The notes under the pieces were generated by a model. That model did not search any database, was not told where the DNA came from, and saw only the letters and a program-made list of their open reading frames with translations. The position numbers and the translations under genes were made by a program. From Thainema sp. (GTDB lineage Bacteria > Cyanobacteriota > Cyanobacteriia > Phormidesmidales > Phormidesmidaceae), in the NCBI GenBank assembly GCA_052168235.1, contig JBQLZK010000016.1, positions 53,371 to 117,370 on the forward strand: DNA of 64,000 bases. Reading direction: 5' to 3'. Below are positions 1 through 64,000 of the stretch, piece after piece. Position 1 is the stretch's first letter; each line of letters begins with the position of its first letter.

Positions 1-2066
1 TGACCTTCCGGATTGCGGATGCGCAGCTCTTTCGAAGCCGGATTACTGGGGTCAACCTGCGACAGGCTGCACTCGTAGTGGCGCTTGTTGTAGTAGAAAT
101 CAACCCGCGTCCAGAGCGACTTGCCGTTCTCGTCTATGCCGAGATCGGTCAACTCACTGGAATCCAGACCGTCTGAAGACTCGTCGGCATGAATCGTCGG
201 CAACGAGATTTGCAGCGGCTTACTGCCGTTCTTGGCTGAGCTTTTACCCTTGGTTTTCTTTACTGTAGAAGTCGCCTTCGAACCGCTGGTTGGCGCTTGC
301 GGCAACCGGACGCCGACCAGTTCCAGCTCCACCGACTGTCGGCCCTGCCATTCATTCAGCTTTAGCTTATAGGCGATATCTAACTGCGTTGGCAGCGGAC
401 AATATTCACCCCAGCGCCATGCGATCGCTTTTATTGAGACTGGCTCAGCGCCTCGCTCATTGGCCTGCGCCACGGTGACTTTCAGGTGATCGCGGCTGCG
501 GCCAATTTGCTGCTGCTCAATGATCCGCACATTCGGCGTCCAAAAAATCGGCTCGGCATTTTCGATGCCGCAGGGATGAAGCTGGTCAATTTGCTGATAC
601 AAATCCAGCGTCAAATCGGCCAAATCCGCCTGCACATCAATATTCACCAGCGGCTTCAGCAGCTCTGGCTCCAGATACTGATGGGCAAACTTGATCAAGC
701 GCGATCGCACTGCCTCCAGTTGGTCAGCCGCAAAGGTAAATCCGCCCGCCGCTCGGTGGCCGCCGTACTTGGTCATCAGGTCATCGCAGAAGTTCAGCGC
801 TTCATAGACGTTGAATTCTGGAATGCCCCGTGCTGAACCGCGAATCTGGGCGGGTTCACCCTCCTCGCCATCTTCAAACGTGCTGATGAACACGGGTACG
901 CCATAGCGCTCCACTAATCGCGAGGCGACGATACCGATCACGCCATGATGCCAGCCTTCGTGAACCAGCAGCAGCACCCGATTTTGCTTAATTTGATCTC
1001 TGGCCGCTTCGCAAAGTGCGATCGCATCTTGCTCAATTTGTTCGCAAAGGATCTGACGCTGGCGGTTAATCTGTTCACACTGCATGGCCCGCTCTAGCGC
1101 CACCCCTTCGTCATCGGTAGTGAGTAGGTCGATGACCACCTGCGGATCGGCGATTCGACCAACCGCATTGATGCGGGGGCCAAGCCGAAAACCAATCGCT
1201 TCCGGCTTCAAGCTGCCCTGGGCACCACCCAGGCCAGAAACTTGAATCAGCGCTTGAATCCCCGTGATGCGCGACTTGGGCAGCAGACGCAACCCCCGCT
1301 GCACCCAGCGGCGATTCACCCCGGTCAGCGGGGCTAGATCAGCAATCGTGCCCAGCGTAAACAATTCCAGTAGCGGCGCAGTCAGGTCTGTCGTCTTGCC
1401 CATTTCCTGTGCCAGACAGACGGCCAGGATGTAAGCGACACCCACACCCGCCACGCCCCAGTAGGGCGACTCTGGATCAATCAGCTTAGGATTCAAAACC
1501 GCATTAGCTGGAGGAATTTCCGGCGGCACATCGTGGTGATCGGTGATGATTACGTTCAGACCCAGCTCACGCGCCCGCGCAATCGGCTGGTAGGCGGCAA
1601 TGCCGTTGTCCACCGTTAGAATCAGCCGTACCCCTTCCGCGTGAAATTCCTCCACGATTCGCTCATTGATGCCGTAGCCTTCGGCCATGCGGCTGGGGAT
1701 GGCGTAATCAACATTGGCACCCAGATACCGCAGCGCTCGGAGCAGAAGGGCCGTACTGGTCATACCGTCTGCATCGTAGTCGCCGCAGATGGCAATTTTC
1801 TCCTGATTTGCGATCGCAGTTTGCAAAAGCTCTAAACTCACCACCAGATCCGGAAACTCCTCCAGCGGCGACGGCAGCAGTTGCTTATCCGGATGCAAAA
1901 ATTCATCGACCGCTTCCCGCGTGGTAAAGCCCCGATTCAGCAACACCTGAGCCAGCAGCGGCGACAACAGGGCATTTTGCCCCAGCAGATTGGCCTGAGC
2001 CAACTGAGGCGGATGAATATGCCAGCGCTGATCGGGCAGCCGCACCGTTTGCTGGGTTGAAGTCAT
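1..2066 (-). CDS. recJ: ssDNA-specific exonuclease RecJ with cyanobacterial C-terminal extension; 3' end runs off the window
   Basis: Not in the ORF track (no stop in window). Manual translation from the ATG at 2066 gives MTSTQQTVRLPDQRW... with DHH-family motifs GDYDADG, EGYG, TVDNG and ITDHH; the same frame reads ...RIRNPEG at position 1. Confidence 0.93.
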   Translation of the reverse strand, partial: MTSTQQTVRLPDQRWHIHPPQLAQANLLGQNALLSPLLAQVLLNRGFTTREAVDEFLHPDKQLLPSPLEEFPDLVVSLELLQTAIANQEKIAICGDYDADGMTSTALLLRALRYLGANVDYAIPSRMAEGYGINERIVEEFHAEGVRLILTVDNGIAAYQPIARARELGLNVIITDHHDVPPEIPPANAVLNPKLIDPESPYWGVAGVGVAYILAVCLAQEMGKTTDLTAPLLELFTLGTIADLAPLTGVNRRWVQRGLRLLPKSRITGIQALIQVSGLGGAQGSLKPEAIGFRLGPRINAVGRIADPQVVIDLLTTDDEGVALERAMQCEQINRQRQILCEQIEQDAIALCEAARDQIKQNRVLLLVHEGWHHGVIGIVASRLVERYGVPVFISTFEDGEEGEPAQIRGSARGIPEFNVYEALNFCDDLMTKYGGHRAAGGFTFAADQLEAVRSRLIKFAHQYLEPELLKPLVNIDVQADLADLTLDLYQQIDQLHPCGIENAEPIFWTPNVRIIEQQQIGRSRDHLKVTVAQANERGAEPVSIKAIAWRWGEYCPLPTQLDIAYKLKLNEWQGRQSVELELVGVRLPQAPTSGSKATSTVKKTKGKSSAKNGSKPLQISLPTIHADESSDGLDSSELTDLGIDENGKSLWTRVDFYYNKRHYECSLSQVDPSNPASKELRIRNPEG

Positions 2067-2130
2067 GTCGAGCTTGTCAATCGAACCTACCAATTGTCTG
2101 ATCCGCTGTGTGATCCGTTGTGTGATTTGT

Positions 2131-2234
2131 TAAGTAGCTGCACATGAGTAAATGCATATCTGAAAAACCGGGGGAGCGCCCCGGAGGGGCGCTCCCCCGG
2201 TTTTTAAATGCGTTTATTTATGCCAACCTACTTA
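2131..2234. mobile_element. MITE-like hairpin element, TAAGTAG family, copy 1
   Basis: Ends TAAGTAGCTGCA...TGCCAACCTACTTA; central hairpin AAAAACCGGGGGAGCGCCCC/GGGGCGCTCCCCCGGTTTTT; near-identical copy at 48328-48432. Confidence 0.8.
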
Positions 2235-2540
2235 CTGAGTAAGTTGTTATGTGCCAAACAATATCTGTAAAGTACAAAACATTACAAGCCTAAAGTACAA
2301 ACTTACTTTTATCTTCTCAGTAAAAGTTGTCCGATTGTACCGAAATCCCTGATTGCGATCGCAACTTGCAACACATGATCACGATTCCACCTTCTCTATC
2401 CATCTAAAGACGTATCAAAGTTTTAAAACCTGGTTGCAGTTTGAAAGTCTCAGATTATTGTGGGACTGCGGATCTGAATTTTGCAACAACTTAGCGGACT
2501 TGGGATCAGCGCAATCTAACCTCAAAAACGATAGGTTTTT

Positions 2541-3953
2541 ATGCTAAACGCCCTTTCCTTTATTGGCATTTTTGGCCTTTGCTTTGTGGCTTGGCTAGGG
2601 TCAGAAGATCGACGTGTCGTCCCCTGGCGGATGATTGCCTGGGGAGTAGGGCTACAGCTTGTGATTGGCGCGTTAGTCTTTCGCATTCCCGGCTCACGAG
2701 ACATTGTGCTGTATCTGAATGATCTGCTGAATGCAGTCATTGATGCATCGGAGGCCGGATCGCGATTTCTGTTTTCTGATCTGTTTGTCCCCGTACCCGG
2801 TAATGCGCCGGGGCCAGTTTTGGCCGGGCGCTGGATTGCGCGTGCCATTACGCCTGCCTACGTCCCCGTGCCTGGCGATCGGCTCGGAGCCGCAAATTTG
2901 AATATGGGCTACATTGTGGCCTTTCGGCTCCTGCCCCAAATTATCTTTTTCTCGGCAGTGATTAGCTTGCTGTATCGGCTACACATCATTCAGCCGATTG
3001 TGCGGGTGTTTGCCAAGCTGTTTCGCGGCACACTGAGGATTAGCGGGGCTGAATCGATGGCGGGTGCCGCCAATATTTTTGTCGGGATTGAATCTGCGAT
3101 CGCAATTAAGCCCTTCTTGGCTGATATGACCCGCAGTGAACTGTGTGCGATCCTCACCTCCTGCTTTGGCTCGATTGCCTCTACCGTATTGGCGCTCTAC
3201 GCTGGTTTTTTGCGACCGACATTTCCAGCCATCACCGGACACTTGATGTCGGCATCGATTTTGACCATTCCGGCCTGCTTTGTAATCTCCAAAATTCTCG
3301 TTCCCGAAAAGGATTTGCCCAAAACGCTGGGCAGTATTCCTGAAGAAATTGATGACGAAGTTGATCGGCCCAGCCCAATGGATAGTCTGATTCTGGGCGC
3401 ATTGGACGGCGTCAAGATGGCGGTGGGCATTGCCGCTGTGCTGATTGCAATTTTGGGTTTGGTGGCACTCGTCAACATGCTGTTTGATAGCTTGGCCAAC
3501 TTATCAAGTAGCCCCGTTGGTGTCTTTCAAGCCATTGGCCAATTCTTCAGCCTCATTACAATTGAAAATATTCTCGGTGCAATTTTCTTACCGCTGACGT
3601 TCCTGACGGGCGTCTCGCTGGAGTGGCAAGAGCTTTGGACGTCCTCTGTTTTGATTGGACAGCGATTGTTACTCACGGCGATCCCGCCATATCAACGGCT
3701 GGCTGAGCTATCAGCGGCTGATGCAATTAGCGATCGCGCTATGCTCGTCGTCAGCTACGTGCTCTGTGGATTCGCTCACATTGCCTCGGTGGGCATCTTT
3801 GCTGGCGGCTTAGCGGGTCTGGTTCCCTCTCGCCGCAAGGACATTAGCCAGATTGTCTGGAAAGCACTGTGGGCTGGTACACTAGCCACCTTAATGACAG
3901 GCTGCATTGCGGGTATCTACTTCTACGAAGGTGCAGCAGTCCTCGGACAATAA
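2541..3953 (+). CDS. Concentrative nucleoside transporter (CNT, NupC family)
   Basis: Multi-TM protein with motifs LPQIIFFSA, GAESMAGAANIFVG and LCGFAHIASVGI. Confidence 0.88.
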   Translation: MLNALSFIGIFGLCFVAWLGSEDRRVVPWRMIAWGVGLQLVIGALVFRIPGSRDIVLYLNDLLNAVIDASEAGSRFLFSDLFVPVPGNAPGPVLAGRWIARAITPAYVPVPGDRLGAANLNMGYIVAFRLLPQIIFFSAVISLLYRLHIIQPIVRVFAKLFRGTLRISGAESMAGAANIFVGIESAIAIKPFLADMTRSELCAILTSCFGSIASTVLALYAGFLRPTFPAITGHLMSASILTIPACFVISKILVPEKDLPKTLGSIPEEIDDEVDRPSPMDSLILGALDGVKMAVGIAAVLIAILGLVALVNMLFDSLANLSSSPVGVFQAIGQFFSLITIENILGAIFLPLTFLTGVSLEWQELWTSSVLIGQRLLLTAIPPYQRLAELSAADAISDRAMLVVSYVLCGFAHIASVGIFAGGLAGLVPSRRKDISQIVWKALWAGTLATLMTGCIAGIYFYEGAAVLGQ

Positions 3954-3967
3954 TTATGAATTGCTGC

Positions 3968-4010
3968 AAAGAATGGGGCGGGTAGCCGAAGCTACCCACC
4001 CCATTCTTTT
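3968..4010. terminator. Probable bidirectional intrinsic terminator between convergent genes
   Basis: AAAGAATGGGGCGGGTAGC-CGAA-GCTACCCACCCCATTCTTTT; 19-bp arms with one mismatch. Confidence 0.65.
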
Positions 4011-4106
4011 GATCTAAATATGATGGAGCATCTGCGGATGCAAACGTTTCAAAAAATAATTGTGTTCTTATACGTAGACTGGGATCAACCAGTGTGTACT
4101 ACGTTC

Positions 4107-5648
4107 CTAGCGGCGGACTGAACTGGGCGAGTAAGCATTACCTGCCATATTCGAACCACTGTTCAACGCAGCCGTTACCTGCGCTCTCGACATGCCAGCT
4201 TGGATCATTGGGCTGTAGAGTAGCTGAATCACTTTGCGGTCAAGCGCTGTATAAGCCGTCGTATCCGTCCAGCCCTGGTAGAAAATGCTGTCTGGATAGC
4301 GATAGGAGTCTTGCAAGAGGCCCATTGCCTGGGTCAATTCTTCGCGAATTAAGTGCGATCGCTCTTGCTGATTGACTCCCGTTGTTGAAATCAAAATACT
4401 GGCACTGGAAATCCGGTAGTTATTCCAGCGCACCCAGGCGTAGCCCATGTTCACAGGACGATAGTTCGGTTCATAGCGGCTGAACTGCTGCTCTGGCACA
4501 AAATACATTTCGACATTGGGATTTTGATCCACGATTTGCATCCGGATGCTTAAGTTCATGCCGTTGATTTCATCAACGATGCTGCGCAGCGTTTGCAGAT
4601 CGGCAGCCGTTGGGTTGCCGTTGACTCGAATTCGAATGTCTGATTCCCACTTACGAACCACTTCGGCACTGTTATTAAACTCAGCCTCCATTGCAATTTC
4701 CAAAAAATAATCAATCACAGATGCGTCATAGGTAGGCATCACAGGAGACTCCATCCTCGGAGTTGGTCGCACAAACGCGGTTTCTGTTTCTGTAACGCGA
4801 GATGGGGACACAGCCGATGGCGCTACTGTGGATACAGTCGTTGTTAGCTCTGACCCTACCCGTTCAGTTGCCTCGGTGGTGACGCGCATCGTACCTGCAC
4901 GGGGGAAAGATTGGGATGGACGGCTTAAAAGTGCAGCCCCTGGATTAGATTGGTTCCTATAGACTGATTGATTAAAGGTGGTGGGCTGGGAGGCTGTTGG
5001 TTGATAGATAGACTGACTAGAGGCTGACGGCTGATAGGTAGGTTGGCGGAGGCCTGATTGATTACCCAATTGACGATAAATGGATTGATTTTGATAGCTC
5101 GCCTGATTCTGATAAACAGGAGCTTGATTAACTTGATTTAAGTAGGTCGAATTTTGATCAGTCAGTTGGCCATAGTTTGCCTGACCATAGCCTAGCTGCT
5201 CGTAACCGGACTGACTATAACCTTGTGTATAACCGGATTGACTATAAGCAGACTGGCGGGCAGTCGCTGGATTTTGATAAACCGATTGACCGTAGCCTGA
5301 CTGATTTTGATCAGTAAAATTTTGATAGCTGGAATTTTGATCAACCGACTGAGATGAAAACTCGCGTAGGCGTTCCCCGCGTTGATATACCGCTGAGTTA
5401 TAGACCGTTGCCGGGCGTTGCCCTGTAGCGGATGGGTTGCTCTGATAATTAGCTCCGGCAGAGCGGTTGACGGGATTCTGGAAAATAATTTCTCCCCGGT
5501 TCTGGAAAAACTGACCGTTAGCGGCAGTTTGGGCGACTGATGGTAAGGCTCCAGCCAATGTTAGGAACGTAGATGATAGTCCAAGTGCGATCGCATAGGT
5601 TCGGGTCATCTGTGGGTTGGTCAATATATTCCGGCAAAACTGTCTCAC
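4107..5648 (-). CDS. Secreted protein: Q/S/Y/N/G low-complexity region plus C-terminal DUF2927-like domain
   Basis: Signal-like segment ending PSVA-Q; C-terminal YFLEIA..VRKW..HLIREELTQAMGL..SIFY. Start may be the ATG at 5609. Confidence 0.75.
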   Translation of the reverse strand: MRQFCRNILTNPQMTRTYAIALGLSSTFLTLAGALPSVAQTAANGQFFQNRGEIIFQNPVNRSAGANYQSNPSATGQRPATVYNSAVYQRGERLREFSSQSVDQNSSYQNFTDQNQSGYGQSVYQNPATARQSAYSQSGYTQGYSQSGYEQLGYGQANYGQLTDQNSTYLNQVNQAPVYQNQASYQNQSIYRQLGNQSGLRQPTYQPSASSQSIYQPTASQPTTFNQSVYRNQSNPGAALLSRPSQSFPRAGTMRVTTEATERVGSELTTTVSTVAPSAVSPSRVTETETAFVRPTPRMESPVMPTYDASVIDYFLEIAMEAEFNNSAEVVRKWESDIRIRVNGNPTAADLQTLRSIVDEINGMNLSIRMQIVDQNPNVEMYFVPEQQFSRYEPNYRPVNMGYAWVRWNNYRISSASILISTTGVNQQERSHLIREELTQAMGLLQDSYRYPDSIFYQGWTDTTAYTALDRKVIQLLYSPMIQAGMSRAQVTAALNSGSNMAGNAYSPSSVRR

Positions 5649-6425
5649 ACGGCCCCCTTCTGATTCTGGATATGATTCTGAACAACATGGTTGATTTCAA
5701 CAGATGCCCCGTTGCAGTGAGTGACGTGAAAACGGGGAATGTTGTGTCCAAATTTTTCACAGGTGGAGGAGCGCAACTATATCGATGCGTGAGACTTCTG
5801 CAATTGGTCAGGATTTGAACCTGTTTTACAAAGTATGACGTTGGCCGAAATGGTCGGTAAATCAGGTGTTTCCCTACGGTGATCCGTAATTTCCCTAGGC
5901 CGATGTATTGTTAGGGAATTTAGGGGCAATTCTGTTTGTGGCACACAGGTTGGAACAGGCTGGGTACGTTTATCTTTGGCTGGTATCACCCACCTTGGTA
6001 CATAAAGCCTTGGTACATCAAGATGCTCAGCAAAGCGAACAGGATTAGCCGCTGTAGACTCTCATGTCGCCATTAATCGCTGATCAATCGCTACTCTGCC
6101 GCACGGTATCTGGATAAGTGGCCACTTTTTTTGCCCAGATTCCAATATTCCAGTTGGTGTAACGGGATACTTTGCGGGAACATCAAGCTGCTAGTGTGAG
6201 TAGCCAGATCGTTAAGATTCGTCAGGTAATGATTGACAGATGAATCCAAACTGCGATCGCAGTTCTACACTATGTACCACTATGTAGCGATGCAAACTGT
6301 AAGGAGTTGCAGTGGCTTTGCAAACTATAAAGATGTGAATTACTGCCAAATTGAGGGATTTCGATCTCACCCATCTGGCATGATTATGAGGACACGCTCA
6401 GACTAACGCAACCTGTTTACTTATC

Positions 6426-8237
6426 ATGGCTATCATTGTCCAAAAATTTGGAGGCACCTCCGTCGGTACCGTCGAACGTATTCAAGCCGTAGCACAGCGC
6501 GTCAAACGCACCGCTGACGCAGGCAACACCGTTGTCGTCGTCGTCTCGGCAATGGGTAAAACAACCGATGGCCTCGTTAAACTCGCTAACGATATCTCTG
6601 CAAATCCCAGTCGGCGAGAAATGGACATGCTGCTCTCCACCGGCGAGCAGGTTTCAATCGCGCTACTCAGCATGGCGCTACAGGAAATCGGCCAGCCAGC
6701 CATTTCGATGACGGGTGCTCAGGTGGGAATTGTCACCGAAGCTGAACATACCCGTGCCCGCATTTTGAAGATTGAAACCGAGCGGCTCACCCAGCATCTC
6801 AATGAGGGCAAAGTAGTTGTGGTAGCCGGATTCCAGGGAATCAGCAACACGCCCAATTTGGAAATCACCACGCTGGGTCGCGGCGGTTCCGACACCTCAG
6901 CTGTGGCACTGGCGGCGGCACTCCAGGCCGACTGTTGTGAAATTTATACCGATGTGCCGGGCATTCTCACCACTGATCCGCGCATTGTGCCAGAAGCACA
7001 GTTGATGACTGAAATCACCTGCGATGAAATGCTAGAGCTGGCTAGCTTGGGTGCCAAGGTGCTACACCCTCGCGCAGTGGAAATTGCTCGCAACTATGGG
7101 GTTGATTTGGTCGTTCGTTCAAGCTGGAGCGATGATCCGGGAACACGGGTGGTTTCGCCCGTGCCGCAACCGCGTCCCCTAGAGGGCTTGGAGATTACTC
7201 ATCCAGTTGATGGCGTAGAGTTTGATACCGATCAGGCGAAGGTGGCGCTGCTCCGCATTCCTGACCGACCGGGGGTGGCAGCGCAGCTCTTTGGTGAAAT
7301 TGCCCAGCAGGATTTAGACGTTGACCTAATTATTCAGTCGATTCATGAAGGCAACACCAACGACATCGCGTTTACAGTCATACGCAACAACTTGAATCGG
7401 GCGGAAGCGGTGGCAGCTGCGATCGCACCTGTTCTGCGCAACTCCACTGATCCGACAAGTGCAGAAGCGGAGGTCATGGTCGATCGGCAAATGGCCAAAG
7501 TCAGCATCGCGGGGGCAGGCATGATTGGTCGTCCCGGTGTGGCAGCGCAGATGTTCATCACTCTGGCAGAAGCGGGCGTTAATATTCAGATGATTTCCAC
7601 CTCAGAAGTGAAGGTAAGCTGTGCGATTGATGTAGCCGATTGCGATCGCGCAATTGCCGCTCTCTGCCAAACCTTTGATGTCAAAAGCTCGTCAATGACG
7701 CCGCCGATTGCTCAGTCCACTACTCAGCATCCACCTGTACGAGGAGCTGCACTGGATCTCAAGCAGGCCCGTCTTGCCATCCGGCATGTACCGGATCAAC
7801 CCGGTATGGCAGCCCGCATCTTTAAACTGCTGGCCGATCGCAACATCAGCGTTGACATGATTATTCAGTCGCAGCGCTGCCGACTAGTGAATGGTATTGC
7901 CACCCGCGATATTGCCTGCACTGTAGCCCAGACCGATGCCGAAGAAGCACGTATGGTACTGGCCGATATGGCTGCGGAAATGGGCTATGCCGACGTTACT
8001 GTCGATGCCGAAATTGCCAAGGTGAGTATCGTCGGCATTGGCATGGTGGGCCAACCAGGGGTGGCCGCAAAAATGTTCCGCGCCCTCGCTGCCGAGCAAA
8101 TCAACATCCAAATGATTGCCACATCGGAAATTAAGATTAGCTGCGTCGTCAGCGAAATGGACGGAGCCAAAGCACTGAAAGCGATTCACGATGTCTTTGG
8201 CCTGTCGGGGAAAACACAAGTTCAAGTACCGGCATAA
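6426..8237 (+). CDS. lysC: Aspartate kinase, cyanobacterial type with four ACT domains
   Basis: VQKFGGTSV, TTLGRGGSDTSA, IYTDVPG; duplicated ACT pairs (VDLIIQS/VDMIIQS, IQMISTSEVK/IQMIATSEIK). Confidence 0.97.
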   Translation: MAIIVQKFGGTSVGTVERIQAVAQRVKRTADAGNTVVVVVSAMGKTTDGLVKLANDISANPSRREMDMLLSTGEQVSIALLSMALQEIGQPAISMTGAQVGIVTEAEHTRARILKIETERLTQHLNEGKVVVVAGFQGISNTPNLEITTLGRGGSDTSAVALAAALQADCCEIYTDVPGILTTDPRIVPEAQLMTEITCDEMLELASLGAKVLHPRAVEIARNYGVDLVVRSSWSDDPGTRVVSPVPQPRPLEGLEITHPVDGVEFDTDQAKVALLRIPDRPGVAAQLFGEIAQQDLDVDLIIQSIHEGNTNDIAFTVIRNNLNRAEAVAAAIAPVLRNSTDPTSAEAEVMVDRQMAKVSIAGAGMIGRPGVAAQMFITLAEAGVNIQMISTSEVKVSCAIDVADCDRAIAALCQTFDVKSSSMTPPIAQSTTQHPPVRGAALDLKQARLAIRHVPDQPGMAARIFKLLADRNISVDMIIQSQRCRLVNGIATRDIACTVAQTDAEEARMVLADMAAEMGYADVTVDAEIAKVSIVGIGMVGQPGVAAKMFRALAAEQINIQMIATSEIKISCVVSEMDGAKALKAIHDVFGLSGKTQVQVPA

Positions 8238-8325
8238 TACGAGTGAAGGAATGATGTCTTGCCGCGTAAGCTTAACTCACGGACAAAAGCGCAGCGCATT
8301 ACCTTTTTGGCCTAACGAAGAGAAT

Positions 8326-9222
8326 TTACCAATTGCGCCAACCGCCGGACATTGTGGCGGCATCTGTCTTGTCGTCGCTACGATTCGATTTAACCGTGAG
8401 GTCTCGCCGCAGCAGTCGCTCGTAGTCTTGGGTGCTGGCCCAGCGATCGATTTCACGTGCTCGCAGTACCGGAACTGGATGCGTCAAATCACGGGTACGA
8501 ACTTGCTTCAGCATTTCGCCAATTTCGGATTTGCTGATGTCGTCGTAGGAGCGAGCCTGCTCCAAAAATGCGTCTAAATTGAGCTGAGATGATAGCGTTG
8601 GTGAACCACCCGCTAGCTTCATCAGTACCGAGGCGACGACTCTGGAATTTTGAGTGGCAAGCAGAGCCGCGCGATCGCAGGTGAACTCAGCACAGCGCAC
8701 CCACTCCAAAATACTGGCCTGTAGGTTGTCGGCTAGCAGTCCGCCCCACGGCATCGGTAACTGGCCTGCCGCCAGCGTAATTAAATTAGCTAGCGTCAAA
8801 TAAACGCTGTGGTCACACTTGAGATGGCCCAGTTCGTGGGCAATCACCGCTTGAGTCTCTTCCGGCGTCAGTAAATCAATCAGCGACGTATGCAGTACCA
8901 CAAACGGCTGCTTACCCCGCATGGCAAATGTATAGGCATTGGGAACAGGATGCTGCCGCACATACAGTTCGGGTGGCTCTAAATCAAGCGTCTTGCAGGC
9001 ATCTATCAGCAAATGATGGAGCTGAGGAAGCTGATTCTCACCAACTCGCACTCCAGAGGCTAGGTTTTCAATCTGAAAAACTTGCTCACCCACAGAACCA
9101 ATCAAGCTGCGAACCAATAAGTCTAGTCCTGGTAGCTGCTTCAGTGAATGGGTGGCTTCTAAATCGAGGGGATGACGAAAATGATCCGCTTTGAGACCCA
9201 CAAGCGTTGTCTTAGATGGCAT
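8326..9222 (-). CDS. M48 family zinc metallopeptidase
   Basis: PNAYT, AHELGH (HExxH), EFTCDRAA and THP motifs. Confidence 0.9.
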   Translation of the reverse strand: MPSKTTLVGLKADHFRHPLDLEATHSLKQLPGLDLLVRSLIGSVGEQVFQIENLASGVRVGENQLPQLHHLLIDACKTLDLEPPELYVRQHPVPNAYTFAMRGKQPFVVLHTSLIDLLTPEETQAVIAHELGHLKCDHSVYLTLANLITLAAGQLPMPWGGLLADNLQASILEWVRCAEFTCDRAALLATQNSRVVASVLMKLAGGSPTLSSQLNLDAFLEQARSYDDISKSEIGEMLKQVRTRDLTHPVPVLRAREIDRWASTQDYERLLRRDLTVKSNRSDDKTDAATMSGGWRNW

Positions 9223-9322
9223 AACGATTGCACAAAATAACGTGATAAAGCGCCGCTACGCCTAGTATAGCGATCTCCAACTGGTGCAGGTTTAGACTGC
9301 ACAGCCAAGCAAGTCAATTGAT

Positions 9323-10045
9323 TCAGCATCCTTCAAAGATAGGGGTCTGCAAGTGAGGCAAAGCAGAAGCGCTAACACCCTCGACGAGGGTGCGTCGCAG
9401 CATTGGATTATCACGATGGGAAAATCCGGCTTCACTATCGGGGTGAAAGACGACAGCCGTTAAGCCCTTGTCGCCTGTACAAAACCGATGCTCATAGTCT
9501 GCGGGAATTAAAAAAATATCCCCCGGCGCGATCGCATCACCCCCTTCTGGCGTCTCAATATACCCCTCACCACCCACCACAATGCCGATGCGGTAGCTGG
9601 GATGAGTGTGTGCAGTTTGCTCAATTTGAGGTGGCAGATACATGGCGTGCAGGCAAGGCTCTCCCAGCAGGGGCGGCGGAATCAACACGCTATTAGTGCC
9701 GCCGTTGATATAGGCCAAGCGTCCCCGCTCTTCAATTGGCCCTCCTAAACTAAACACGCCAGCATAGTCAGGGCACGTAATCACGATTCCGGCTGAGGTG
9801 GTGCCGTCGAGAACGCCCGCTGCGGGTAAGCAAAAGTACATGCCAGCTTGCAGGGGAAAAGGCGGCTGAGCCGAGCGATCGCCCCGGTGCAGTTTAGCCT
9901 CGCCTTGAAAGACATAGCCAAAATGAGTGCCCGTTGATGAAAGCTGAAGCGTTGTTTGCTGCCAGCTTCTGAGCGTGGCGGGCAAAATACCGTGGCTTAA
10001 ATCTTGACAGTGGGGACTGTGAACGGAAAAGAGCTTCAACGTCAT
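9323..10045 (-). CDS. Cupin-domain protein
   Basis: QTAHTHPSYRIG...GEG...PGDIFLIPADYEHRF cupin motifs; its start overlaps the NACHT stop codon (ATGA). Confidence 0.8.
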   Translation of the reverse strand: MTLKLFSVHSPHCQDLSHGILPATLRSWQQTTLQLSSTGTHFGYVFQGEAKLHRGDRSAQPPFPLQAGMYFCLPAAGVLDGTTSAGIVITCPDYAGVFSLGGPIEERGRLAYINGGTNSVLIPPPLLGEPCLHAMYLPPQIEQTAHTHPSYRIGIVVGGEGYIETPEGGDAIAPGDIFLIPADYEHRFCTGDKGLTAVVFHPDSEAGFSHRDNPMLRRTLVEGVSASALPHLQTPIFEGC

Positions 10046-12390
10046 AACAAATGTTTCGGAGGTTGAGGAGCTGCGATCGGTGCAAATAGCGCTGCCTGCA
10101 ATTCTCGGCGTCCCTTAGGAGAGAGCATACAGCCATCGCTATTGAGGCATTCCACCAAGAGCTGGGTGGTGTGGTAGTACTGTTTGAGCTGTTCTTTCTC
10201 GGCGGGGTTGAACTGCCACGATCGCCCGATGTGATGCCGATGTTTGGCGAATTCTCGGGCTTTGTCGGCAATTTCTCTCACGGTTTCATCGTCCTCCGAG
10301 TGTCCTTTGAGCCGCTGCAACAGCATTTTCAGGGTGTCGCGTTCGCTGGCATCCAGACTGCGAGAGTCAAGGGCAATATTGATGGCAATTAGCATCACCG
10401 CATTGGCCGAAGGGGCTGCCGTAATTTTGGCGGTCGGGTCAGTCACATTCTCATCATAGGCTTGGGTGATGGCAATCGCTTCAGCCAGACTGATTTCATC
10501 CATCATGCGGGTGAGAAAGCTAGCGCAAACCAGGCGATTGGCGGTGCGATCAATGGCTAGGGCGACGGTACGGTTTTCATCAATATCAAAATCAATGTCG
10601 AAGCAAAAGGCCCGTACTGCAGCGGGTTTGAAGTCAGCAAATTCGGGAGCGGCAGCGCGATCGCACACCTCCTGCAAAAACTGCTGCAACCGCTCTGACC
10701 CAGCCAGCAGTTGATCAAGCGTCCGCTTTAGCGGCCCCAGCAGCAGCGAGGCGTCGCGCAGCATTTCTGTCGCTAGCAAGATCACTTCGCGCCAGCGCTT
10801 GTCAGATCCATGCGCCGCTAGGTTTTGCAGTGCCGTTTCGAGCGATCGGCTGTTCTGCACAATTTCTCGTGCCGTAAAGTACTCATGAAACGTCAGGTGA
10901 GAAAAGGAATAAATACCCTTGGCGCGCTCAATTAGCAGCCCATGTTGCGCTTCAATAGAACGCAGGATTATCTCACTATCAATCTGTAGCGTTTCCGGCT
11001 CATCGGCTTCAGATAAGTTACAAATATAATCGGCAATATACTGCTCAGTGATCGCTTGTTTGAAGAAATAATCTTTTCTTTGAAAGGTAACGAGAGCGAT
11101 GTAACTTAATAAGTCTTCTTTACGCAAGTGTGATAGTTTTTTGTACACCTGATCACGCTGAATACCCCGCTTAGCATCCCATTTTTTTAGCAAGGCATCA
11201 ACGCCTTCTTTATAGAGTTCGAATCGACTATTTGGGAAACCACCCGACTCTTCAAACGCCAGGCAAATCAGCGTTAACAGTAGTGGACTGGTGGCCAGTT
11301 GCTTAATCGGAGGATGCTGCTCAAGCTCTCGGAGAAAGCGCTTGGGGGGAATGGCATGTAGCTGAAACCATTTAGACGCGAAGATAGCAATTTGCTCATC
11401 ATCAAAATCAGCTACCTCCACTTCGGTGAATTTTTCAAAGACGTAGTCCCAGGCGGCGATACGACAGGTTATCAAAAACTGATTGTGGCGAAACTGTTCG
11501 GAAAAGCTGCGAATTTCTTTGATCACTCGGGGGTGATCTTCCGATCGCACTTCATCCAATCCATCGAGCAAAATCAAAGCCCTACCCGCTGCAAAGACTT
11601 GATAAAAGTCATCTATCCAGTGATCCTGAGCGATCGCGAGATCGGCAGGTAAATAATGATTTAAATCGCGGCTGATATACTCTAAAAAATTAGGTTTACC
11701 CTCCGCTTCAGCAAAGTCCTTTAATGTGACAAAAATCGGCAGGTGATCGGGTTCAAATTGCCCTTCATTACACTGAATCGCCAAATGTTTTAAGAACGTG
11801 GTTTTACCCGCACCTGGCTTCCCTAAAATAATTAACTTTTTGTAGGTTTTGACGGCATCCAGCGCAGGCACTCGTTCTTCAGCCACCCTACCTAGCCCCA
11901 ACCGATCAAAATCTTCGGCCTCGCAGGCTTGTAGCAACTCATCTAGGGTTTGGTGGCGGCGTCCAGTGATTTGCTCCAGCACATTCACGCTGGTGTAAAT
12001 GTCGTTCACCTGAATGGGATATGACATATCCAGCACGCGCATCGTGCCGCAACGCTCTTGCACACTGGCGTACAGCTTTTGGCGCAAGGTTTGCACCAGC
12101 GCACTGAGACTACCCAAATCAGAGTTAACGGAGTGGGTTGGGCTAAGGTGCGATCGCGCTACAGACGGCGGTACCAACCCAGCAATTTCTTGCCAGTTCA
12201 GCCCCAATTGTTCGCACACCCGTATAAAGATGTTCTGGGAAACCGCTTCGCCCTGAAAAAACTTGGTAATGGGCTGACGACTGCAACCGACTAGCGCCAC
12301 GAGATGTTTTTGGGTCCATCCGGCTTTCAGGAGGGCCTGATGGGCAGTCTCAATTCCTGTGGGGGATGCGGTGAGGGAGGGCTTAGCCAT
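10042..12390 (-). CDS. HTH-NACHT NTPase (N-terminal XRE-like HTH, NACHT, C-terminal helical domains)
   Basis: Walker A GKPGAGKTT, Walker B LILLDGLDEV, SPLLL, YSFSHLTFHEYF; N-terminal GWTQKHLVALVGCSRQPITKFF. ATG 12390 preferred over the track start 12513. Confidence 0.9.
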   Translation of the reverse strand: MAKPSLTASPTGIETAHQALLKAGWTQKHLVALVGCSRQPITKFFQGEAVSQNIFIRVCEQLGLNWQEIAGLVPPSVARSHLSPTHSVNSDLGSLSALVQTLRQKLYASVQERCGTMRVLDMSYPIQVNDIYTSVNVLEQITGRRHQTLDELLQACEAEDFDRLGLGRVAEERVPALDAVKTYKKLIILGKPGAGKTTFLKHLAIQCNEGQFEPDHLPIFVTLKDFAEAEGKPNFLEYISRDLNHYLPADLAIAQDHWIDDFYQVFAAGRALILLDGLDEVRSEDHPRVIKEIRSFSEQFRHNQFLITCRIAAWDYVFEKFTEVEVADFDDEQIAIFASKWFQLHAIPPKRFLRELEQHPPIKQLATSPLLLTLICLAFEESGGFPNSRFELYKEGVDALLKKWDAKRGIQRDQVYKKLSHLRKEDLLSYIALVTFQRKDYFFKQAITEQYIADYICNLSEADEPETLQIDSEIILRSIEAQHGLLIERAKGIYSFSHLTFHEYFTAREIVQNSRSLETALQNLAAHGSDKRWREVILLATEMLRDASLLLGPLKRTLDQLLAGSERLQQFLQEVCDRAAAPEFADFKPAAVRAFCFDIDFDIDENRTVALAIDRTANRLVCASFLTRMMDEISLAEAIAITQAYDENVTDPTAKITAAPSANAVMLIAINIALDSRSLDASERDTLKMLLQRLKGHSEDDETVREIADKAREFAKHRHHIGRSWQFNPAEKEQLKQYYHTTQLLVECLNSDGCMLSPKGRRELQAALFAPIAAPQPPKHLL

Positions 12391-12477
12391 GAAGTCGCGA
12401 TCAAATGGTAACTCAAACTCTATCTTACTTAGCGCAGCCAAAAGACATGCATTTTCGGCAAATCCATGCCAAAAATG

Positions 12478-12558
12478 GGCTTTACTCATCATTAAACAGG
12501 ATTTACTTGACAATTAAATGATAAATAAATAGGATTTACTCATTCATTATTTATCATT
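12478..12558 (+). promoter_or_regulatory. Sigma70-type promoter overlapped by an inverted repeat and direct repeats
   Basis: TTGACA (12507-12512), 17-bp spacer, TAGGAT (12530-12535); inverted repeat AATGATAAATAA (12517-12528)/TTATTTATCATT (12547-12558); GG(A/C)TTTACT x3. Confidence 0.6.
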
Positions 12559-12774
12559 CAGGGATAAGAGATATTTTCAGGTCGCAACCATGCTGGTGAA
12601 ATTCCTTAGCGCTTCAAGCGCCTTGCCCCTGCCAGCTGACGGGTAATCGCGAGTGCAAATTGCACAATGTGCCGCCATCCAGCCCTGGTGCAGTCGTCGT
12701 CGCGTAATCGGATCTCAAACGCCTGGTTAGACCCTTTTTCATCTCAACTCCTCACAAAAACTGAGGCTGAAATT

Positions 12775-14196
12775 ATGGAGCAACTCACTCACCAAATTTT
12801 CGGCGACCGCTACCAGGTGCAGTCTTTATTAGGCCGTCAAGTTGGCAGACAAACGTTTTTAGCGACTGACTTAGCACAGCAAGAAATAGTCGTTTTAAAA
12901 CTTCTTTTGTTTGGGCCAGACTTCACCTGGGAAAATCTCAAACTGTTTGAGCGGGAGGCTAATACGCTCAAAGCACTAAACCATCCTGCTATTCCCAAAT
13001 ACCTTGATTCCTTTGATGTTGAGACAGGTATTGGGCGTGGATTTGCTCTAATTCAGAGCTATATTGATGCGCCATCTTTGGAAGCCGTTATTCAAGATAG
13101 CCGAAAATTTTCTGAAGCAGACGTCACTGCGATCGCAACCCAACTACTTAAGATTTTGAGCTATCTACATGCTCAAAATCCGCCTGTCATTCACCGCGAT
13201 ATTAAACCCAGTAATCTCTTGATTTCCAATACTTATGGTCATTCTGTTGGTGATCTTTATTTAGTTGATTTTGGCTCGGTACAAACAGTGGCCCACCAAA
13301 ATAGCGGCACTATCACGATTGTGGGTAGTTACGGCTATATCCCGCTAGAGCAGTTTGCCGGACAAACCACCACCGCCTCTGATTTATATAGTCTTGGTAT
13401 GACGTTAATCTATCTGATCACGGGCGTTCATCCGGCTGATTTACCCCAAACAAATGGACGCATTGAATTTCGTCATGACCAAATTAGTCAACGATTTTCT
13501 AGATGGTTGGAAAGGATGATTCATCCCCATTTGGATCGACGATTTGACTCAGCTCAGACCGCGTTGGCGGCTTTACAGTCTGAAGACGGCAGCTATGGAT
13601 ACTACCTCAATCTTAAGCCCACTATCAGTGATATTGAACTGCATCGCGATCGCGATCGCCTGGAAATCGTCATACCAAAAAGTTCTGATGATCCAGCGGG
13701 TTTCGGTTGTTTCTTGCTAATGGGTATGCTGCTCTTTTTGTTTGCCGCAAAATTTTTCATTACTCTATTCTTTCTGCTTCTAGCGAGCCTGTGCTTTTTT
13801 GCTAGTAGGCGCAAAAACAGAAAGCTCAAGGAGGTCATTAAGATTGACAGGAATGACAAGATTAGCCAATTTTTGTGTCTCGGATTTAAACAGTGGAATT
13901 TCCAATCTTCGGCCTTTGAGGACATTCAGCACTTAATTTACAATCCCGGCTACACCTTTGATCGCTATGTTGATGCTAATGGCAAAACTATACGGAGAGG
14001 AGAAGTTAAGGTTGCACCAAAGCTGTCGATTTATGCTAGCGACATAGAATATAAAGTGGGCGATAAACTGTCCTTGACCCAGCCAGAATTATGGTGGCTT
14101 GCTCAAGAGTTGAGCGACTTTCTTGATCTGGAAATTAAAGTTATTTACCCCACTCCTAAAGTTCCTCCAGAGCAAACCTGTGGAGGTGGTTGCTGA
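12775..14196 (+). CDS. Hanks-type Ser/Thr protein kinase with transmembrane segment and C-terminal CGGGC tail
   Basis: VVLK, FEREA, HRDIKPSN, DFG, SDLYSLG; hydrophobic stretch GFGCFLLMG...LLASLCFFA. ATG 12775 follows GAGG (track start 12667). Confidence 0.9.
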   Translation: MEQLTHQIFGDRYQVQSLLGRQVGRQTFLATDLAQQEIVVLKLLLFGPDFTWENLKLFEREANTLKALNHPAIPKYLDSFDVETGIGRGFALIQSYIDAPSLEAVIQDSRKFSEADVTAIATQLLKILSYLHAQNPPVIHRDIKPSNLLISNTYGHSVGDLYLVDFGSVQTVAHQNSGTITIVGSYGYIPLEQFAGQTTTASDLYSLGMTLIYLITGVHPADLPQTNGRIEFRHDQISQRFSRWLERMIHPHLDRRFDSAQTALAALQSEDGSYGYYLNLKPTISDIELHRDRDRLEIVIPKSSDDPAGFGCFLLMGMLLFLFAAKFFITLFFLLLASLCFFASRRKNRKLKEVIKIDRNDKISQFLCLGFKQWNFQSSAFEDIQHLIYNPGYTFDRYVDANGKTIRRGEVKVAPKLSIYASDIEYKVGDKLSLTQPELWWLAQELSDFLDLEIKVIYPTPKVPPEQTCGGGC

Positions 14197-14226
14197 ATTC
14201 AAGCGCTGAACTCAAGCGAGGAGAAA

Positions 14227-14778
14227 ATGTTGCCAGAACAAAAAGATTTATACGCCAGGATCAGCCAATTTCAGATAAATGAACCGCACGCCCCATTTCC
14301 CTTTTCGGTAAAGCTTGCTTGGGAATACCAGTGGTCAGAAAACTATACCTATCGTGCTATTGAAGAATACAAAAAATTCATGTTTTTGGTGGCAACTACT
14401 GATCAAGAACTCTCTCCTTCTACAGTCGTTGACCGAGTTTGGCATCTTCATTTACTTTACACCCACTCTTATTGGAACGAATTTTGCCAAAAGATTATTC
14501 AAAAGAACCTTCACCATTATCCAGCGCCAGGAGGTGTCGAAGCGGGTTTGAACTATTACCAGCAATATTGCCAAACCCTAGAGTTCTATCGAGATCATTT
14601 TGGAACCCCACCTCCTGACATTTGGAATCAACCAACATTCAAAAGTGAAGGTGCATTATTTCAGTGGGTTGACCGAGTTCAATACTGGATTATTCCTAAA
14701 CCTAGCCCTTTGCTGATGCTTCAGGGCATCTGGCAAAAGCCGATCAGTTTATGGAAAACAGCAACGAGAGACAAATAG
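14227..14778 (+). CDS. Glycine-rich-domain protein-like (GRDP-like) core domain protein
   Basis: AIEEYKKFMFL...PSTVVDRVWHLHLLYTHSYWNEFC...LHHYP...Y..TL..Y..FG..PP.IW; RBS GAGGAG. Confidence 0.75.
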   Translation: MLPEQKDLYARISQFQINEPHAPFPFSVKLAWEYQWSENYTYRAIEEYKKFMFLVATTDQELSPSTVVDRVWHLHLLYTHSYWNEFCQKIIQKNLHHYPAPGGVEAGLNYYQQYCQTLEFYRDHFGTPPPDIWNQPTFKSEGALFQWVDRVQYWIIPKPSPLLMLQGIWQKPISLWKTATRDK

Positions 14779-14926
14779 TGCGATCGCAATTATTCAGGCT
14801 TGGACACTGAGCGAGCACAACCTGAACATTCGCCCGATCATAAGGATCTACTTTCCCCGCTGCGGAGACTTGAGACGGTGCCTGGCAGCTAGTCGAGATA
14901 GTTGTTTGCTTGATATCAAAACTAAA

Positions 14927-14999
14927 AGCTGGTGACAAGACTCGAACTTGCGACCGGCTGATTACAAATCAGCTGCTCTACCAACTGAGCTACACCAGC
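14927..14999 (-). tRNA. trnT: tRNA-Thr(UGU)
   Basis: Reverse complement GCTGGTGTAGCTCAGTTGGTAGAGCA-GCTGA-TTTGTAA-TCAGC-...GTTCGAGT...CACCAGCT; anticodon TGT. Confidence 0.96.
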
Positions 15000-15176
15000 A
15001 AACGTTTTCTAACTATAGCAGATTAGCATCAACTTAAATTACGATTCAACGTTAATCCAACGTTAAATAGTTGCCTACTCGACACGCACATAGGCTCTGA
15101 CACGAAGAGAAGACGATACCAATATCAATCTTCTACTGGTGCAGACATAGGGGTACTTTGGGGCAATTTTTCAAGA

Positions 15177-15250
15177 TGGACGTAACTGGACTCGAACCAG
15201 TGACCTCCACGATGTCAACGTGGCGCTCTAACCAACTGAGCTATACGTCC
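15177..15250 (-). tRNA. trnV: tRNA-Val(GAC)
   Basis: Reverse complement GGACGTATAGCTCAGTTGGTTAGAGCG-CCACG-TTGACAT-CGTGG-...GGTTCGAGTCC...TACGTCCA. Confidence 0.96.
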
Positions 15251-15263
15251 TAACGGACTTTCA

Positions 15264-15293
15264 AAGATAGCATGAAGCTCTCGATTAGTGCAA
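15264..15293 (-). promoter_or_regulatory. Putative tRNA-Val promoter
   Basis: Minus strand TTGCAC-N18-TATCTT with an extended -10 TG, 13 bp upstream of the tRNA. Confidence 0.45.
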
Positions 15294-15876
15294 GCAGCTT
15301 CCATGTACCGAAATCGTTGCCGATTATGTATTCAATTTTACTCTATGCAATGCTCTGTAACATAAATTTGCTTGCACATTTTTTGCCAATTGAATTGGAA
15401 CGTGAGATGTGAGCAGTTCCCCGGCTGAACGTTCAAACCTAACTAGCGAAGAAGCAGTAGACGTTATCCAATCTGAAGCAGGGGTTTGTTCAGCGGATTT
15501 TACGTATTGCGTCGTTTTTGAGCACGTTTGAGGTAAATATGCAAGCCTTGTTCTCACTGAAAATGTCTGGTAATATCCGGCCCTAGATGTGTGTTCTATG
15601 TAGAAGAAAAACTTTTTCTGTTTGTGTAAGTACGTAGAAACTAATGATAAACTCCAGTAAATTCCATCATTCCTCGTAATGACTTCAGTGGAATTACTTG
15701 GAAAGGCATCATTGCTCAGAATCATCAGCGGTGTGGCTCTGCTTATTCAATTAAATAAAACGATAAGCAGATAAGAGGTAGTTTTCAGAAATAATCTGTT
15801 CGATTAATCTTTGACGGCTTTTTATTCGGGCGTTACGATTGCAGATTTCGTAGTGTGTTAAGCACTGTCAGTTGCA

Positions 15877-16896
15877 ATGTCGTCGTGTGACCAGGTGTGT
15901 GGAGTGAACTTATTAATACGTAAGGCCAGATTTGTCTGGCTATTTTTGGCAGGTCTGATACTGAGTCTGCTACTCGGCTATGCTCAGCAAGCGTCATTTC
16001 CGGCGGTTGCTCAGGAATCGCAGACCGCAACGTTGACGGTTGAGAATGTTGCAACGGCCAGCTTTACCCCTCCAGGTGGGACTCTTCAAACCGTGACATC
16101 CAATACCACAACGTTTACGGCAGTGGTGGAAGAGTCCGGCTTGCAAATTGTTAAGACCGCTGATCGGTCTGCCGCTGAGCCAGGTGACGTTGTCGTATAT
16201 CGACTGCTGATCCGCAACACTGGCACTGTTCCTATCAATAATGTGACAGTGGAAGACGAACTGCCGCTCGGCTTGCGCTACGTTGAGGGTTCGGCACGGG
16301 GAGCGATTGGTGTAGAGGGCAATTCAGCCGAATTTGCGATCGCAGATCCCACCGCCACTGGGCGCACACTGCAATTTGTCACAAATCAAACGCTGCTGCC
16401 GGATCAATCGATCTCGATTGCCTATGCGGCGCTACTGACGCCTGACGCAATTCGAGGATCGGGCCGCAACTTGGCAGTGGCATCAGGTACGACACCGAAC
16501 GGTCAGACCATCACCAGTAATACCGCCAGCCATCGCGTCTTCATTCGCCCCGGTATTTTGTCTGATTGCGGCACGATTGTGGGTCGGGTGTTTGTGGATA
16601 AGAACTTTGACGGACAGCAGCAGCCCGGTGAGGCGGGTGTGCCAAATGCGGTCATCTTCATGGACGATGGCAACCGGATTGTCACCGATGCCGACGGTCT
16701 GTTCTCGCTGGCTAACGTGATTGCCGGAAATCGCTCCGGCACATTGGATCTGACAAGCTTACCGGGATACACGCTGGCTCCAAATCTCTACTGGATTGAA
16801 GGCAATAGCCAGTCCCGTCTTGTTCGACTTCAGCCGGGTGGTTTGGCTCGGATGAACTTTGCCGTCACGCCTGCGTATGGGGAAGGACAGCAATAA
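15877..16896 (+). CDS. Secreted DUF11-domain protein with N-terminal beta-hairpin extension and C-terminal SdrD-B-like domain
   Basis: Signal peptide ending AVA-Q; DUF11 LQIVKTAD..PGDVVVY..NTG..VEDELP.G..YV; GTIVGRVFVDKNFDG..GEAGVPN..TDADG. True start may be slightly downstream. Confidence 0.85.
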   Translation: MSSCDQVCGVNLLIRKARFVWLFLAGLILSLLLGYAQQASFPAVAQESQTATLTVENVATASFTPPGGTLQTVTSNTTTFTAVVEESGLQIVKTADRSAAEPGDVVVYRLLIRNTGTVPINNVTVEDELPLGLRYVEGSARGAIGVEGNSAEFAIADPTATGRTLQFVTNQTLLPDQSISIAYAALLTPDAIRGSGRNLAVASGTTPNGQTITSNTASHRVFIRPGILSDCGTIVGRVFVDKNFDGQQQPGEAGVPNAVIFMDDGNRIVTDADGLFSLANVIAGNRSGTLDLTSLPGYTLAPNLYWIEGNSQSRLVRLQPGGLARMNFAVTPAYGEGQQ

Positions 16897-19800
16897 TGCG
16901 ATATCTCATGAATGTCAAGTTAGGACTCTGGTTGCTCTCGTCAATCCTGGCGATCTTTGGCTCCCTCTCGGCGGCTTCTGCGCAGGAGGTGGCATCCGGC
17001 TCCGCTGAACCGCCTCGGCTGTCGGACTGGAAAAACGAGGCGGAGGCGTCGAATACGGCAGAGGATCTGTTGCGATCGCGCCAGATCACGCCCAGTGAGC
17101 CGCTGCCTGCGGAGGCAACCTTCAGCACCACGACTGAAGAATTGGGCTTTGATCCGGCTGAGGAGGAGGGATTTCATCTATCAACCACAGATGAGGTTGA
17201 ACCCCAAACAGCTCAGCCAGTACTAGTTCCCCATCCGGCGACCAATCTCTTTGATCAGGAAACAGGCGGACGGGTGCTGTTTCCCGTGGGCGAACAGGCG
17301 ACTCCCGCCAATCGGCAGCGGGATATCACAGGCAGCTCGACTGGAACTGGCATCGGCAACAGCACTAGCAATAACGATCTGTTCGAAGCGCCGTTCAACA
17401 ATGCATTACCCGGTTCCTCTGATCCGTGGGGAGCGGGAGTGGATGAGATTACCGGGGAGCGCTTCCGACGGCCCGATGCGGGTGTCTCCGAACCAACGGC
17501 CTATGAGGGACTATTTGACTTACCGGATAATCCAGTCCTGCCAGCACCTGCGGCTCCTGGTGGGGAAGATGAAGGATTTCGCATCGAAGTTTATCCAATC
17601 GGGTTGGGTCGTGCGATCGCAAATGGCCGTTCTCTAGTTGAACTGGAAGGGATCGTGCTTGGCCCGGACGGGTCGCTGGTCTTAGAACCCGTCATCGTCA
17701 CGCTGACGGCAACGGCGGGTGAATTTCCAGGGGCCGACCAGGAACCGGATCGACCGGGCTTCCAGGTGGTGGCGCGGCAGGGTCGCTTTGTGGCGGGTTT
17801 GCAGTCAAGTCTAGACGCGCAGCAGGTGCGGGTGCGAGCTGCGATCGCGCGCAATGATCTGCTGGACGCGCTGGAGTTAGACGAAGAGGAATTCCGCGAG
17901 CTGTACGAAGACGATCGCTTCGGTACGGGGCTGTATGAGAATGAGTACGCTACGCCAACGGCGGTTGCGCCAGGATTAGAGGCGTTTACGCAGGTTGAGT
18001 TTGTCACCGAGCTGCGGCCTACGCTGCTAGCGGGTACGGTCAACCTGCGGATTGGGGAAGCGGGTACGGACTACTGGGGCAGCTTCCGCGAGTTTCTCAA
18101 TCCGGATGAACTGGATGATGGCGTCGCGTTTGACCTGTCCTCCGCCGTCTTTGGCATTGGCTCCATCGGCGAGTGGCAGTTCCTGGCTGCCTACAACAGC
18201 GAGCGGACGCTGAACGAAACCTGCGACGGTGGCGATCGGCTGTTCCGCGATACTCAGTTCTGTGAAGATCAGTATCCGGTCTATGGCGACAGCTCAACCG
18301 TAGATACGCTGACGCCATCCCAGGACAGCTTGTTTATCCGCTTCCAGCGGGATTCGCTTACTCCGGGAGCCGAACCGGACTTCTTCATGTGGGGCGACTA
18401 CGGCACCAGCGAGTTTTCCCGCGCCTCACAGTTGTTCACGGCTACGAGTCGGAATCTGCACGGCTTCAAGGCTAACTACAGTCTGGGCAATCTCCAGCTC
18501 ACGGCGCTATACGCTGACAACGTAGACGGATTCCAGCGGGACACGATTCCACCCGATGGCACCAGCGGTTACTACTTTGTCTCACGCCGACTGGTGATTC
18601 CGGGCAGTGAACAGGTCTTTATTGAGTTTGAGGAGCTGGGCCGTCCCGGCGTAGTGGTGGAGCGGGAACGACTCCAGCGGGGGCCAGATTACGAAATTGA
18701 CTATGACCGGGGCGCAATTATGTTCCGGGATCCCATTCAGGCCACCGAATTTGACATTTTTGGTAACTCCCTGGTGCGCCGAATTGTTGTCACCTACCAG
18801 TATGAAGGCGGCGGCGGTGGCGACTCCGACCTGATAGCGGGTCGCCTTCAGTACAACCTGGCCTACGGTTTTGACCGACCGAGCTGGGTAGGCGTTAGCT
18901 ACTTAAATGAAGACCAAGGCGATCAGGACTTTGAGCTGTTTGGCTTCGACTTCCTGCTGCCGATTGGTGATGTAGCCTTCATCGAAGGGGAATATGCCCA
19001 CTCTGACCACACCTCACTGACGTTTGGCGATGTTTCGGGCAATGCTTATCGTCTAGAGGCCAGCGCTAATTTCAATGAGGTCATTGCCCTGCGCGCCTAC
19101 TATCGGACGGTGGATGAAACGTTTGCCAACGATTCCACGTTTAGCTTTACGCCGGGACAAACCCGGATCGGTGGAGCGCTGTCAGCGGCGGTTACGTCCA
19201 CTACACGGGTCAATCTCCAGTACGACTTCGAGGAAAACTTCGGCATTGCGCCGCTGGTGATTACCGATTTAGACACGCTGCTCAATCCGGGCTTACAGCC
19301 AATCCCCGGTTCAGCGGTTGACAATACGCTGAGTACCTTCCGAGTCGGAGTTCAGCAGGAAATTGGTCGAGCCATCTTCAACTTGAGCTATGTGGATCGC
19401 GATCGCAACGATCGCACCCGACCCGATTCTTCACTGGATACCAATTCCAGTCAGCTCGTTTCTCAGTTGACGGTGCCGCTGGCGGAACGGCTGACGTTTC
19501 AGGCATTAAATGCGCTTAGTCTCAGCGATGGCGACGATCCGCTCTATCCCGACCGGACGGCCCTGGGCTTAAACTGGGCGGCATTCCCTGGCGTCAACTT
19601 GCGGTTGACCCAGCAGTTCCTCTACGGCGACTCGTTTGATGACACGTCTATCACCAGTTTAGACACGGTGATTGAGCAGGAGCTGGATGAAAATACGACG
19701 CTGCGCAATCGCTACTCGATTATTGGCGGCGTCAACGGCATTCGCGCTCAGTCTGCGCTGGGCCTGAATCACGCCTGGGTGGTTGCGCCGGGACTGCGCC

Positions 19801-20885
19801 TGAATCTGGGCTATGAGCGAATTAGCGGCGATATTTTTGCCGACACGGCTGTGGGGCAGCAGTATCGCCAGCCCTACACCGTCGCGCAAAGCTCTGGCGT
19901 CTTGGGATTACAAGAGGCAGACAGCTACAGCATTGGCCTTGACTACACCGATGACCCCGATTTCAAAGCCAGTGCGCGATTCGAGCATCGCGATTCTGAA
20001 GCGGGCGACAATACGGTTTGGTATGCGGCGGCAGCCGGACGCTTGACGCCGGAACTGACGGTGCTGGCCCGCTATCAGCAGTCAAATTTCTCCAACCAAA
20101 TTCTGACCGGACTGCTGAGCGATACGTCCACGCTGCGGGTCGGGTTAGCCTACCGCGATCCGGACAGTGACGCATTCAACGCCTTACTGCGCTACGACTA
20201 TCGGCGCAATCCGGGTACCACACCTGATTCGATTTTGGTGGATTCCGGTCGCGGTTCAGAGGATCACACCTTCGGGCTAGAGGCCATCTATGCACCGACC
20301 TGGCGCTGGGAGTTCTATGGCAAGTATGCCCTGCGCTACACCAACTCGTTTATCGCCGATGATTTGACCGTTTCCAATGCAATCCATCTGGCGCAGGGTC
20401 GGGTGGCCTATCGCCTGGGCTATCGCTGGGATGTAGCGGGCGACATGCGCTGGATTGGTCAAACCGATTCGGGCTTTAACGAAACCGGATTTGCGCTAGA
20501 GCTGGGTTACTATGTGACCCCTGACTTACGACTGGGCGTTGGCTATAGCTTTGGTGCAGTCGATGATGATGGTTTCGAAGGCTATCGCTCCGATGGTGGG
20601 CCGTATCTGGCGGTCAATCTGAAGGTGAATGAGCTGCTACAGCGCTTTGGCGCACCGGATATTTCACCGGAACAGCTTCAGGAAACGGCGATTGAGGCCG
20701 ATGCCAATGTGGCGGATGGGGCGGATGAGGATGAAGCCGATGTCTCCGCCGAGGCAGAACCCATAGATGTCAGTTCATCAGCGGCTGGATCGGCGGCTGA
20801 TGCCCTGGCGTTTGCGTCTCATTCAGGACTAGAAGCTGATTTGGAGTCAAAGCAGGCACTCAAACTTGGGCTAGGGGAGGAGTAA
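16896..20885 (+). CDS. Very large predicted outer-membrane beta-barrel protein with N-terminal acidic region and Ig-like domain
   Basis: Signal peptide ending ASA-Q; ANGRS Ig-like segment; several hundred residues of alternating amphipathic strands with aromatic girdles (LRLNLGYE, WEFYGKYALR, LRLGVGYSFG); TAATG overlap with the upstream gene. Confidence 0.72.
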   Translation: MRYLMNVKLGLWLLSSILAIFGSLSAASAQEVASGSAEPPRLSDWKNEAEASNTAEDLLRSRQITPSEPLPAEATFSTTTEELGFDPAEEEGFHLSTTDEVEPQTAQPVLVPHPATNLFDQETGGRVLFPVGEQATPANRQRDITGSSTGTGIGNSTSNNDLFEAPFNNALPGSSDPWGAGVDEITGERFRRPDAGVSEPTAYEGLFDLPDNPVLPAPAAPGGEDEGFRIEVYPIGLGRAIANGRSLVELEGIVLGPDGSLVLEPVIVTLTATAGEFPGADQEPDRPGFQVVARQGRFVAGLQSSLDAQQVRVRAAIARNDLLDALELDEEEFRELYEDDRFGTGLYENEYATPTAVAPGLEAFTQVEFVTELRPTLLAGTVNLRIGEAGTDYWGSFREFLNPDELDDGVAFDLSSAVFGIGSIGEWQFLAAYNSERTLNETCDGGDRLFRDTQFCEDQYPVYGDSSTVDTLTPSQDSLFIRFQRDSLTPGAEPDFFMWGDYGTSEFSRASQLFTATSRNLHGFKANYSLGNLQLTALYADNVDGFQRDTIPPDGTSGYYFVSRRLVIPGSEQVFIEFEELGRPGVVVERERLQRGPDYEIDYDRGAIMFRDPIQATEFDIFGNSLVRRIVVTYQYEGGGGGDSDLIAGRLQYNLAYGFDRPSWVGVSYLNEDQGDQDFELFGFDFLLPIGDVAFIEGEYAHSDHTSLTFGDVSGNAYRLEASANFNEVIALRAYYRTVDETFANDSTFSFTPGQTRIGGALSAAVTSTTRVNLQYDFEENFGIAPLVITDLDTLLNPGLQPIPGSAVDNTLSTFRVGVQQEIGRAIFNLSYVDRDRNDRTRPDSSLDTNSSQLVSQLTVPLAERLTFQALNALSLSDGDDPLYPDRTALGLNWAAFPGVNLRLTQQFLYGDSFDDTSITSLDTVIEQELDENTTLRNRYSIIGGVNGIRAQSALGLNHAWVVAPGLRLNLGYERISGDIFADTAVGQQYRQPYTVAQSSGVLGLQEADSYSIGLDYTDDPDFKASARFEHRDSEAGDNTVWYAAAAGRLTPELTVLARYQQSNFSNQILTGLLSDTSTLRVGLAYRDPDSDAFNALLRYDYRRNPGTTPDSILVDSGRGSEDHTFGLEAIYAPTWRWEFYGKYALRYTNSFIADDLTVSNAIHLAQGRVAYRLGYRWDVAGDMRWIGQTDSGFNETGFALELGYYVTPDLRLGVGYSFGAVDDDGFEGYRSDGGPYLAVNLKVNELLQRFGAPDISPEQLQETAIEADANVADGADEDEADVSAEAEPIDVSSSAAGSAADALAFASHSGLEADLESKQALKLGLGEE

Positions 20886-20894
20886 AGGATCAGC

Positions 20895-23030
20895 ATGAAC
20901 TCAAAGGCATCGATATCGAAGCGCAAAGTTAGCATTCATTCCCTAGGCTGGGCCGTTGTACCCACTCTGCTGCTGACCGCCAGTCCAACGCTGAGTCAGG
21001 CTGATGCGGATTCAGAGTCCGCCGCAGTCGAAACCGTTCCGGTGCAGGCAATTGTCAGCAGCGATCAGGATACGGTAGCACCCGATAGTGGTTTGACGCT
21101 GCGTGAAGCAATTCTCTTGGCCAACGGTGAACTTGCGATCGCAGATCTGAGTCCCGCCGAACAGGCCCAAGTTGAAGCATTAGCTCCCAGCGCTACTTCG
21201 CAGATTGGCTTTAATTTACCTACCGATCAAACCGTCATTCAGCTTCAGGAAATGCTGCCGCCGTTAGCCTCGCCTGGACTCGTACTGGATGGTACAACGC
21301 AAGCGGGGTATGACGCCGAGACCTCTGCGATCGCAGAAGTGGATATGCCGATTCCACTAGTCAGCATTACGCCTGCGGCAGGTCAGGAGGTACTGCGGGG
21401 GTTAACCATTGTGGCCGATGGCATCACAGTTAGAGGATTGAGCCTCTACGGCTTCACCTCCACGATTGGCCGCACCGCAACCACGCCACCCGCTGATATC
21501 TTCATCGCTCACCCCGATCCCCCGCCCGACACTAGCGATCAGCAGCCTCCGGCCCGGTCGTTTGCGTTCATTAATGAGCGAGACACCCCGCCCCAGGACG
21601 TCACCATTGAAAATAACTGGCTGGGCATTATGGCCGATGGTGATTTCCCAGCTCAACCGTCTTCGTTTGGTGTTTACGTCTTCAACAGCCAGGGCGCAAC
21701 CATCCGCAATAACTTTATCGCCAACCACGAAGGCAGCGGCATTATCACCTCCGTACGGGCGCAAAACATGGAGGTGATCAACAACGCCATTGTCGGCAAC
21801 GGGATCGCTGGCATGCCCGACGGCATTCGCTTGGAAGGTGACATCAGCGACTCGCTAATTCAGGGCAACGTGATTTGCGGCAGCGATGGCAGCGGTATCT
21901 ATGCCTTCAAGCCCGATGGTTCCGTGGAGATTCGCGAAAACGACATCAAGTACAACGGTCGCCGCCTGCGTCGCGCTGCCGTATATCTAATGGGCGACAA
22001 TCACCAGGTTTTAAATAATGCGATTACCTATCAGACAGGTTCCGGAGTTGCGATCGCAGCCTACCCACCCAGCATCGGCAATATTATTCAGGGCAACCAG
22101 TTCCTCGGCAATGAGGGCCTGAGTATTGACCTGGTCATGTTTAACGCCACGGGTGTGCAGGAATACGCCTGGGGCGACGGCCCCAATCCGCCGCGTAATT
22201 CGGTAAACCGCCGTCAGGACACAGGCAATGCCGCTATTAATTCGCCTCAGCTACAGCTCGATGAGGCAGCGGCAGCAGGTGGCTTAGTGACACTGCAAGG
22301 GGAAGCCGCACCGGATGCTGATGTCGTGATTTACCGCGTTGCGCCTGCCTTTGATCCACCGACTAACCGCTTTCCCGGCTATGGCGATCTGCTAGAGCCA
22401 ATTGCCTCTGTAAAAGCGGATGCTGATGGTTTATTTTCCACTACAGCGGAACTGGAACCAGGCGATCTGATTAGCGCGATCGCAACCCTGCCCGAATATG
22501 GCACCTCAGAACCCTCGCCCTTTGTCGCCATCGGCAATGCGGGAACTCCCGTGCCAGCCACACCCGAGATTCCTCAGTGCGTCACAGCCCCTGCGCCTGA
22601 GCCTGAACCACCCCCGGCTCCCGAACCGCTGGTGCTCAACGTGCCGCGCAATGTCCACTTTGCCCTCGATCAAGCCACTCTCAGCACGGAAAGTCAGGCC
22701 GTGCTGGACGAAATCGCGGCAGTCCTGCTGGAATATCCGTTTATTACGGTTGAACTGCAAGGCCACACCGATCCGCGAGCCAGCTATCAGTACAACTTGG
22801 ATCTCTCCAACCGTCGCGCTCTGGCTGTCCGTAATTACCTCCTGTCCCAAGGCGTCGCCAACGAGCGGATGACGATTCGCGCCCTCAGTGAATCGCAGCG
22901 CGCCACTACGGGTGATAGCGTGGTCGATTACGCCCGCGATCGCAGAGTCGAAGTCATCTTCCGCGACCTGCGCGGCCTTGATATTGTCTTTGAGCGCCAA
23001 GAAGGCGACCTGCAAATTGAAGGTCGATAG
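20895..23030 (+). CDS. Right-handed beta-helix protein with C-terminal OmpA-like peptidoglycan-binding domain
   Basis: LTLREAI (CSLREA-like) motif; parallel beta-helix repeats (IENNWLG, IRNNFI, IQGNVI); Pro-rich linker; VHFALD..GHTD..YNLDLSNRRA..RRVE. Confidence 0.88.
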   Translation: MNSKASISKRKVSIHSLGWAVVPTLLLTASPTLSQADADSESAAVETVPVQAIVSSDQDTVAPDSGLTLREAILLANGELAIADLSPAEQAQVEALAPSATSQIGFNLPTDQTVIQLQEMLPPLASPGLVLDGTTQAGYDAETSAIAEVDMPIPLVSITPAAGQEVLRGLTIVADGITVRGLSLYGFTSTIGRTATTPPADIFIAHPDPPPDTSDQQPPARSFAFINERDTPPQDVTIENNWLGIMADGDFPAQPSSFGVYVFNSQGATIRNNFIANHEGSGIITSVRAQNMEVINNAIVGNGIAGMPDGIRLEGDISDSLIQGNVICGSDGSGIYAFKPDGSVEIRENDIKYNGRRLRRAAVYLMGDNHQVLNNAITYQTGSGVAIAAYPPSIGNIIQGNQFLGNEGLSIDLVMFNATGVQEYAWGDGPNPPRNSVNRRQDTGNAAINSPQLQLDEAAAAGGLVTLQGEAAPDADVVIYRVAPAFDPPTNRFPGYGDLLEPIASVKADADGLFSTTAELEPGDLISAIATLPEYGTSEPSPFVAIGNAGTPVPATPEIPQCVTAPAPEPEPPPAPEPLVLNVPRNVHFALDQATLSTESQAVLDEIAAVLLEYPFITVELQGHTDPRASYQYNLDLSNRRALAVRNYLLSQGVANERMTIRALSESQRATTGDSVVDYARDRRVEVIFRDLRGLDIVFERQEGDLQIEGR

Positions 23031-23059
23031 AGTTGCGCGTACTAGCACTTTATTTCGCT

Positions 23060-23095
23060 GTTCTCTTAAGTCTCAAGTCTCTAGTTTCTAAATCT
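23060..23095. repeat. Degenerate heptamer tandem repeat (STRR-like)
   Basis: tctcttaagtctcaagtctctagtttctaaatct, period 7. Confidence 0.45.
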
Positions 23096-23111
23096 GAATT
23101 GGATTGAACTC

Positions 23112-26100
23112 ATGGGTTTGCCATTCCGAACGTCACAACTCGCATCTATTGCGTCACAGCCGTCTTCGACCCGCCAGCGTAGCTCATTCTCATTACACAA
23201 GACGACGAGCCGTTCTGGTCGATTTAGCTGGTCGCGCTTTCTACGCAGTCTTGTACTCGTTGTGATTTTTGCGATCGCAACGTTTGGCTATGCACCTCCA
23301 TCCCGTGCTCAGGCTACAGCTCCATTCAATTGTGATGGAACGTTATACATTACGAACGCTTCAACCGATCAAGATCCAACTCGTTTAGATTTCTTAGATA
23401 CTAGCGGCGATTTTGACATCGATCCCGTTTTGAATCAAACGCCACCTTCATTTACTTATAACGCAGCTGGTTTCCGTCCCCAAGATGGCTTTATCTATGC
23501 CATTCGACCCAATAACCGGGGCCTTCCTGCCCCTGCTGCTGCTACACAACCTCGCTCAACTATCTATCGAATTGATAGCACGGGTGCAGTAACCCCACTA
23601 GGCGTACCACCAGGCATCACTAATGCCGATTATTTTGCTGGGGATGTTGGACCAAACGGTACGCTTTACGTCTATGCTCCGGTTCAGATCACAGCAGGCA
23701 GTGCACCATCAGGATTATTAACAGAAATAGATGTAACGACAGCTCCGCCAACTGTAATCGACTCTTTTACGGTTCAACGTACGGATAACAGCAATGTCCC
23801 AGAACTATTCGATGTTGCCTTCAACCCTGAAGATGGTCAACTTTATGGTTTTGATCGGCAAGAAGGCGATATTGTCCGAATTGATGTCAATACTCCGATA
23901 GCTCCTGGCGTACTTGGTGCAGTGCCACTTGCCGCAACTGGTAATGCCCCCGGTACAGAAATTGTTGGAGGAACATTTTTTGATGCCTTCGGACGGATAT
24001 TTCTCTATGCAAATAATGGCCAACTCTACAGAGGGCAAGTTGAGCCTGGCAACAACTTCATTCAATTTGAATTACTTTCTAGTCCACCAGGGGTCGGCAA
24101 TAACGATGGTGCATCTTGTCCTTATGCCCCTCTAGTTGAGAAAACAGCATCCAGTACTGTTGTACAAGCTGGAGACATTGTCACTTATACATACAGCTTT
24201 ACAAACTCTAATTTTGTTGACTTACAGAACGTCACATTCACTGATACGCTGCTGACAAATGGTGCGACAGACGGTCGGACATTCGTTCCAGGATCGCTGC
24301 AAACTATCAGCGGCAATATCTTAAATGGCACAACGACAAACAACTATGGTGTGGGTGCCGATGCCAATAATCTTGTGATTAACGGCATTACTCTATCTCC
24401 TGGCACAACGGGTGCGTTTTCGGTAGATGTGCAAATTGCTCCTGGCACACCAGCAGGTACCTTCGAAAATCAAGCTGTTGTTGAAACAACAACGGCTACT
24501 ATCATTCCGCCTGGTGGTGGCCCACCGACGCAAATCAATCCTCGAATCGTAGCCCGAACCGACAATCCGAACACACCCGATAATTTTCCAGACCCCACCC
24601 CAATTGACACAACACCCTCTGCAACGGGGGCAATCGGTATTGCCAAACGGGCTGGTCAACCTGCGGTTAACAGCGACGGTACGATTGATATTCAGTACTC
24701 GCTGATCGTTGAGAACTTGGGATCAGTCACGGTCAACAATGTCCAAATTACGGAAGACTTTACCCAAGAAACCTTTATCTCTCCAGCCACGTTTGAGATT
24801 ATTCAGTCTCCTCGAAGTGTGGATGGATTAACTCCGAATCCGAATTTTGCTGGAACACCGGCTAATCCAAACCTGCTGCAAGGTAATGACTCATTAGCCC
24901 CTGGAGAGATTGGTTCTGTTTTCTTCATTGTGCGGGTCACACCCAATGGTAATTATGGCCCCTACAACAATACTGCGATCGCAACTGGCACCGATCCGAG
25001 TGGTAATCCAGTTACCGATCAATCAAACGATGGACAAGAGCCAGACCCCAATAACAACGGTAATCCTGGCGATCCAAATGAGAATACACCGACTGTTGTT
25101 ACGCCACAGATTGCAGACTTAGCAGTTGAAAAAGGAGTCGACAATCCAGATCCCAACATTGGCGATACGATTACCTACACCATTACCCTGCGTAACTTGG
25201 GGCCAAGTGATACAACCAACGTCACGGTTCAAGAAGACCTGCCCGCTGGTTTTACGGCAACCGCTCCGGCGGGGACAACCTACAATGCAGCAACGGGAGT
25301 ATGGTCTGTTCCAGATCTAGATGCAGGTCAGTTTGTTGTCCTAACCCTCCAGGGAACCTTCGACGGTACGCCGTTTGAAAATGTCGCTGAAATTACAGGT
25401 TCGAGTGTGCCTGACCCGAATCTAGCCAACAACATATCAAGGGTTCAAGTTCCATCTGTAACCGCAGATTTATCGTTGGAAAAAACGCTAGTTGATACCG
25501 ACGAAATTGCAGTTGGCGATGTGATTACCTTTGAGATTGAGCTGACTAACAGTGGCCCTGATACGGCAACTAATATTCAAATTGCCGATGATTTTCCAGA
25601 TGGATTTGAGTTTGTCGAAGCTCGACCAGCGACAGGAACCTACGATGAAACAACCAATATTTGGTCAATTGCCAGTTTGGCTAGCGGAGAAAGCACCTCT
25701 CTACTATTAACTGGCCGACTCACGGCTGATTCTGTCACCAACGTGGCCGAAGTTTCGAGTGTTGACCAAACGGATCCGGATTCGACACCGAATAACCGCG
25801 ATCCGAATGAGGATGATTACGGCACGATTACTGTTAGTATTTCGCCTGATTTGATTTTGCAGAAGCGAATTACAGCGCTGGTTCAAGATGGGGCGGTAAC
25901 TCGCTTTACTCAACCCGTCGCTAATCCGGTGCGGCCTGGATTTGTGGGTGAGGTGTCGTTACCTCCATCGGCTCAAGTCACCAGTCAAGACGTGGTGGAA
26001 TACACCATCTATTACTTGGCGAGTGGCACAACGGCTAATAATGTCCAGATTTGCGACGCCATTCCCGTTGGAACCTCCTATGTTGCTAACACTCTGTCAA

Positions 26101-26297
26101 CCGCATCGGGGACTGCAAATCCCACTCAGCTCAGCGATGCTAATGATGGAGATGGAGGACAGTTTTTGCCTGAGTTAACGCCTGCACCTCAGCCTTGTGC
26201 AAATAGCATGAATCCCAATGGTTCGGTACTAGTTAATGTCGGTAATATTCCAGCCGGACAATCTGGGTTTATTCGGTTTAGCAGCCAAGTTGATTAA
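23112..26297 (+). CDS. Large secreted adhesin-like protein: beta-propeller-like head plus five DUF11 repeats, the last truncated
   Basis: Signal ending SRA-Q; head FNCDG..YNAAG..DGFIYA..NNDGASCP; repeats begin PLVEK, IGIAK, DLAVEK, DLSLEK, DLILQK. Confidence 0.85.
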   Translation: MGLPFRTSQLASIASQPSSTRQRSSFSLHKTTSRSGRFSWSRFLRSLVLVVIFAIATFGYAPPSRAQATAPFNCDGTLYITNASTDQDPTRLDFLDTSGDFDIDPVLNQTPPSFTYNAAGFRPQDGFIYAIRPNNRGLPAPAAATQPRSTIYRIDSTGAVTPLGVPPGITNADYFAGDVGPNGTLYVYAPVQITAGSAPSGLLTEIDVTTAPPTVIDSFTVQRTDNSNVPELFDVAFNPEDGQLYGFDRQEGDIVRIDVNTPIAPGVLGAVPLAATGNAPGTEIVGGTFFDAFGRIFLYANNGQLYRGQVEPGNNFIQFELLSSPPGVGNNDGASCPYAPLVEKTASSTVVQAGDIVTYTYSFTNSNFVDLQNVTFTDTLLTNGATDGRTFVPGSLQTISGNILNGTTTNNYGVGADANNLVINGITLSPGTTGAFSVDVQIAPGTPAGTFENQAVVETTTATIIPPGGGPPTQINPRIVARTDNPNTPDNFPDPTPIDTTPSATGAIGIAKRAGQPAVNSDGTIDIQYSLIVENLGSVTVNNVQITEDFTQETFISPATFEIIQSPRSVDGLTPNPNFAGTPANPNLLQGNDSLAPGEIGSVFFIVRVTPNGNYGPYNNTAIATGTDPSGNPVTDQSNDGQEPDPNNNGNPGDPNENTPTVVTPQIADLAVEKGVDNPDPNIGDTITYTITLRNLGPSDTTNVTVQEDLPAGFTATAPAGTTYNAATGVWSVPDLDAGQFVVLTLQGTFDGTPFENVAEITGSSVPDPNLANNISRVQVPSVTADLSLEKTLVDTDEIAVGDVITFEIELTNSGPDTATNIQIADDFPDGFEFVEARPATGTYDETTNIWSIASLASGESTSLLLTGRLTADSVTNVAEVSSVDQTDPDSTPNNRDPNEDDYGTITVSISPDLILQKRITALVQDGAVTRFTQPVANPVRPGFVGEVSLPPSAQVTSQDVVEYTIYYLASGTTANNVQICDAIPVGTSYVANTLSTASGTANPTQLSDANDGDGGQFLPELTPAPQPCANSMNPNGSVLVNVGNIPAGQSGFIRFSSQVD

Positions 26298-26314
26298 GTT
26301 CAGCAGCTAAACAC

Positions 26315-26349
26315 CACAAAAGGGGAGCACTTGGTGCTCCCCTTTTGTG
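26315..26349. terminator. Bidirectional terminator closing the surface-protein operon and selO
   Basis: Perfect 16-bp arms CACAAAAGGGGAGCAC-TTG-GTGCTCCCCTTTTGTG between convergent genes. Confidence 0.75.
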
Positions 26350-26406
26350 ATCGATCTAATCATGCCATCGCCATAATTTTTTGGGTCATCTGGTCGAGGC
26401 ATCAGC

Positions 26407-27855
26407 TCAGCAGTTTTGGGTGCGGATCTGTTTCAGCAAGTCATAAAACGGCTGCCAGTTGTCGTCTACCGCAATCGGTTCCCAAACCGCTTCAATTTCT
26501 GGACGAACTAAAACAGTCATTGGATTATGACGTTTGAGTCGCTGTGCTACCTCATCCATTTCATCATTTGTAAGATGGGCGAGACAGTGCTGATAGAGCA
26601 AACGCCACTGGGCGAGGCATTGAGCCGCCTCTGGATCAGACTGTTCCATCACAGCAGGGAAGATCGACTGTGCATCCTCACGCCACTGGGGCAAAAACTG
26701 CTGACGGAGCTGAGCAAAAAACTCGTGGTAGCCCACTTCCGTTTCACTTAGCAGCCGCAGTATCGATTCGAGCAGTTCATCGGCCATTTCAATCGGCAGA
26801 TGGTCGTAGCCCAAGTCGCCAAAGCCTAGACGGTTCAGCATTCGCTGTCGGTAGGTGGCGCGATATCGATCCTCGTAACCTTCCAGTCCAGCCTCTAGAT
26901 TGGCGGCTGGAATCACCATTTTGAGCGGGATTTGCAGCTTCTCCAGGTTCCATCGGCACATCAGCGGCTGATTGCCGTAGCGATAGCGCCCCATGTAGTC
27001 AAAATAAGCCGCAGTAAAGCGCGGGTCATAGGTATTAATAAACGCATAGGGGCCGTAGTCAAAGCTTTCGCCCGTAATGGACATATTGTCTGTGTTTAGC
27101 ACCGCATGGCAAAAGCCAACGGACATCCACTGTGCGACTAAGTCGGCCATTCGCTCAACCAGTTCAGCGTAAAAGCGGGCATAGCAATCTGGATCGCCCA
27201 GTAAATGAGGATAGTACTGCTCAATTACGTGGTCGAGCAGAATTTGCACCAGGTCTTTGCGCCCGTAGTAGTGCAGCCGCTCAAATGTGCCAAAGCGGAT
27301 GTGCGATCGCGAAAATCGCACCATGACTGAAGACCGAGTGGGCGAGGGTTCATCACCGCGCCAGAGGGATTCGCCCGTTTCGACCAAACTCAAACAGCGG
27401 GAGGTGCGTACGCCTTGATAGTGCAGCGCTTCGGCAGCGAGGACTTCTCGTACGCCGCCTTTCAGCGTCAAGCGCCCATCGGCAGTCCGTGAGTAGGGGG
27501 TGCGGCCAGAGCCCTTGGTGCCAAAGTCATACAGCTCGCCATCCATGCCGCGCACTTGACCATAAATGAAGCCCCGACCATCGCCCAGGAATGGGTTATA
27601 TTCGCCAAACTGGTGGCCGTGATAGCGCAGCGCGAGAAAAGGACGAATCGCTTCGAATTTGCCAAACGCGCCGATAAAATGCTCGTCTGTGACTTGCTGT
27701 GGATCGAGACCAATTTGCGACAGTAGGTCATCATTGCGAAAGCGCAACTGATGCTGCGGGAATTCTGCCGCGTCAACGATGTCATAGTAGTCATCGCCGA
27801 GAATTTCGAGCGCGGGTTCGTAGTCAAGCTGATGCAGAAAGGGATTGTGAGTCAT
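26407..27855 (-). CDS. selO: Protein adenylyltransferase SelO (YdiU family)
   Basis: [56 protein letters not shown] 27855 preferred because the longer ORF runs through a repeat. Confidence 0.93.
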
Positions 27856-27935
27856 AAAAGTTGTTTTAGATGTCTGGCCTTGGTAGCAGGGTTGTTGCAT
27901 GTTTATCAGAGAAAATCTGAAAACATTGACGTTAC

Positions 27936-27963
27936 GTAGGGGCGAATGGCCATTCGCCCCTAC
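27936..27963. repeat. GTAG-type REP-like perfect palindrome
   Basis: GTAGGGGCGAATGG|CCATTCGCCCCTAC (28 bp); an extra GCCCCTAC half-site lies at 28019-28026. Confidence 0.75.
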
Positions 27964-28033
27964 CAAGCACGTATAATTGAGGCTTTTGGATTTTCGTTTG
28001 TGATAATGAAATCTCTCTGCCCCTACAGGTGCG

Positions 28034-28083
28034 ATCGCATTCCATCAATCGCATTCCATCAACCGCATCACATCAATCGCATT
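28034..28083. repeat. 14-bp tandem repeat, about 3.6 units, starting inside a HIP1 site
   Basis: ATCGCATTCCATCA ATCGCATTCCATCA ACCGCATCACATCA ATCGCATT. Confidence 0.75.
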
Positions 28084-28086
28084 TAA

Positions 28087-28177
28087 TAGACTTTAATTGG
28101 AAATAAAGTTTTTGGGGTTGGAAATTGTTTTGTAGCGCGGCGAAGCCGCGCTACAAAACAATTTCCGATAAAGTCTA
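28087..28177. mobile_element. MITE-like hairpin element, TAGAC family, copy 1
   Basis: TAGACTTTA...TAAAGTCTA ends; core GGAAATTGTTTTGTAGCGCGGC-GAA-GCCGCGCTACAAAACAATTTCC; further copies at 33957 and 45767. Confidence 0.85.
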
Positions 28178-28195
28178 ATAAAACAGCCCTACAGC

Positions 28196-29380
28196 CTACG
28201 ACTGAGAGAGCCGCTGTACTGATTTACCACCAAGCAGTTGATCGGCTTCCATGAGCAGGGCGGGAATTTGGTCGGCGTGGGGGCTGCGGGCGAGGCAGTG
28301 GCTCAAATCCAACTGATGCACATTTTTAGCAGGTTGACCGGGAAACCAGTGGCCGCCATTGCCCAGCAGGTTGTAGCGCATCTGAGCGTATTCCGTCATG
28401 TCAAAGGCAAGGGCCAAATTTCGCAGCCAGAGAATGGCGGGAATATTGATGCCGTTGGGCGTATTTTCCGGGTCGGGTAAACCTCGATGCCAGCTGCGGA
28501 GCCAGTCGCGTCCCAAGGCTGAGATCGCAGTTTCTTCTAATCGTTCTAAAATCGGCGGCAATACCTGATCTACCTGATCTAAAAGCGGTACAGCCTTTAA
28601 GTGCTCATCAAAATCCGTGGGTCGGGCTGCGCCGACGCTGAGGGTGTGAACCTGGGGATGGCTGAGGCAGAACAGGTCGTTAAACACCATTGGGCTGAGC
28701 GGACGACAGAGATCTACCAGCTTTTGGGGCGGATTGTAGAGCTTGCCGCCTTTATCGGAAGGACTGATGATAAAAACGCCCATGTCGTGTTCCGTCGCGG
28801 CTGCGATCGCAGGCCAGTTGAACTGGTTGATGTAGTACCAGTGCAGATTCACGTAGTCGAACTGATCGCTGCGAATCGCGTCCACAATCACTCGCGTGGG
28901 GCCGTGGGTGGAAAAGCCAATGTGTCGTACTTTGCCCTCGGCCTGAAGCTGCCGCGCCACGTCGATGCAGCCGCCGGGACGCAGACTCCACTCTAGAATT
29001 TCATCCGTATTAATGCCGTGCAGTCCCAGGAGATCTACATAATCCAACCGCAAATTTTGCAGCGATTGCTCGAAGGTTTGGCGAAACTCTTTGGGATCAG
29101 GCTTAGGACTGACTTTGGTTTGAACGATGATTTGATCCCTGGGAAACTTGGGCAGAATTTGACCGAGCTGAACTTCAGATGTGCCGTAGCCACGGGCGGT
29201 TTCGATATGGTTGATCCCGACCTCGAAAGCGCGGTAAATTGTCGCTTCTAGATTCTGCTGATTCTGCTTGGAAATCTGCCGACGGGGAACATCTTTCCAT
29301 GAATGCTGGTAGCGCATCCCCCCACAGGAAAACACGGGCATCTGCAACTCCGTGCGGCCAAATCGTCGATACTGCATCAT
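28196..29380 (-). CDS. Aldo/keto reductase family oxidoreductase
   Basis: YRRFGRT, GINHIETARGYGTSE, SLQNLRLDYVDL, GKVRHIGFSTH. Confidence 0.9.
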   Translation of the reverse strand: MMQYRRFGRTELQMPVFSCGGMRYQHSWKDVPRRQISKQNQQNLEATIYRAFEVGINHIETARGYGTSEVQLGQILPKFPRDQIIVQTKVSPKPDPKEFRQTFEQSLQNLRLDYVDLLGLHGINTDEILEWSLRPGGCIDVARQLQAEGKVRHIGFSTHGPTRVIVDAIRSDQFDYVNLHWYYINQFNWPAIAAATEHDMGVFIISPSDKGGKLYNPPQKLVDLCRPLSPMVFNDLFCLSHPQVHTLSVGAARPTDFDEHLKAVPLLDQVDQVLPPILERLEETAISALGRDWLRSWHRGLPDPENTPNGINIPAILWLRNLALAFDMTEYAQMRYNLLGNGGHWFPGQPAKNVHQLDLSHCLARSPHADQIPALLMEADQLLGGKSVQRLSQS

Positions 29381-29436
29381 GAAGATTGGGTTCGTCTTTT
29401 AGGTTTCTTTACAGTGTAGACCGCAGACCCAATGCA

Positions 29437-30381
29437 TTACCGAAAGTCGCATTCATCCAGACAAAAGCGATCGCACATGCGGACAGGAGAATCGGGGCGT
29501 CCCTGCATGGGGCACTGCTGATTGGTGCAGAAGAGGCAATCGGCTTGAATCGGACGCAGTAGCTGATGCGTGGCGTAGAGATAGATGTCTTGGTTGATAT
29601 ATCCCTGCGCTTCCAGTTCTGAAATGGAGTCGCTGATCAGAATGGCCGTATGAATGCCCAAGTGCTGACGGGCAGCGTTGATGTTGGCCAGCACTTGGCT
29701 AAAGCGCTGACTGCTGTCGTGAATCTTAATCAGCACCCGCTGCGGCTGATTTTGAAAGCAGGGCGGCGATTCCTGAGCAAAGTAATCCTGATACTGTAGC
29801 GTGTAGGTGCCGTCGGAGTAATGGCGGGTGCGAATGCGGCGGTGGAACAGGACATCCGGTTCTCCCAGGTCATCCAGCACATACCACCAGGATTTATGCC
29901 AAGCGGCTTCCGGTAAATGCAAAATCGTGGCGATCTGCTCACGGGAAAATCCGGATGCGGCCAGGATTGCTTCAACCTGCGATCGCACAATATTGCGGCC
30001 CAGTGTCTGCGTGGACGACTGGCAGCGCGTCACCTGCTGGTAATCTACCGTGGAGCAGCAGGCCGCCTGAGCTGATGGAGCGGTATGTACCGTGTCAGCT
30101 AGAACGCAGTTGACTACGTCATAGTGCAGCACTCCGTCAATCACCTGGGCATGGGAAACAGGCACGCCCAGGGTGGCTCGAATATGTCCCACTCGATGCG
30201 CTGGAGCCACCTGCGGATAGCAATCGACAAACAGAGATCGCAACGTCGCCTCATCTGCGATCGCAAGTGCCAGCACGATCCGCTCTCGCAGCTCGGTGGC
30301 ATCGACGGGCGACTCATCAATGGCAGACGGAGGGTGGGGCTGGCGTTGGGGCTGAGCAGTCCAAGATACCGGATAAACCAT
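29437..30381 (-). CDS. Hypothetical protein with C-terminal Cys cluster
   Basis: Long ORF ending CLFCTNQQCPMQG...MCDRFC; ATG 30381 preferred over the track start 30468. Confidence 0.65.
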   Translation of the reverse strand: MVYPVSWTAQPQRQPHPPSAIDESPVDATELRERIVLALAIADEATLRSLFVDCYPQVAPAHRVGHIRATLGVPVSHAQVIDGVLHYDVVNCVLADTVHTAPSAQAACCSTVDYQQVTRCQSSTQTLGRNIVRSQVEAILAASGFSREQIATILHLPEAAWHKSWWYVLDDLGEPDVLFHRRIRTRHYSDGTYTLQYQDYFAQESPPCFQNQPQRVLIKIHDSSQRFSQVLANINAARQHLGIHTAILISDSISELEAQGYINQDIYLYATHQLLRPIQADCLFCTNQQCPMQGRPDSPVRMCDRFCLDECDFR

Positions 30382-30821
30382 AAGCGCCTGATGCGTAGCG
30401 GTTGATTGCGGTGAATTGCAGTTGCGATCGCAAAATGAACTTGCTAATAGCGCAAGCCTTGACTTCATCTTGCGGCAATCTCAGCGATTCGCGATGCGAC
30501 TTGTGACAAAGCGTTGAATTCTCATACAAATCCTTGTAGCTCCACTGAGAGAATTTATAAACGTCCAAATAACACAACATAACTTTGCTTTAAATCGAGC
30601 CAAGGTGCGATCGCAATTTAGAATTTGATGCTGAGTTCTGATATTGGATTCTAATTCTGGACGTTGTAATTATTCATTTAAGTTGTGTTGACCTACGAAA
30701 ATTCACAGGGATGGTTTTCCTATTGTTTGAAGATCATTGTTTTCAAAATGGTGAAATCACTCAGAAAATCACTGAACCGACATGCAATGACTTCGCAGTT
30801 TCGGCTTGCCCAATCTAAAAC

Positions 30822-30920
30822 CTAGTGGTTTGCCAACGTTGTTTTGGTGGGTTTTGATGGTTGATATGTCGCGCTTTGCGCGACATATCAACCATCAAAA
30901 CTGATTTGACACAGCACTAG
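30822..30920. mobile_element. MITE-like hairpin element, CTAG family, copy 1
   Basis: CTAGTG...CACTAG ends; core TTTTGATGGTTGATATGTCGCGC-TTT-GCGCGACATATCAACCATCAAAA; an inverted 99-bp copy lies at 46886-46984. Confidence 0.85.
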
Positions 30921-31189
30921 TTGGTTTAGCAACCGAATTTTTTCCTGAGATAAATTAAGTCATCAACTTGAGTTTGGCTATATGTAAAGAATTACGTCAT
31001 CAAGTTGAGACTTACGGAGGGTCGGGCAATCTGAAAATAGTCAGCAAGTAATCAAATTCAGTTTTGATTCATGAGTTGATTTAGTGCTCTTGCTCCCATA
31101 ACAGGCTGAGCTAAACATCGTCTATTTTTTTAGTTTTGTAACACAGTTATTACCTCATCGCGGTTGGATTAAGCTTTGGAGTTGAGTTT

Positions 31190-31663
31190 ATGCATACCCT
31201 GAATCATACAATTGAGCGCTCCGTCTTAGACGCAGATGGTCGCTATCTCAATGCTCAAGAACTTTACCCATTAGAGCAATATCTCAAGAGCTACAATCAG
31301 CGGCTAGAAACCTATGCCTTGCTAAGAGAAAAAAGCGACGCCTTAGTGTTACAAGCCCTGCGGAAATTAGCTCAAGTTTATCCAGAACTGATTCAAAAGC
31401 ACGGCAAGCGCTGTAAATACGATATGGCAGAAGTGTTACGCTATGCAGCCCTGTCTGTGCTGAGAGATGACGAGATGTTTTTCAAGGAAGCAATGGTGTC
31501 TTGGTTAGATACCATCTTGGTTGCCCACCACAAACAGGAGCAGTGCATTAAAGCGTATCAGTATCTGGAAGATGCTATCGCAACTATGCTGCCGCCTACC
31601 GATGCCACCCTCGTTCGCCCCTATATTGAGGTTGTGCTGATGACCCTAAAGTCCCACGCTTAA
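31190..31663 (+). CDS. Divergent phycobiliprotein-like (globin-fold) protein
   Basis: ADGRYL..EL..L N-terminal motif; KRCKYDM..VLRY corresponds to the ACxRD..xLRY segment of phycobiliproteins. Confidence 0.75.
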   Translation: MHTLNHTIERSVLDADGRYLNAQELYPLEQYLKSYNQRLETYALLREKSDALVLQALRKLAQVYPELIQKHGKRCKYDMAEVLRYAALSVLRDDEMFFKEAMVSWLDTILVAHHKQEQCIKAYQYLEDAIATMLPPTDATLVRPYIEVVLMTLKSHA

Positions 31664-31706
31664 GTTGTTAATTAGACGCAGTTTCAACAAGATTAGGAAG
31701 TTGAAT

Positions 31707-32444
31707 ATGAAGGAATATGATAATTCAATTACCTTAAATAATCGTTCATCCCGCGAAGAACGGGAATCTGCCCTGTACCAGATTTACACCCAAATCTTAG
31801 GCCGCCAACCCTATCAGTATGAGCGTAAAATTTTAGCCGATGCAGAAAAGAATTTCTTGCAGGGTAAAAGTAGCGTTAAGCGCTTCCTAAAATGCCTTGG
31901 CCACTCCGAAATTTATCTAGACTCTTACTATCACAATTCATCCAACCTCAAGTTTTTAGACTGGTGCTTTAAGCACTTTATGGGTCGCGCTCCTCAAGAT
32001 GAAAAAGAAGTTCAATACTACTGTGATATTCTGATGCGTTCAGGCGTTAAAGAACTCATTACTGTGCTGCTAGACTCAGAAGAATATCGGAAGGTATTTG
32101 GCAACTTTACGGTGCCTCACACATACGAACAAAGCCACTATGCTTCACCAAAAGCCTATTGGGAGACCAATATCTTGACCCACGAACATTTCAGTCAACG
32201 GGGGCGGGTCATTCCAACCATGTATTGGCATTCCCTGGGGCTCAACTGTGATGCGGGCGTTTGCCATCCAGAAGTCGATGGTGAATTTGCCCATACAAAT
32301 CAATCGCCCAGTGCAGCTTCCGACGAGATGATGCCAGACGAGCTAATGGAATTTTTGAAGGCTTTAGGCCCCGCTCAAGCACGTCAGCTCATTGCCTCCA
32401 TGACGCCAAAACAAAAGCAGGCGCTTTATCAGGCGATTCATTAA
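31707..32444 (+). CDS. Phycobilisome linker-polypeptide-domain protein
   Basis: QIYTQILGR, FKHFMGRAP, LLDSEEYRKVFG..TVP; ATG 31707 follows AGGAAG. Confidence 0.85.
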   Translation: MKEYDNSITLNNRSSREERESALYQIYTQILGRQPYQYERKILADAEKNFLQGKSSVKRFLKCLGHSEIYLDSYYHNSSNLKFLDWCFKHFMGRAPQDEKEVQYYCDILMRSGVKELITVLLDSEEYRKVFGNFTVPHTYEQSHYASPKAYWETNILTHEHFSQRGRVIPTMYWHSLGLNCDAGVCHPEVDGEFAHTNQSPSAASDEMMPDELMEFLKALGPAQARQLIASMTPKQKQALYQAIH

Positions 32445-32472
32445 TTTAGACTTAATTAGATTCGGTATGGAC

Positions 32473-32522
32473 AGTGTATTTTGTCACCGTGACTGGTGAC
32501 AAAATACACTTTTTTGTTTTTC
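32473..32522 (+). terminator. Intrinsic terminator
   Basis: AGTGTATTTTGTCACC-GTGACT-GGTGACAAAATACACT followed by a T-tract, about 30 bp after the stop. Confidence 0.75.
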
Positions 32523-32582
32523 TACGAGCAGCATCGTACGGTGTAACGTGACACATGATGCCTCTTCTACATCTTCAGTTTC

Positions 32583-32687
32583 TACAGCAATCTTCAGGTG
32601 ATTATGAACAGGTGATTATGAACAGGCCGCCCCGCTGGGGTGGCCTGTTCATAATCACCTGTTCACTAGCTATTTAGTAGAGCTACA
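32583..32687. mobile_element. MITE-like hairpin element (TACAGC-type ends, degenerate)
   Basis: 29-bp arms TGAACAGGTGATTATGAACAGGCCGCCCC-GCT-GGGGTGGCCTGTTCATAATCACCTGTTCA inside a 105-bp TACAGC...GCTACA shell. Confidence 0.6.
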
Positions 32688-32771
32688 GATAGTTTGTCTT
32701 TGTGGTCTATCCTGCAAAAGGAAGCAAACCATACGTCTGATTCGTTTAGCACCCAAAGTTGAGTCCAGCAA

Positions 32772-33938
32772 ATGTCCATTTCATCACGGATGCAGGCTGT
32801 TCAGTCACCGATTATTCCCATCGTAGGAGAGCTAATTTGCCAGCATCCCGGCACGATTTCACTGGGTCAGGGCGTCGTCTCCTACCCACCACCGCCGGAA
32901 AGCATTGTCATGCTGCAAAGCTTTGCCGCTAATCCCGCCAACCATATTTACAAAGCCGTCGAAGGGATTCCGCCACTGCTGGAGGTGATTCGCGCCAAAC
33001 TTGAAACCGATAACGGCCTGGTTCTGACCAACGACCAGCGCATTGTGGTGACCGCAGGCAGCAACATGGCGTTTATGAATGCGGTGCTGGCGATCGCATC
33101 TCTTGGTGATGAAATTATTCTGCAAACGCCCTACTACTTCAATCACGAAATGGCGATCGCAATTGCGGGTTGCCGAGCCGTCTGCGTACCAACCGACGAG
33201 CAGTACCAGTTGCAGCTAGATGCGATCGCACGGGCCATCACCCCTCAAACCCGCGCCATCGTCACCATTTCGCCCAACAACCCGACGGGTGCTGTTTATC
33301 CAGCAGCCGACCTACAGGCCGTCAATGATCTCTGCCGCGATCGCGGACTGTACCATATCAGCGATGAAGCCTACGAATACTTCACTTACGATGGTGTAAA
33401 CCACGTTTCGCCCGGTCGCTTTGTCGATAGCCAGGACTTTACGATCTCGCTGTTTAGCCTATCGAAAGCATACGGATTTGCCAGCTGGCGAATCGGCTAC
33501 ATGGTAATTCCGGCTCACCTGTTCGATGCGGTGAAGAAAATTCAGGACACGATTCTGATTTGTCCACCCGTTGTCTCGCAGTATGCTGCCTTGGGCGCTC
33601 TGAAGGTGGGACGGCAGTACTGTTGCGATCGCATTGCTCCTTTGAATGCAATCCGTCAGCAAATTCTTGCCTCGCTGCAACCGCTAGTGGAGCAAGGGAT
33701 CTGTACAGTTGCTCCGGCTCAAGGTGCATTTTATCTATTTATTCGAGTTCATACTCAGTTGGACGCAATGGCACTAACCGAGTACCTAATTCGCGAACAT
33801 CACGTCGCGGTCATTCCAGGAACAACCTTCGGCATGGATCACGGTTGCTACATCCGAGTCGCCTACGGCGCATTAGAGGCCAACACGCTACTGAGCGGAT
33901 TAGATCGCCTGATCACCGGACTGAAGGGCGTCGCTTAA
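32772..33938 (+). CDS. PLP-dependent aminotransferase class I/II
   Basis: ISLGQG, SPNNPTG, SDEAY, SLSKAYGFASWRIGY. Confidence 0.93.
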   Translation: MSISSRMQAVQSPIIPIVGELICQHPGTISLGQGVVSYPPPPESIVMLQSFAANPANHIYKAVEGIPPLLEVIRAKLETDNGLVLTNDQRIVVTAGSNMAFMNAVLAIASLGDEIILQTPYYFNHEMAIAIAGCRAVCVPTDEQYQLQLDAIARAITPQTRAIVTISPNNPTGAVYPAADLQAVNDLCRDRGLYHISDEAYEYFTYDGVNHVSPGRFVDSQDFTISLFSLSKAYGFASWRIGYMVIPAHLFDAVKKIQDTILICPPVVSQYAALGALKVGRQYCCDRIAPLNAIRQQILASLQPLVEQGICTVAPAQGAFYLFIRVHTQLDAMALTEYLIREHHVAVIPGTTFGMDHGCYIRVAYGALEANTLLSGLDRLITGLKGVA

Positions 33939-33956
33939 TTTGAGTACAAAATTCAA

Positions 33957-34046
33957 TAGACTTTATCGGAAATTGTTTTGTAGCGCGGCTCCGCCGCGCT
34001 ACAAAACAATTTCCAACCCCAAAAACTTTATTTCCAATAAAGTCTA
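33957..34046. mobile_element. MITE-like hairpin element, TAGAC family, copy 2 (opposite orientation)
   Basis: Reverse complement of 28087-28177 with few differences. Confidence 0.85.
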
Positions 34047-34163
34047 ATATTTAACCCAGACGTCTAAACGTTTTCAGAGTTTTCCAACGTCCTAATCAAT
34101 GTGACTACTGTTATAACAACTCAAGTTCACACATGAAGAGGGTTAAAATTATGTTAAGTATTT

Positions 34164-34931
34164 ATGATTGTCGCCTTAATGTCATTGAGCATGCCGATTG
34201 CGCTGTTGGGTCTAGCAAGTTTCACATCATGGTTCATTAGCATGCTGGCAGGTGGCGGTAGTCCGTTCATCCTGATTCCACTCGTTAATTTTTGGTATGG
34301 AGCTGAGTCGGTTGCGCCCGTGATTACGACCGGGATGATGCTGGGCAACATGCAGCGAATCGGCATGTTCTGGCAGCATATTGATTGGACAGTGACTCGC
34401 TGGTACGCACCGGGAGCATTAGTTGGCGCGATTTTGGGAGCCTATGCGTTTACCAAAATCCAGCTCGAATGGATGCAGATTCTGTTGGGGATCGCGTTGT
34501 TACTGGTTGGCGTCAATCACTGGCTCCGACAGGCTAAACCACCCCTATCGGTGAAGGCGTGGCAATTTCTGCCAATTGGCTTTTTATATGCATTTGGCTC
34601 TGGCTTGGTGGGCAGCACTGGCCCAGTGATGAACCCGGTTTATCTTAACTATGGCTTGGTCAAGGAAGAGATGATCGCAACCAAGGCAGTCAATGTGGTG
34701 ATGGTGCATGTGGTGAAGCTGATTACCTACTGGCTGCTGGGGGCGCTACATCCGATGTATTTGCTCTATGGCGTCGTAATTGGTGTGGCAGCATTTCCAG
34801 CCAATTGGTTAGGGAAGCTGATTCTAGAACGCATGAGCGGGGATCAGTTTCAGCAGGTTGTGCTAACCTTTGTGGCTCTAAGCGGTGCCTTTATGGTTTG
34901 GAACCAGCGGCATTTGCTGTCATGGTTTTAG
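34164..34931 (+). CDS. Sulfite exporter TauE/SafE family membrane protein
   Basis: About 8 TM segments; repeated AGGGSPFILIP / SGLVGSTGPV motifs; GALVGAILGA. Confidence 0.85.
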   Translation: MIVALMSLSMPIALLGLASFTSWFISMLAGGGSPFILIPLVNFWYGAESVAPVITTGMMLGNMQRIGMFWQHIDWTVTRWYAPGALVGAILGAYAFTKIQLEWMQILLGIALLLVGVNHWLRQAKPPLSVKAWQFLPIGFLYAFGSGLVGSTGPVMNPVYLNYGLVKEEMIATKAVNVVMVHVVKLITYWLLGALHPMYLLYGVVIGVAAFPANWLGKLILERMSGDQFQQVVLTFVALSGAFMVWNQRHLLSWF

Positions 34932-35389
34932 AGATTATGTTTTAGAGACTGTGTTTTCTTTAAATTTTGCTCCCATTCTTCGAGGAAAGTTTCTTTTATC
35001 CCACTATCAGAAACACCTGCCTCTATCCATCCAATTTGAACATTATCTAATTCTAAGGCGACTGTGGATTCAGTTTCTTTCGAGTAAACTTCTAATGCTC
35101 TGACTAAAACTTTAACTTCCTTAAGATGAGCGGCATCCACTTCACATGGAAGCTGCTCGTTCCAAGGTGGTAAAGCAGAATAGATCTCTAAAAATCCTCC
35201 CACTGTCCGAATGCTTTCATCTGAGCCTGTATCCGATTCGTCACAGAATGTAGGTTTATCTATCAGCCAATCATGTTGCTCAGATAATTGTTCAACAAGA
35301 AGCCGCATCTTTTGAACCACAGTATCGTTGAGTTCACTGTCAATAAAAAACAAGAGTAACTGCTTTGGATGATCTGCGGGTAAAAACAT
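34928..35389 (-). CDS. Acidic hypothetical protein, AT-rich orphan
   Basis: 153-aa ORF from ATG 35389, overlapping the tauE-family stop; no HIP1 inside. Confidence 0.6.
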   Translation of the reverse strand: MFLPADHPKQLLLFFIDSELNDTVVQKMRLLVEQLSEQHDWLIDKPTFCDESDTGSDESIRTVGGFLEIYSALPPWNEQLPCEVDAAHLKEVKVLVRALEVYSKETESTVALELDNVQIGWIEAGVSDSGIKETFLEEWEQNLKKTQSLKHNL

Positions 35390-35567
35390 AACTATTTGCC
35401 TCACTCCGCACTCCGCACTTTCTCCCTCAAAACTCACCCCCACCCCACCTTCCTCTCAGGAAAAACTTATTTGACAGAATTAGCATAACCTTAGCCATCG
35501 AAGTTCATCATTTAGATGAGCCTGTAACCGACCTCAACAGATAACCTCAAGCATAAGGGAGAAGATC

Positions 35568-37001
35568 ATGGCGGTTGACTATGATTTGGTAATTATTGGC
35601 GGTGGGTCTGCCGGACTCGTCGTTGCCAGTGCCGCAGCTCAAATCAAGGCCAAAGTTGCCTTGGTGGAACGTGAGCGACTGGGTGGAGAATGCCTTTACT
35701 ATGGCTGTGTTCCTAGTAAATCCCTGATTCATGCTGCTCGGACTTCCTATGATGTTCAACATGCCGATCGCTTTGGCGTGTACACTCAACCGCCTCGGAT
35801 TGAGTTTGCTGAAGCCATTGGGCACGTGCAGAAGGTGATTCGCACGATTGAGGTGCATGATTCTCCCGAACGGTTTGAATCGCTAGGGGTTGAGGTAATT
35901 TTTGGCGAGGGGCAATTCTGCGATCGCAACACCTTTGAAGTCAATGGCCGCAAGTTAAAAGCCAGGGCGTTTGTGGTTGCCACCGGATCGCATCCATTTC
36001 TGCCTGCCGTTGAAGGACTTCAGGAAGCGGGCTACATCACCAATAAAACCGTTTTCACCCGCACTGAGCAACCTGAATCGCTGGTCATCATTGGTGCTGG
36101 CCCCATTGGCTGCGAGTTAGGACAATCCTTCCAACGCTTGGGCACACAGGTGACAATTATCTCCAGTCGCGCCAACATCATGCCGAAAGAAGAACCCGAA
36201 GTCGCTGCTGTGGTTGAGAAACAATTGGAAGCGGAAGGCATCCGGATTATTCGCAATGCCAAAGCAGAGCGCGTAGAGGTGATCGACGGTAAAAAACACG
36301 TCTGGGCAGGTAAAGAGAACGTCATTGCTGACGATATTTTGCTAGCGGCAGGACAGGTGCCTAGCGTCAGCTCCCTCAATCTGCAAGCGGCTGAAGTCGA
36401 GGTCGGCAAGCAGGGCATCAAGGTGAATGAAAAGCTACAGTCGGTGACCAATCCCCGCATTTATGCCTGCGGTGACGTAATTGGCGGCTATCAGTTTACC
36501 CACGTCGCCTCCTACGAAGCAGCCATTGTGCTGAAAAATGCTCTATTCTTCCCGCTCACCAAGGCAAAGTATGAAGTCATTCCCTGGGCCACGTTTACCG
36601 ATCCCGAACTGGCGCGGGTAGGTATGACCGAAAAGCAAGCCCGCGATCGCTATGGCGATGATATTTACGTGTTGAAGCAAAATTTTGCTGACGTGGATCG
36701 AGCGCAGGCCGAGGGCCAAACCGCCGGATTTGCCAAGTTCATCACCAAAGGCAACGGCGAAATTCTGGGCGCTCACATGGTCGGGCCATCGGCGGGTGAA
36801 CTGATCCATGAGGTGGTGCTGGCCATGACCCAAGGACTCAAGATTTCAGCCCTGACAGGCATGATCCATATCTATCCCACCCTGGCCGAAATCAACAGCA
36901 AAACCGCGCTGCAGCTTACCAAGCAAAAGTATGCCAAAAATACGCGACTACAGACGATCCTGACCAAGTTTTTCAACTTCCGGCGGTCGATTGGCGGCTA
37001 A
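35568..37001 (+). CDS. Pyridine nucleotide-disulfide oxidoreductase (dihydrolipoamide dehydrogenase / mercuric reductase-like family)
   Basis: GGGSAG, GGECLYYGCVPSK, GAGPIGCE, IYACGD, HIYPTLAE. Confidence 0.9.
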   Translation: MAVDYDLVIIGGGSAGLVVASAAAQIKAKVALVERERLGGECLYYGCVPSKSLIHAARTSYDVQHADRFGVYTQPPRIEFAEAIGHVQKVIRTIEVHDSPERFESLGVEVIFGEGQFCDRNTFEVNGRKLKARAFVVATGSHPFLPAVEGLQEAGYITNKTVFTRTEQPESLVIIGAGPIGCELGQSFQRLGTQVTIISSRANIMPKEEPEVAAVVEKQLEAEGIRIIRNAKAERVEVIDGKKHVWAGKENVIADDILLAAGQVPSVSSLNLQAAEVEVGKQGIKVNEKLQSVTNPRIYACGDVIGGYQFTHVASYEAAIVLKNALFFPLTKAKYEVIPWATFTDPELARVGMTEKQARDRYGDDIYVLKQNFADVDRAQAEGQTAGFAKFITKGNGEILGAHMVGPSAGELIHEVVLAMTQGLKISALTGMIHIYPTLAEINSKTALQLTKQKYAKNTRLQTILTKFFNFRRSIGG

Positions 37002-37027
37002 TTTGGCTGATAACAGTCGAGCAAAGC

Positions 37028-37067
37028 AGCTCCCCTACTCCCTTGCTCCCCTCATTCCTCACTTACC
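37028..37067. repeat. Degenerate CT-rich short tandem repeat (STRR-like)
   Basis: ctcccctactcccttgctcccctcattcctcacttacc; a similar tract lies at about 45648-45690. Confidence 0.45.
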
Positions 37068-37862
37068 TCAGCGCGGCGCGATCGCAACTTCTACGTCAGT
37101 CCCCATCAAGTCAATCAGATACGGCAACAGTGCTGCCTGGTCGCTGAGAACGGGAGCGAGTTGAAACGTAACTTGGGGATGACGCTGGGCTAGTTCGTTG
37201 ACTAAAGTTGCGATCGCATCCGTAATTCCGCCTGCAAAGAGGAAATAGGGCAAAATACCAATTCGGCGATGGCCTTGCTCAATCAGTTGCTCGACTTGAT
37301 GCGCCAACTGTGGGTCAACTGACCAGTAGGCGGGAGCGGCCTGGATTATGTTGGCTAGCTGTTCAATGGGTTGATTGCCACCCGGACGACGGCTACCGTG
37401 GGAGAGCAGAATCCAAGCATCCATTTCAGCTTGCCGCTGGGTTGTCTGCAAAATCTGCACCAGTTCCGCATGGCTACCGAGATAGGGAGAGCAGTGGAGG
37501 GCAATATCCGCCGCTGGCGAATGCAGCAAAAGCTGCTGCGCCTGCTGGATTTCGGCGGGAATATCCTCCATGACATGGACACCCGGCAGCAAAAACAGCG
37601 GCAGCAGTTTCAGTTGGGTGTAGCCTTCGGTGCTGGCGAGATAGGCCATCTGTTCAATTTGGCGATGCAGCGGTTCGTCGGCTAGTTCCAGCGTTGCGGC
37701 TCCAATCAGTGGGACAAAATTCTGACTATCCTGCGGGGTATGTGGTGCGATCTGGTGCTGCAACTGGGTGATTAATTGTGCGATCGCAGCATCGGGACGC
37801 GGATCGCGGCTACCGTGGGATACCAGCAGGTATGCAGAACGGTGGGAAGCGGGCATAAACAT
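37068..37862 (-). CDS. cbiX: Sirohydrochlorin chelatase (CbiX/SirB family, two domains)
   Basis: LVSHGSRDP, LPLFLLPGVHVMEDIP, second LLSHGSRR, PYFLFAG. Confidence 0.85.
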   Translation of the reverse strand: MFMPASHRSAYLLVSHGSRDPRPDAAIAQLITQLQHQIAPHTPQDSQNFVPLIGAATLELADEPLHRQIEQMAYLASTEGYTQLKLLPLFLLPGVHVMEDIPAEIQQAQQLLLHSPAADIALHCSPYLGSHAELVQILQTTQRQAEMDAWILLSHGSRRPGGNQPIEQLANIIQAAPAYWSVDPQLAHQVEQLIEQGHRRIGILPYFLFAGGITDAIATLVNELAQRHPQVTFQLAPVLSDQAALLPYLIDLMGTDVEVAIAPR

Positions 37863-37892
37863 CAGGCTAGGAATGCGACAGCTTCTTTGAGC

Positions 37893-38318
37893 TTAGCGGT
37901 TTTGCTCCTCAATTCGGTAAATAATGAACTGTTGCAGAATGCCGACCGATTCAACGTGGTAGGCGGGTGGGGTTTCACCAATGAGAGCGATTAAGTCACT
38001 GGGAATAAACTCGTCAACAGATAAATCCGTTGTGTAGATACTGAACAAGCCAAAATTCTGCTGCTCCGTTTGCTGCTGGATGATCTGCCGCGCTGGCCCA
38101 CGCCCGATTTCGACCAGCGATTCACACGAACTACTCAAAAAACCACCCAAATCTTGAGAAACATCGTCACACAGCTCTTGCTTGGCGTAGATCATGAGCT
38201 GCTCGGTGGCAAAATTCTCATAGGCTTGCCGATTGGGGTTGGTGATGGCCAAAACTCCTGCCAATCCGGCCAGGACGGCACCGCCTAGAATCAAACTATT
38301 CTTCAACCATTTGCTCAT
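37893..38318 (-). CDS. DUF4359-like membrane-anchored protein
   Basis: N-terminal TM then TNP..AYE, T.QQNFGLFSIYTT, GILQQF. Confidence 0.75.
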   Translation of the reverse strand: MSKWLKNSLILGGAVLAGLAGVLAITNPNRQAYENFATEQLMIYAKQELCDDVSQDLGGFLSSSCESLVEIGRGPARQIIQQQTEQQNFGLFSIYTTDLSVDEFIPSDLIALIGETPPAYHVESVGILQQFIIYRIEEQNR

Positions 38319-38595
38319 CTGTTTTTGTTACTCGTTCTGCAAGGTGCCGAATGGGTTCAGGTAGATTACACGTACGGGCTAGGCATATGGAAGCTAAAGT
38401 GCGATCGCATGTTTCCTATCCTGCCTGGATTTAAACCCTAAAGGACGTTTTCCGTTGTGGCAATGCTTGAGGGGACAGAAATTCTGACAGGCTACCGGAG
38501 CAGTATAAAACCAATAATTGGCATAGCTGGAGAGCCAGTGCGATCGCAGGTGCAGATGAGTCAGCAAACTATTCTCAAAAATTTGCCAATATTTT

Positions 38596-38625
38596 TTGCA
38601 CCAGATTCAATCTAAATGTTATATT
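38596..38625 (+). promoter_or_regulatory. Putative tRNA-His promoter
   Basis: TTGCAC-N18-TATATT with an extended -10 TG. Confidence 0.5.
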
Positions 38626-38639
38626 CAAGATCGCAATAC

Positions 38640-38713
38640 GGCGGCCGTCGCCAAGTGGTCAAGGCAGTGGTTTGTGGTACCACCATACGTGGGTTCGACT
38701 CCCATCGGCCGCC
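38640..38713 (+). tRNA. trnH: tRNA-His(GUG) with encoded G-1
   Basis: G-GCGGCCG...GTGGT-TTGTGGT-ACCAC...GGTTCGACTCC...CGGCCGC-C; G-1:C73 pair. Confidence 0.96.
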
Positions 38714-38773
38714 CTTTAACCTCGTCCAAATGTACAGTAGTTTGTACAGTGACACGTTATTCGTACTCGGGCT

Positions 38774-40597
38774 GTGTCGCGTACTCATCTTTCATCGCCA
38801 GCAGAATCGCAAGTTTCGCCTCATTCTGATTATCGAGTTGATCATCCGGCTCAGCGGGCAAAGCTGATTTGGTTGAGCATCGCCCTCGCTGCAATCGCGG
38901 CCTCTCTCACGCAAATTGGCTGGGGTCAGCCGATCGTCAACGGAGCGGGGCTTAGCCTGCTGCGAGAATTTTTTGCGGCGAGCCTGCATCCTGATCTCTC
39001 GCCTGAGTTTTTGCAGACGATTCTGGGTGCAACAGTGACCACGCTAGCCTATGCGCTGTGCGGTACGTTCTTAAGCGTCCTGCTGGGTTTAGTAGGTGGC
39101 CTGTTCTCGTCGGAACTGTGGTGGCAGGCGCTGCTGCTTGGTTCTGCCCAGTCCACGTCTCGATTCGCAACCCTGTGCTGGCGGCTGATCAGAGGTCTAT
39201 TAGCGATTCCTCGCGCCATTCACGAGCTGATCTGGGGTCTGTTTTTTGTGCAGATTTTTGGCCTCGATCCGCTGGTAGCCCTATGCGCGATCGCAGTTCC
39301 ATTTGGCGCGATTTGTGCCAAAATTTTTGCTGAAATCATTGATGAAACGCCGCGTCAACCATTTTTGAGCTTGGTGAACAGCGGCGCTACCCCGCTGGCG
39401 GCATTTCTGTATGGACTGGTTCCTCAAGCGTTGCCTAACTTACTGTCCTACTGCTTCTACCGCTTTGAATGCTCAATTCGCTCGGCGGCGGTTCTGGGCA
39501 TCATCGGCGCAGGTGGACTGGGCTATGAAATCTTTCTCAGTCTCCAGTCACTACGCTATGAGCAGCTCTGGACAGGATTTTATGCGCTGATTGCCTTGAC
39601 GGCCTTAGCCGATGGCTGGAGCGCAACGCTGCGTAAGCGAATGGGCTTCACCAGTAGGCTAGATCTCAATCAGCGCTCCAAATCGTCCCCCAAATCATCC
39701 CGAAAACCGTTTCAGAACCCATCCCGGTCGCAACCATCTAGCCAATCAGAACCGACATGGGCTGTAGCCACGCCTCAACCCAAAACCGACTGGTTTGTGC
39801 GTGGGTCAATTATGGGAATTGCGATCGCAATTCCGGCCTGTTTTGCCTATCTGCAAATTGAATGGACTCGACTGGTTTCTCCGCGCACGGTGCAGCAGTT
39901 AGTCGAAATCATCCAAGCTGCTTTTCCGCCGCAGCTAGACGGGAGTTGGACTGGGCTGCTCCAGCTTTCGGCGCAGACGCTCGCTATGTCGATTTTGGCA
40001 ATTACCCTAGCGGGAGTCGGCGGCATTTTGCTGTCTTTCCCAGCCGCCAATACGATCCTGCTCAAAAGTAGCTGGCTCGCTCCTACAGAGGGGCCTGCTC
40101 CCTATCCGGTGGTCGGACGCGTGATTTGGCTCGCTAGTCGAGTGATTCTACTAGTCGCTCGCGGCATTCCGGCCCCAATTTGGGCCTTGGTTTGCCTCTT
40201 TGTCCTATTTCCTGGCATCCTGCCCGGTGCGATCGCACTAGGATTACATAATCTAGGCATTCTAGGCCGCTTAATGGCAGAAGTGAATGAAAACGCTGAC
40301 GAAGCACCCGCCCGTGCCCTCCGAGCATTAGGCGCTTCTGGCTCTGCTGTTGTGCTATATAGCCTATTGCCCCAAAATCTGCCGCGCTTTTTGGCCTATA
40401 TCCTGTACCGCTGGGAAGTGTGTATTCGAGCTACCGTCATTGTGGGTCTGGTCGGTGCAGGTGGATTAGGACGTCTGCTAACCGAACAAATCAGCAGCTT
40501 TGACTATGCCGGAGTGGTGACGACACTGGGCGTTTTTATTGTGCTGACGTTCGCTGTAGACTGGGTGAGCACATCAGCGCGGCGAGTGCTGAGGTAG
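38774..40597 (+). CDS. phnE: Phosphonate/phosphite ABC permease with two fused PhnE/PtxC-type domains
   Basis: RAIHELIWGL..YRFECSIRSAAVLGIIGAGGLG and RGIPAPIWAL..YRWEVCIRATVIVGLVGAGGLG. Confidence 0.85.
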   Translation: MSRTHLSSPAESQVSPHSDYRVDHPAQRAKLIWLSIALAAIAASLTQIGWGQPIVNGAGLSLLREFFAASLHPDLSPEFLQTILGATVTTLAYALCGTFLSVLLGLVGGLFSSELWWQALLLGSAQSTSRFATLCWRLIRGLLAIPRAIHELIWGLFFVQIFGLDPLVALCAIAVPFGAICAKIFAEIIDETPRQPFLSLVNSGATPLAAFLYGLVPQALPNLLSYCFYRFECSIRSAAVLGIIGAGGLGYEIFLSLQSLRYEQLWTGFYALIALTALADGWSATLRKRMGFTSRLDLNQRSKSSPKSSRKPFQNPSRSQPSSQSEPTWAVATPQPKTDWFVRGSIMGIAIAIPACFAYLQIEWTRLVSPRTVQQLVEIIQAAFPPQLDGSWTGLLQLSAQTLAMSILAITLAGVGGILLSFPAANTILLKSSWLAPTEGPAPYPVVGRVIWLASRVILLVARGIPAPIWALVCLFVLFPGILPGAIALGLHNLGILGRLMAEVNENADEAPARALRALGASGSAVVLYSLLPQNLPRFLAYILYRWEVCIRATVIVGLVGAGGLGRLLTEQISSFDYAGVVTTLGVFIVLTFAVDWVSTSARRVLR

Positions 40598-40615
40598 AGT
40601 TTTGCAGGTCTATCG

Positions 40616-40942
40616 CTATTCTGGCAACGTCGCCACGCAGCGCGTTGAGCGCACTTCCATCGCATCAGACACATAACAGACGCCGCCAAACTTATTTAGA
40701 AGCGGACGAATCTGCTCGATTACTGATCTGACCTGATTTTCAGCACAGAACGAGAGGATGTAGACATTGCTCAACGTCGTTGCGGCAAAATCAGAATCAT
40801 CGGTCACTTCACCCCAGGCACTGCGTCCAACCACATCGCGAATGACGGAATAGCCAGGAACGCCTGCTTCATCGAGCTTATCGAGAATTTTGTGCATCTC
40901 CCGCGAAGAGACAATAATCTCAATTCGTTTAACTAAATGCAT
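40616..40942 (-). CDS. P-II-like protein (SbtB-like)
   Basis: KRIEII, GVPGYSVIRDVVGR, IRPLLNKFGGVCYVSDA; adjacent to an SbtA-like permease; ATG 40942. Confidence 0.85.
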   Translation of the reverse strand: MHLVKRIEIIVSSREMHKILDKLDEAGVPGYSVIRDVVGRSAWGEVTDDSDFAATTLSNVYILSFCAENQVRSVIEQIRPLLNKFGGVCYVSDAMEVRSTRCVATLPE

Positions 40943-41295
40943 ACTAAATGTCCTAATTTTATGTTTTGAAAGCTTATAGCTGAATCTGGAGTGAGATAAC
41001 CTCACGTTTTATGACTGCGATCGCACCAATCACTCAGTATTCCGGCTCTGAGCGCACCAATTTAAATACGCTGGGAAAGCGGGTACCTGAACGGTCAATA
41101 CAGCACAAAGGGCAATTGCTAAAAACGCGGTCATAGGAGTTAAATCGCGCTAGCTAACGTGCATTAATCAGGATTTATTCAGACTTCAACTACTAGAGAC
41201 CGTTATCCCTAATCTAGAAATGCTGACCTGATCTAGGTGGAGGACTTCATAATTTTCTACATTACTCAGCACTCCGTCCTCAACACTTACCAATA

Positions 41296-42285
41296 TCAGC
41301 TCCAAATAAACTGAATCAGCTGAAAATAAATCGGAATGCCAATGATGATGTTGAACGGGAACGTGAGCGCGAGCGCCATCGAAATATAAAGGCTGGGATT
41401 GGCTTCGGGGACGGTTAAACGCATGGCGGCGGGGACGGCGATGTAGGATGCACTGGCGCAGAGAACAGCGAACAAGAGTGCGTCACCCACGGACATATGG
41501 ATGAGAAATGCGATCGCAATGCCGATAGCGGCATTGAGCAGCGGCATCAGAATCGAGAAGCTGATCAAGAAGGTGCCACCTTTGCGCAGATCTTGAAACC
41601 GTCGGGCAGCGACCAGGCCCATATCCAGCAAAAAGAAGGTGAGGATGCCGTAGAACATGTCGCCAGTAAACGGGCTGAGGCTCTCCCAGCCGCGCTCACC
41701 TGTTGCCAACCCGACCAGCAGACTGCCGACTAAGAGAAAGACGGAACCGTTGAGGAAGGATTCCCGCAGGACTTCCCCCCAGGAAAACTCTTCTTCAGAC
41801 TCGTCATCTTCGGCCTTGTCCCGGTTGATGAACACGCGCACCAGCAGTAAACCAACGATGATGGCGGGCGATTCCATCAGAGCTAGCGCGGCAACCATAT
41901 GGCCGCCAAAATCAACGTTTAACCGTGACAAAAAGGTGCTGGCCGTGACAAACGTTACCGCGCTAATCGAGCCATAGGTAGCTGCGATCGCAGCCGCATT
42001 GTAGACATCAAGCTTCCAGCGCAGGATAAAAAACGAGTAAACGGGCACAATCGACGCGACCACCACTGCTGCAATTAGTGAGATCGCAATCTCTGGCGTG
42101 ATTCCGCTTTCATGCAGTTCATGCCCCCCCTTAAAGCCAATTGCAAATAGTAAATACAGAGAAAATAGCTTGGGGATTGGCTGAGGAATTTCCAAATCAG
42201 ACTTAACCGCAACCGCAACTAAGCCAATAAAAAAGAACAAAATCGGCGGATTAAAAATGTTGGACAGAATGAGGTTTGGGTTCAT
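41296..42285 (-). CDS. Sodium-dependent bicarbonate transport family permease (SbtA-like)
   Basis: YLLFAIGFKGG, AATYGSISAVTF, MESPAI, FLLDMG, ASASYIAVPAAMR, TFPFNI. Confidence 0.9.
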   Translation of the reverse strand: MNPNLILSNIFNPPILFFFIGLVAVAVKSDLEIPQPIPKLFSLYLLFAIGFKGGHELHESGITPEIAISLIAAVVVASIVPVYSFFILRWKLDVYNAAAIAATYGSISAVTFVTASTFLSRLNVDFGGHMVAALALMESPAIIVGLLLVRVFINRDKAEDDESEEEFSWGEVLRESFLNGSVFLLVGSLLVGLATGERGWESLSPFTGDMFYGILTFFLLDMGLVAARRFQDLRKGGTFLISFSILMPLLNAAIGIAIAFLIHMSVGDALLFAVLCASASYIAVPAAMRLTVPEANPSLYISMALALTFPFNIIIGIPIYFQLIQFIWS

Positions 42286-42642
42286 ATATCAACACATAAA
42301 CGAACATAAACGAGTAGCTTTTAACAGCAACCCAGTTCAGCGAAAAGACGGCCATCAGCTAGCCCTATCTAGCCTAAGCGACGGCAGCTTAGTTGCAACA
42401 CTCCACATATTAGCTGACCCTTCACACCAATCGACTTTAGGCTGTGACTTGATTGGATAACACTCAGCAAGATTTAGTCCATCGCTGCACGAAGAATCAT
42501 AATAAACAGCAATAAAAAGATGACTAATTTTACATTTATGACAATAGTAAAAATGCAGATTCGTGCATAGTGAGTATAAAAATCGTATTTATCGCTTCAA
42601 ATGGATCTAAAAACAGGATTAGAGTCATTGAATGATGATTTT

Positions 42643-42746
42643 TATAGCCTTTCCTAGGCTACTGAGGTACAGGTTATTTTTTGAAAGCTACGCGAAACGT
42701 GGCTTTCAAAAAATAATCTCCCTTTACTAGCGCAAGAAGCGCTACA
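42643..42746. mobile_element. MITE-like hairpin element (TATAGC-type ends, degenerate)
   Basis: Core AGGTTATTTTTTGAAAGCTACG-CGAAA-CGTGGCTTTCAAAAAATAATCT inside a 104-bp TATAGC...GCTACA shell. Confidence 0.6.
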
Positions 42747-42926
42747 AGATCGCTAATGATTGTTTGATTGGGTACAAAAAATGTCAATTCACTTATAGTT
42801 TCAGTCACGGTCTAGAAGACTGTAGCAGTCAAAAATTGACTAGAAGCCAAGTCATTAGCTTGTCTTAAGCAGTTTGCTGCACGTTATCGGTCTTCTCATG
42901 TCTTGCACCCTGTCCGCTCCTCAGGG

Positions 42927-45545
42927 CTAACGATTTAGACAATAAGACAATTCATTAAGTTCATAGGAGGCAACGGATGCGAACCAGTCATTCTGGATTT
43001 GGCGAGCTGTGTCTCTAGTCAAAAAGCGATTAACGAAGCGTCGCCAGTCGGGATCATCGTTTGGGAGAATCAGCCCATAGAAATCACAGGTGAGGGGCAA
43101 ATCAGGCACCAGCGTATATTGTTCGAGAGGCAAATTTTGCTGAAGCGCCTCAGCGACTAAGAGAACGCTGTCGTTGGCGAAGGCATCAATTTGACGGCTA
43201 TTTAACGCTGCAAGCGCATCAACAGAACCAGCAGGCGGATCAAAATAGACAAACTCTGCTTTAGGATAAGTGGTCTGAAAAAACCGTTCTGTGGTTGTGT
43301 TGGACAACAAACCAATTCGCACACCTTCAAGGGACAGATTGGGATTGATGGTGTCTTGATCGGTAGCCTGCACCAGCAGACGGGTGCCCGTGCCTAAAAA
43401 GGGGTTGGAAAATACGACTCCATCAATATCCTCACGAATGGTGTTAGGGCCGCATTCAAAATCGACGTAGCCATTTTGTACGAGTTCAAATCGATCGTCT
43501 AGGGTAGACGGCAGTTCTGCCAGTTCGACAGTGATCCCAAAGCCAAACTGCCCTGAAATTTCGTCTCGGAGTGCTATGGCCAGGTCTTGGCAGTAACCTG
43601 TCCACTGATCGTCGGAATTGATGTAGCCGAGTGGTGCAGCGTCTCGGCGCAGAGCCACACGCAAAGTACCCGTTTCCCGAATTTGGTCAAGAATAGGTTC
43701 ATTTCTGGCCATCGCTACGGGTCTTATGGCAGGCGGAATGATGGGAAATGGTGGTGTGCCACCATGAGCCGCCGTCAACTGCTCCGGGGTTAAGGAGCGC
43801 AGCATGGCCAGAGCCAAAGGATTGCCGTCGCTCATGAATTGGGCATAGGCGGAACTGAGATAACTGGCAAATTCAGGTTGATTCCGTAAATAGGTTTTAA
43901 AGAAAGCAATACTCAAGACGCCATAGTAGGCCCGTCCAAATTCTTGATGCTCACCGATCAGCCACCTGGGGATCATCTCTGCCCCTTGGGGACTTTGCTC
44001 GCTGGTGATGAAGTGGGTAGCGGGATCAAACAAAGCTAGGTACTTTTCAGTTGCGGACATCCAAACGAAGGGATGGATCTGCTCTGTCATCATCGGGGCA
44101 ACGATATCACGACTGCCAGCCGTGAGCAGAATCGGTATCTCAATTTGGCTGATTCCTTCTGGGCCAAAGATGCCGCTACTGAGCGGATGAGCTGCGATCG
44201 CAGCTTTAATTCGAGGATCGCCCAGTTGAAAGTCTTCCGGCGGCAGATATTGGGCGCGACACTGGAGATACAGCGCCACATTAAGCTGCACGGTTTCAGC
44301 CTGACAGGTGTCCATCAGCCGCGCATAATTGATCTCGGCTCCAGCCAGCGATAGAACAGTCGTTGCTCCTAAAGAGTCACCCATCACGCCAATTTGATCC
44401 AGATTCAGTAAACCGGCCCAGTGCGGATCGCTAGTGACCAATTGCTCTAGTTCATCAATCAAAAACGAGATCTCCTGGGGCCGATTCAAAAATTCGACCG
44501 GACTCAGCAGCGTGTTTAATCGTCCCTGTAAATAGGACTGCCGATAGGCCAAGTCGCTGCCCACATGATCGGGCACCATCACCACAAAGCCGTGGGACGC
44601 GAGATGTTCGGCCACGGAAACAAAGTTTTCCTTCACGGCTCCAAAGCCGTGGGACACAATCACAATGGGCGCGGGTTCATTTAACCCCTGTGGCGCGTAG
44701 ATATCTACCGAAAAATCATAGTTGACCGATAGCCCTCTGGCTGTTTGCCGTAGGGCAGGATTGCTGACGGTGATTGTTTCAGCGCCAAATGGGTAGGGGC
44801 CGGGCTGGCTCAAATCGGCTAGTGCAGCCAAGTCATCGGTTTTAACCAATTCGGCAGCGGCCTGACTCGCTGATTCCGTCTCAATCGCCTGCACCACAGC
44901 TTGGCTGTAATCTATGTAATCCAATGCTTCTTGCCGCAGAGCTAGGAGCTGTTTGACATCCACATCAATCGACTGCGACGGAAACTCCCGCAGCACGTCG
45001 AGCGCTGTCCAGCCCGACTCATCGGCATGGGCTGCTGCATTAATCAAAGCGGCTCTTAACCCCGTGGCCCCATTTACCTGCGGGTCGATGCGAATCACTT
45101 TACCGAGCTGTTCTAGAAAGTCGCGTCCCAGGGGTGAATAGGTTAGATGATCGACTTGCACAACCCCAGTTGTAAACTGACGCTGCAATCCCTGCTGCAA
45201 AAAGCCCATCGCGGAATCATCGACAAATCGAGCCAGCAGACTGAGTCGGCCCGTCGTTTCCCCCGTTGCGGCAAAGGTTTCTAGTGCTTCAATGGGTACC
45301 GCCAACACGATTGGCCCATCCACATAAAGCCGAATCTCTTCTGCGCTCATGCCTGGTCGTGGCATCACAGCTTCAACGGTGCCAGCGGTGAGGATGGCGG
45401 CCAGAGCAGCTACGCCTGGACGAAGGAAATGGGATTGCCAGGTGGAGAGATCGGGGGATGGGGGGATCAAGTGAGCCAAATGGAGGTGCGATCGCAACCA
45501 TCGCGGATCTCTCACAAATCTCACAAGCTGGGATAGAACAAACAT
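42927..45545 (-). CDS. DUF1400-like plus alpha/beta hydrolase fused to a C-terminal amino-acid-binding (SBP family 3) domain
   Basis: SAEEI..LETFAATG, VSHGFG, PDHVGS, GDSLG, ATHF; then ILDQIRETGTLRVALRRDAAPLGY..GYCQDL..DFECG..DFYGLILP. Confidence 0.85.
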   Translation of the reverse strand: MFVLSQLVRFVRDPRWLRSHLHLAHLIPPSPDLSTWQSHFLRPGVAALAAILTAGTVEAVMPRPGMSAEEIRLYVDGPIVLAVPIEALETFAATGETTGRLSLLARFVDDSAMGFLQQGLQRQFTTGVVQVDHLTYSPLGRDFLEQLGKVIRIDPQVNGATGLRAALINAAAHADESGWTALDVLREFPSQSIDVDVKQLLALRQEALDYIDYSQAVVQAIETESASQAAAELVKTDDLAALADLSQPGPYPFGAETITVSNPALRQTARGLSVNYDFSVDIYAPQGLNEPAPIVIVSHGFGAVKENFVSVAEHLASHGFVVMVPDHVGSDLAYRQSYLQGRLNTLLSPVEFLNRPQEISFLIDELEQLVTSDPHWAGLLNLDQIGVMGDSLGATTVLSLAGAEINYARLMDTCQAETVQLNVALYLQCRAQYLPPEDFQLGDPRIKAAIAAHPLSSGIFGPEGISQIEIPILLTAGSRDIVAPMMTEQIHPFVWMSATEKYLALFDPATHFITSEQSPQGAEMIPRWLIGEHQEFGRAYYGVLSIAFFKTYLRNQPEFASYLSSAYAQFMSDGNPLALAMLRSLTPEQLTAAHGGTPPFPIIPPAIRPVAMARNEPILDQIRETGTLRVALRRDAAPLGYINSDDQWTGYCQDLAIALRDEISGQFGFGITVELAELPSTLDDRFELVQNGYVDFECGPNTIREDIDGVVFSNPFLGTGTRLLVQATDQDTINPNLSLEGVRIGLLSNTTTERFFQTTYPKAEFVYFDPPAGSVDALAALNSRQIDAFANDSVLLVAEALQQNLPLEQYTLVPDLPLTCDFYGLILPNDDPDWRRFVNRFLTRDTARQIQNDWFASVASYELNELSYCLNR

Positions 45546-45766
45546 AGTGGGCGGGGCACAAAAAACTCTCTCGCCAGATGTTATCCCGAATTCACAGCAA
45601 AGCTGCGATTATTTTATGAAAGAATAAAAATATCCCAGAGACACAAAGCTCCTCCTGCTCTCTTGCCCCCTCGCTCCTCTGCTCCCTTATTGCTATGAGT
45701 AGTACTAACCCAAAGAAACAGCAAGAAACAGTACTACTCCGCAACGAGCCTATTTAAAGGCAACAA

Positions 45767-45856
45767 TAGACTTTATTTCCAATAAAGTTTTCGGGGTTGG
45801 AAATTGTTTTGTAGCGCGGCGGAGCCGCGTTACAAAACAATTTCCGATAAGGTCTA
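45767..45856. mobile_element. MITE-like hairpin element, TAGAC family, copy 3
   Basis: Same ends and core as 28087; lies 3 bp from the SirB1-family stop codon. Confidence 0.85.
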
Positions 45857-45859
45857 ATA

Positions 45860-46675
45860 TTAATCCATCTGTTCAATCAGCCGCTGAATGACATCGGCAT
45901 CCTGTGCTAGCGGTACGGCATCTAGGTAGTGACTCAAATCTGCCTTGGCTTCTGTCCAGCGTCCGGTGTGGTAGTACAAAATTCCGCGATCGCGCTGCTC
46001 CATGACGTTCTCGGGGAAAACCAGCATAATTCGCTCGATTGCCGCCAAAGCTTTGGGCAGATCGCCCTGTTTCAAATAAATCGCCTTCAGGTTGCTCAGC
46101 ATCCGCATCAAAAAGTGACGCTTGTCTACCGTTTCTAGAAAATCATCCCGCAGCCGTGCCGATGGCCCATAGAGTTGCTTGAGTAGGTCTTCGCAGTCTT
46201 CGGGAAACAGAATTTCGCCATTGTGAAACACATCGACAAAAATTCCCATTTCTCCCTGTACGGGCCGAATCAGGAAGTGTCCCGGTAAACCGACGCCAGC
46301 CATTGGAAAATCAATTCGGTTGGCAATCTCTAGATACACCAGCGACAGCGTGATTGGAATGCCTGTCCGCTGTTCAATCACATCGTTCAAGAAGCTATTG
46401 CGCGGATCATAGTAGCTGTCTGAGTTGCCCTGATAGCCCAGGTCATCAAATAAATAGTGGTTAATGGTTTGGAGCACCCGCATGGGATAGCGCTCATCGG
46501 GCAACCGTTCGGCCACTTCGTCGGCCATTGTGTTGAGAGCATTTAAATATTCGGCAACGTCGAGGGCGGAATATTCTTCCTGAGCGATATACAGCGCCGC
46601 AGCGGCTAAATCGATGTTATCGTCTGATTTCTGTAGTTCATGGTAAAGATTCTGTCGCCCCAGGGGAAATTCCAT
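45860..46675 (-). CDS. SirB1 family protein (transglutaminase-like domain plus TPR)
   Basis: YYDPRNSFLNDVI..RTGIPITLS, GLPGHFL, RMLSNLK, RDRG; ATG 46675. Confidence 0.9.
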   Translation of the reverse strand: MEFPLGRQNLYHELQKSDDNIDLAAAALYIAQEEYSALDVAEYLNALNTMADEVAERLPDERYPMRVLQTINHYLFDDLGYQGNSDSYYDPRNSFLNDVIEQRTGIPITLSLVYLEIANRIDFPMAGVGLPGHFLIRPVQGEMGIFVDVFHNGEILFPEDCEDLLKQLYGPSARLRDDFLETVDKRHFLMRMLSNLKAIYLKQGDLPKALAAIERIMLVFPENVMEQRDRGILYYHTGRWTEAKADLSHYLDAVPLAQDADVIQRLIEQMD

Positions 46676-46885
46676 TCCGACTCCTAGCTGATATCCGATG
46701 CGTTGCGTTCTCATGCAGCTTATCGAAAAACGCACCTGCTCATCACCTTATTCCGAGTGAAGTCAACAATCCGTTTTAGCAATGCGGCAGTGGCAACGCA
46801 TGAGGGCATCTAAACCAACATGCCAATCAGCACAGCACTAGTTTCTAGAGTCAATAGCCATCCTGATCGTTGATCAAGCTATCAA

Positions 46886-46984
46886 CTAGCGCGGTGTCAA
46901 ATAAGTTTTGATGGTTGATATGCCGCGCTTTGCGCGGCATATCAACCATCAAAATCCACTACAGCAATGTTAATAAACCACTAG
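46886..46984. mobile_element. MITE-like hairpin element, CTAG family, copy 2
   Basis: Reverse-orientation homologue of 30822-30920, same 99-bp length. Confidence 0.85.
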
Positions 46985-47086
46985 AACGGTAAAGAAAATA
47001 GAACAGAAACAGAAGGGGCAGGGAAGCCTCACAAGCAACCACAGCTTGAACAACCGTATTACTAGCACTCTTACACTCCTAACCCC

Positions 47087-48184
47087 TCACCGCAATCTCT
47101 GCTTCAACCAAAAATCCAGTAGCGGCAAAGCAATGTGATAGCCAAACTGCGGCCCATAGATCAGGCCTTTCTGCTCCAGGCTATTAAGCGCACCCTGTAG
47201 ACCGCCGCCCCGAGAGAGCTGATGCTTTTTGATATAGGCATTGGATTGGGGACTGTCAGTGGGATCAAGCGCCAGGCTCTCTAGCAAACGGGCCTGGGCG
47301 AGTGGCAGGAGCAAAATCAGGGCTTCAAACGTGACGCTCATGTCTTGCACGAGGGCGAGCATGCTGCTGTGAACCCGATGAGCCTGAACCAATTTAGGAT
47401 TACCCTGAGGTGCGATCGCAGTGCAGTCTAACCAAATCCGCTGGGCCAAAGCAATGGCATCTTTGGTATGACCCTGCACGTAGCTCAAAAACAGCTCTAG
47501 CGCTTGACTATCGGGATCGAACTTTAAGCCTGCTGCCGCCATACTGCTGATAATCCAGGGCTGCAGTTCCGCACTACTTAACGGAGCCAGCTGAATGACG
47601 GGTAGTTGGCTAGCGTACATCCAGGGTTCAGCCACGGTTGCAATCAGAGCGTAGCTAACGCGGCTGTGGCGCTGAATCTCTTGCCGCAGATGGGTTTCCC
47701 ACTTGCCTTTCCGATCCCAGGAGCGAATGTGGGGGAAGTTATAGAAGACAATGACGACTTGGCAGTTGAACCACTCAGCGAGTTGCTGCGGCAATGCCAA
47801 CAGCCCTTCAAATAATGACCATTCTTTACCAGGCGTCATGGGCCAAACGAGCTGAGCTTGAGCCGCAAATGTCTGATCGAGCGTTAGGGGCTGGTCGATG
47901 CTCCACTGCTGAATTTTGGCCAGCTCGTCCGGTTCTGAAAACGTGCGCGTCAAGCCGTCTGCTAGCGCCCTCAAAAACTGATTGGCGGTACGACAGCGCA
48001 AAAAATCGATTTCTAGACAGCGAATCCCTTCTAATTTTGCAGCGTGACGAATCAGGGATCGTCGGCCAATGCCAGGCACCCCGGTCACAACAAAATCATT
48101 GTCCCGCCTCAGCAGGATTTGAACCCGCTCTAGTTCTGCATCACGACATATTTGTAGCTGGGAAACGAAAAAGTGCATCATCAA
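47087..48184 (-). CDS. Degenerate P-loop/AAA-like protein with C-terminal winged helix
   Basis: GVPGIGRRS (Walker A Lys replaced); VVIVFYNF (no acidic Walker B); C-terminal LQGALNSLEQKGLI..YHIALPLLDFWL. Confidence 0.75.
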   Translation of the reverse strand: MMMHFFVSQLQICRDAELERVQILLRRDNDFVVTGVPGIGRRSLIRHAAKLEGIRCLEIDFLRCRTANQFLRALADGLTRTFSEPDELAKIQQWSIDQPLTLDQTFAAQAQLVWPMTPGKEWSLFEGLLALPQQLAEWFNCQVVIVFYNFPHIRSWDRKGKWETHLRQEIQRHSRVSYALIATVAEPWMYASQLPVIQLAPLSSAELQPWIISSMAAAGLKFDPDSQALELFLSYVQGHTKDAIALAQRIWLDCTAIAPQGNPKLVQAHRVHSSMLALVQDMSVTFEALILLLPLAQARLLESLALDPTDSPQSNAYIKKHQLSRGGGLQGALNSLEQKGLIYGPQFGYHIALPLLDFWLKQRLR

Positions 48185-48196
48185 ATTTTTGAGTTT

Positions 48197-48246
48197 GCAC
48201 TATTTTTTAGTGCTATAACTAGATGTTGAATACTACTCAATAGTAT
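48197..48246. promoter_or_regulatory. Pair of palindromic operator-like sites RYACTA-N5-TAGTRY
   Basis: GCACTA-ttttt-TAGTGC (48197-48213) and ATACTA-ctcaa-TAGTAT (48230-48246); centres 33 bp apart. Confidence 0.55.
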
Positions 48247-48327
48247 AGCCATCGTCTTCAAGTCCAGATGTCAACGGTTTAGGCAACTTGACCCCGTTAT
48301 CTGCCTAAACCGCTCTAGTCCAGATGA

Positions 48328-48432
48328 TAAGTAGCTGCATATAAAAAAATGCATATCTAAAAAACCGGGGGAGCGCCCCGGAGGAGCGCTCCCCCGGTTT
48401 TTTAGATGCGTTTATTTATGCCAACCTACTTA
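48328..48432. mobile_element. MITE-like hairpin element, TAAGTAG family, copy 2
   Basis: Near-identical to 2131-2234, same orientation. Confidence 0.85.
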
Positions 48433-48471
48433 AACACTATCCACTCATTCTTTTAAGGTAAACAGGATCTT

Positions 48472-51318
48472 ATGGTTCTCGGCCAATTCTCTGATTCTCC
48501 TGACTCTGAAGTCAGTACGGTTGCTAAACCACTCTCCAATGAGTGGCATACCCTCAGCCCCCATCAAGCCGTTACTCTACTAGAAAGTAGTGCCCAAGGT
48601 CTGAGTGCGAGTGAAACACAGCGGCGACAGCAGATCTATGGTTTGAATGAACTCAAGGAAAGCGCAACTCGCAAACCCTGGGAGATTCTGTGGGATCAGT
48701 TTAAGAACATCATGCTGCTGATGCTGATTGCGGTGGCGCTGGTGTCTTTGGTTTTGGACTTGCAGAAGGGTGGCTTTCCTAAAGATGCGATCGCAATTTT
48801 TGCCATTGTGCTACTGAACGGGGCACTGGGCTATCTGCAAGAGAGCAAAGCGGAGAAAGCTCTAGCGGCGCTAAAGGGCATGACTTCTCCCCGCGTGCGG
48901 GTGATGCGGCAGGGACAAGAGCAGGAAATTGATGCCAAAGCCCTGGTACCCGGCGACATTGTGCTGCTGGAAGCAGGGGGACAAGTGCCTGCCGATGGCC
49001 GACTGCTGAATGCTGCCAATCTCCAGGTGCGGGAGGCGGCGTTGACGGGTGAGGCCGAAGCCGTCATCAAACAGCCGGATGCCGTTCTGCCAGAAGAGTC
49101 GGCGTTGGGCGACCGCCTCAACCTGGTGTTTCAAGGCACGGAAATCTTGCAGGGACGCGGTACGGTTTTAGTTACGCAAACGGGGATGCAGACTGAACTA
49201 GGCCGCATCGCTAGCCTAATTCAGTCCGTGGAATCAGAACCCACTCCCCTTCAGCAGCGGATGGCTCAGCTCGGCAACGTGCTGGTATCCGGCTCGCTGG
49301 TGCTGGTGGCGCTAGTCGTAGCCGTGGGCTTGCTGCGGACGGGCAACCTCAGCCTATTTGACGAGCTGCTGGAAGTCTCACTCAGTATGGCCGTGGCGGT
49401 TGTCCCTGAAGGTTTGCCAGCGGTGATTACTGTCACCTTAGCGCTCGGTACGCAGCGAATGGTGCGTCGCCATGCCCTGATCCGCAAGCTGCCCGCCGTT
49501 GAAACTCTGGGTTCTGTCACCACGATCTGCTCCGATAAAACGGGCACCTTGACCCAAAACAAGATGGTTGTGCAGCAGGTCAAGACCTTAGATACGGAGT
49601 ATCAGGTCACTGGCGAAGGTTATGCGCCCTTTGGCAGCATTCTGGCTCACGGCCAAGTCGTTCAAGTGGAAGATTCTGCCGCACTGAAGGCGCTGCTGGT
49701 CGCCAGTGCATTATGTAATGACGCGACGCTGAACCACACAGGTAGCCTCTGGACGATTTTGGGTGATCCGACCGAAGGCGCACTGCTGGCGCTGGCGGGT
49801 AAAGGTGGGTTCAACGCAGATAAGCTAAGCCAACAGTGCGATCGCATGGCTGAAATCCCCTTCACCTCCGAGCGCAAGCGCATGAGCGTCGTGGTGAAAA
49901 GCCATGCTCCAGAAGCGTTTGCGCTGAATCAGGCCAATCCAGTCATGTTCACCAAAGGATCGCCGGAGCTGGTGCTGGAGCGGTGCCAGTCGGCTCAAGC
50001 CGCAGGCGGATTAGTACCGTTAACGTCGGCCAAAAAACAGGCCATCCTAGAGCAGAATGACCTGATGGCCTCACGGGGACTGCGGGTGCTCGGTTTCGCG
50101 ACGAAGCCGTTGGAAAATACAGCACTTAACGGTCGCTCCAATAGCTCCGAGGATTTAGAAGCCGAAGAACAAGACCTGATTTGGCTGGGCCTGGTGGGGA
50201 TGCTGGATGCGCCTCGGCCTGAAGTGCGAGACGCAGTAGTCGCCTGCCGCCGCGCCGGGATTCGCCCAGTCATGATTACGGGTGATCATCCCCTGACCGC
50301 AAAAGCGATCGCAGAAAATCTGGGGATTGCCCAACCGGGAGACACGATTCTGACGGGACGCGATCTGACCCATCTCACCACTGAAGCGCTGGAGGAAACG
50401 GTTAGCCAAGTCAGCGTCTACGCTCGGGTCGCACCGAAACATAAGCTTCGAATTGTGCAGGCTCTGCAAAAGCGAGGCGAGTTCGTTGCCATGACAGGTG
50501 ACGGTGTGAATGACGCCCCGGCGTTGAAGCAGGCTGATATCGGCATTGCGATGGGCATTACGGGCACCGACGTGAGTAAGGAAGCTAGCGACATGGTGCT
50601 ACTGGACGACAACTTTACTACCATCGTGGCCGCGACCGAAGAAGGACGGGTCGTGTATGACAATATTCGTCGCTTCATTAAGTACATTCTGGGCAGCAAT
50701 ATCGGTGAAGTGTTGACCATTGCCGCCGCGCCGCTGATGGGATTGGGTGGCGTTCCCCTCTCGCCCCTGCAAATTTTGTGGATGAACTTGGTAACGGATG
50801 GTGTCCCCGCGCTGGCACTCGCAATGGAACCTGCCGAGCCAAACGTGATGCAGCGTCCGCCGCATGACCCGAAGGAAAGTATTTTTGCTCGCGGGTTGGG
50901 ATCTTACATGGTGCGAGTTGGCATTCTGCTGGCCGTTCTGACGATTGGATTGATGGCCTGGGCCTATCGTCACACCCATGCTGCCGACTATGCTGGCAAT
51001 CCCGATACCTGGAAGACGATGGTGTTTACCACGCTCTGTCTGGCGCAGATGGGTCACGCCTTAGCAGCCCGCTCTGATATCCGACTAACCATTCAACTGA
51101 ATCCGCTCTCGAATCCCTATGTATGGGGAGCCGTGCTGCTAACAACGGGATTGCAGATTCTGCTGATCTATGTGCCTGCACTGCAGCAGTTCTTCGGCTT
51201 GCATCCCCTATCTCAATTGGAACTGGCGGTTTGCTTTGGCTTTAGTGCGCTGATTTTCATTTGGTTAGAACTCGAAAAGCTGTTTATTCAGCTAATGCTA
51301 AAGCGCAAGCAATCCTAA
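48472..51318 (+). CDS. Cation-transporting P-type ATPase (P2A, Ca2+-type)
   Basis: [45 protein letters not shown]. Confidence 0.95.
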
Positions 51319-51417
51319 TATCGAGTCCATTTATTAAGACCCAGCTCCTTTTTGTGAAAGCTTGGCTAGGCCAAGCTTTCACAAAAAGAAATCATCGGGT
51401 TTTAACCGGACTTTGTA
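51319..51417. mobile_element. MITE-like hairpin element (AGTCC-type ends) directly after the ATPase stop
   Basis: TATCGAGTCC...GGACTTTGTA shell; perfect 19-bp arms CTTTTTGTGAAAGCTTGGC-TAG-GCCAAGCTTTCACAAAAAG. Confidence 0.6.
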
Positions 51418-51554
51418 TGTTGGGTTATGGCCTGTGGCAAACACCTGAGCTAATTTTGCGTTAGCGCAGTTATGGCAGTCTACATAGCGCTGTATTCAGC
51501 GGAGAAATGCTATAACCAAACTGCTCAAGAAAATGCGATCGCACATTTCGTATT

Positions 51555-51752
51555 ATGTCTGACACCCCGTCTTATTTAACGCCGGAAGAGCTGGAGCGCT
51601 GGCAGTTTGGGCTACAGCAGGCCAATCTCAACAACATCTTCTGTCACTGCCGCGATTGCGACGAAACTTGGGTCGCCTCCTCGGCAGAAGATTGTGCTTG
51701 TGGCAGCAGCAATGTTGAACATATCGCCTGCTGGCAGTTTCCAGACGGTTAG
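51555..51752 (+). CDS. Small zinc-ribbon-like Cys-rich protein
   Basis: 65 aa with CHCRDC...CACGS...ACWQFPD. Confidence 0.7.
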   Translation: MSDTPSYLTPEELERWQFGLQQANLNNIFCHCRDCDETWVASSAEDCACGSSNVEHIACWQFPDG

Positions 51753-51973
51753 CGATCGCACGCGATTCATTCTCAGATTCTCTCCCCATCCGTACTGCCA
51801 AGTCTCCTATCGTCGCTGCCAGCGGTAGCGCCGCTTCGGCAGTCGTTGCTCAATCCAGTCACTGAGCGATTTTTCCAGTGTCTACAGGTGCCACTCACGT
51901 CACTGCCAGCAATGTCCCAACCAAACTGGTACCTTAGAAATTGAGCTGCTTATCTATCGCTTCTAGATTGTTA

Positions 51974-53023
51974 ATGGTTAATTCCTCGGCTTCTGCGATC
52001 GCACATTCCTATGCCAACCTCGATCAACCTGTAGGTCAGCCCGCAACGGCATATCCGCTCAGCATTGCGCCCATGATGGATCGCACCGATCGGCACTACC
52101 GCTACTTCATGCGGCAGATTACGAAGCGGACGCTGCTGTATACCGAAATGGTCACCACTGCCGCCATTCTGCATGGCGATCGGGATAAGCTGCTGGGATT
52201 TTCCGAGATTGAAAAGCCGCTAGCCCTACAACTGGGCGGCGACAATCCAGCCGAACTGGCCGAATGTGCCCGCGTTGCCCAGGATTGGGGCTATGACGAA
52301 ATTAATTTAAACGTGGGGTGCCCCAGCGATCGCGTCCAGAGCGGCAACTTTGGTGCATGTTTAATGACCCAGCCGCAGCGTGTGGCCGACTGCATCGCCG
52401 CCATGATGGCCGCCACGAATTTACCTGTAACCGTTAAGCACCGCATTGGCGTAGACGACCTCGATCGCTACGAAGACATGGCCCATTTTGTGCAGACCGT
52501 CTCCCAAACGGGCTGTCAGCGCTTCACTGTTCATGCTCGCAAAGCCTGGCTGCAAGGACTGAGTCCTAAAGAAAACCGCGATGTGCCGCCGCTGCGCTAT
52601 GCAGATGTGCATCGGCTCAAGCAAGACTTTCCCCAGCTCACGATTGAAATCAACGGTGGCTTCAAAACCTTGGAACAGGCTCAAGTTCAGCTACCAGCGG
52701 TCGATGCCGTGATGATTGGTCGGGCAGCCTACGACAATCCCTACATCTTTGCCCAAGCCGACCACCAGTTTTACGGCTCCGATACTGAACTCCTGTCGCG
52801 GCAAGCCGTTGCGATCGCAATGCTGGATTACTGCGATCGCTGGGTCGCCCAAGGCTTTAAGCTGAACACGATTACGCGCCACATGCTGCAACTCTTCTAC
52901 GGTCAACCCGGTAGCCGCATTTGGAAACGAGTGATCACCGAGAATTCATGCCGAATCGGTAACGGTTCAGACGTGATTCGAGAAGCGTTGAGGCAAATGT
53001 CATTCTCAACACCCAAAACCTAA
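51974..53023 (+). CDS. dusA: tRNA dihydrouridine(20/20a) synthase DusA
   Basis: SIAPMMDRTDRH, QLGG, NLNVGCPSDRVQSG, VHARKAWLQGLSPKENRDVPPL; start uncertain. Confidence 0.95.
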   Translation: MVNSSASAIAHSYANLDQPVGQPATAYPLSIAPMMDRTDRHYRYFMRQITKRTLLYTEMVTTAAILHGDRDKLLGFSEIEKPLALQLGGDNPAELAECARVAQDWGYDEINLNVGCPSDRVQSGNFGACLMTQPQRVADCIAAMMAATNLPVTVKHRIGVDDLDRYEDMAHFVQTVSQTGCQRFTVHARKAWLQGLSPKENRDVPPLRYADVHRLKQDFPQLTIEINGGFKTLEQAQVQLPAVDAVMIGRAAYDNPYIFAQADHQFYGSDTELLSRQAVAIAMLDYCDRWVAQGFKLNTITRHMLQLFYGQPGSRIWKRVITENSCRIGNGSDVIREALRQMSFSTPKT

Positions 53024-53120
53024 CACCTAGCACCCAGCCCTCCACCCTTTCTCATCCTCACTCCGGGCAAGTTAAACCTCCTGATAGAGTTTTGTTGATG
53101 TAGCGTTAGATAAAAGTGGG

Positions 53121-53438
53121 GTGTCCCTTACACCTCCGCCAAAGCCTATGGCTGTTAACACCTTTGAGTCATTTGCCACCCAAGTTGCGATCGCATCCCT
53201 TGATGTTTACCGTGCCCATGTTTCGCCCCGAAAGGGTTTCTCCTGTCCTCATCGATTGCTACATGGTGATGAATCGTGTTCTGACTATGTCAGACGAATT
53301 TTGACTACCCAAAGTTTAACCGCAGCTATTCAACTGGCCCCTCAGCGCTTTCAAGCCTGCAAAGCCGCCACCCAAACCATGCAGAAACGGAAGTCTGACA
53401 GCGGATGTATCATCATTCCCTGCTGCATTCCAATCTAA
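53121..53438 (+). CDS. YidD-like (membrane protein insertion efficiency factor family) small protein
   Basis: YRAHVSPRKGFSCPHR..ESCSDY..RFQAC; start may be the ATG at 53148. Confidence 0.7.
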   Translation: MSLTPPPKPMAVNTFESFATQVAIASLDVYRAHVSPRKGFSCPHRLLHGDESCSDYVRRILTTQSLTAAIQLAPQRFQACKAATQTMQKRKSDSGCIIIPCCIPI

Positions 53439-53477
53439 GTCAAGTCAAGTTGAAATACTCAAGCTTCTCTCACACAG

Positions 53478-53522
53478 AAAGAGGTAATTTGCTGCCAAAA
53501 GACCCAGTGAATTACCTCTTTT
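53478..53522 (+). terminator. Terminator-like hairpin
   Basis: AAAGAGGTAATTTGCTG...CAGTGAATTACCTCTTTT. Confidence 0.5.
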
Positions 53523-53663
53523 GCGGTAGCGCAATGCGTTTTTTTAAGTAATACGTCCGAGTATGAAGTCTGCAACTCATTGTTAGGACTAATGGGAACG
53601 CTAAGGGTGATAACGCTAGAAGCGATACGCGTTCTCAAACTATAGCTTTCGTACTAAGTTTGT

Positions 53664-55211
53664 ATGGAAAATCCCGATCTAACATCGCTGATTCAGTTGA
53701 TTAGCGATCGCATTGGTCTCAAAATGAGCGGTCAACAGCTTGCATCGCTACAGTGTTATGTCGAGGTTAGAATTAAAGGATTGCGGTTAGCACATATTGA
53801 TGATTATTGTGCCTTACTACAAACCGTTTCCGCTGAACAAAAAAACTGGCGCTTTCAGAATTTGGCAACTCAAGAATGGCAGCAGTTAATTAATCAATTA
53901 ACCGTTGGTGAAAGCTATTTTTTTCGTGATACTAAGCAGTTTGAATTACTAAAGACACGCATTTTCCCTGAACTCATTCAACGAAAGCGACAATCTGCGA
54001 TCGCAACCGCTGCTCCATCCTCTTCTCATGCACGACCATCGCTGCGCCTCTGGAGCGCTGGTTGTTCCACTGGGGAAGAAGTTTATTCATTGGCCATTAT
54101 GCTACAGGAACTGTTGCCGGACTGGAGCAGTTGGAATATTCAGATCATCGGCACCGATATTAATGCGATCGCAATTGAAAAAGCTCGAATGGGTCTATAT
54201 CCGGACTGGTCGTTTCGCCATACCCAGCCCGCCGTTCGACCCCAGTACCTCACTCGAACGGCCAAAGGCTGGCAGGTCAGCCAGGCACTGAAGCAAATAG
54301 TGCACTTCTATCCGCTGAATTTAGTCAGCGATACCGTACCTAATCCTCAGCTTGGCTCACAAACGATTGACTTTCTGATCTGCCGCAACGTTTTTATTTA
54401 CTTTCACCCGGATGCGATCGCACAGGTCTTGCGCAAGTTTTATACCACACTGGCCCCACAGGGCTATTTGATGACGGGGCATACGGAACTGCAGGGTATC
54501 CAAACACAGCCGTTTCAGATTTGCTGCTTTCCGGAATCGATTTTGTATCAGCGATCGCTTAATCAGACAGCCTATCATGAGTCAAATTCGACATCTCCCT
54601 TGCCAGTCAACGCGCTAGCTGAAGCGCCAACCACGGCATCATTAGCAGTGGGAAACCCACCCGTTCATCAGCGATCGGTTCAGGCAAATCGACCGTCTCG
54701 CTCAGTCAAATATCCGCTTCAATTCTCTATGATCGCGCAACAGAATACGCTAGTTGATTCAGCCCAGTTGCAGTCTCCAGCCAGCCAGTTCAATCAGCCT
54801 GACTCGCAAAATAAATCGGCCTATCGCAATTACTTAAAAGCAGCAGAAAATCATGCTGATTCAGGAGAATATGCAGAAGCGTTATCTGCCTGTCAATATG
54901 CGATTCAGCTTCAGCCCTTTCGAGTTGAGCCGCTGTATTTGCTGGCTCATTTAGCCGAAGAAAATGGTGATCCAGAACAGGCTAAAATACTGCTCAAAAA
55001 AATTATTTATCTCGATCCTAATGCAGCAGCAGCTTACCTGGAATTGGCGATGATCTATCAGCAACAAGGCGACCCAAAACGGGCAACAAAGCAACTACAC
55101 CATGCATTTTTGCTGTTGAGGACTATGCCCGATTCAGCCGCGATACCGGGCTATAGCTACGCGACCGTTGGCGATGCCCGCCAGTATTTGCAGCAGATCG
55201 GTATTGCATAG
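53664..55211 (+). CDS. cheR: Chemotaxis methyltransferase CheR with C-terminal TPR
   Basis: LTVGESYFFRD, WSAGCSTGEEVYS, GTDIN, CRNVFIYF; TPR repeats. Confidence 0.93.
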   Translation: MENPDLTSLIQLISDRIGLKMSGQQLASLQCYVEVRIKGLRLAHIDDYCALLQTVSAEQKNWRFQNLATQEWQQLINQLTVGESYFFRDTKQFELLKTRIFPELIQRKRQSAIATAAPSSSHARPSLRLWSAGCSTGEEVYSLAIMLQELLPDWSSWNIQIIGTDINAIAIEKARMGLYPDWSFRHTQPAVRPQYLTRTAKGWQVSQALKQIVHFYPLNLVSDTVPNPQLGSQTIDFLICRNVFIYFHPDAIAQVLRKFYTTLAPQGYLMTGHTELQGIQTQPFQICCFPESILYQRSLNQTAYHESNSTSPLPVNALAEAPTTASLAVGNPPVHQRSVQANRPSRSVKYPLQFSMIAQQNTLVDSAQLQSPASQFNQPDSQNKSAYRNYLKAAENHADSGEYAEALSACQYAIQLQPFRVEPLYLLAHLAEENGDPEQAKILLKKIIYLDPNAAAAYLELAMIYQQQGDPKRATKQLHHAFLLLRTMPDSAAIPGYSYATVGDARQYLQQIGIA

Positions 55212-55502
55212 CCTGTTTGGAAAAACAACTGCTGGGTTTTCTATCGCTATATATTGAGGACTTTGAATAAAGGTTACGGGTTGATCTGCGATCGCAGATC
55301 ACATAACTCAGCAGGGAAGTCTAAAGGCGTAGGTTAGAGGTTTTTTTGCTAATAAATCAACAAATTTTGGTGTAAAAACAGAAATCAAACAGCAATTTGA
55401 GCCCCAAAATTTGACAGATCTAGAGCATTTAGAGCAAATCGTCTAAGTGACCCACTCTACACAACTAGACTGTTCTATTTCTTAATTTGTGACTGGTGTG
55501 AA

Positions 55503-56651
55503 ATGAAGAGCCAACCCTATCTAATTTTTGAGTCAACTCACAAGCGTTATGGATTAGATGCTCATATCGTTGAAGAGATATTTTTGCTGCCCGAAATCAC
55601 CTCTATTCCAGAAGCCTCTCCGCTCATTTTGGGTGTGATTAACCTGCGGGGACATATCCTGCCAATTTTCGATTTGAGTCAGCGGCTAGAAAGACGCTTA
55701 CACCATTTCGCCATCACAGACAGCATCATTGTGATAACCAATCAGCAGCAACGGGTGGGGCTCGTGGTCAGTCACGTCTACGAAGTCGAGTTCATTACAC
55801 CGCAGGATGTTGAATTCAATTATTTGCTGGAACCTGATCATCGCCATACAGCTCTGATTACGGGCATAGCAAAGCTAGATTCGCAACTGATTAACTTGAT
55901 TGATGCATCAATGCTGATGCGCTGGGATGAAACCTCGATTTCCTCCAAATCAGCTAAGCCAAACACACATTCTCTCCCATTACCGCTGAAATCCGAGCTA
56001 TCCAGTCCTGACAAATTATCAGGTCAATCAGCAAATGGAAATCAGCCCACGTCGGCTGTACCTATAACAGCTACATGCGTTCCCCCCACCAGTTCTGACG
56101 CGACGACAGACTACTTTTTCCCAACAGCAACTCCCCAGCAGCGCACCGTCCTGCATACCCGTGCTCAAAACTTGCTGTCTACTTTAGAGCAAGACAACTC
56201 CGCCAGCCTAACTCCTCTGGCTGTGATTCGGTTTGGAGAGGAACGTTTTGCCATTGGTGTAGAGGCCGTCCAGGAGTTTACCGATATCCGGCAGGTTACA
56301 CCCGTTCCCTGTTGCCCCGCTCACGTCATCGGCAATATGAATCTGCGCGGTGAAGTGTTGACCTTAATCGATATTCGCCATTTACTTCAGCTTCAGGGCA
56401 GTGCCAGCCGCTCCGCAGGTAAAGCCGTTGTCGTCAAGCTAAATGATCTAGTAGCCGGTATCGCAGTCGATGAAGTGTTTGACGTGATGTATATCCATCC
56501 CTCCAACATTTCAGCCGTTCCAACTGCCGTCCACACCGCCAAACAAGACTATTTGCGAGGTGTTGTAGCCTATAACGATTTATTTATAGGGGTTTTAGAT
56601 TTACCTGAAATTTTAGCCAACGGCGAATTAGATGTGAATGAAGTCCCCTAA
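55503..56651 (+). CDS. cheW: Tandem two-domain CheW
   Basis: GVINLRGHILPIFDL and GNMNLRGEVLTLIDI. Confidence 0.92.
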   Translation: MKSQPYLIFESTHKRYGLDAHIVEEIFLLPEITSIPEASPLILGVINLRGHILPIFDLSQRLERRLHHFAITDSIIVITNQQQRVGLVVSHVYEVEFITPQDVEFNYLLEPDHRHTALITGIAKLDSQLINLIDASMLMRWDETSISSKSAKPNTHSLPLPLKSELSSPDKLSGQSANGNQPTSAVPITATCVPPTSSDATTDYFFPTATPQQRTVLHTRAQNLLSTLEQDNSASLTPLAVIRFGEERFAIGVEAVQEFTDIRQVTPVPCCPAHVIGNMNLRGEVLTLIDIRHLLQLQGSASRSAGKAVVVKLNDLVAGIAVDEVFDVMYIHPSNISAVPTAVHTAKQDYLRGVVAYNDLFIGVLDLPEILANGELDVNEVP

Positions 56652-56716
56652 CGAAATCTCTTAATAAAGCCCCTTAATTCATCTCATCAACCTATCAATC
56701 CAGCCCATCCCTAAAC

Positions 56717-56825
56717 TAAGTAGCTGACCACAATCAAATACAAAACAACCTCAAACCCTGCGTCGCCTGATGCGCAGGCAGCGCAGAGTTTGAAGATCTG
56801 GTTTTTAATTACGCCCAGGTATTTA
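56717..56825. mobile_element. Divergent TAAGTAG-family element with a different hairpin core
   Basis: Left end TAAGTAGCTGACCACAATCAAATAC vs right-end reverse complement TAAATACCTGGGCGTAATTAAAAAC; core TCAAACCCTGCG..CCTG/CAGG..CGCAGAGTTTGA. Confidence 0.5.
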
Positions 56826-56851
56826 TTCGGCAAAGGAAACAAATCAAAGTC

Positions 56852-58306
56852 ATGCAGCAAAAATACAAACTTGGCAAAATTGTCCAGTTCGGTTTTGGTT
56901 CCATCTTTATCGTCATCGCAGGAGTCGGAATCATTTCCAAACTGACTACCAATCATTTAATAGAAAGCAGTCAATGGGTTGATCATACCCATCGAGCAAT
57001 CAGCTTAATTAACTCAGTTGAAGAAGCCCTAGTTGATGCAGAAACGGGACAGCGAGGCTTCATTATTACCAATCAGGATAGTTTTCTACAGCCTTACGAT
57101 GCAGCTAAGGCCCGCATTGACGGTGTTTTTGTAGACCTCCGCCAGCGGTTGTCAATTAACCCCACTCAGCTTGAATATATAGATCAGCTTGAAGAACTAT
57201 CCGATGCCAAATTTGACGAGATAGCTACCACGATTCAACTAAAGCGCAGCGGTCAGGAAGAGGAGCTAATGGCGCTGATTTCGTCTGGGCAGGGCCAAGA
57301 GATAATGGATGAAATTCGTCAACTTACAGATGAAATGCTGGCCATTGAAGAAGAACTGTTGGCTGAGCGAGAAGCCGATAATGCCGCCGCTGCCAACTTG
57401 GCCTCAATCGTTTCGATCGGTGGTGTCAGCCTTGTGCTGCTGATGGGCTTGGGCGTCCTGTTTTTTATTAATCGACAAGTGATTCGTCCCATTAATCAAG
57501 TTGCCACTGATTTAGCGACTTCCTCAAATGAACTGGCGGCCACTGTGCAGCAGCAGGAACAGGCTGCTTCACAACAGGCATCCTCCGTGACCCAAACCTC
57601 CAGCACGATGGAAGAACTGGGCATCTCGTCACGCCAGTCCGCAGAACAGGCTGAGATTGCTTCAGGAAGTGCTCGGCAGGTGCTGCAACTAGTTGAAAGT
57701 GGCAATAAAGCAGTTGAGCAAAGCTTAGACAGCATGATGCTGCTCACGCAAAAAGTACAAACTGTGGCTGAGCAGATTGCCCACTTTAGTGATCAAACCA
57801 GCCAGATTGGCAATATTTCGGCTCTCGTGAGCGATTTAGCGAATCAAACCAACATGCTGGCGCTGAATGCGGCGGTTGAGGCGGTGCGAGCTGGCGAACA
57901 TGGCAAAGGCTTTGCCGTTGTCGCAGCGGAAATTCGCAAACTGGCTGATCAAAGCCGCGTGTCGGCAGAGAAGATTAATATCCTGGTCAACGATATTCAG
58001 TCTGCTTTAACGGCGGCTGTTTTGGCAACCGATGATAGTACTCAAACCGCTCAGATAGGTTCCGAAATTTCGCATCAAACTGCCGATGTGTTTCAGCGCG
58101 TTTCAGATGCAGTTAATACGATTGTGAACAATGTCCAGCAGATTTCATTGAGTTCAAAACAGCAGTCCACTGCGATTAGCCAGGTCGTGGATGTGATGAC
58201 GGCTCTGGATTTAGCCGCTAAGGACACGGCAAGTAGTATTAGTCAGACGCGAATTAATACGCAGCAGCTCAATAAATCGGCCCATGACCTGCAGGCCGTT
58301 GTATAG
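56852..58306 (+). CDS. Methyl-accepting chemotaxis protein with CHASE3 sensor
   Basis: [18 protein letters not shown]; tip [27 protein letters not shown]. Confidence 0.93.
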
Positions 58307-58475
58307 CAGAATGCGTGATTGGGTTTAAGTTGGCTCAGATGCCCTTTCTAATTTGAATATTTCCTTTGAATATTTCCGACTTGAAGTTTTCCGTTCTCTA
58401 ACGACTGCAACTCAATCACACCGGGTGAATTGTTTGCACAGCTTTTCTATTTAAAAATTTTTACGGTATCGACTC

Positions 58476-59933
58476 ATGAAACACCCTACACGATGGAAAT
58501 TACGTCACTGGATTATTTTGGGCTATGCAGTCCCTGTCGCTACCTTAGCCCTATCTGCTACCGGGACGATTCTTGGGGTGCAGCGGGTCAAGGCTGAGGC
58601 TCAGTCCCTCGAAGTTTCGCATGCGATTAATGATCTGGTAAATCAAGTAGATATCGATCTACAGATTTTATCGCGCACAACGCGGGGCTATTTGTTAGAA
58701 AAGAATCCGGTCTCAATCCAGTCGTTCAACGAAGCGGCTGAAGGCTATGTTCAAAGTATTGAGGAATTGCGATCGCTAATTCGTGATGAACAGCAGCTAG
58801 AACATCTCAATCAACTGGAAGAAAAAGGTACTCAGTTTCAAGCCATAGAACAAGAGCTGATCGATTTAGTCGATGCCAACAGGGTCGATGAGGCATTGGC
58901 AAAGTGGCGCGAGGACAATGGGCGAGCCCAGATTGAAGAAATTACAGCCCTAGTTCAACAGATGCAGGCACTAGAGGATCAAATCGTTGTTGAAGATACC
59001 CAGGACGAAGAACGGGCTCTTAACCGACTCCAAGCTTTGGTAGTCAGCTCCGCTGTGGCCTCAATATTCCTATCAATTGGAATTGGTGCTTGGATTATCA
59101 GCCGCACCGCCCGCCGCATGAATGAGTCAGCTATGCTGATTGCCAGTTCTAGCTCAGAAATTGCCGCTAGTGTTGAACAGCAGGAGCGCACCACAAACCA
59201 GCAAGCAACTTCTGTGAATGAAACCACCACGACGATGGAAGAACTGGGCGCTTCCGCTCGGCAGTCGGCAGAGCAAGCTGAAGTTTCAGCTATGGGCGCA
59301 CAGCAGGCACTGAGCCTCGCAGAATCGGGTAACTCTGCTGTCAACCGCACGCTACAGGGTATGGAAACACTGCGGCTTAAGGTGAATGCGATTTCTGACC
59401 AGATCCTGCGCCTGAGTGAACAGACTAGTCAAATTGGCAGCATTTCAGGCTTAGTCAGTGATTTGGCAAACCAGACTAACATGCTGGCGCTCAATGCGGC
59501 GGTAGAAGCGGTGCGGGCAGGGGAACACGGCAAAGGATTCGCCGTTGTGTCCAGTGAAATCCGCAAGCTGGCCGACCAGAGCCGCAAATCTGCCGAGAAA
59601 ATCAACGGCTTAGTCAACGATATCCAGACGGCTATTAACTCTACAGTCATGGTCACAGATGAAGGAAGCAAAACGGTCGAAGAAGGCGTACAGATTGCGG
59701 AAGAAACCGCTAGTGCCTTCATTGGTGTCAGCGACGCGGTCAACAATGTCGTGCTCAGCAGTCAACAAATTTCGCTCAATGTACAGCAGCAAGCTACTGC
59801 CGTTGAGCAAGTCGTCAGCGCCATGAACAGCCTTAACCAAGCCGCCCGCGAAACTGCAAGCGGAATTAGCCAGGTCAAGATTGGCACTCAGCGATTGAAT
59901 GAGGCGGCAAACGATTTGAAGGCAATGGTTTAG
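58476..59933 (+). CDS. Methyl-accepting chemotaxis protein with CHASE3-like sensor (paralog)
   Basis: TM-RGYLL-TM; same tip motif. Confidence 0.93.
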
Positions 59934-59937
59934 GATC

Positions 59938-62394
59938 ATGAGAATCGAAGACGATGAACTGCGGAACTTATTCAAGACAACGGGTGAAGAGCGCATTCAA
60001 GCAATTGACAACGGCTTGTTGCACCTGGAAAAGTACTCAGATGATGCGGCGGTTCTGGACAGTATTCTGCGCGAAGCCCACTCGCTCAAGGGAGACAGCA
60101 ACATGCTGGGGCAGTCCGACATGGGCTCGCTGGCGCACCAAATTGAACATCTGCTAACCGCAACCAAGCAGGGCAAAGAACCGTTTACGCCGGATCTGTT
60201 TGATCGCTTAGCTCAAGGAATGGAGGCCATTCGGAAACTGCTACATCATGCGGTGACGGGAGAACCTGCTGGCGTCGATGCGTTTCACGTATTGGCTACG
60301 CTAATGGGCGCTGCACCAGAACCAGCGAGTCAGCCGCAGGAATCCACGTTAGAAGCTAGTGAGAATGGAACTGCAGATATTACTGAAGAGACTAAAGAAG
60401 CTCCAGATTCGTCTCCTGGTAAGGTTGACGCTAGCGAAACAAATCAGGCAGAAGGAGCTGAAACGAATCCAGATGAGGGCAATAAGAAACCTGAGACTGC
60501 GGAAGACGTAGATGATGCGACAAACACGATTCTCTTTGAGACGAGAGAGCTAAACGTACCACCAGCCGCCCTACCTCAGTCGTTACCGATTCCGAATAGC
60601 TTCAACCCTCAACATCTAGCAGCACAGCAGATTGCGCCCCAGTATCGAATTGAAACCGTGCGCGTTCCCACCCAAACGCTTGATCACCTGATGACACAGG
60701 CCGGAGAGCTGACGGTGACGCAGATTCGAGTGGCCCATCGACTGAGTGAAGTGGAGGAAATCGCCAATCTATGGGAAGAGTGGAGCCGTGATCTGTTTGT
60801 CAACCGCTTCTTGTTTGATGAAAGTCAATCTCGTCAAACAAATGCTCGCCAGTTGAGTCAGTTTTATGCACGGGCAGAATCACATGTTGAGCAGTTGGGC
60901 AAATTGGTTAACAGGCTCCGGACGGCAATGTATGAAGATACTACCCGTCTGGAAGGGATTAGCGATGAGCTAGCAGAGGGAATTCGGACGCTCAGGTTGC
61001 TGCCTCTATCCACTATGTTTAATCTGTTTCCGCGACTGGTGCGGGATCTGGCCCGACAGGAAGATAAACAGGTTGAACTCGTCATGGAGGGAAGCGAAAC
61101 GCGGGCTGATAAGCGGATTCTGGAAGAGATGAAAGATCCGCTGATGCACATGATCCGCAACACGATTGATCACGGGATTGAGTTACCTTGCGATCGCAAA
61201 CGCTTAGGCAAGTCGGAAACCGCTACCATTTGGCTGCGGGGCTATCAAACGCCAACTCATGTGATTATCGAAGTAGAGGATGATGGTCAGGGACTCAACG
61301 TTGAATCGATCAAGGAAACGGCGCTGCGGCGAGGACTGTATCGAGCGGATGAACTGGCATCACTGACCGACAGCCAGCTTCATGCACTGGTACTGAGTCC
61401 GGGTTTTTCAACCCGGACGATGGTGACGGAAATTTCAGGCCGAGGCGTTGGTCTAGACGTGCTGCGCAGCAACGTGGAGCGGCTGAAGGGCAGCATTGAA
61501 ATTGAATCAACGCCCGGAAAAGGCTGTCTGATGCGAATTCGGCTAAGCACCACGCTGGCGACCGCGCACGTACTGATTGTCACGGTACAGGGGCAAACCT
61601 TTGCCTTACCCGTGGAAGCGGTACAGACGGCTTGCTTAGTCCATGCCCACGATCTGTTTCAACTGGAAGGGCGGCAAACCCTGATCTACGAGGGGCAACC
61701 AGTTTCAGTTTGCGAGCTAGCCGATTTACTGGAATTACCAGCGGTAACTGCGTCCAAGGGACAGAGCCGCAATGATGCAGCGCGACCCTGCGTGATTTTG
61801 TCTAATGGTGACAGTCGGTTGGGCATTTTTGTTGATGCCCTGATTGATGAACAGGACGTGATGCTGAAGCCGCAAAGTAAGCTACTCAAGCGGGTGCGCA
61901 ATGTGTCTGGTTCCACGATTCTGGGCACTGGGGAAGTCTGTATGGTGCTGAATCCAGCGGATTTAATTCAATCTGTCCGGCGACAGGCCGTTGCGATCGC
62001 ACATCCCAATCACTATGACACTACTGCTCCCACGCAGTACTCCGTGCTGCTGGTGGAAGATTCCATTGCTACTCGAATTCAGGAAAAGCGCATTCTAGAA
62101 GCAGCGGGGTATGCTGTGACGACTGCGGTGGATGGATTGGACGGCTATAACAAACTGCAAGCGCGCCTGTTTGATGCCGTGATCTCAGACGTGCAAATGC
62201 CCCATATGAGCGGTCTGGAGCTAACGAGGCGGATTCGCCAGCATCGAGAATACAGTGAGGTGCCCGTTATCTTAGTTACCACTCTAGCTAGCGATGCCGA
62301 TCGCCAGCGGGGAGCGGAAGCTGGGGCCAATGCTTACATCACCAAGGGCAGTTTTAATCAGGACATTCTGGATACGCTCCATCGCTTAATTTGA
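59938..62394 (+). CDS. cheA: Hybrid CheA (Hpt, HATPase, CheW, REC)
   Basis: REAHSLKG, HMIRNTIDHGIE, DDGQG, GRGVGLDV; C-terminal receiver LLVEDS..SDVQMP. Confidence 0.95.
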   Translation: MRIEDDELRNLFKTTGEERIQAIDNGLLHLEKYSDDAAVLDSILREAHSLKGDSNMLGQSDMGSLAHQIEHLLTATKQGKEPFTPDLFDRLAQGMEAIRKLLHHAVTGEPAGVDAFHVLATLMGAAPEPASQPQESTLEASENGTADITEETKEAPDSSPGKVDASETNQAEGAETNPDEGNKKPETAEDVDDATNTILFETRELNVPPAALPQSLPIPNSFNPQHLAAQQIAPQYRIETVRVPTQTLDHLMTQAGELTVTQIRVAHRLSEVEEIANLWEEWSRDLFVNRFLFDESQSRQTNARQLSQFYARAESHVEQLGKLVNRLRTAMYEDTTRLEGISDELAEGIRTLRLLPLSTMFNLFPRLVRDLARQEDKQVELVMEGSETRADKRILEEMKDPLMHMIRNTIDHGIELPCDRKRLGKSETATIWLRGYQTPTHVIIEVEDDGQGLNVESIKETALRRGLYRADELASLTDSQLHALVLSPGFSTRTMVTEISGRGVGLDVLRSNVERLKGSIEIESTPGKGCLMRIRLSTTLATAHVLIVTVQGQTFALPVEAVQTACLVHAHDLFQLEGRQTLIYEGQPVSVCELADLLELPAVTASKGQSRNDAARPCVILSNGDSRLGIFVDALIDEQDVMLKPQSKLLKRVRNVSGSTILGTGEVCMVLNPADLIQSVRRQAVAIAHPNHYDTTAPTQYSVLLVEDSIATRIQEKRILEAAGYAVTTAVDGLDGYNKLQARLFDAVISDVQMPHMSGLELTRRIRQHREYSEVPVILVTTLASDADRQRGAEAGANAYITKGSFNQDILDTLHRLI

Positions 62395-62459
62395 TGCTTA
62401 ATATTTATGAAATGCTCGCTTAAAATTGTGGATCAAATAGCCTGTAAACCGTTCCATCC

Positions 62460-62488
62460 GTAGGGACACGGCAATGCCGTGTCCCTAC
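62460..62488. repeat. GTAG-type REP-like palindrome
   Basis: GTAGGGACACGGCA-A-TGCCGTGTCCCTAC. Confidence 0.75.
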
Positions 62489-62555
62489 CCGAAAGATTGC
62501 ACCTGATTAAATCCGTGTTCCTTAGCAGGCATTTCACAACTATAAATTGGGTTCT

Positions 62556-62660
62556 TACAGCGTTTTTTAAGCGCTTAAAATACAGCTATTTTTGTGAGAG
62601 CCGCGCTCGGCGCGGCTCTCACAAAAATAGCTGTGACTAACTGAAGCGCGAAGCGCTGTA
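62556..62660. mobile_element. MITE-like hairpin element (TACAGCG ends)
   Basis: TACAGCG...CGCTGTA shell of 105 bp; perfect 25-bp arms ACAGCTATTTTTGTGAGAGCCGCGC-TCG-GCGCGGCTCTCACAAAAATAGCTGT. Confidence 0.7.
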
Positions 62661-62697
62661 TCCACGGACTGATATTACTTATCTAAGGCAGAGTTCC

Positions 62698-63846
62698 ATG
62701 CCTAAATCCCCGATTCGAGTATTGCTGGTGGAAGATTCCCCCATTGCCACTGTCATTCTTAAGCGCATTTTGACCAGCACATCCGACATTGAGCTCACTG
62801 GCACCGCTAGTAACGGGCTGGAAGCGCTGGCGCTGATGGCTCAGGCGCGTCCTGATGTCGTCTGCACGGACTTGCACATGCCCAAAATGGACGGGCTGGA
62901 GCTCACTCGCCGCATCATGTCGGAATGCCCCCGTCCGATTCTGGTGATCAGCGCTTCGGTTCAGGAGGACGACGTCAAAAACGTATTTGATTTAATTGAA
63001 GCCGGGGCTTTAGACGTTTTTCCCAAGCCCAGAGCCGGACTCAATGCCGAGTATGAGCAGATTCAGCGGGAGCTAATCAACAAAATCAAGGTGCTGTCTG
63101 GCGTAGCGGTGTTCACACAGCATCGCCACCGCGCCACTGCACCAACGCCACCCGTTCCTACTACAGCCCCAGCTCCAAAGCTCAATTCTTCTAGCATCAA
63201 CCCTTCTAAGCCTTCACCTGCGCCAATTAACCATCAACCAGCTCGCTACACCCCTTCTACGACTCGTCCACTGGATATTCGAACACCAAGAGTGCTGGCA
63301 ATCGGCGCATCGACCGGAGGGCCACGAGCGCTTCAGCTCATTTTGCGATCGCTACCGGCCAATTTCCCGGTTCCGGTTCTCTGTGTGCAGCACATTAGCG
63401 ACGGTTTCTTGCAGGGACTGGTGGACTGGCTGGATCAGGGATGTGCGCTGAAAGTTGCGATCGCACAGCCGCATCAAGCACCCCAGGCAGGCACCATCTA
63501 CTTTGCACCAGAGCGCCAGCATTTAGAACTGAGCGATCAGGGACTATTTCAGGTTTCCACAGCTCCGGCAGTCGATGGGCACTGTCCCTCTGTGACGGTG
63601 CTGTTTCGGTCGATTGCAAAGTACTATCGCCGCTCGGCTGTGGGGATATTGCTGACGGGCATGGGTCGCGATGGCGCGACGGGTCTGCTGGACATGTCTG
63701 AGGCAGGCGCAACGACGATTGCCCAAGATGAGGCGACGAGCATTGTATTTGGTATGCCCCGAGCCGCGATCGCACTCAATGCGGCGCAGCGGATTTTGCC
63801 GATTCAGGAGATTGCACCGTTCTTGCTCAGCCGCGTGTTTGGCTGA
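62698..63846 (+). CDS. cheB: Protein-glutamate methylesterase CheB (REC plus methylesterase)
   Basis: LLVEDS..TDLHMP, IGASTGGP, VQHI, HCPSV, LLTGMGRDGA. Confidence 0.95.
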   Translation: MPKSPIRVLLVEDSPIATVILKRILTSTSDIELTGTASNGLEALALMAQARPDVVCTDLHMPKMDGLELTRRIMSECPRPILVISASVQEDDVKNVFDLIEAGALDVFPKPRAGLNAEYEQIQRELINKIKVLSGVAVFTQHRHRATAPTPPVPTTAPAPKLNSSSINPSKPSPAPINHQPARYTPSTTRPLDIRTPRVLAIGASTGGPRALQLILRSLPANFPVPVLCVQHISDGFLQGLVDWLDQGCALKVAIAQPHQAPQAGTIYFAPERQHLELSDQGLFQVSTAPAVDGHCPSVTVLFRSIAKYYRRSAVGILLTGMGRDGATGLLDMSEAGATTIAQDEATSIVFGMPRAAIALNAAQRILPIQEIAPFLLSRVFG

Positions 63847-64000
63847 AACATGCGTGCCCTCACCCTAAATCCCTCTCCCAGAGTAGGCTACTGCTTATAC
63901 ACATCTGAATAGTCCTTCTAAATCCCGGACCGATCCCCCTAAATACCCCTTAAAAAGGGCAGGGCTGATTTATTGATGAGAGAAAAAAGATAATGAGATA

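Follow-up and report, generated by a model that had tools for sequence, protein, structure and literature searches.

A Putative Two-Piece Outer-Membrane-Anchored Adhesin Joined by a Split CLIPPER Domain in a Cyanobacterium

Results

The Operon and the Products of Genes B and C

We analyzed a 64,000-nucleotide stretch of Thainema sp. contig JBQLZK010000016.1 (the window). Four open reading frames of the same orientation, designated A to D, are found between positions 15,877 and 26,297:

15877-16896, + strand: gene A, 339 aa, putative donor/anchor protein
16896-20885, + strand: gene B, 1329 aa
20895-23030, + strand: gene C, 711 aa
23112-26297, + strand: gene D, 1061 aa, putative acceptor/tip adhesin

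The coordinates and motifs of the operon proposed in an earlier reading of the DNA (below, the sequence-only reading) were reproduced, apart from one-residue corrections. The gene 3' of D is a convergent SelO gene located on the opposite strand, and since only 110 bp lie between it and the D stop codon, no continuation of D is hidden downstream. Nothing from three metatranscriptome runs mapped to the operon.

Protein B consists of a signal peptide, a variable part of ~230 aa, and a conserved part of ~1040 aa. No Pfam or NCBIfam family matched it at threshold, and no PDB relative was obtained at E ≤ 10 except chance rows; the closest Atlas clusters bear the names "putative TonB-dependent receptor" and "outer membrane protein". 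The gene follows A in 20/20 operons. Judging from its sequence, B is presumably a very large outer-membrane beta-barrel outside any described family. Protein C combines a signal peptide, a right-handed beta-helix, and a C-terminal OmpA-like peptidoglycan-binding domain (Pfam Beta_helix, 2.3e-13; NosD, 2.7e-10; OmpA, 8.8e-18). It is encoded in 18 of the 20 orthologous operons, being missing from loci L034 and L040, and at locus L036 it lacks the OmpA part.

Protein A Carries an Orphan Hairpin behind Its Leader

The product of gene A, which is present in a single copy in its own genome, is built of four parts:

15877-16014, + strand: signal peptide (aa 1-46), hydrophobic core FVWLFLAGLILSLLLGY, ending in ...AVAQ, read from the sequence
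16015-16134, + strand: orphan hairpin, the putative donor (aa 47-86), ESQTATLTVENVATASFTPPGGTLQTVTSNTTTFTAVVEE
16135-16542, + strand: complete CLIPPER/DUF11 domain (aa 87-222; Pfam DUF11 at 89-219)
16543-16893, + strand: conserved C-terminal domain (aa 223-339), SdrD_B/CarboxypepD_reg-like

The full-length protein matches DUF7507 (1.4e-13), DUF11 (7.5e-10), and TIGR01451 (8.5e-17), with SdrD_B (1.6e-4) below threshold. The C-terminal domain, whose matches to SdrD_B (4.9e-5) and CarboxypepD_reg (0.016) are both sub-threshold, holds most of the invariant columns of the orthologue alignment. The CLIPPER domain is predicted by AF2 with pLDDT values of 92-96 and contains a Lys93/Asp127/Asn198 triad, which is invariant in 121/121 and 81/81 sequences.

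The orphan segment has the form of an N-x-A...S-N hairpin. Asn57 (codon 16045-16047) lies within the ENVATASF...TSNTTTF sequence, immediately past the hydrophobic leader (...PAVAQ), whose A-x-A/AQ end aligns in 30 orthologues; Asn76 is encoded at 16102-16104. Thus, an orphan segment with Asn57 is indeed present right behind the leader, at codon 16045, as had been proposed. The further proposal that this segment mirrors the closing hairpin of A's own domain held in part: in a profile-profile alignment, Asn57 falls on Asn198, but the likeness is weak (E = 0.071). No Pfam match was obtained with the 44-aa orphan segment, and the BLASTP alignment of A with D does not reach into it. On sequence alone, the likeness to closing hairpins is weak, and it is conservation that bears out the observation. 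In the AF2 monomer model of A, the N-terminal extension forms strands with pLDDT values of 59-85.

The Last Domain of Protein D Is Truncated

Protein D starts with a leader and a repeat domain, continues with four complete CLIPPER domains, and ends in a truncated domain (D5). Its Pfam matches are DUF11 (6.4e-65) and DUF6923, and it also matches TIGR04226, "isopeptide-forming domain-containing fimbrial protein" (2.7e-10). The parts following the leader are:

23355-24122, + strand: DUF6923 repeat domain (aa 82-337; Pfam PF21959, 1.7e-28)
24126-25835, + strand: four complete CLIPPER/DUF11 domains (~aa 339-500, 506-664, 666-784, and 785-908)
25836-26294, + strand: D5, the putative truncated acceptor domain (aa 909-1061), ending after strand 7 with GFIRFSSQVD and the stop codon

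The DUF6923 repeat domain is likely the binding head, as far as can be judged from sequence. A lysine, an acidic residue, and an N-x-A motif had been ascribed to each of the first four CLIPPER repeats, and we located triads in all four: Lys344/Asp378/Asn453, Lys512/Glu548/Asn620, Lys674/Glu708/Asn757, and Lys791/Asp826/Asn877. The fifth repeat, as had been noted, keeps the lysine (Lys918, codon 25863-25865) and the aspartate (in Cys981-Asp982, codons 26052-26057), while no N-x-A motif is present in D beyond residue 877. The score of D5 against DUF11 (17.4 bits, E = 0.006) is below the Pfam threshold of 24.6.

When D5 was modeled alone, AF2 returned a pLDDT of 76.3 and a pTM of 0.74, with core strands at 85-93. 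The prediction contains no sign of instability of the domain folded alone. The best structural match of the model is residues 187-307 of RrgB D2 (Z 8.6, rmsd 2.5, 107 aligned). As described in the passages on D2 of the RrgB report (PMC2886109), the isopeptide of this domain links Lys193 to Asn318 with the participation of Asp241; the matched range contains Lys193 and Asp241 but stops short of Asn318. In the model, D5 is a CnaA-like sandwich without the Asn strand, in agreement with the view that the fifth domain is not a full sandwich.

The Truncation, the Hairpin, and Their Key Residues Are Conserved

Three alignments of A homologues retain Asn57 in 30/30, 120/121, and 81/81 sequences, the sole exception among the 121 being an N-terminally cut fragment; the position of Ala59 is occupied by A or G in 120/121. 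The donor Asn is always found a few residues past the leader. A leader-proximal donor Asn also occurs in paralogous anchors of 520-550 aa (5/5 loci), as well as in an 833-aa and a 1397-aa form. An alignment of 20 C-terminal domains (from 18 fetched loci and the window) revealed that K16 and D80, which correspond to Lys918 and Asp982, are invariant in 20/20 sequences; the complete set of invariant residues is K, R, Y, Y, C, D, G, and F. All 20 domains stop after the G..RF... strand.

The truncation and the Lys/Asp features are repeated in 22 further database proteins. Among the best 150 profile matches in a search of 1.84 billion proteins, full-length matches to the acceptor domain end three residues or less from the protein C-terminus in 22/22 cases. 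Since the same ending recurs together with invariant Lys and Asp in homologues, the truncation is a family trait and not an accident. At the level of loci, the truncated C-terminal domain with the invariant Lys and Asp is encoded in 19 of the 20 orthologous operons fetched, the remaining operon being broken by a contig end. This survey of homologous operons, together with the N-terminal Asn hairpin present in all 30 A orthologues, bears out the conservation of Asn57 and Lys918 on which the sequence-only reading depends, and extends it to Asp982.

Among the 39,396 six-frame ORFs of the Thainema sp. genome, we found a single full acceptor domain (6e-49) and a single donor hairpin (3.4e-10); the runner-up matches have E-values of 0.24 and 0.15. 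Of 101 related genomes, 60 have both parts and 33 have neither; A occurs alone in 3 and the acceptor alone in 5. Because these genomes are relatives and the genes belong to one operon, this co-occurrence reflects linkage and is not an independent test. Relatives encode three classes of proteins: anchors with only the hairpin, adhesins with only the acceptor, and proteins with both ends. The last class, in which a leader-proximal hairpin is combined with a C-terminal acceptor domain, comprises 7 proteins from 6 genomes of 3 genera, and its members adjoin acceptor-only proteins and a donor-only anchor. The existence of proteins with both ends implies that these domain architectures make sense only if joining occurs in trans. 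When cognate pairs were tabulated, no clear covariation of hairpin subtype with acceptor subtype was observed.

A Model of the Complex between the Hairpin and D5

Modeling of the A hairpin on D5 yielded an ipSAE of 0.77 (0.72, 0.77, and 0.78 in individual runs) compared to 0.02 for the best control; the mark for this score was reached by 116/157 solved complexes and 2/215 mismatched pairs in the calibration of the tool, and halves of a split domain may pass it through their likeness to solved intact domains and engineered Catcher/Tag pairs. The runs had at least 94% of contacts in common, with partner pLDDT of at least 77. The modeled interface of A is formed by residues 53, 55-66, and 71-85, of which 55-66 and 71-85 are placed on the Lys strand and the Asp strand of D5; residues 74-80 of D5 (domain numbering) are predicted to pair with A residues 59-64. 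In the model, Lys918 contacts Ala59, Ser75, and Thr78 of A, and Asp982 contacts Ala59 and Thr60. Asn57 appears in the interface list only and is absent from the partners of Lys918 among the 25 best-defined contacts. The model supports binding of the A hairpin to the truncated domain of D. The idea that A donates its hairpin to D is thus upheld by the complex score and by the conservation of Asn57, Lys918, and Asp982, and each of the refutation tests that we ran computationally favored this first reading.

Discussion

We propose, with a probability of ca. 0.6, that the product of the operon is an outer-membrane-anchored adhesin made in two pieces and held together by a split CLIPPER (DUF11, CnaA-like) isopeptide domain. 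Since the last domain of D is devoid of two closing strands and the tip of A carries such a hairpin, the two proteins probably snap together via the hairpin, and a covalent lock may follow. D would be exported with an incomplete last domain that has strands 1-7, including Lys918 (strand 1) and the catalytic Asp982, and lacks strands 8-9. In exported A, strands 8-9 would form a free hairpin at the start of the mature chain, with Asn57 on the equivalent of the penultimate strand. The hairpin would then enter the open sandwich of D, its first strand lying beside the Asp strand and its second beside the Lys strand, and the completed pocket would allow autocatalytic formation of a Lys918-Asn57 isopeptide, as happens within single chains of intact CLIPPER domains. 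Given the invariance of the triad, we consider formation of this bond the most likely outcome. The topology fits known chemistry, since the bond of CnaA-like domains runs between the first strand and the penultimate one; in the CLIPPER structure 9IFR, the triad is Lys715/Asp748/Asn806, according to the part of the CLIPPER paper dealing with it (PMC12617251). The conserved C-terminal domain of A would fasten the assembly to, or inside, the giant barrel B, making A an adaptor tied to the outer-membrane barrel, and C, by means of its OmpA-like domain, would connect the complex with peptidoglycan. Where joining takes place, in what order the steps occur, and what B and C contribute are given here as we infer them. 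In relatives, the tip would be acceptor only, the shaft donor and acceptor, and the base donor only, so that longer fibres could be built from these parts; the window appears, from its gene content, to carry a minimal tip-plus-base version.

Another arrangement, to which we assign a real but clearly smaller chance, is that the A hairpin completes D5 by donor-strand complementation of the chaperone-usher kind, with Lys918, Asp982, and Asn57 conserved for their role in hydrogen bonding or packing and without an isopeptide. All of the binding evidence also fits this, the best-defined modeled contacts of Lys918 are Ala59, Ser75, and Thr78 and not Asn57, some DUF11 domains are bond-free according to the survey section of the CLIPPER paper (PMC12617251), and oligomers of a BsaA Asn mutant are described in the BsaA preprint's account of them as SDS-stable until heating (bioRxiv 10.1101/2024.11.04.621531). 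Yet none of the three triad positions varies across the split, the same triad recurs in every intact domain (four in D, one in A), and an invariant buried Lys with an Asp is hard to account for if no chemistry takes place. It is rather improbable that the C-terminal domain of D is instead a sorting or secretion signal read by B, similar to a type IX secretion C-terminal domain, with the A segment unrelated. In favor of this, the domain invariably forms the very end of cargo proteins that otherwise vary, it is always encoded beside B, and one locus can hold several cargo genes; such a role nonetheless leaves unaccounted for the invariant Lys/Asp pair, the invariant Asn hairpin of A, the proteins with both ends, and the specific complex model. 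A sorting-signal role and split-domain joining are compatible with each other.

We consider it less probable still that the hairpin serves A itself as edge strands, or docks into B, and that D5 is a stable seven-strand variant with no need of completion. This would agree with the confident folding of D5 alone, with the moderately confident beta-structure of the extension in the A monomer, and with the weak sequence likeness to closing hairpins. At the same time, A's own domain, being complete with its Lys93/Asp127/Asn198 triad, leaves no site open, shaft-type proteins without the A core carry the hairpin as well, and the complex scored 0.77 vs. 0.02. Finally, a chance resemblance in a D gene that is a 3'-truncated pseudogene or an assembly error had no observation in its favor and is ruled out for practical purposes by the same stop relative to the last strand in 20/20 and 22/22 independent sequences, and by the downstream 110 bp, which run straight into the convergent SelO gene.

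For the split-domain adhesin favored here, we found no description, in the literature searched, of fibre assembly of this kind in two-membrane bacteria; BsaA and archaeal threads are earlier examples of the principle. CLIPPER (DUF11, PF01345) domains are intramolecular isopeptide domains of fibrillar adhesins, represented by 9IFR (Protein Sci 2025, PMC12617251). As far as the relevant sections of that paper go, they share with D5 plus the hairpin a CnaA-like sandwich, a Lys on strand 1, a catalytic Asp, and an Asn on the penultimate strand, but form the bond within one chain, whereas here strands 8-9 and the Asn are encoded on another protein; those sections mention intermolecular bonds for other systems only. 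The four internal domains of D and the domain of A are ordinary members of this group.

In BsaA of Clostridium perfringens, as the passages on its assembly describe it, a "donor-strand exchange and lock" involves N35-K74 with E56 (bioRxiv 10.1101/2024.11.04.621531): an N-terminal segment following the leader enters the sheet of the next subunit, after which a spontaneous intermolecular isopeptide forms. N-terminal donation followed by an intermolecular isopeptide bond is likewise seen in the Sulfolobus thread (PMC9715654). Both differ from the present case, as far as these accounts extend, in their fold (TasA-like or thread subunit), in donating a single strand, in being homopolymers, and in their hosts, a Gram-positive bacterium and an archaeon, as opposed to a two-membrane bacterium. 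Here, sequence and model point to a hairpin of two strands, taken from a split CnaA-like domain, as the donated element; the tip, shaft, and base are separate proteins, and a putative dedicated giant barrel is present.

Chaperone-usher pili (Fim, Pap) also rely on an incomplete Ig-like fold finished by the N-terminal extension of the next subunit, with a tip adhesin that is acceptor only and an outer-membrane barrel encoded in the operon (putative in our case). In contrast, B has no usher family match, the operon has no PapD-like chaperone, two strands instead of one would be donated, and a covalent lock is probable. Sortase pili (RrgB, SpaA) share the logic of tip, shaft, and base, and their Lys-Asn pilin domains are the best structural matches of D5; unlike them, the system described here has no LPXTG motif and no sortase, and its link would use the internal isopeptide chemistry of the domain and not a transpeptidase. 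SpyTag/SpyCatcher and SnoopTag/SnoopCatcher are engineered splits of CnaB-type domains, in which a large Lys-containing part and a small part reconstitute the domain and then ligate spontaneously. The division into a large Lys part and a small completing part is the same here, while the split would be natural, of the CnaA type, and selected for in hundreds of species.

Genomic Context of the Operon

Genes A to D are arranged head to tail and are flanked by unrelated genes. The features of the operon and the two tRNA genes located just upstream of it are as follows:

14927–14999, reverse strand: tRNA-Thr(TGT)
15177–15250, reverse strand: tRNA-Val(GAC)
15877–16896, forward strand: gene A, 339 aa; one DUF11/DUF7507 domain and a sub-threshold SdrD_B-like C-terminal part
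16896–20885, forward strand: gene B, 1329 aa; its ATG overlaps the stop codon of A; no family
20895–23030, forward strand: gene C, 711 aa; right-handed beta-helix and OmpA-like domain
23112–26297, forward strand: gene D, 1061 aa; DUF6923 repeat domain, followed by DUF11 repeats; TIGR04226 match

TIGR04226, which matches D in the NCBIfam scan, is named “isopeptide-forming domain-containing fimbrial protein”. B has no Pfam family except for a sub-threshold DUF2490.

Upstream of the operon, a NACHT/STAND NTPase gene (10042–12513, reverse strand; 823 aa, with an NCH2 C-terminal domain) and a divergent Ser/Thr protein kinase gene (12667–14196, forward strand; with a C-terminal membrane segment and an unassigned domain) precede the tRNA genes. 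A 183-aa ORF (14227–14778, forward strand) and a 343-aa ORF with a Cys-rich C-terminus (29437–30468, reverse strand) match no Pfam family at E ≤ 1e-5. On the downstream side, a SelO gene is convergent with the operon; farther away are a phycobilisome linker gene and a chemotaxis-like cluster (53664–63846, forward strand) that consists of CheR-TPR, a double CheW, two CHASE3-MCPs, a CheA-CheW-receiver hybrid kinase, and CheB. Chemotaxis-like clusters of filamentous cyanobacteria usually control pilus-based motility or phototaxis.

The GC content increases from 0.43–0.46 at 12–16 kb to 0.57 at 16–22 kb, and decreases to 0.48 across the 3′ half of D. Given the upstream tRNA genes and a GC content of 57% against 43–46% in the flanks, a horizontally acquired island was considered, but this reading was set aside in view of the conservation of the operon throughout the family. 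A promoter/terminator scan of the operon gave counts no higher than those in shuffled sequences; a single promoter-like site is present at 15811–15839. In three metatranscriptome runs of one study (word share of 0.12 each), nothing mapped to positions 15700–26500, which argues neither for nor against expression.

The Last Domain of D Is Truncated, and A Carries an Orphan Hairpin

The sequence-only reading had described Lys/acid/Asn triads, and these were recovered at positions that were right to within one residue.

Isopeptide triads in D and A
D, domain 1: Lys344 / Asp378 / Asn453
D, domain 2: Lys512 / Glu548 / Asn620
D, domain 3: Lys674 / Glu708 / Asn757
D, domain 4: Lys791 / Asp826 / Asn877
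D, last domain: Lys918 / Asp982 / no Asn
A, own domain: Lys93 / Asp127 / Asn198

Domains 1–4 of D and the domain of A, all with full triads, match DUF11 above the Pfam threshold (217 bits for D, 39.6 bits for A). The last domain of D (D5, residues 909–1061) scores below the gathering threshold of DUF11 (PF01345; 17.4 versus 24.6 bits, E = 0.006), and its match spans profile positions 11–61 of 114 only. In a profile–profile comparison, it is related to the complete domain of A with a probability of 95% (E = 4e-8). That this fifth domain keeps Lys and Asp and has no closing N-x-A hairpin, as originally read, proved correct: no N-x-A is found after residue 877, and the chain terminates at GFIRFSSQVD, which, when set against the four domains that are intact, corresponds to the seventh strand (G-x-x-G-x-I-x-F). 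Since Lys918 and Asp982 are present, there is no Asn, and the chain ends after strand 7, the last domain of D is a split, and not a complete, CLIPPER member.

The acceptor domain (25836–26294) also has two conserved cysteines, Cys981 beside the catalytic Asp and another one before the NPNG turn, which could form a disulfide pair. Disulfides are reported in about 30% of CLIPPER-type domains (PMC12617251).

The orphan segment previously noticed behind the leader of A was found there as ENVATASF...TSNTTTF, with Asn57. Taken alone, its likeness to a closing hairpin is weak: Asn57 is aligned on Asn198 in a profile–profile comparison with an E value of 0.071, Pfam gives no match at E ≤ 10 for the 44-aa hairpin segment, and in a BLASTP comparison of A residues 45–140 with D, the domain cores align and the hairpin does not.

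Both Halves of the Split Domain Are Conserved in Relatives

The proposed Lys918–Asn57 lock called for both residues to be conserved in homologues, and they are. All 30 orthologues have Asn57, as do 120 of 121 database homologues (the sole exception being an N-terminally cut fragment) and all 81 sequences of a set comprising 80 named species and the window. The Ala59 position is occupied by Ala or Gly in 120 of the 121 database homologues. In 20 aligned acceptor domains, K16 (Lys918), R17, Y62, Y65, C79, D80 (Asp982), G135, and F154 are invariant, and all 20 end directly after the same strand.

Of 101 related genomes, 67 have relatives of A (63 of these at E ≤ 1e-60), counts that come from kin and not from independent lineages. 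Among 20 orthologous operons that were fetched, A and B occur in all 20 and C in 18; C is absent from loci L034 and L040 (the operons of genomes G082 and G085), and in L036 it has no OmpA part. The conserved core therefore consists of A, B, and the cargo, i.e., the D-type gene. The bodies of the D-type genes vary, yet a C-terminal domain of 160–190 aa is common to 19 of the 20 operons; the 20th operon is cut by a contig end. In the L048 locus (reverse strand), the acceptor lies in a 483-aa ORF (3394–4842), which shares 24 nt with the end of a DUF11 ORF of 1355 aa (4818–8882); the pair may represent either one cargo gene with a frameshift or two distinct genes.

A search of 1.84 billion representative proteins with the acceptor-domain profile produced 13,014 matches at E ≤ 0.001. 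Among the 150 matches listed, 128 are giant multi-repeat proteins with a partial alignment and 22 align over the whole profile; all of the latter end no more than three residues from the protein C-terminus and keep the same Lys, EYTIY, C-D, and RF motifs. A pseudogene or an assembly artefact as the source of the truncated D is ruled out by this conservation. Of 577 candidate stretches in species genomes, at least 545 contain the operon; the genome of the window (99.99% complete) contains exactly one acceptor and one donor. Homologues bear only names such as “DUF11 domain-containing protein”, and the organisms from which they come put the source of the window among Leptolyngbyaceae-like cyanobacteria. 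When subtypes of cognate hairpins and acceptors were tabulated for 16 operons (two others had no hairpin motif by pattern), no clean covariation was seen in this underpowered and kinship-confounded comparison.

Predicted Structures of the Acceptor, the Donor, and Their Complex

Residues 903–1061 of D, folded alone by AF2, gave a model with a mean pLDDT of 76.3 and a pTM of 0.74. A Foldseek search with the D5 model returned no match at E ≤ 0.001, and only weak CnaA-like and pilin rows. When the Foldseek candidates were superimposed using VIA-align, Lys–Asn pilin domains were on top, with residues 187–307 of RrgB D2 giving a Z of 8.6 (rmsd of 2.5, 107 aligned residues) and SpaA a Z of 7.1; according to the note of the tool, Z values of about 8 are middling. 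The last domain of D is thus predicted to adopt the CnaA-like beta-sandwich fold. The bond of RrgB D2 is formed by Lys193 and Asn318, with Asp241 beside it (PMC2886109), and the aligned segment therefore takes in the Lys and the Asp and stops before the Asn strand. In CnaA-like domains, the bond is reported to join the first and the penultimate strands, and the CLIPPER structure 9IFR has the triad Lys715/Asp748/Asn806 (PMC12617251). PDB sequence searches with one internal domain, with the whole of D, and with B yielded nothing usable. A folded alone had a pLDDT of 82.6 and a pTM of 0.56, and its extension was modelled as strands at a pLDDT of 59–85.

Multimer modelling had been suggested as a check of the proposed pairing. 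With D 903–1061 (20-row alignment) and A 45–88 (30-row alignment) as inputs, both taken from alignments of our own, D5 and the hairpin of A were predicted to bind with a score of 0.77 (runs of 0.72, 0.77, and 0.78) against 0.02 for the best control, a score that halves of a split domain can also reach through likeness to solved intact domains. When the tool was calibrated, 116 of 157 solved complexes attained this mark, as did 2 of 215 mismatched pairs. The runs had at least 94% of their contacts in common, and the partner pLDDT was at least 77. In the model, A residues 59–64 pair with residues 74–80 of the D fragment, the strand that ends in Cys-Asp, and A residues 73–78 pair with the Lys strand of this fragment (residues 12–18). 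Lys918 is predicted to contact Ala59, Ser75, and Thr78, and Asp982 to contact Ala59 and Thr60; Asn57 appears in the modelled interface list only, outside the 25 best-defined pairs. The modelled pairing has the topology that one would expect of a hairpin providing strands 8 and 9.

Donor, Acceptor, and Combined Architectures

A second, paralogous system has anchors of 520–550 aa, in which an N-x-A hairpin follows the leader in five of five loci (SNRAEATY, HNEATYTY, QNQAAYSY, NNRAAFSY, and DNQAVYRY). Here, an inserted domain follows the hairpin and precedes the CLIPPER and SdrD_B-like core, and the cargo proteins terminate in the same truncated domain. In anchors as long as 833 and 1397 aa, the hairpin is still located at the mature N-terminus. 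Seven proteins from six genomes and three genera combine a leader-proximal hairpin (...PAPGT-I-x-NQATGSF...SN-V-V) with a C-terminal acceptor:

L058, 1740–6404, reverse strand: shaft-type protein, 1555 aa
L063, 608–5821, forward strand: shaft-type protein, 1738 aa
L064, 10789–12477 and 13099–16080, reverse strand: shaft-type proteins, 563 and 994 aa
L065, 13468–16383, reverse strand: shaft-type protein, 972 aa
L067, 544–4746, forward strand: shaft-type protein, 1401 aa
L068, 2596–6660, reverse strand: shaft-type protein, 1355 aa

Proteins of this type possibly allow head-to-tail chains or polymers; none is encoded in the genome of the window. The existence of donor-only, acceptor-only, and donor-plus-acceptor members follows the logic of base, tip, and shaft. 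A 345-aa ORF of L065, cut by the contig end and picked up by a regular expression, was left out of the count, since its hairpin is the internal closing one. In L062 (forward strand), an 825-aa ORF with a leader and a hairpin (8626–11100) overlaps, in another frame, an 801-aa acceptor ORF (10857–13259), and the two may be one shaft-type gene that is interrupted by a frameshift or was misassembled. No N-terminal hairpin was found in the 22 full-length database acceptors. An unsplit ancestor, in which an acceptor would be followed by the hairpin and the core of A in one chain, was found neither among the 22 full-length matches nor among the long A-like proteins of genomes G060 and G092.

Comparison with Known Assembly Systems

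The split domain shares its chemistry and fold with CLIPPER/DUF11 domains and with the pilin domains of Gram-positive bacteria. In a complete CLIPPER domain, Lys, the acid, and Asn lie in one chain, which is not so in the last domain of D. D also differs from the subunits of sortase pili, as its tail has neither an LPXTG motif nor a hydrophobic stretch; no sortase family was found in the 33 scanned ORFs of the window.

Donor-strand complementation and an outer-membrane assembly barrel are hallmarks of chaperone-usher pili. The anatomy, the conservation, and the complex model point to the same principle in the A–D system, with an incomplete Ig-like subunit completed by the N-terminal extension of its partner. 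In contrast to chaperone-usher pili, two strands and not one would be donated, B matches no usher family of the FimD/PapC type, the operon encodes no PapD-type chaperone, and no chaperone family was found in A–D by Pfam and NCBIfam.

For BsaA of C. perfringens, an N-terminal donor segment and a subsequent spontaneous intermolecular isopeptide bond have been shown, with oligomers lost in N35, K74, and E56 mutants (bioRxiv 10.1101/2024.11.04.621531); the same donor-and-isopeptide principle is proposed for a Sulfolobus thread (PMC9715654). In the A–D system, Asn is on the donor, Lys and the acid are on the acceptor, and all are conserved; the intermolecular bond is putative here. Unlike in BsaA and TasA, the fold is CnaA-like, and no TasA/BsaA family was found in A–D by Pfam and NCBIfam. 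No description of this split-domain system was found in searches of the openly available literature.

Proposed Assembly and Its Implications

As far as sequence, conservation, and modelling go, the interpretation that A donates its hairpin to D and is locked to it is supported; we infer the bond, the localisation, and what B and C do. We regard the pair as a CnaA-type isopeptide domain that is naturally split between two different proteins of a two-membrane bacterium, an arrangement both widespread and unstudied.

In the mechanism that we propose, A and D would be exported through their leaders, the free N-terminal hairpin of A would insert into the open last domain of D, and the completed Lys918/Asp982/Asn57 pocket would ligate the two chains. 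The conserved C-terminal domain of A would keep the adduct at the presumed giant barrel B, and C would connect the complex to peptidoglycan. The exposed adhesin would then be the DUF6923 head of D on a stalk of four cross-linked CLIPPER domains; by an obvious analogy, D may cross the outer membrane tip first, as through an usher.

With a probability that we put at about 0.45, slightly short of even, the operon encodes a surface fibre of a hitherto undescribed class in two-membrane bacteria, here in its minimal form. In such a fibre, tip, shaft, and base would click together head to tail through a CLIPPER domain split into seven strands and a two-strand hairpin, each joint would self-ligate by Lys-Asp-Asn with no sortase, chaperone, or usher of a known family, and a giant outer-membrane barrel would hold the fibre, making it a natural Catcher/Tag in more than 500 cyanobacterial species.

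Protein-ligation tools could usefully be derived from a two-strand, CnaA-type Tag/Catcher pair that is a product of natural evolution and has orthogonal variants within the same genome. To our knowledge, spontaneous isopeptide chemistry has so far been known mainly within single Gram-positive pilin domains, and between subunits of BsaA and archaeal threads. If the proposed reading is true, bacteria of the Gram-negative type also join different proteins in this way, and fibre assembly has one more route in addition to chaperone-usher, type IV, type V, curli, and sortase. Little is understood about adhesion, mat formation, and gliding surfaces in filamentous cyanobacteria, and the same reading would give a function to an unnamed but conserved operon that many of them carry.
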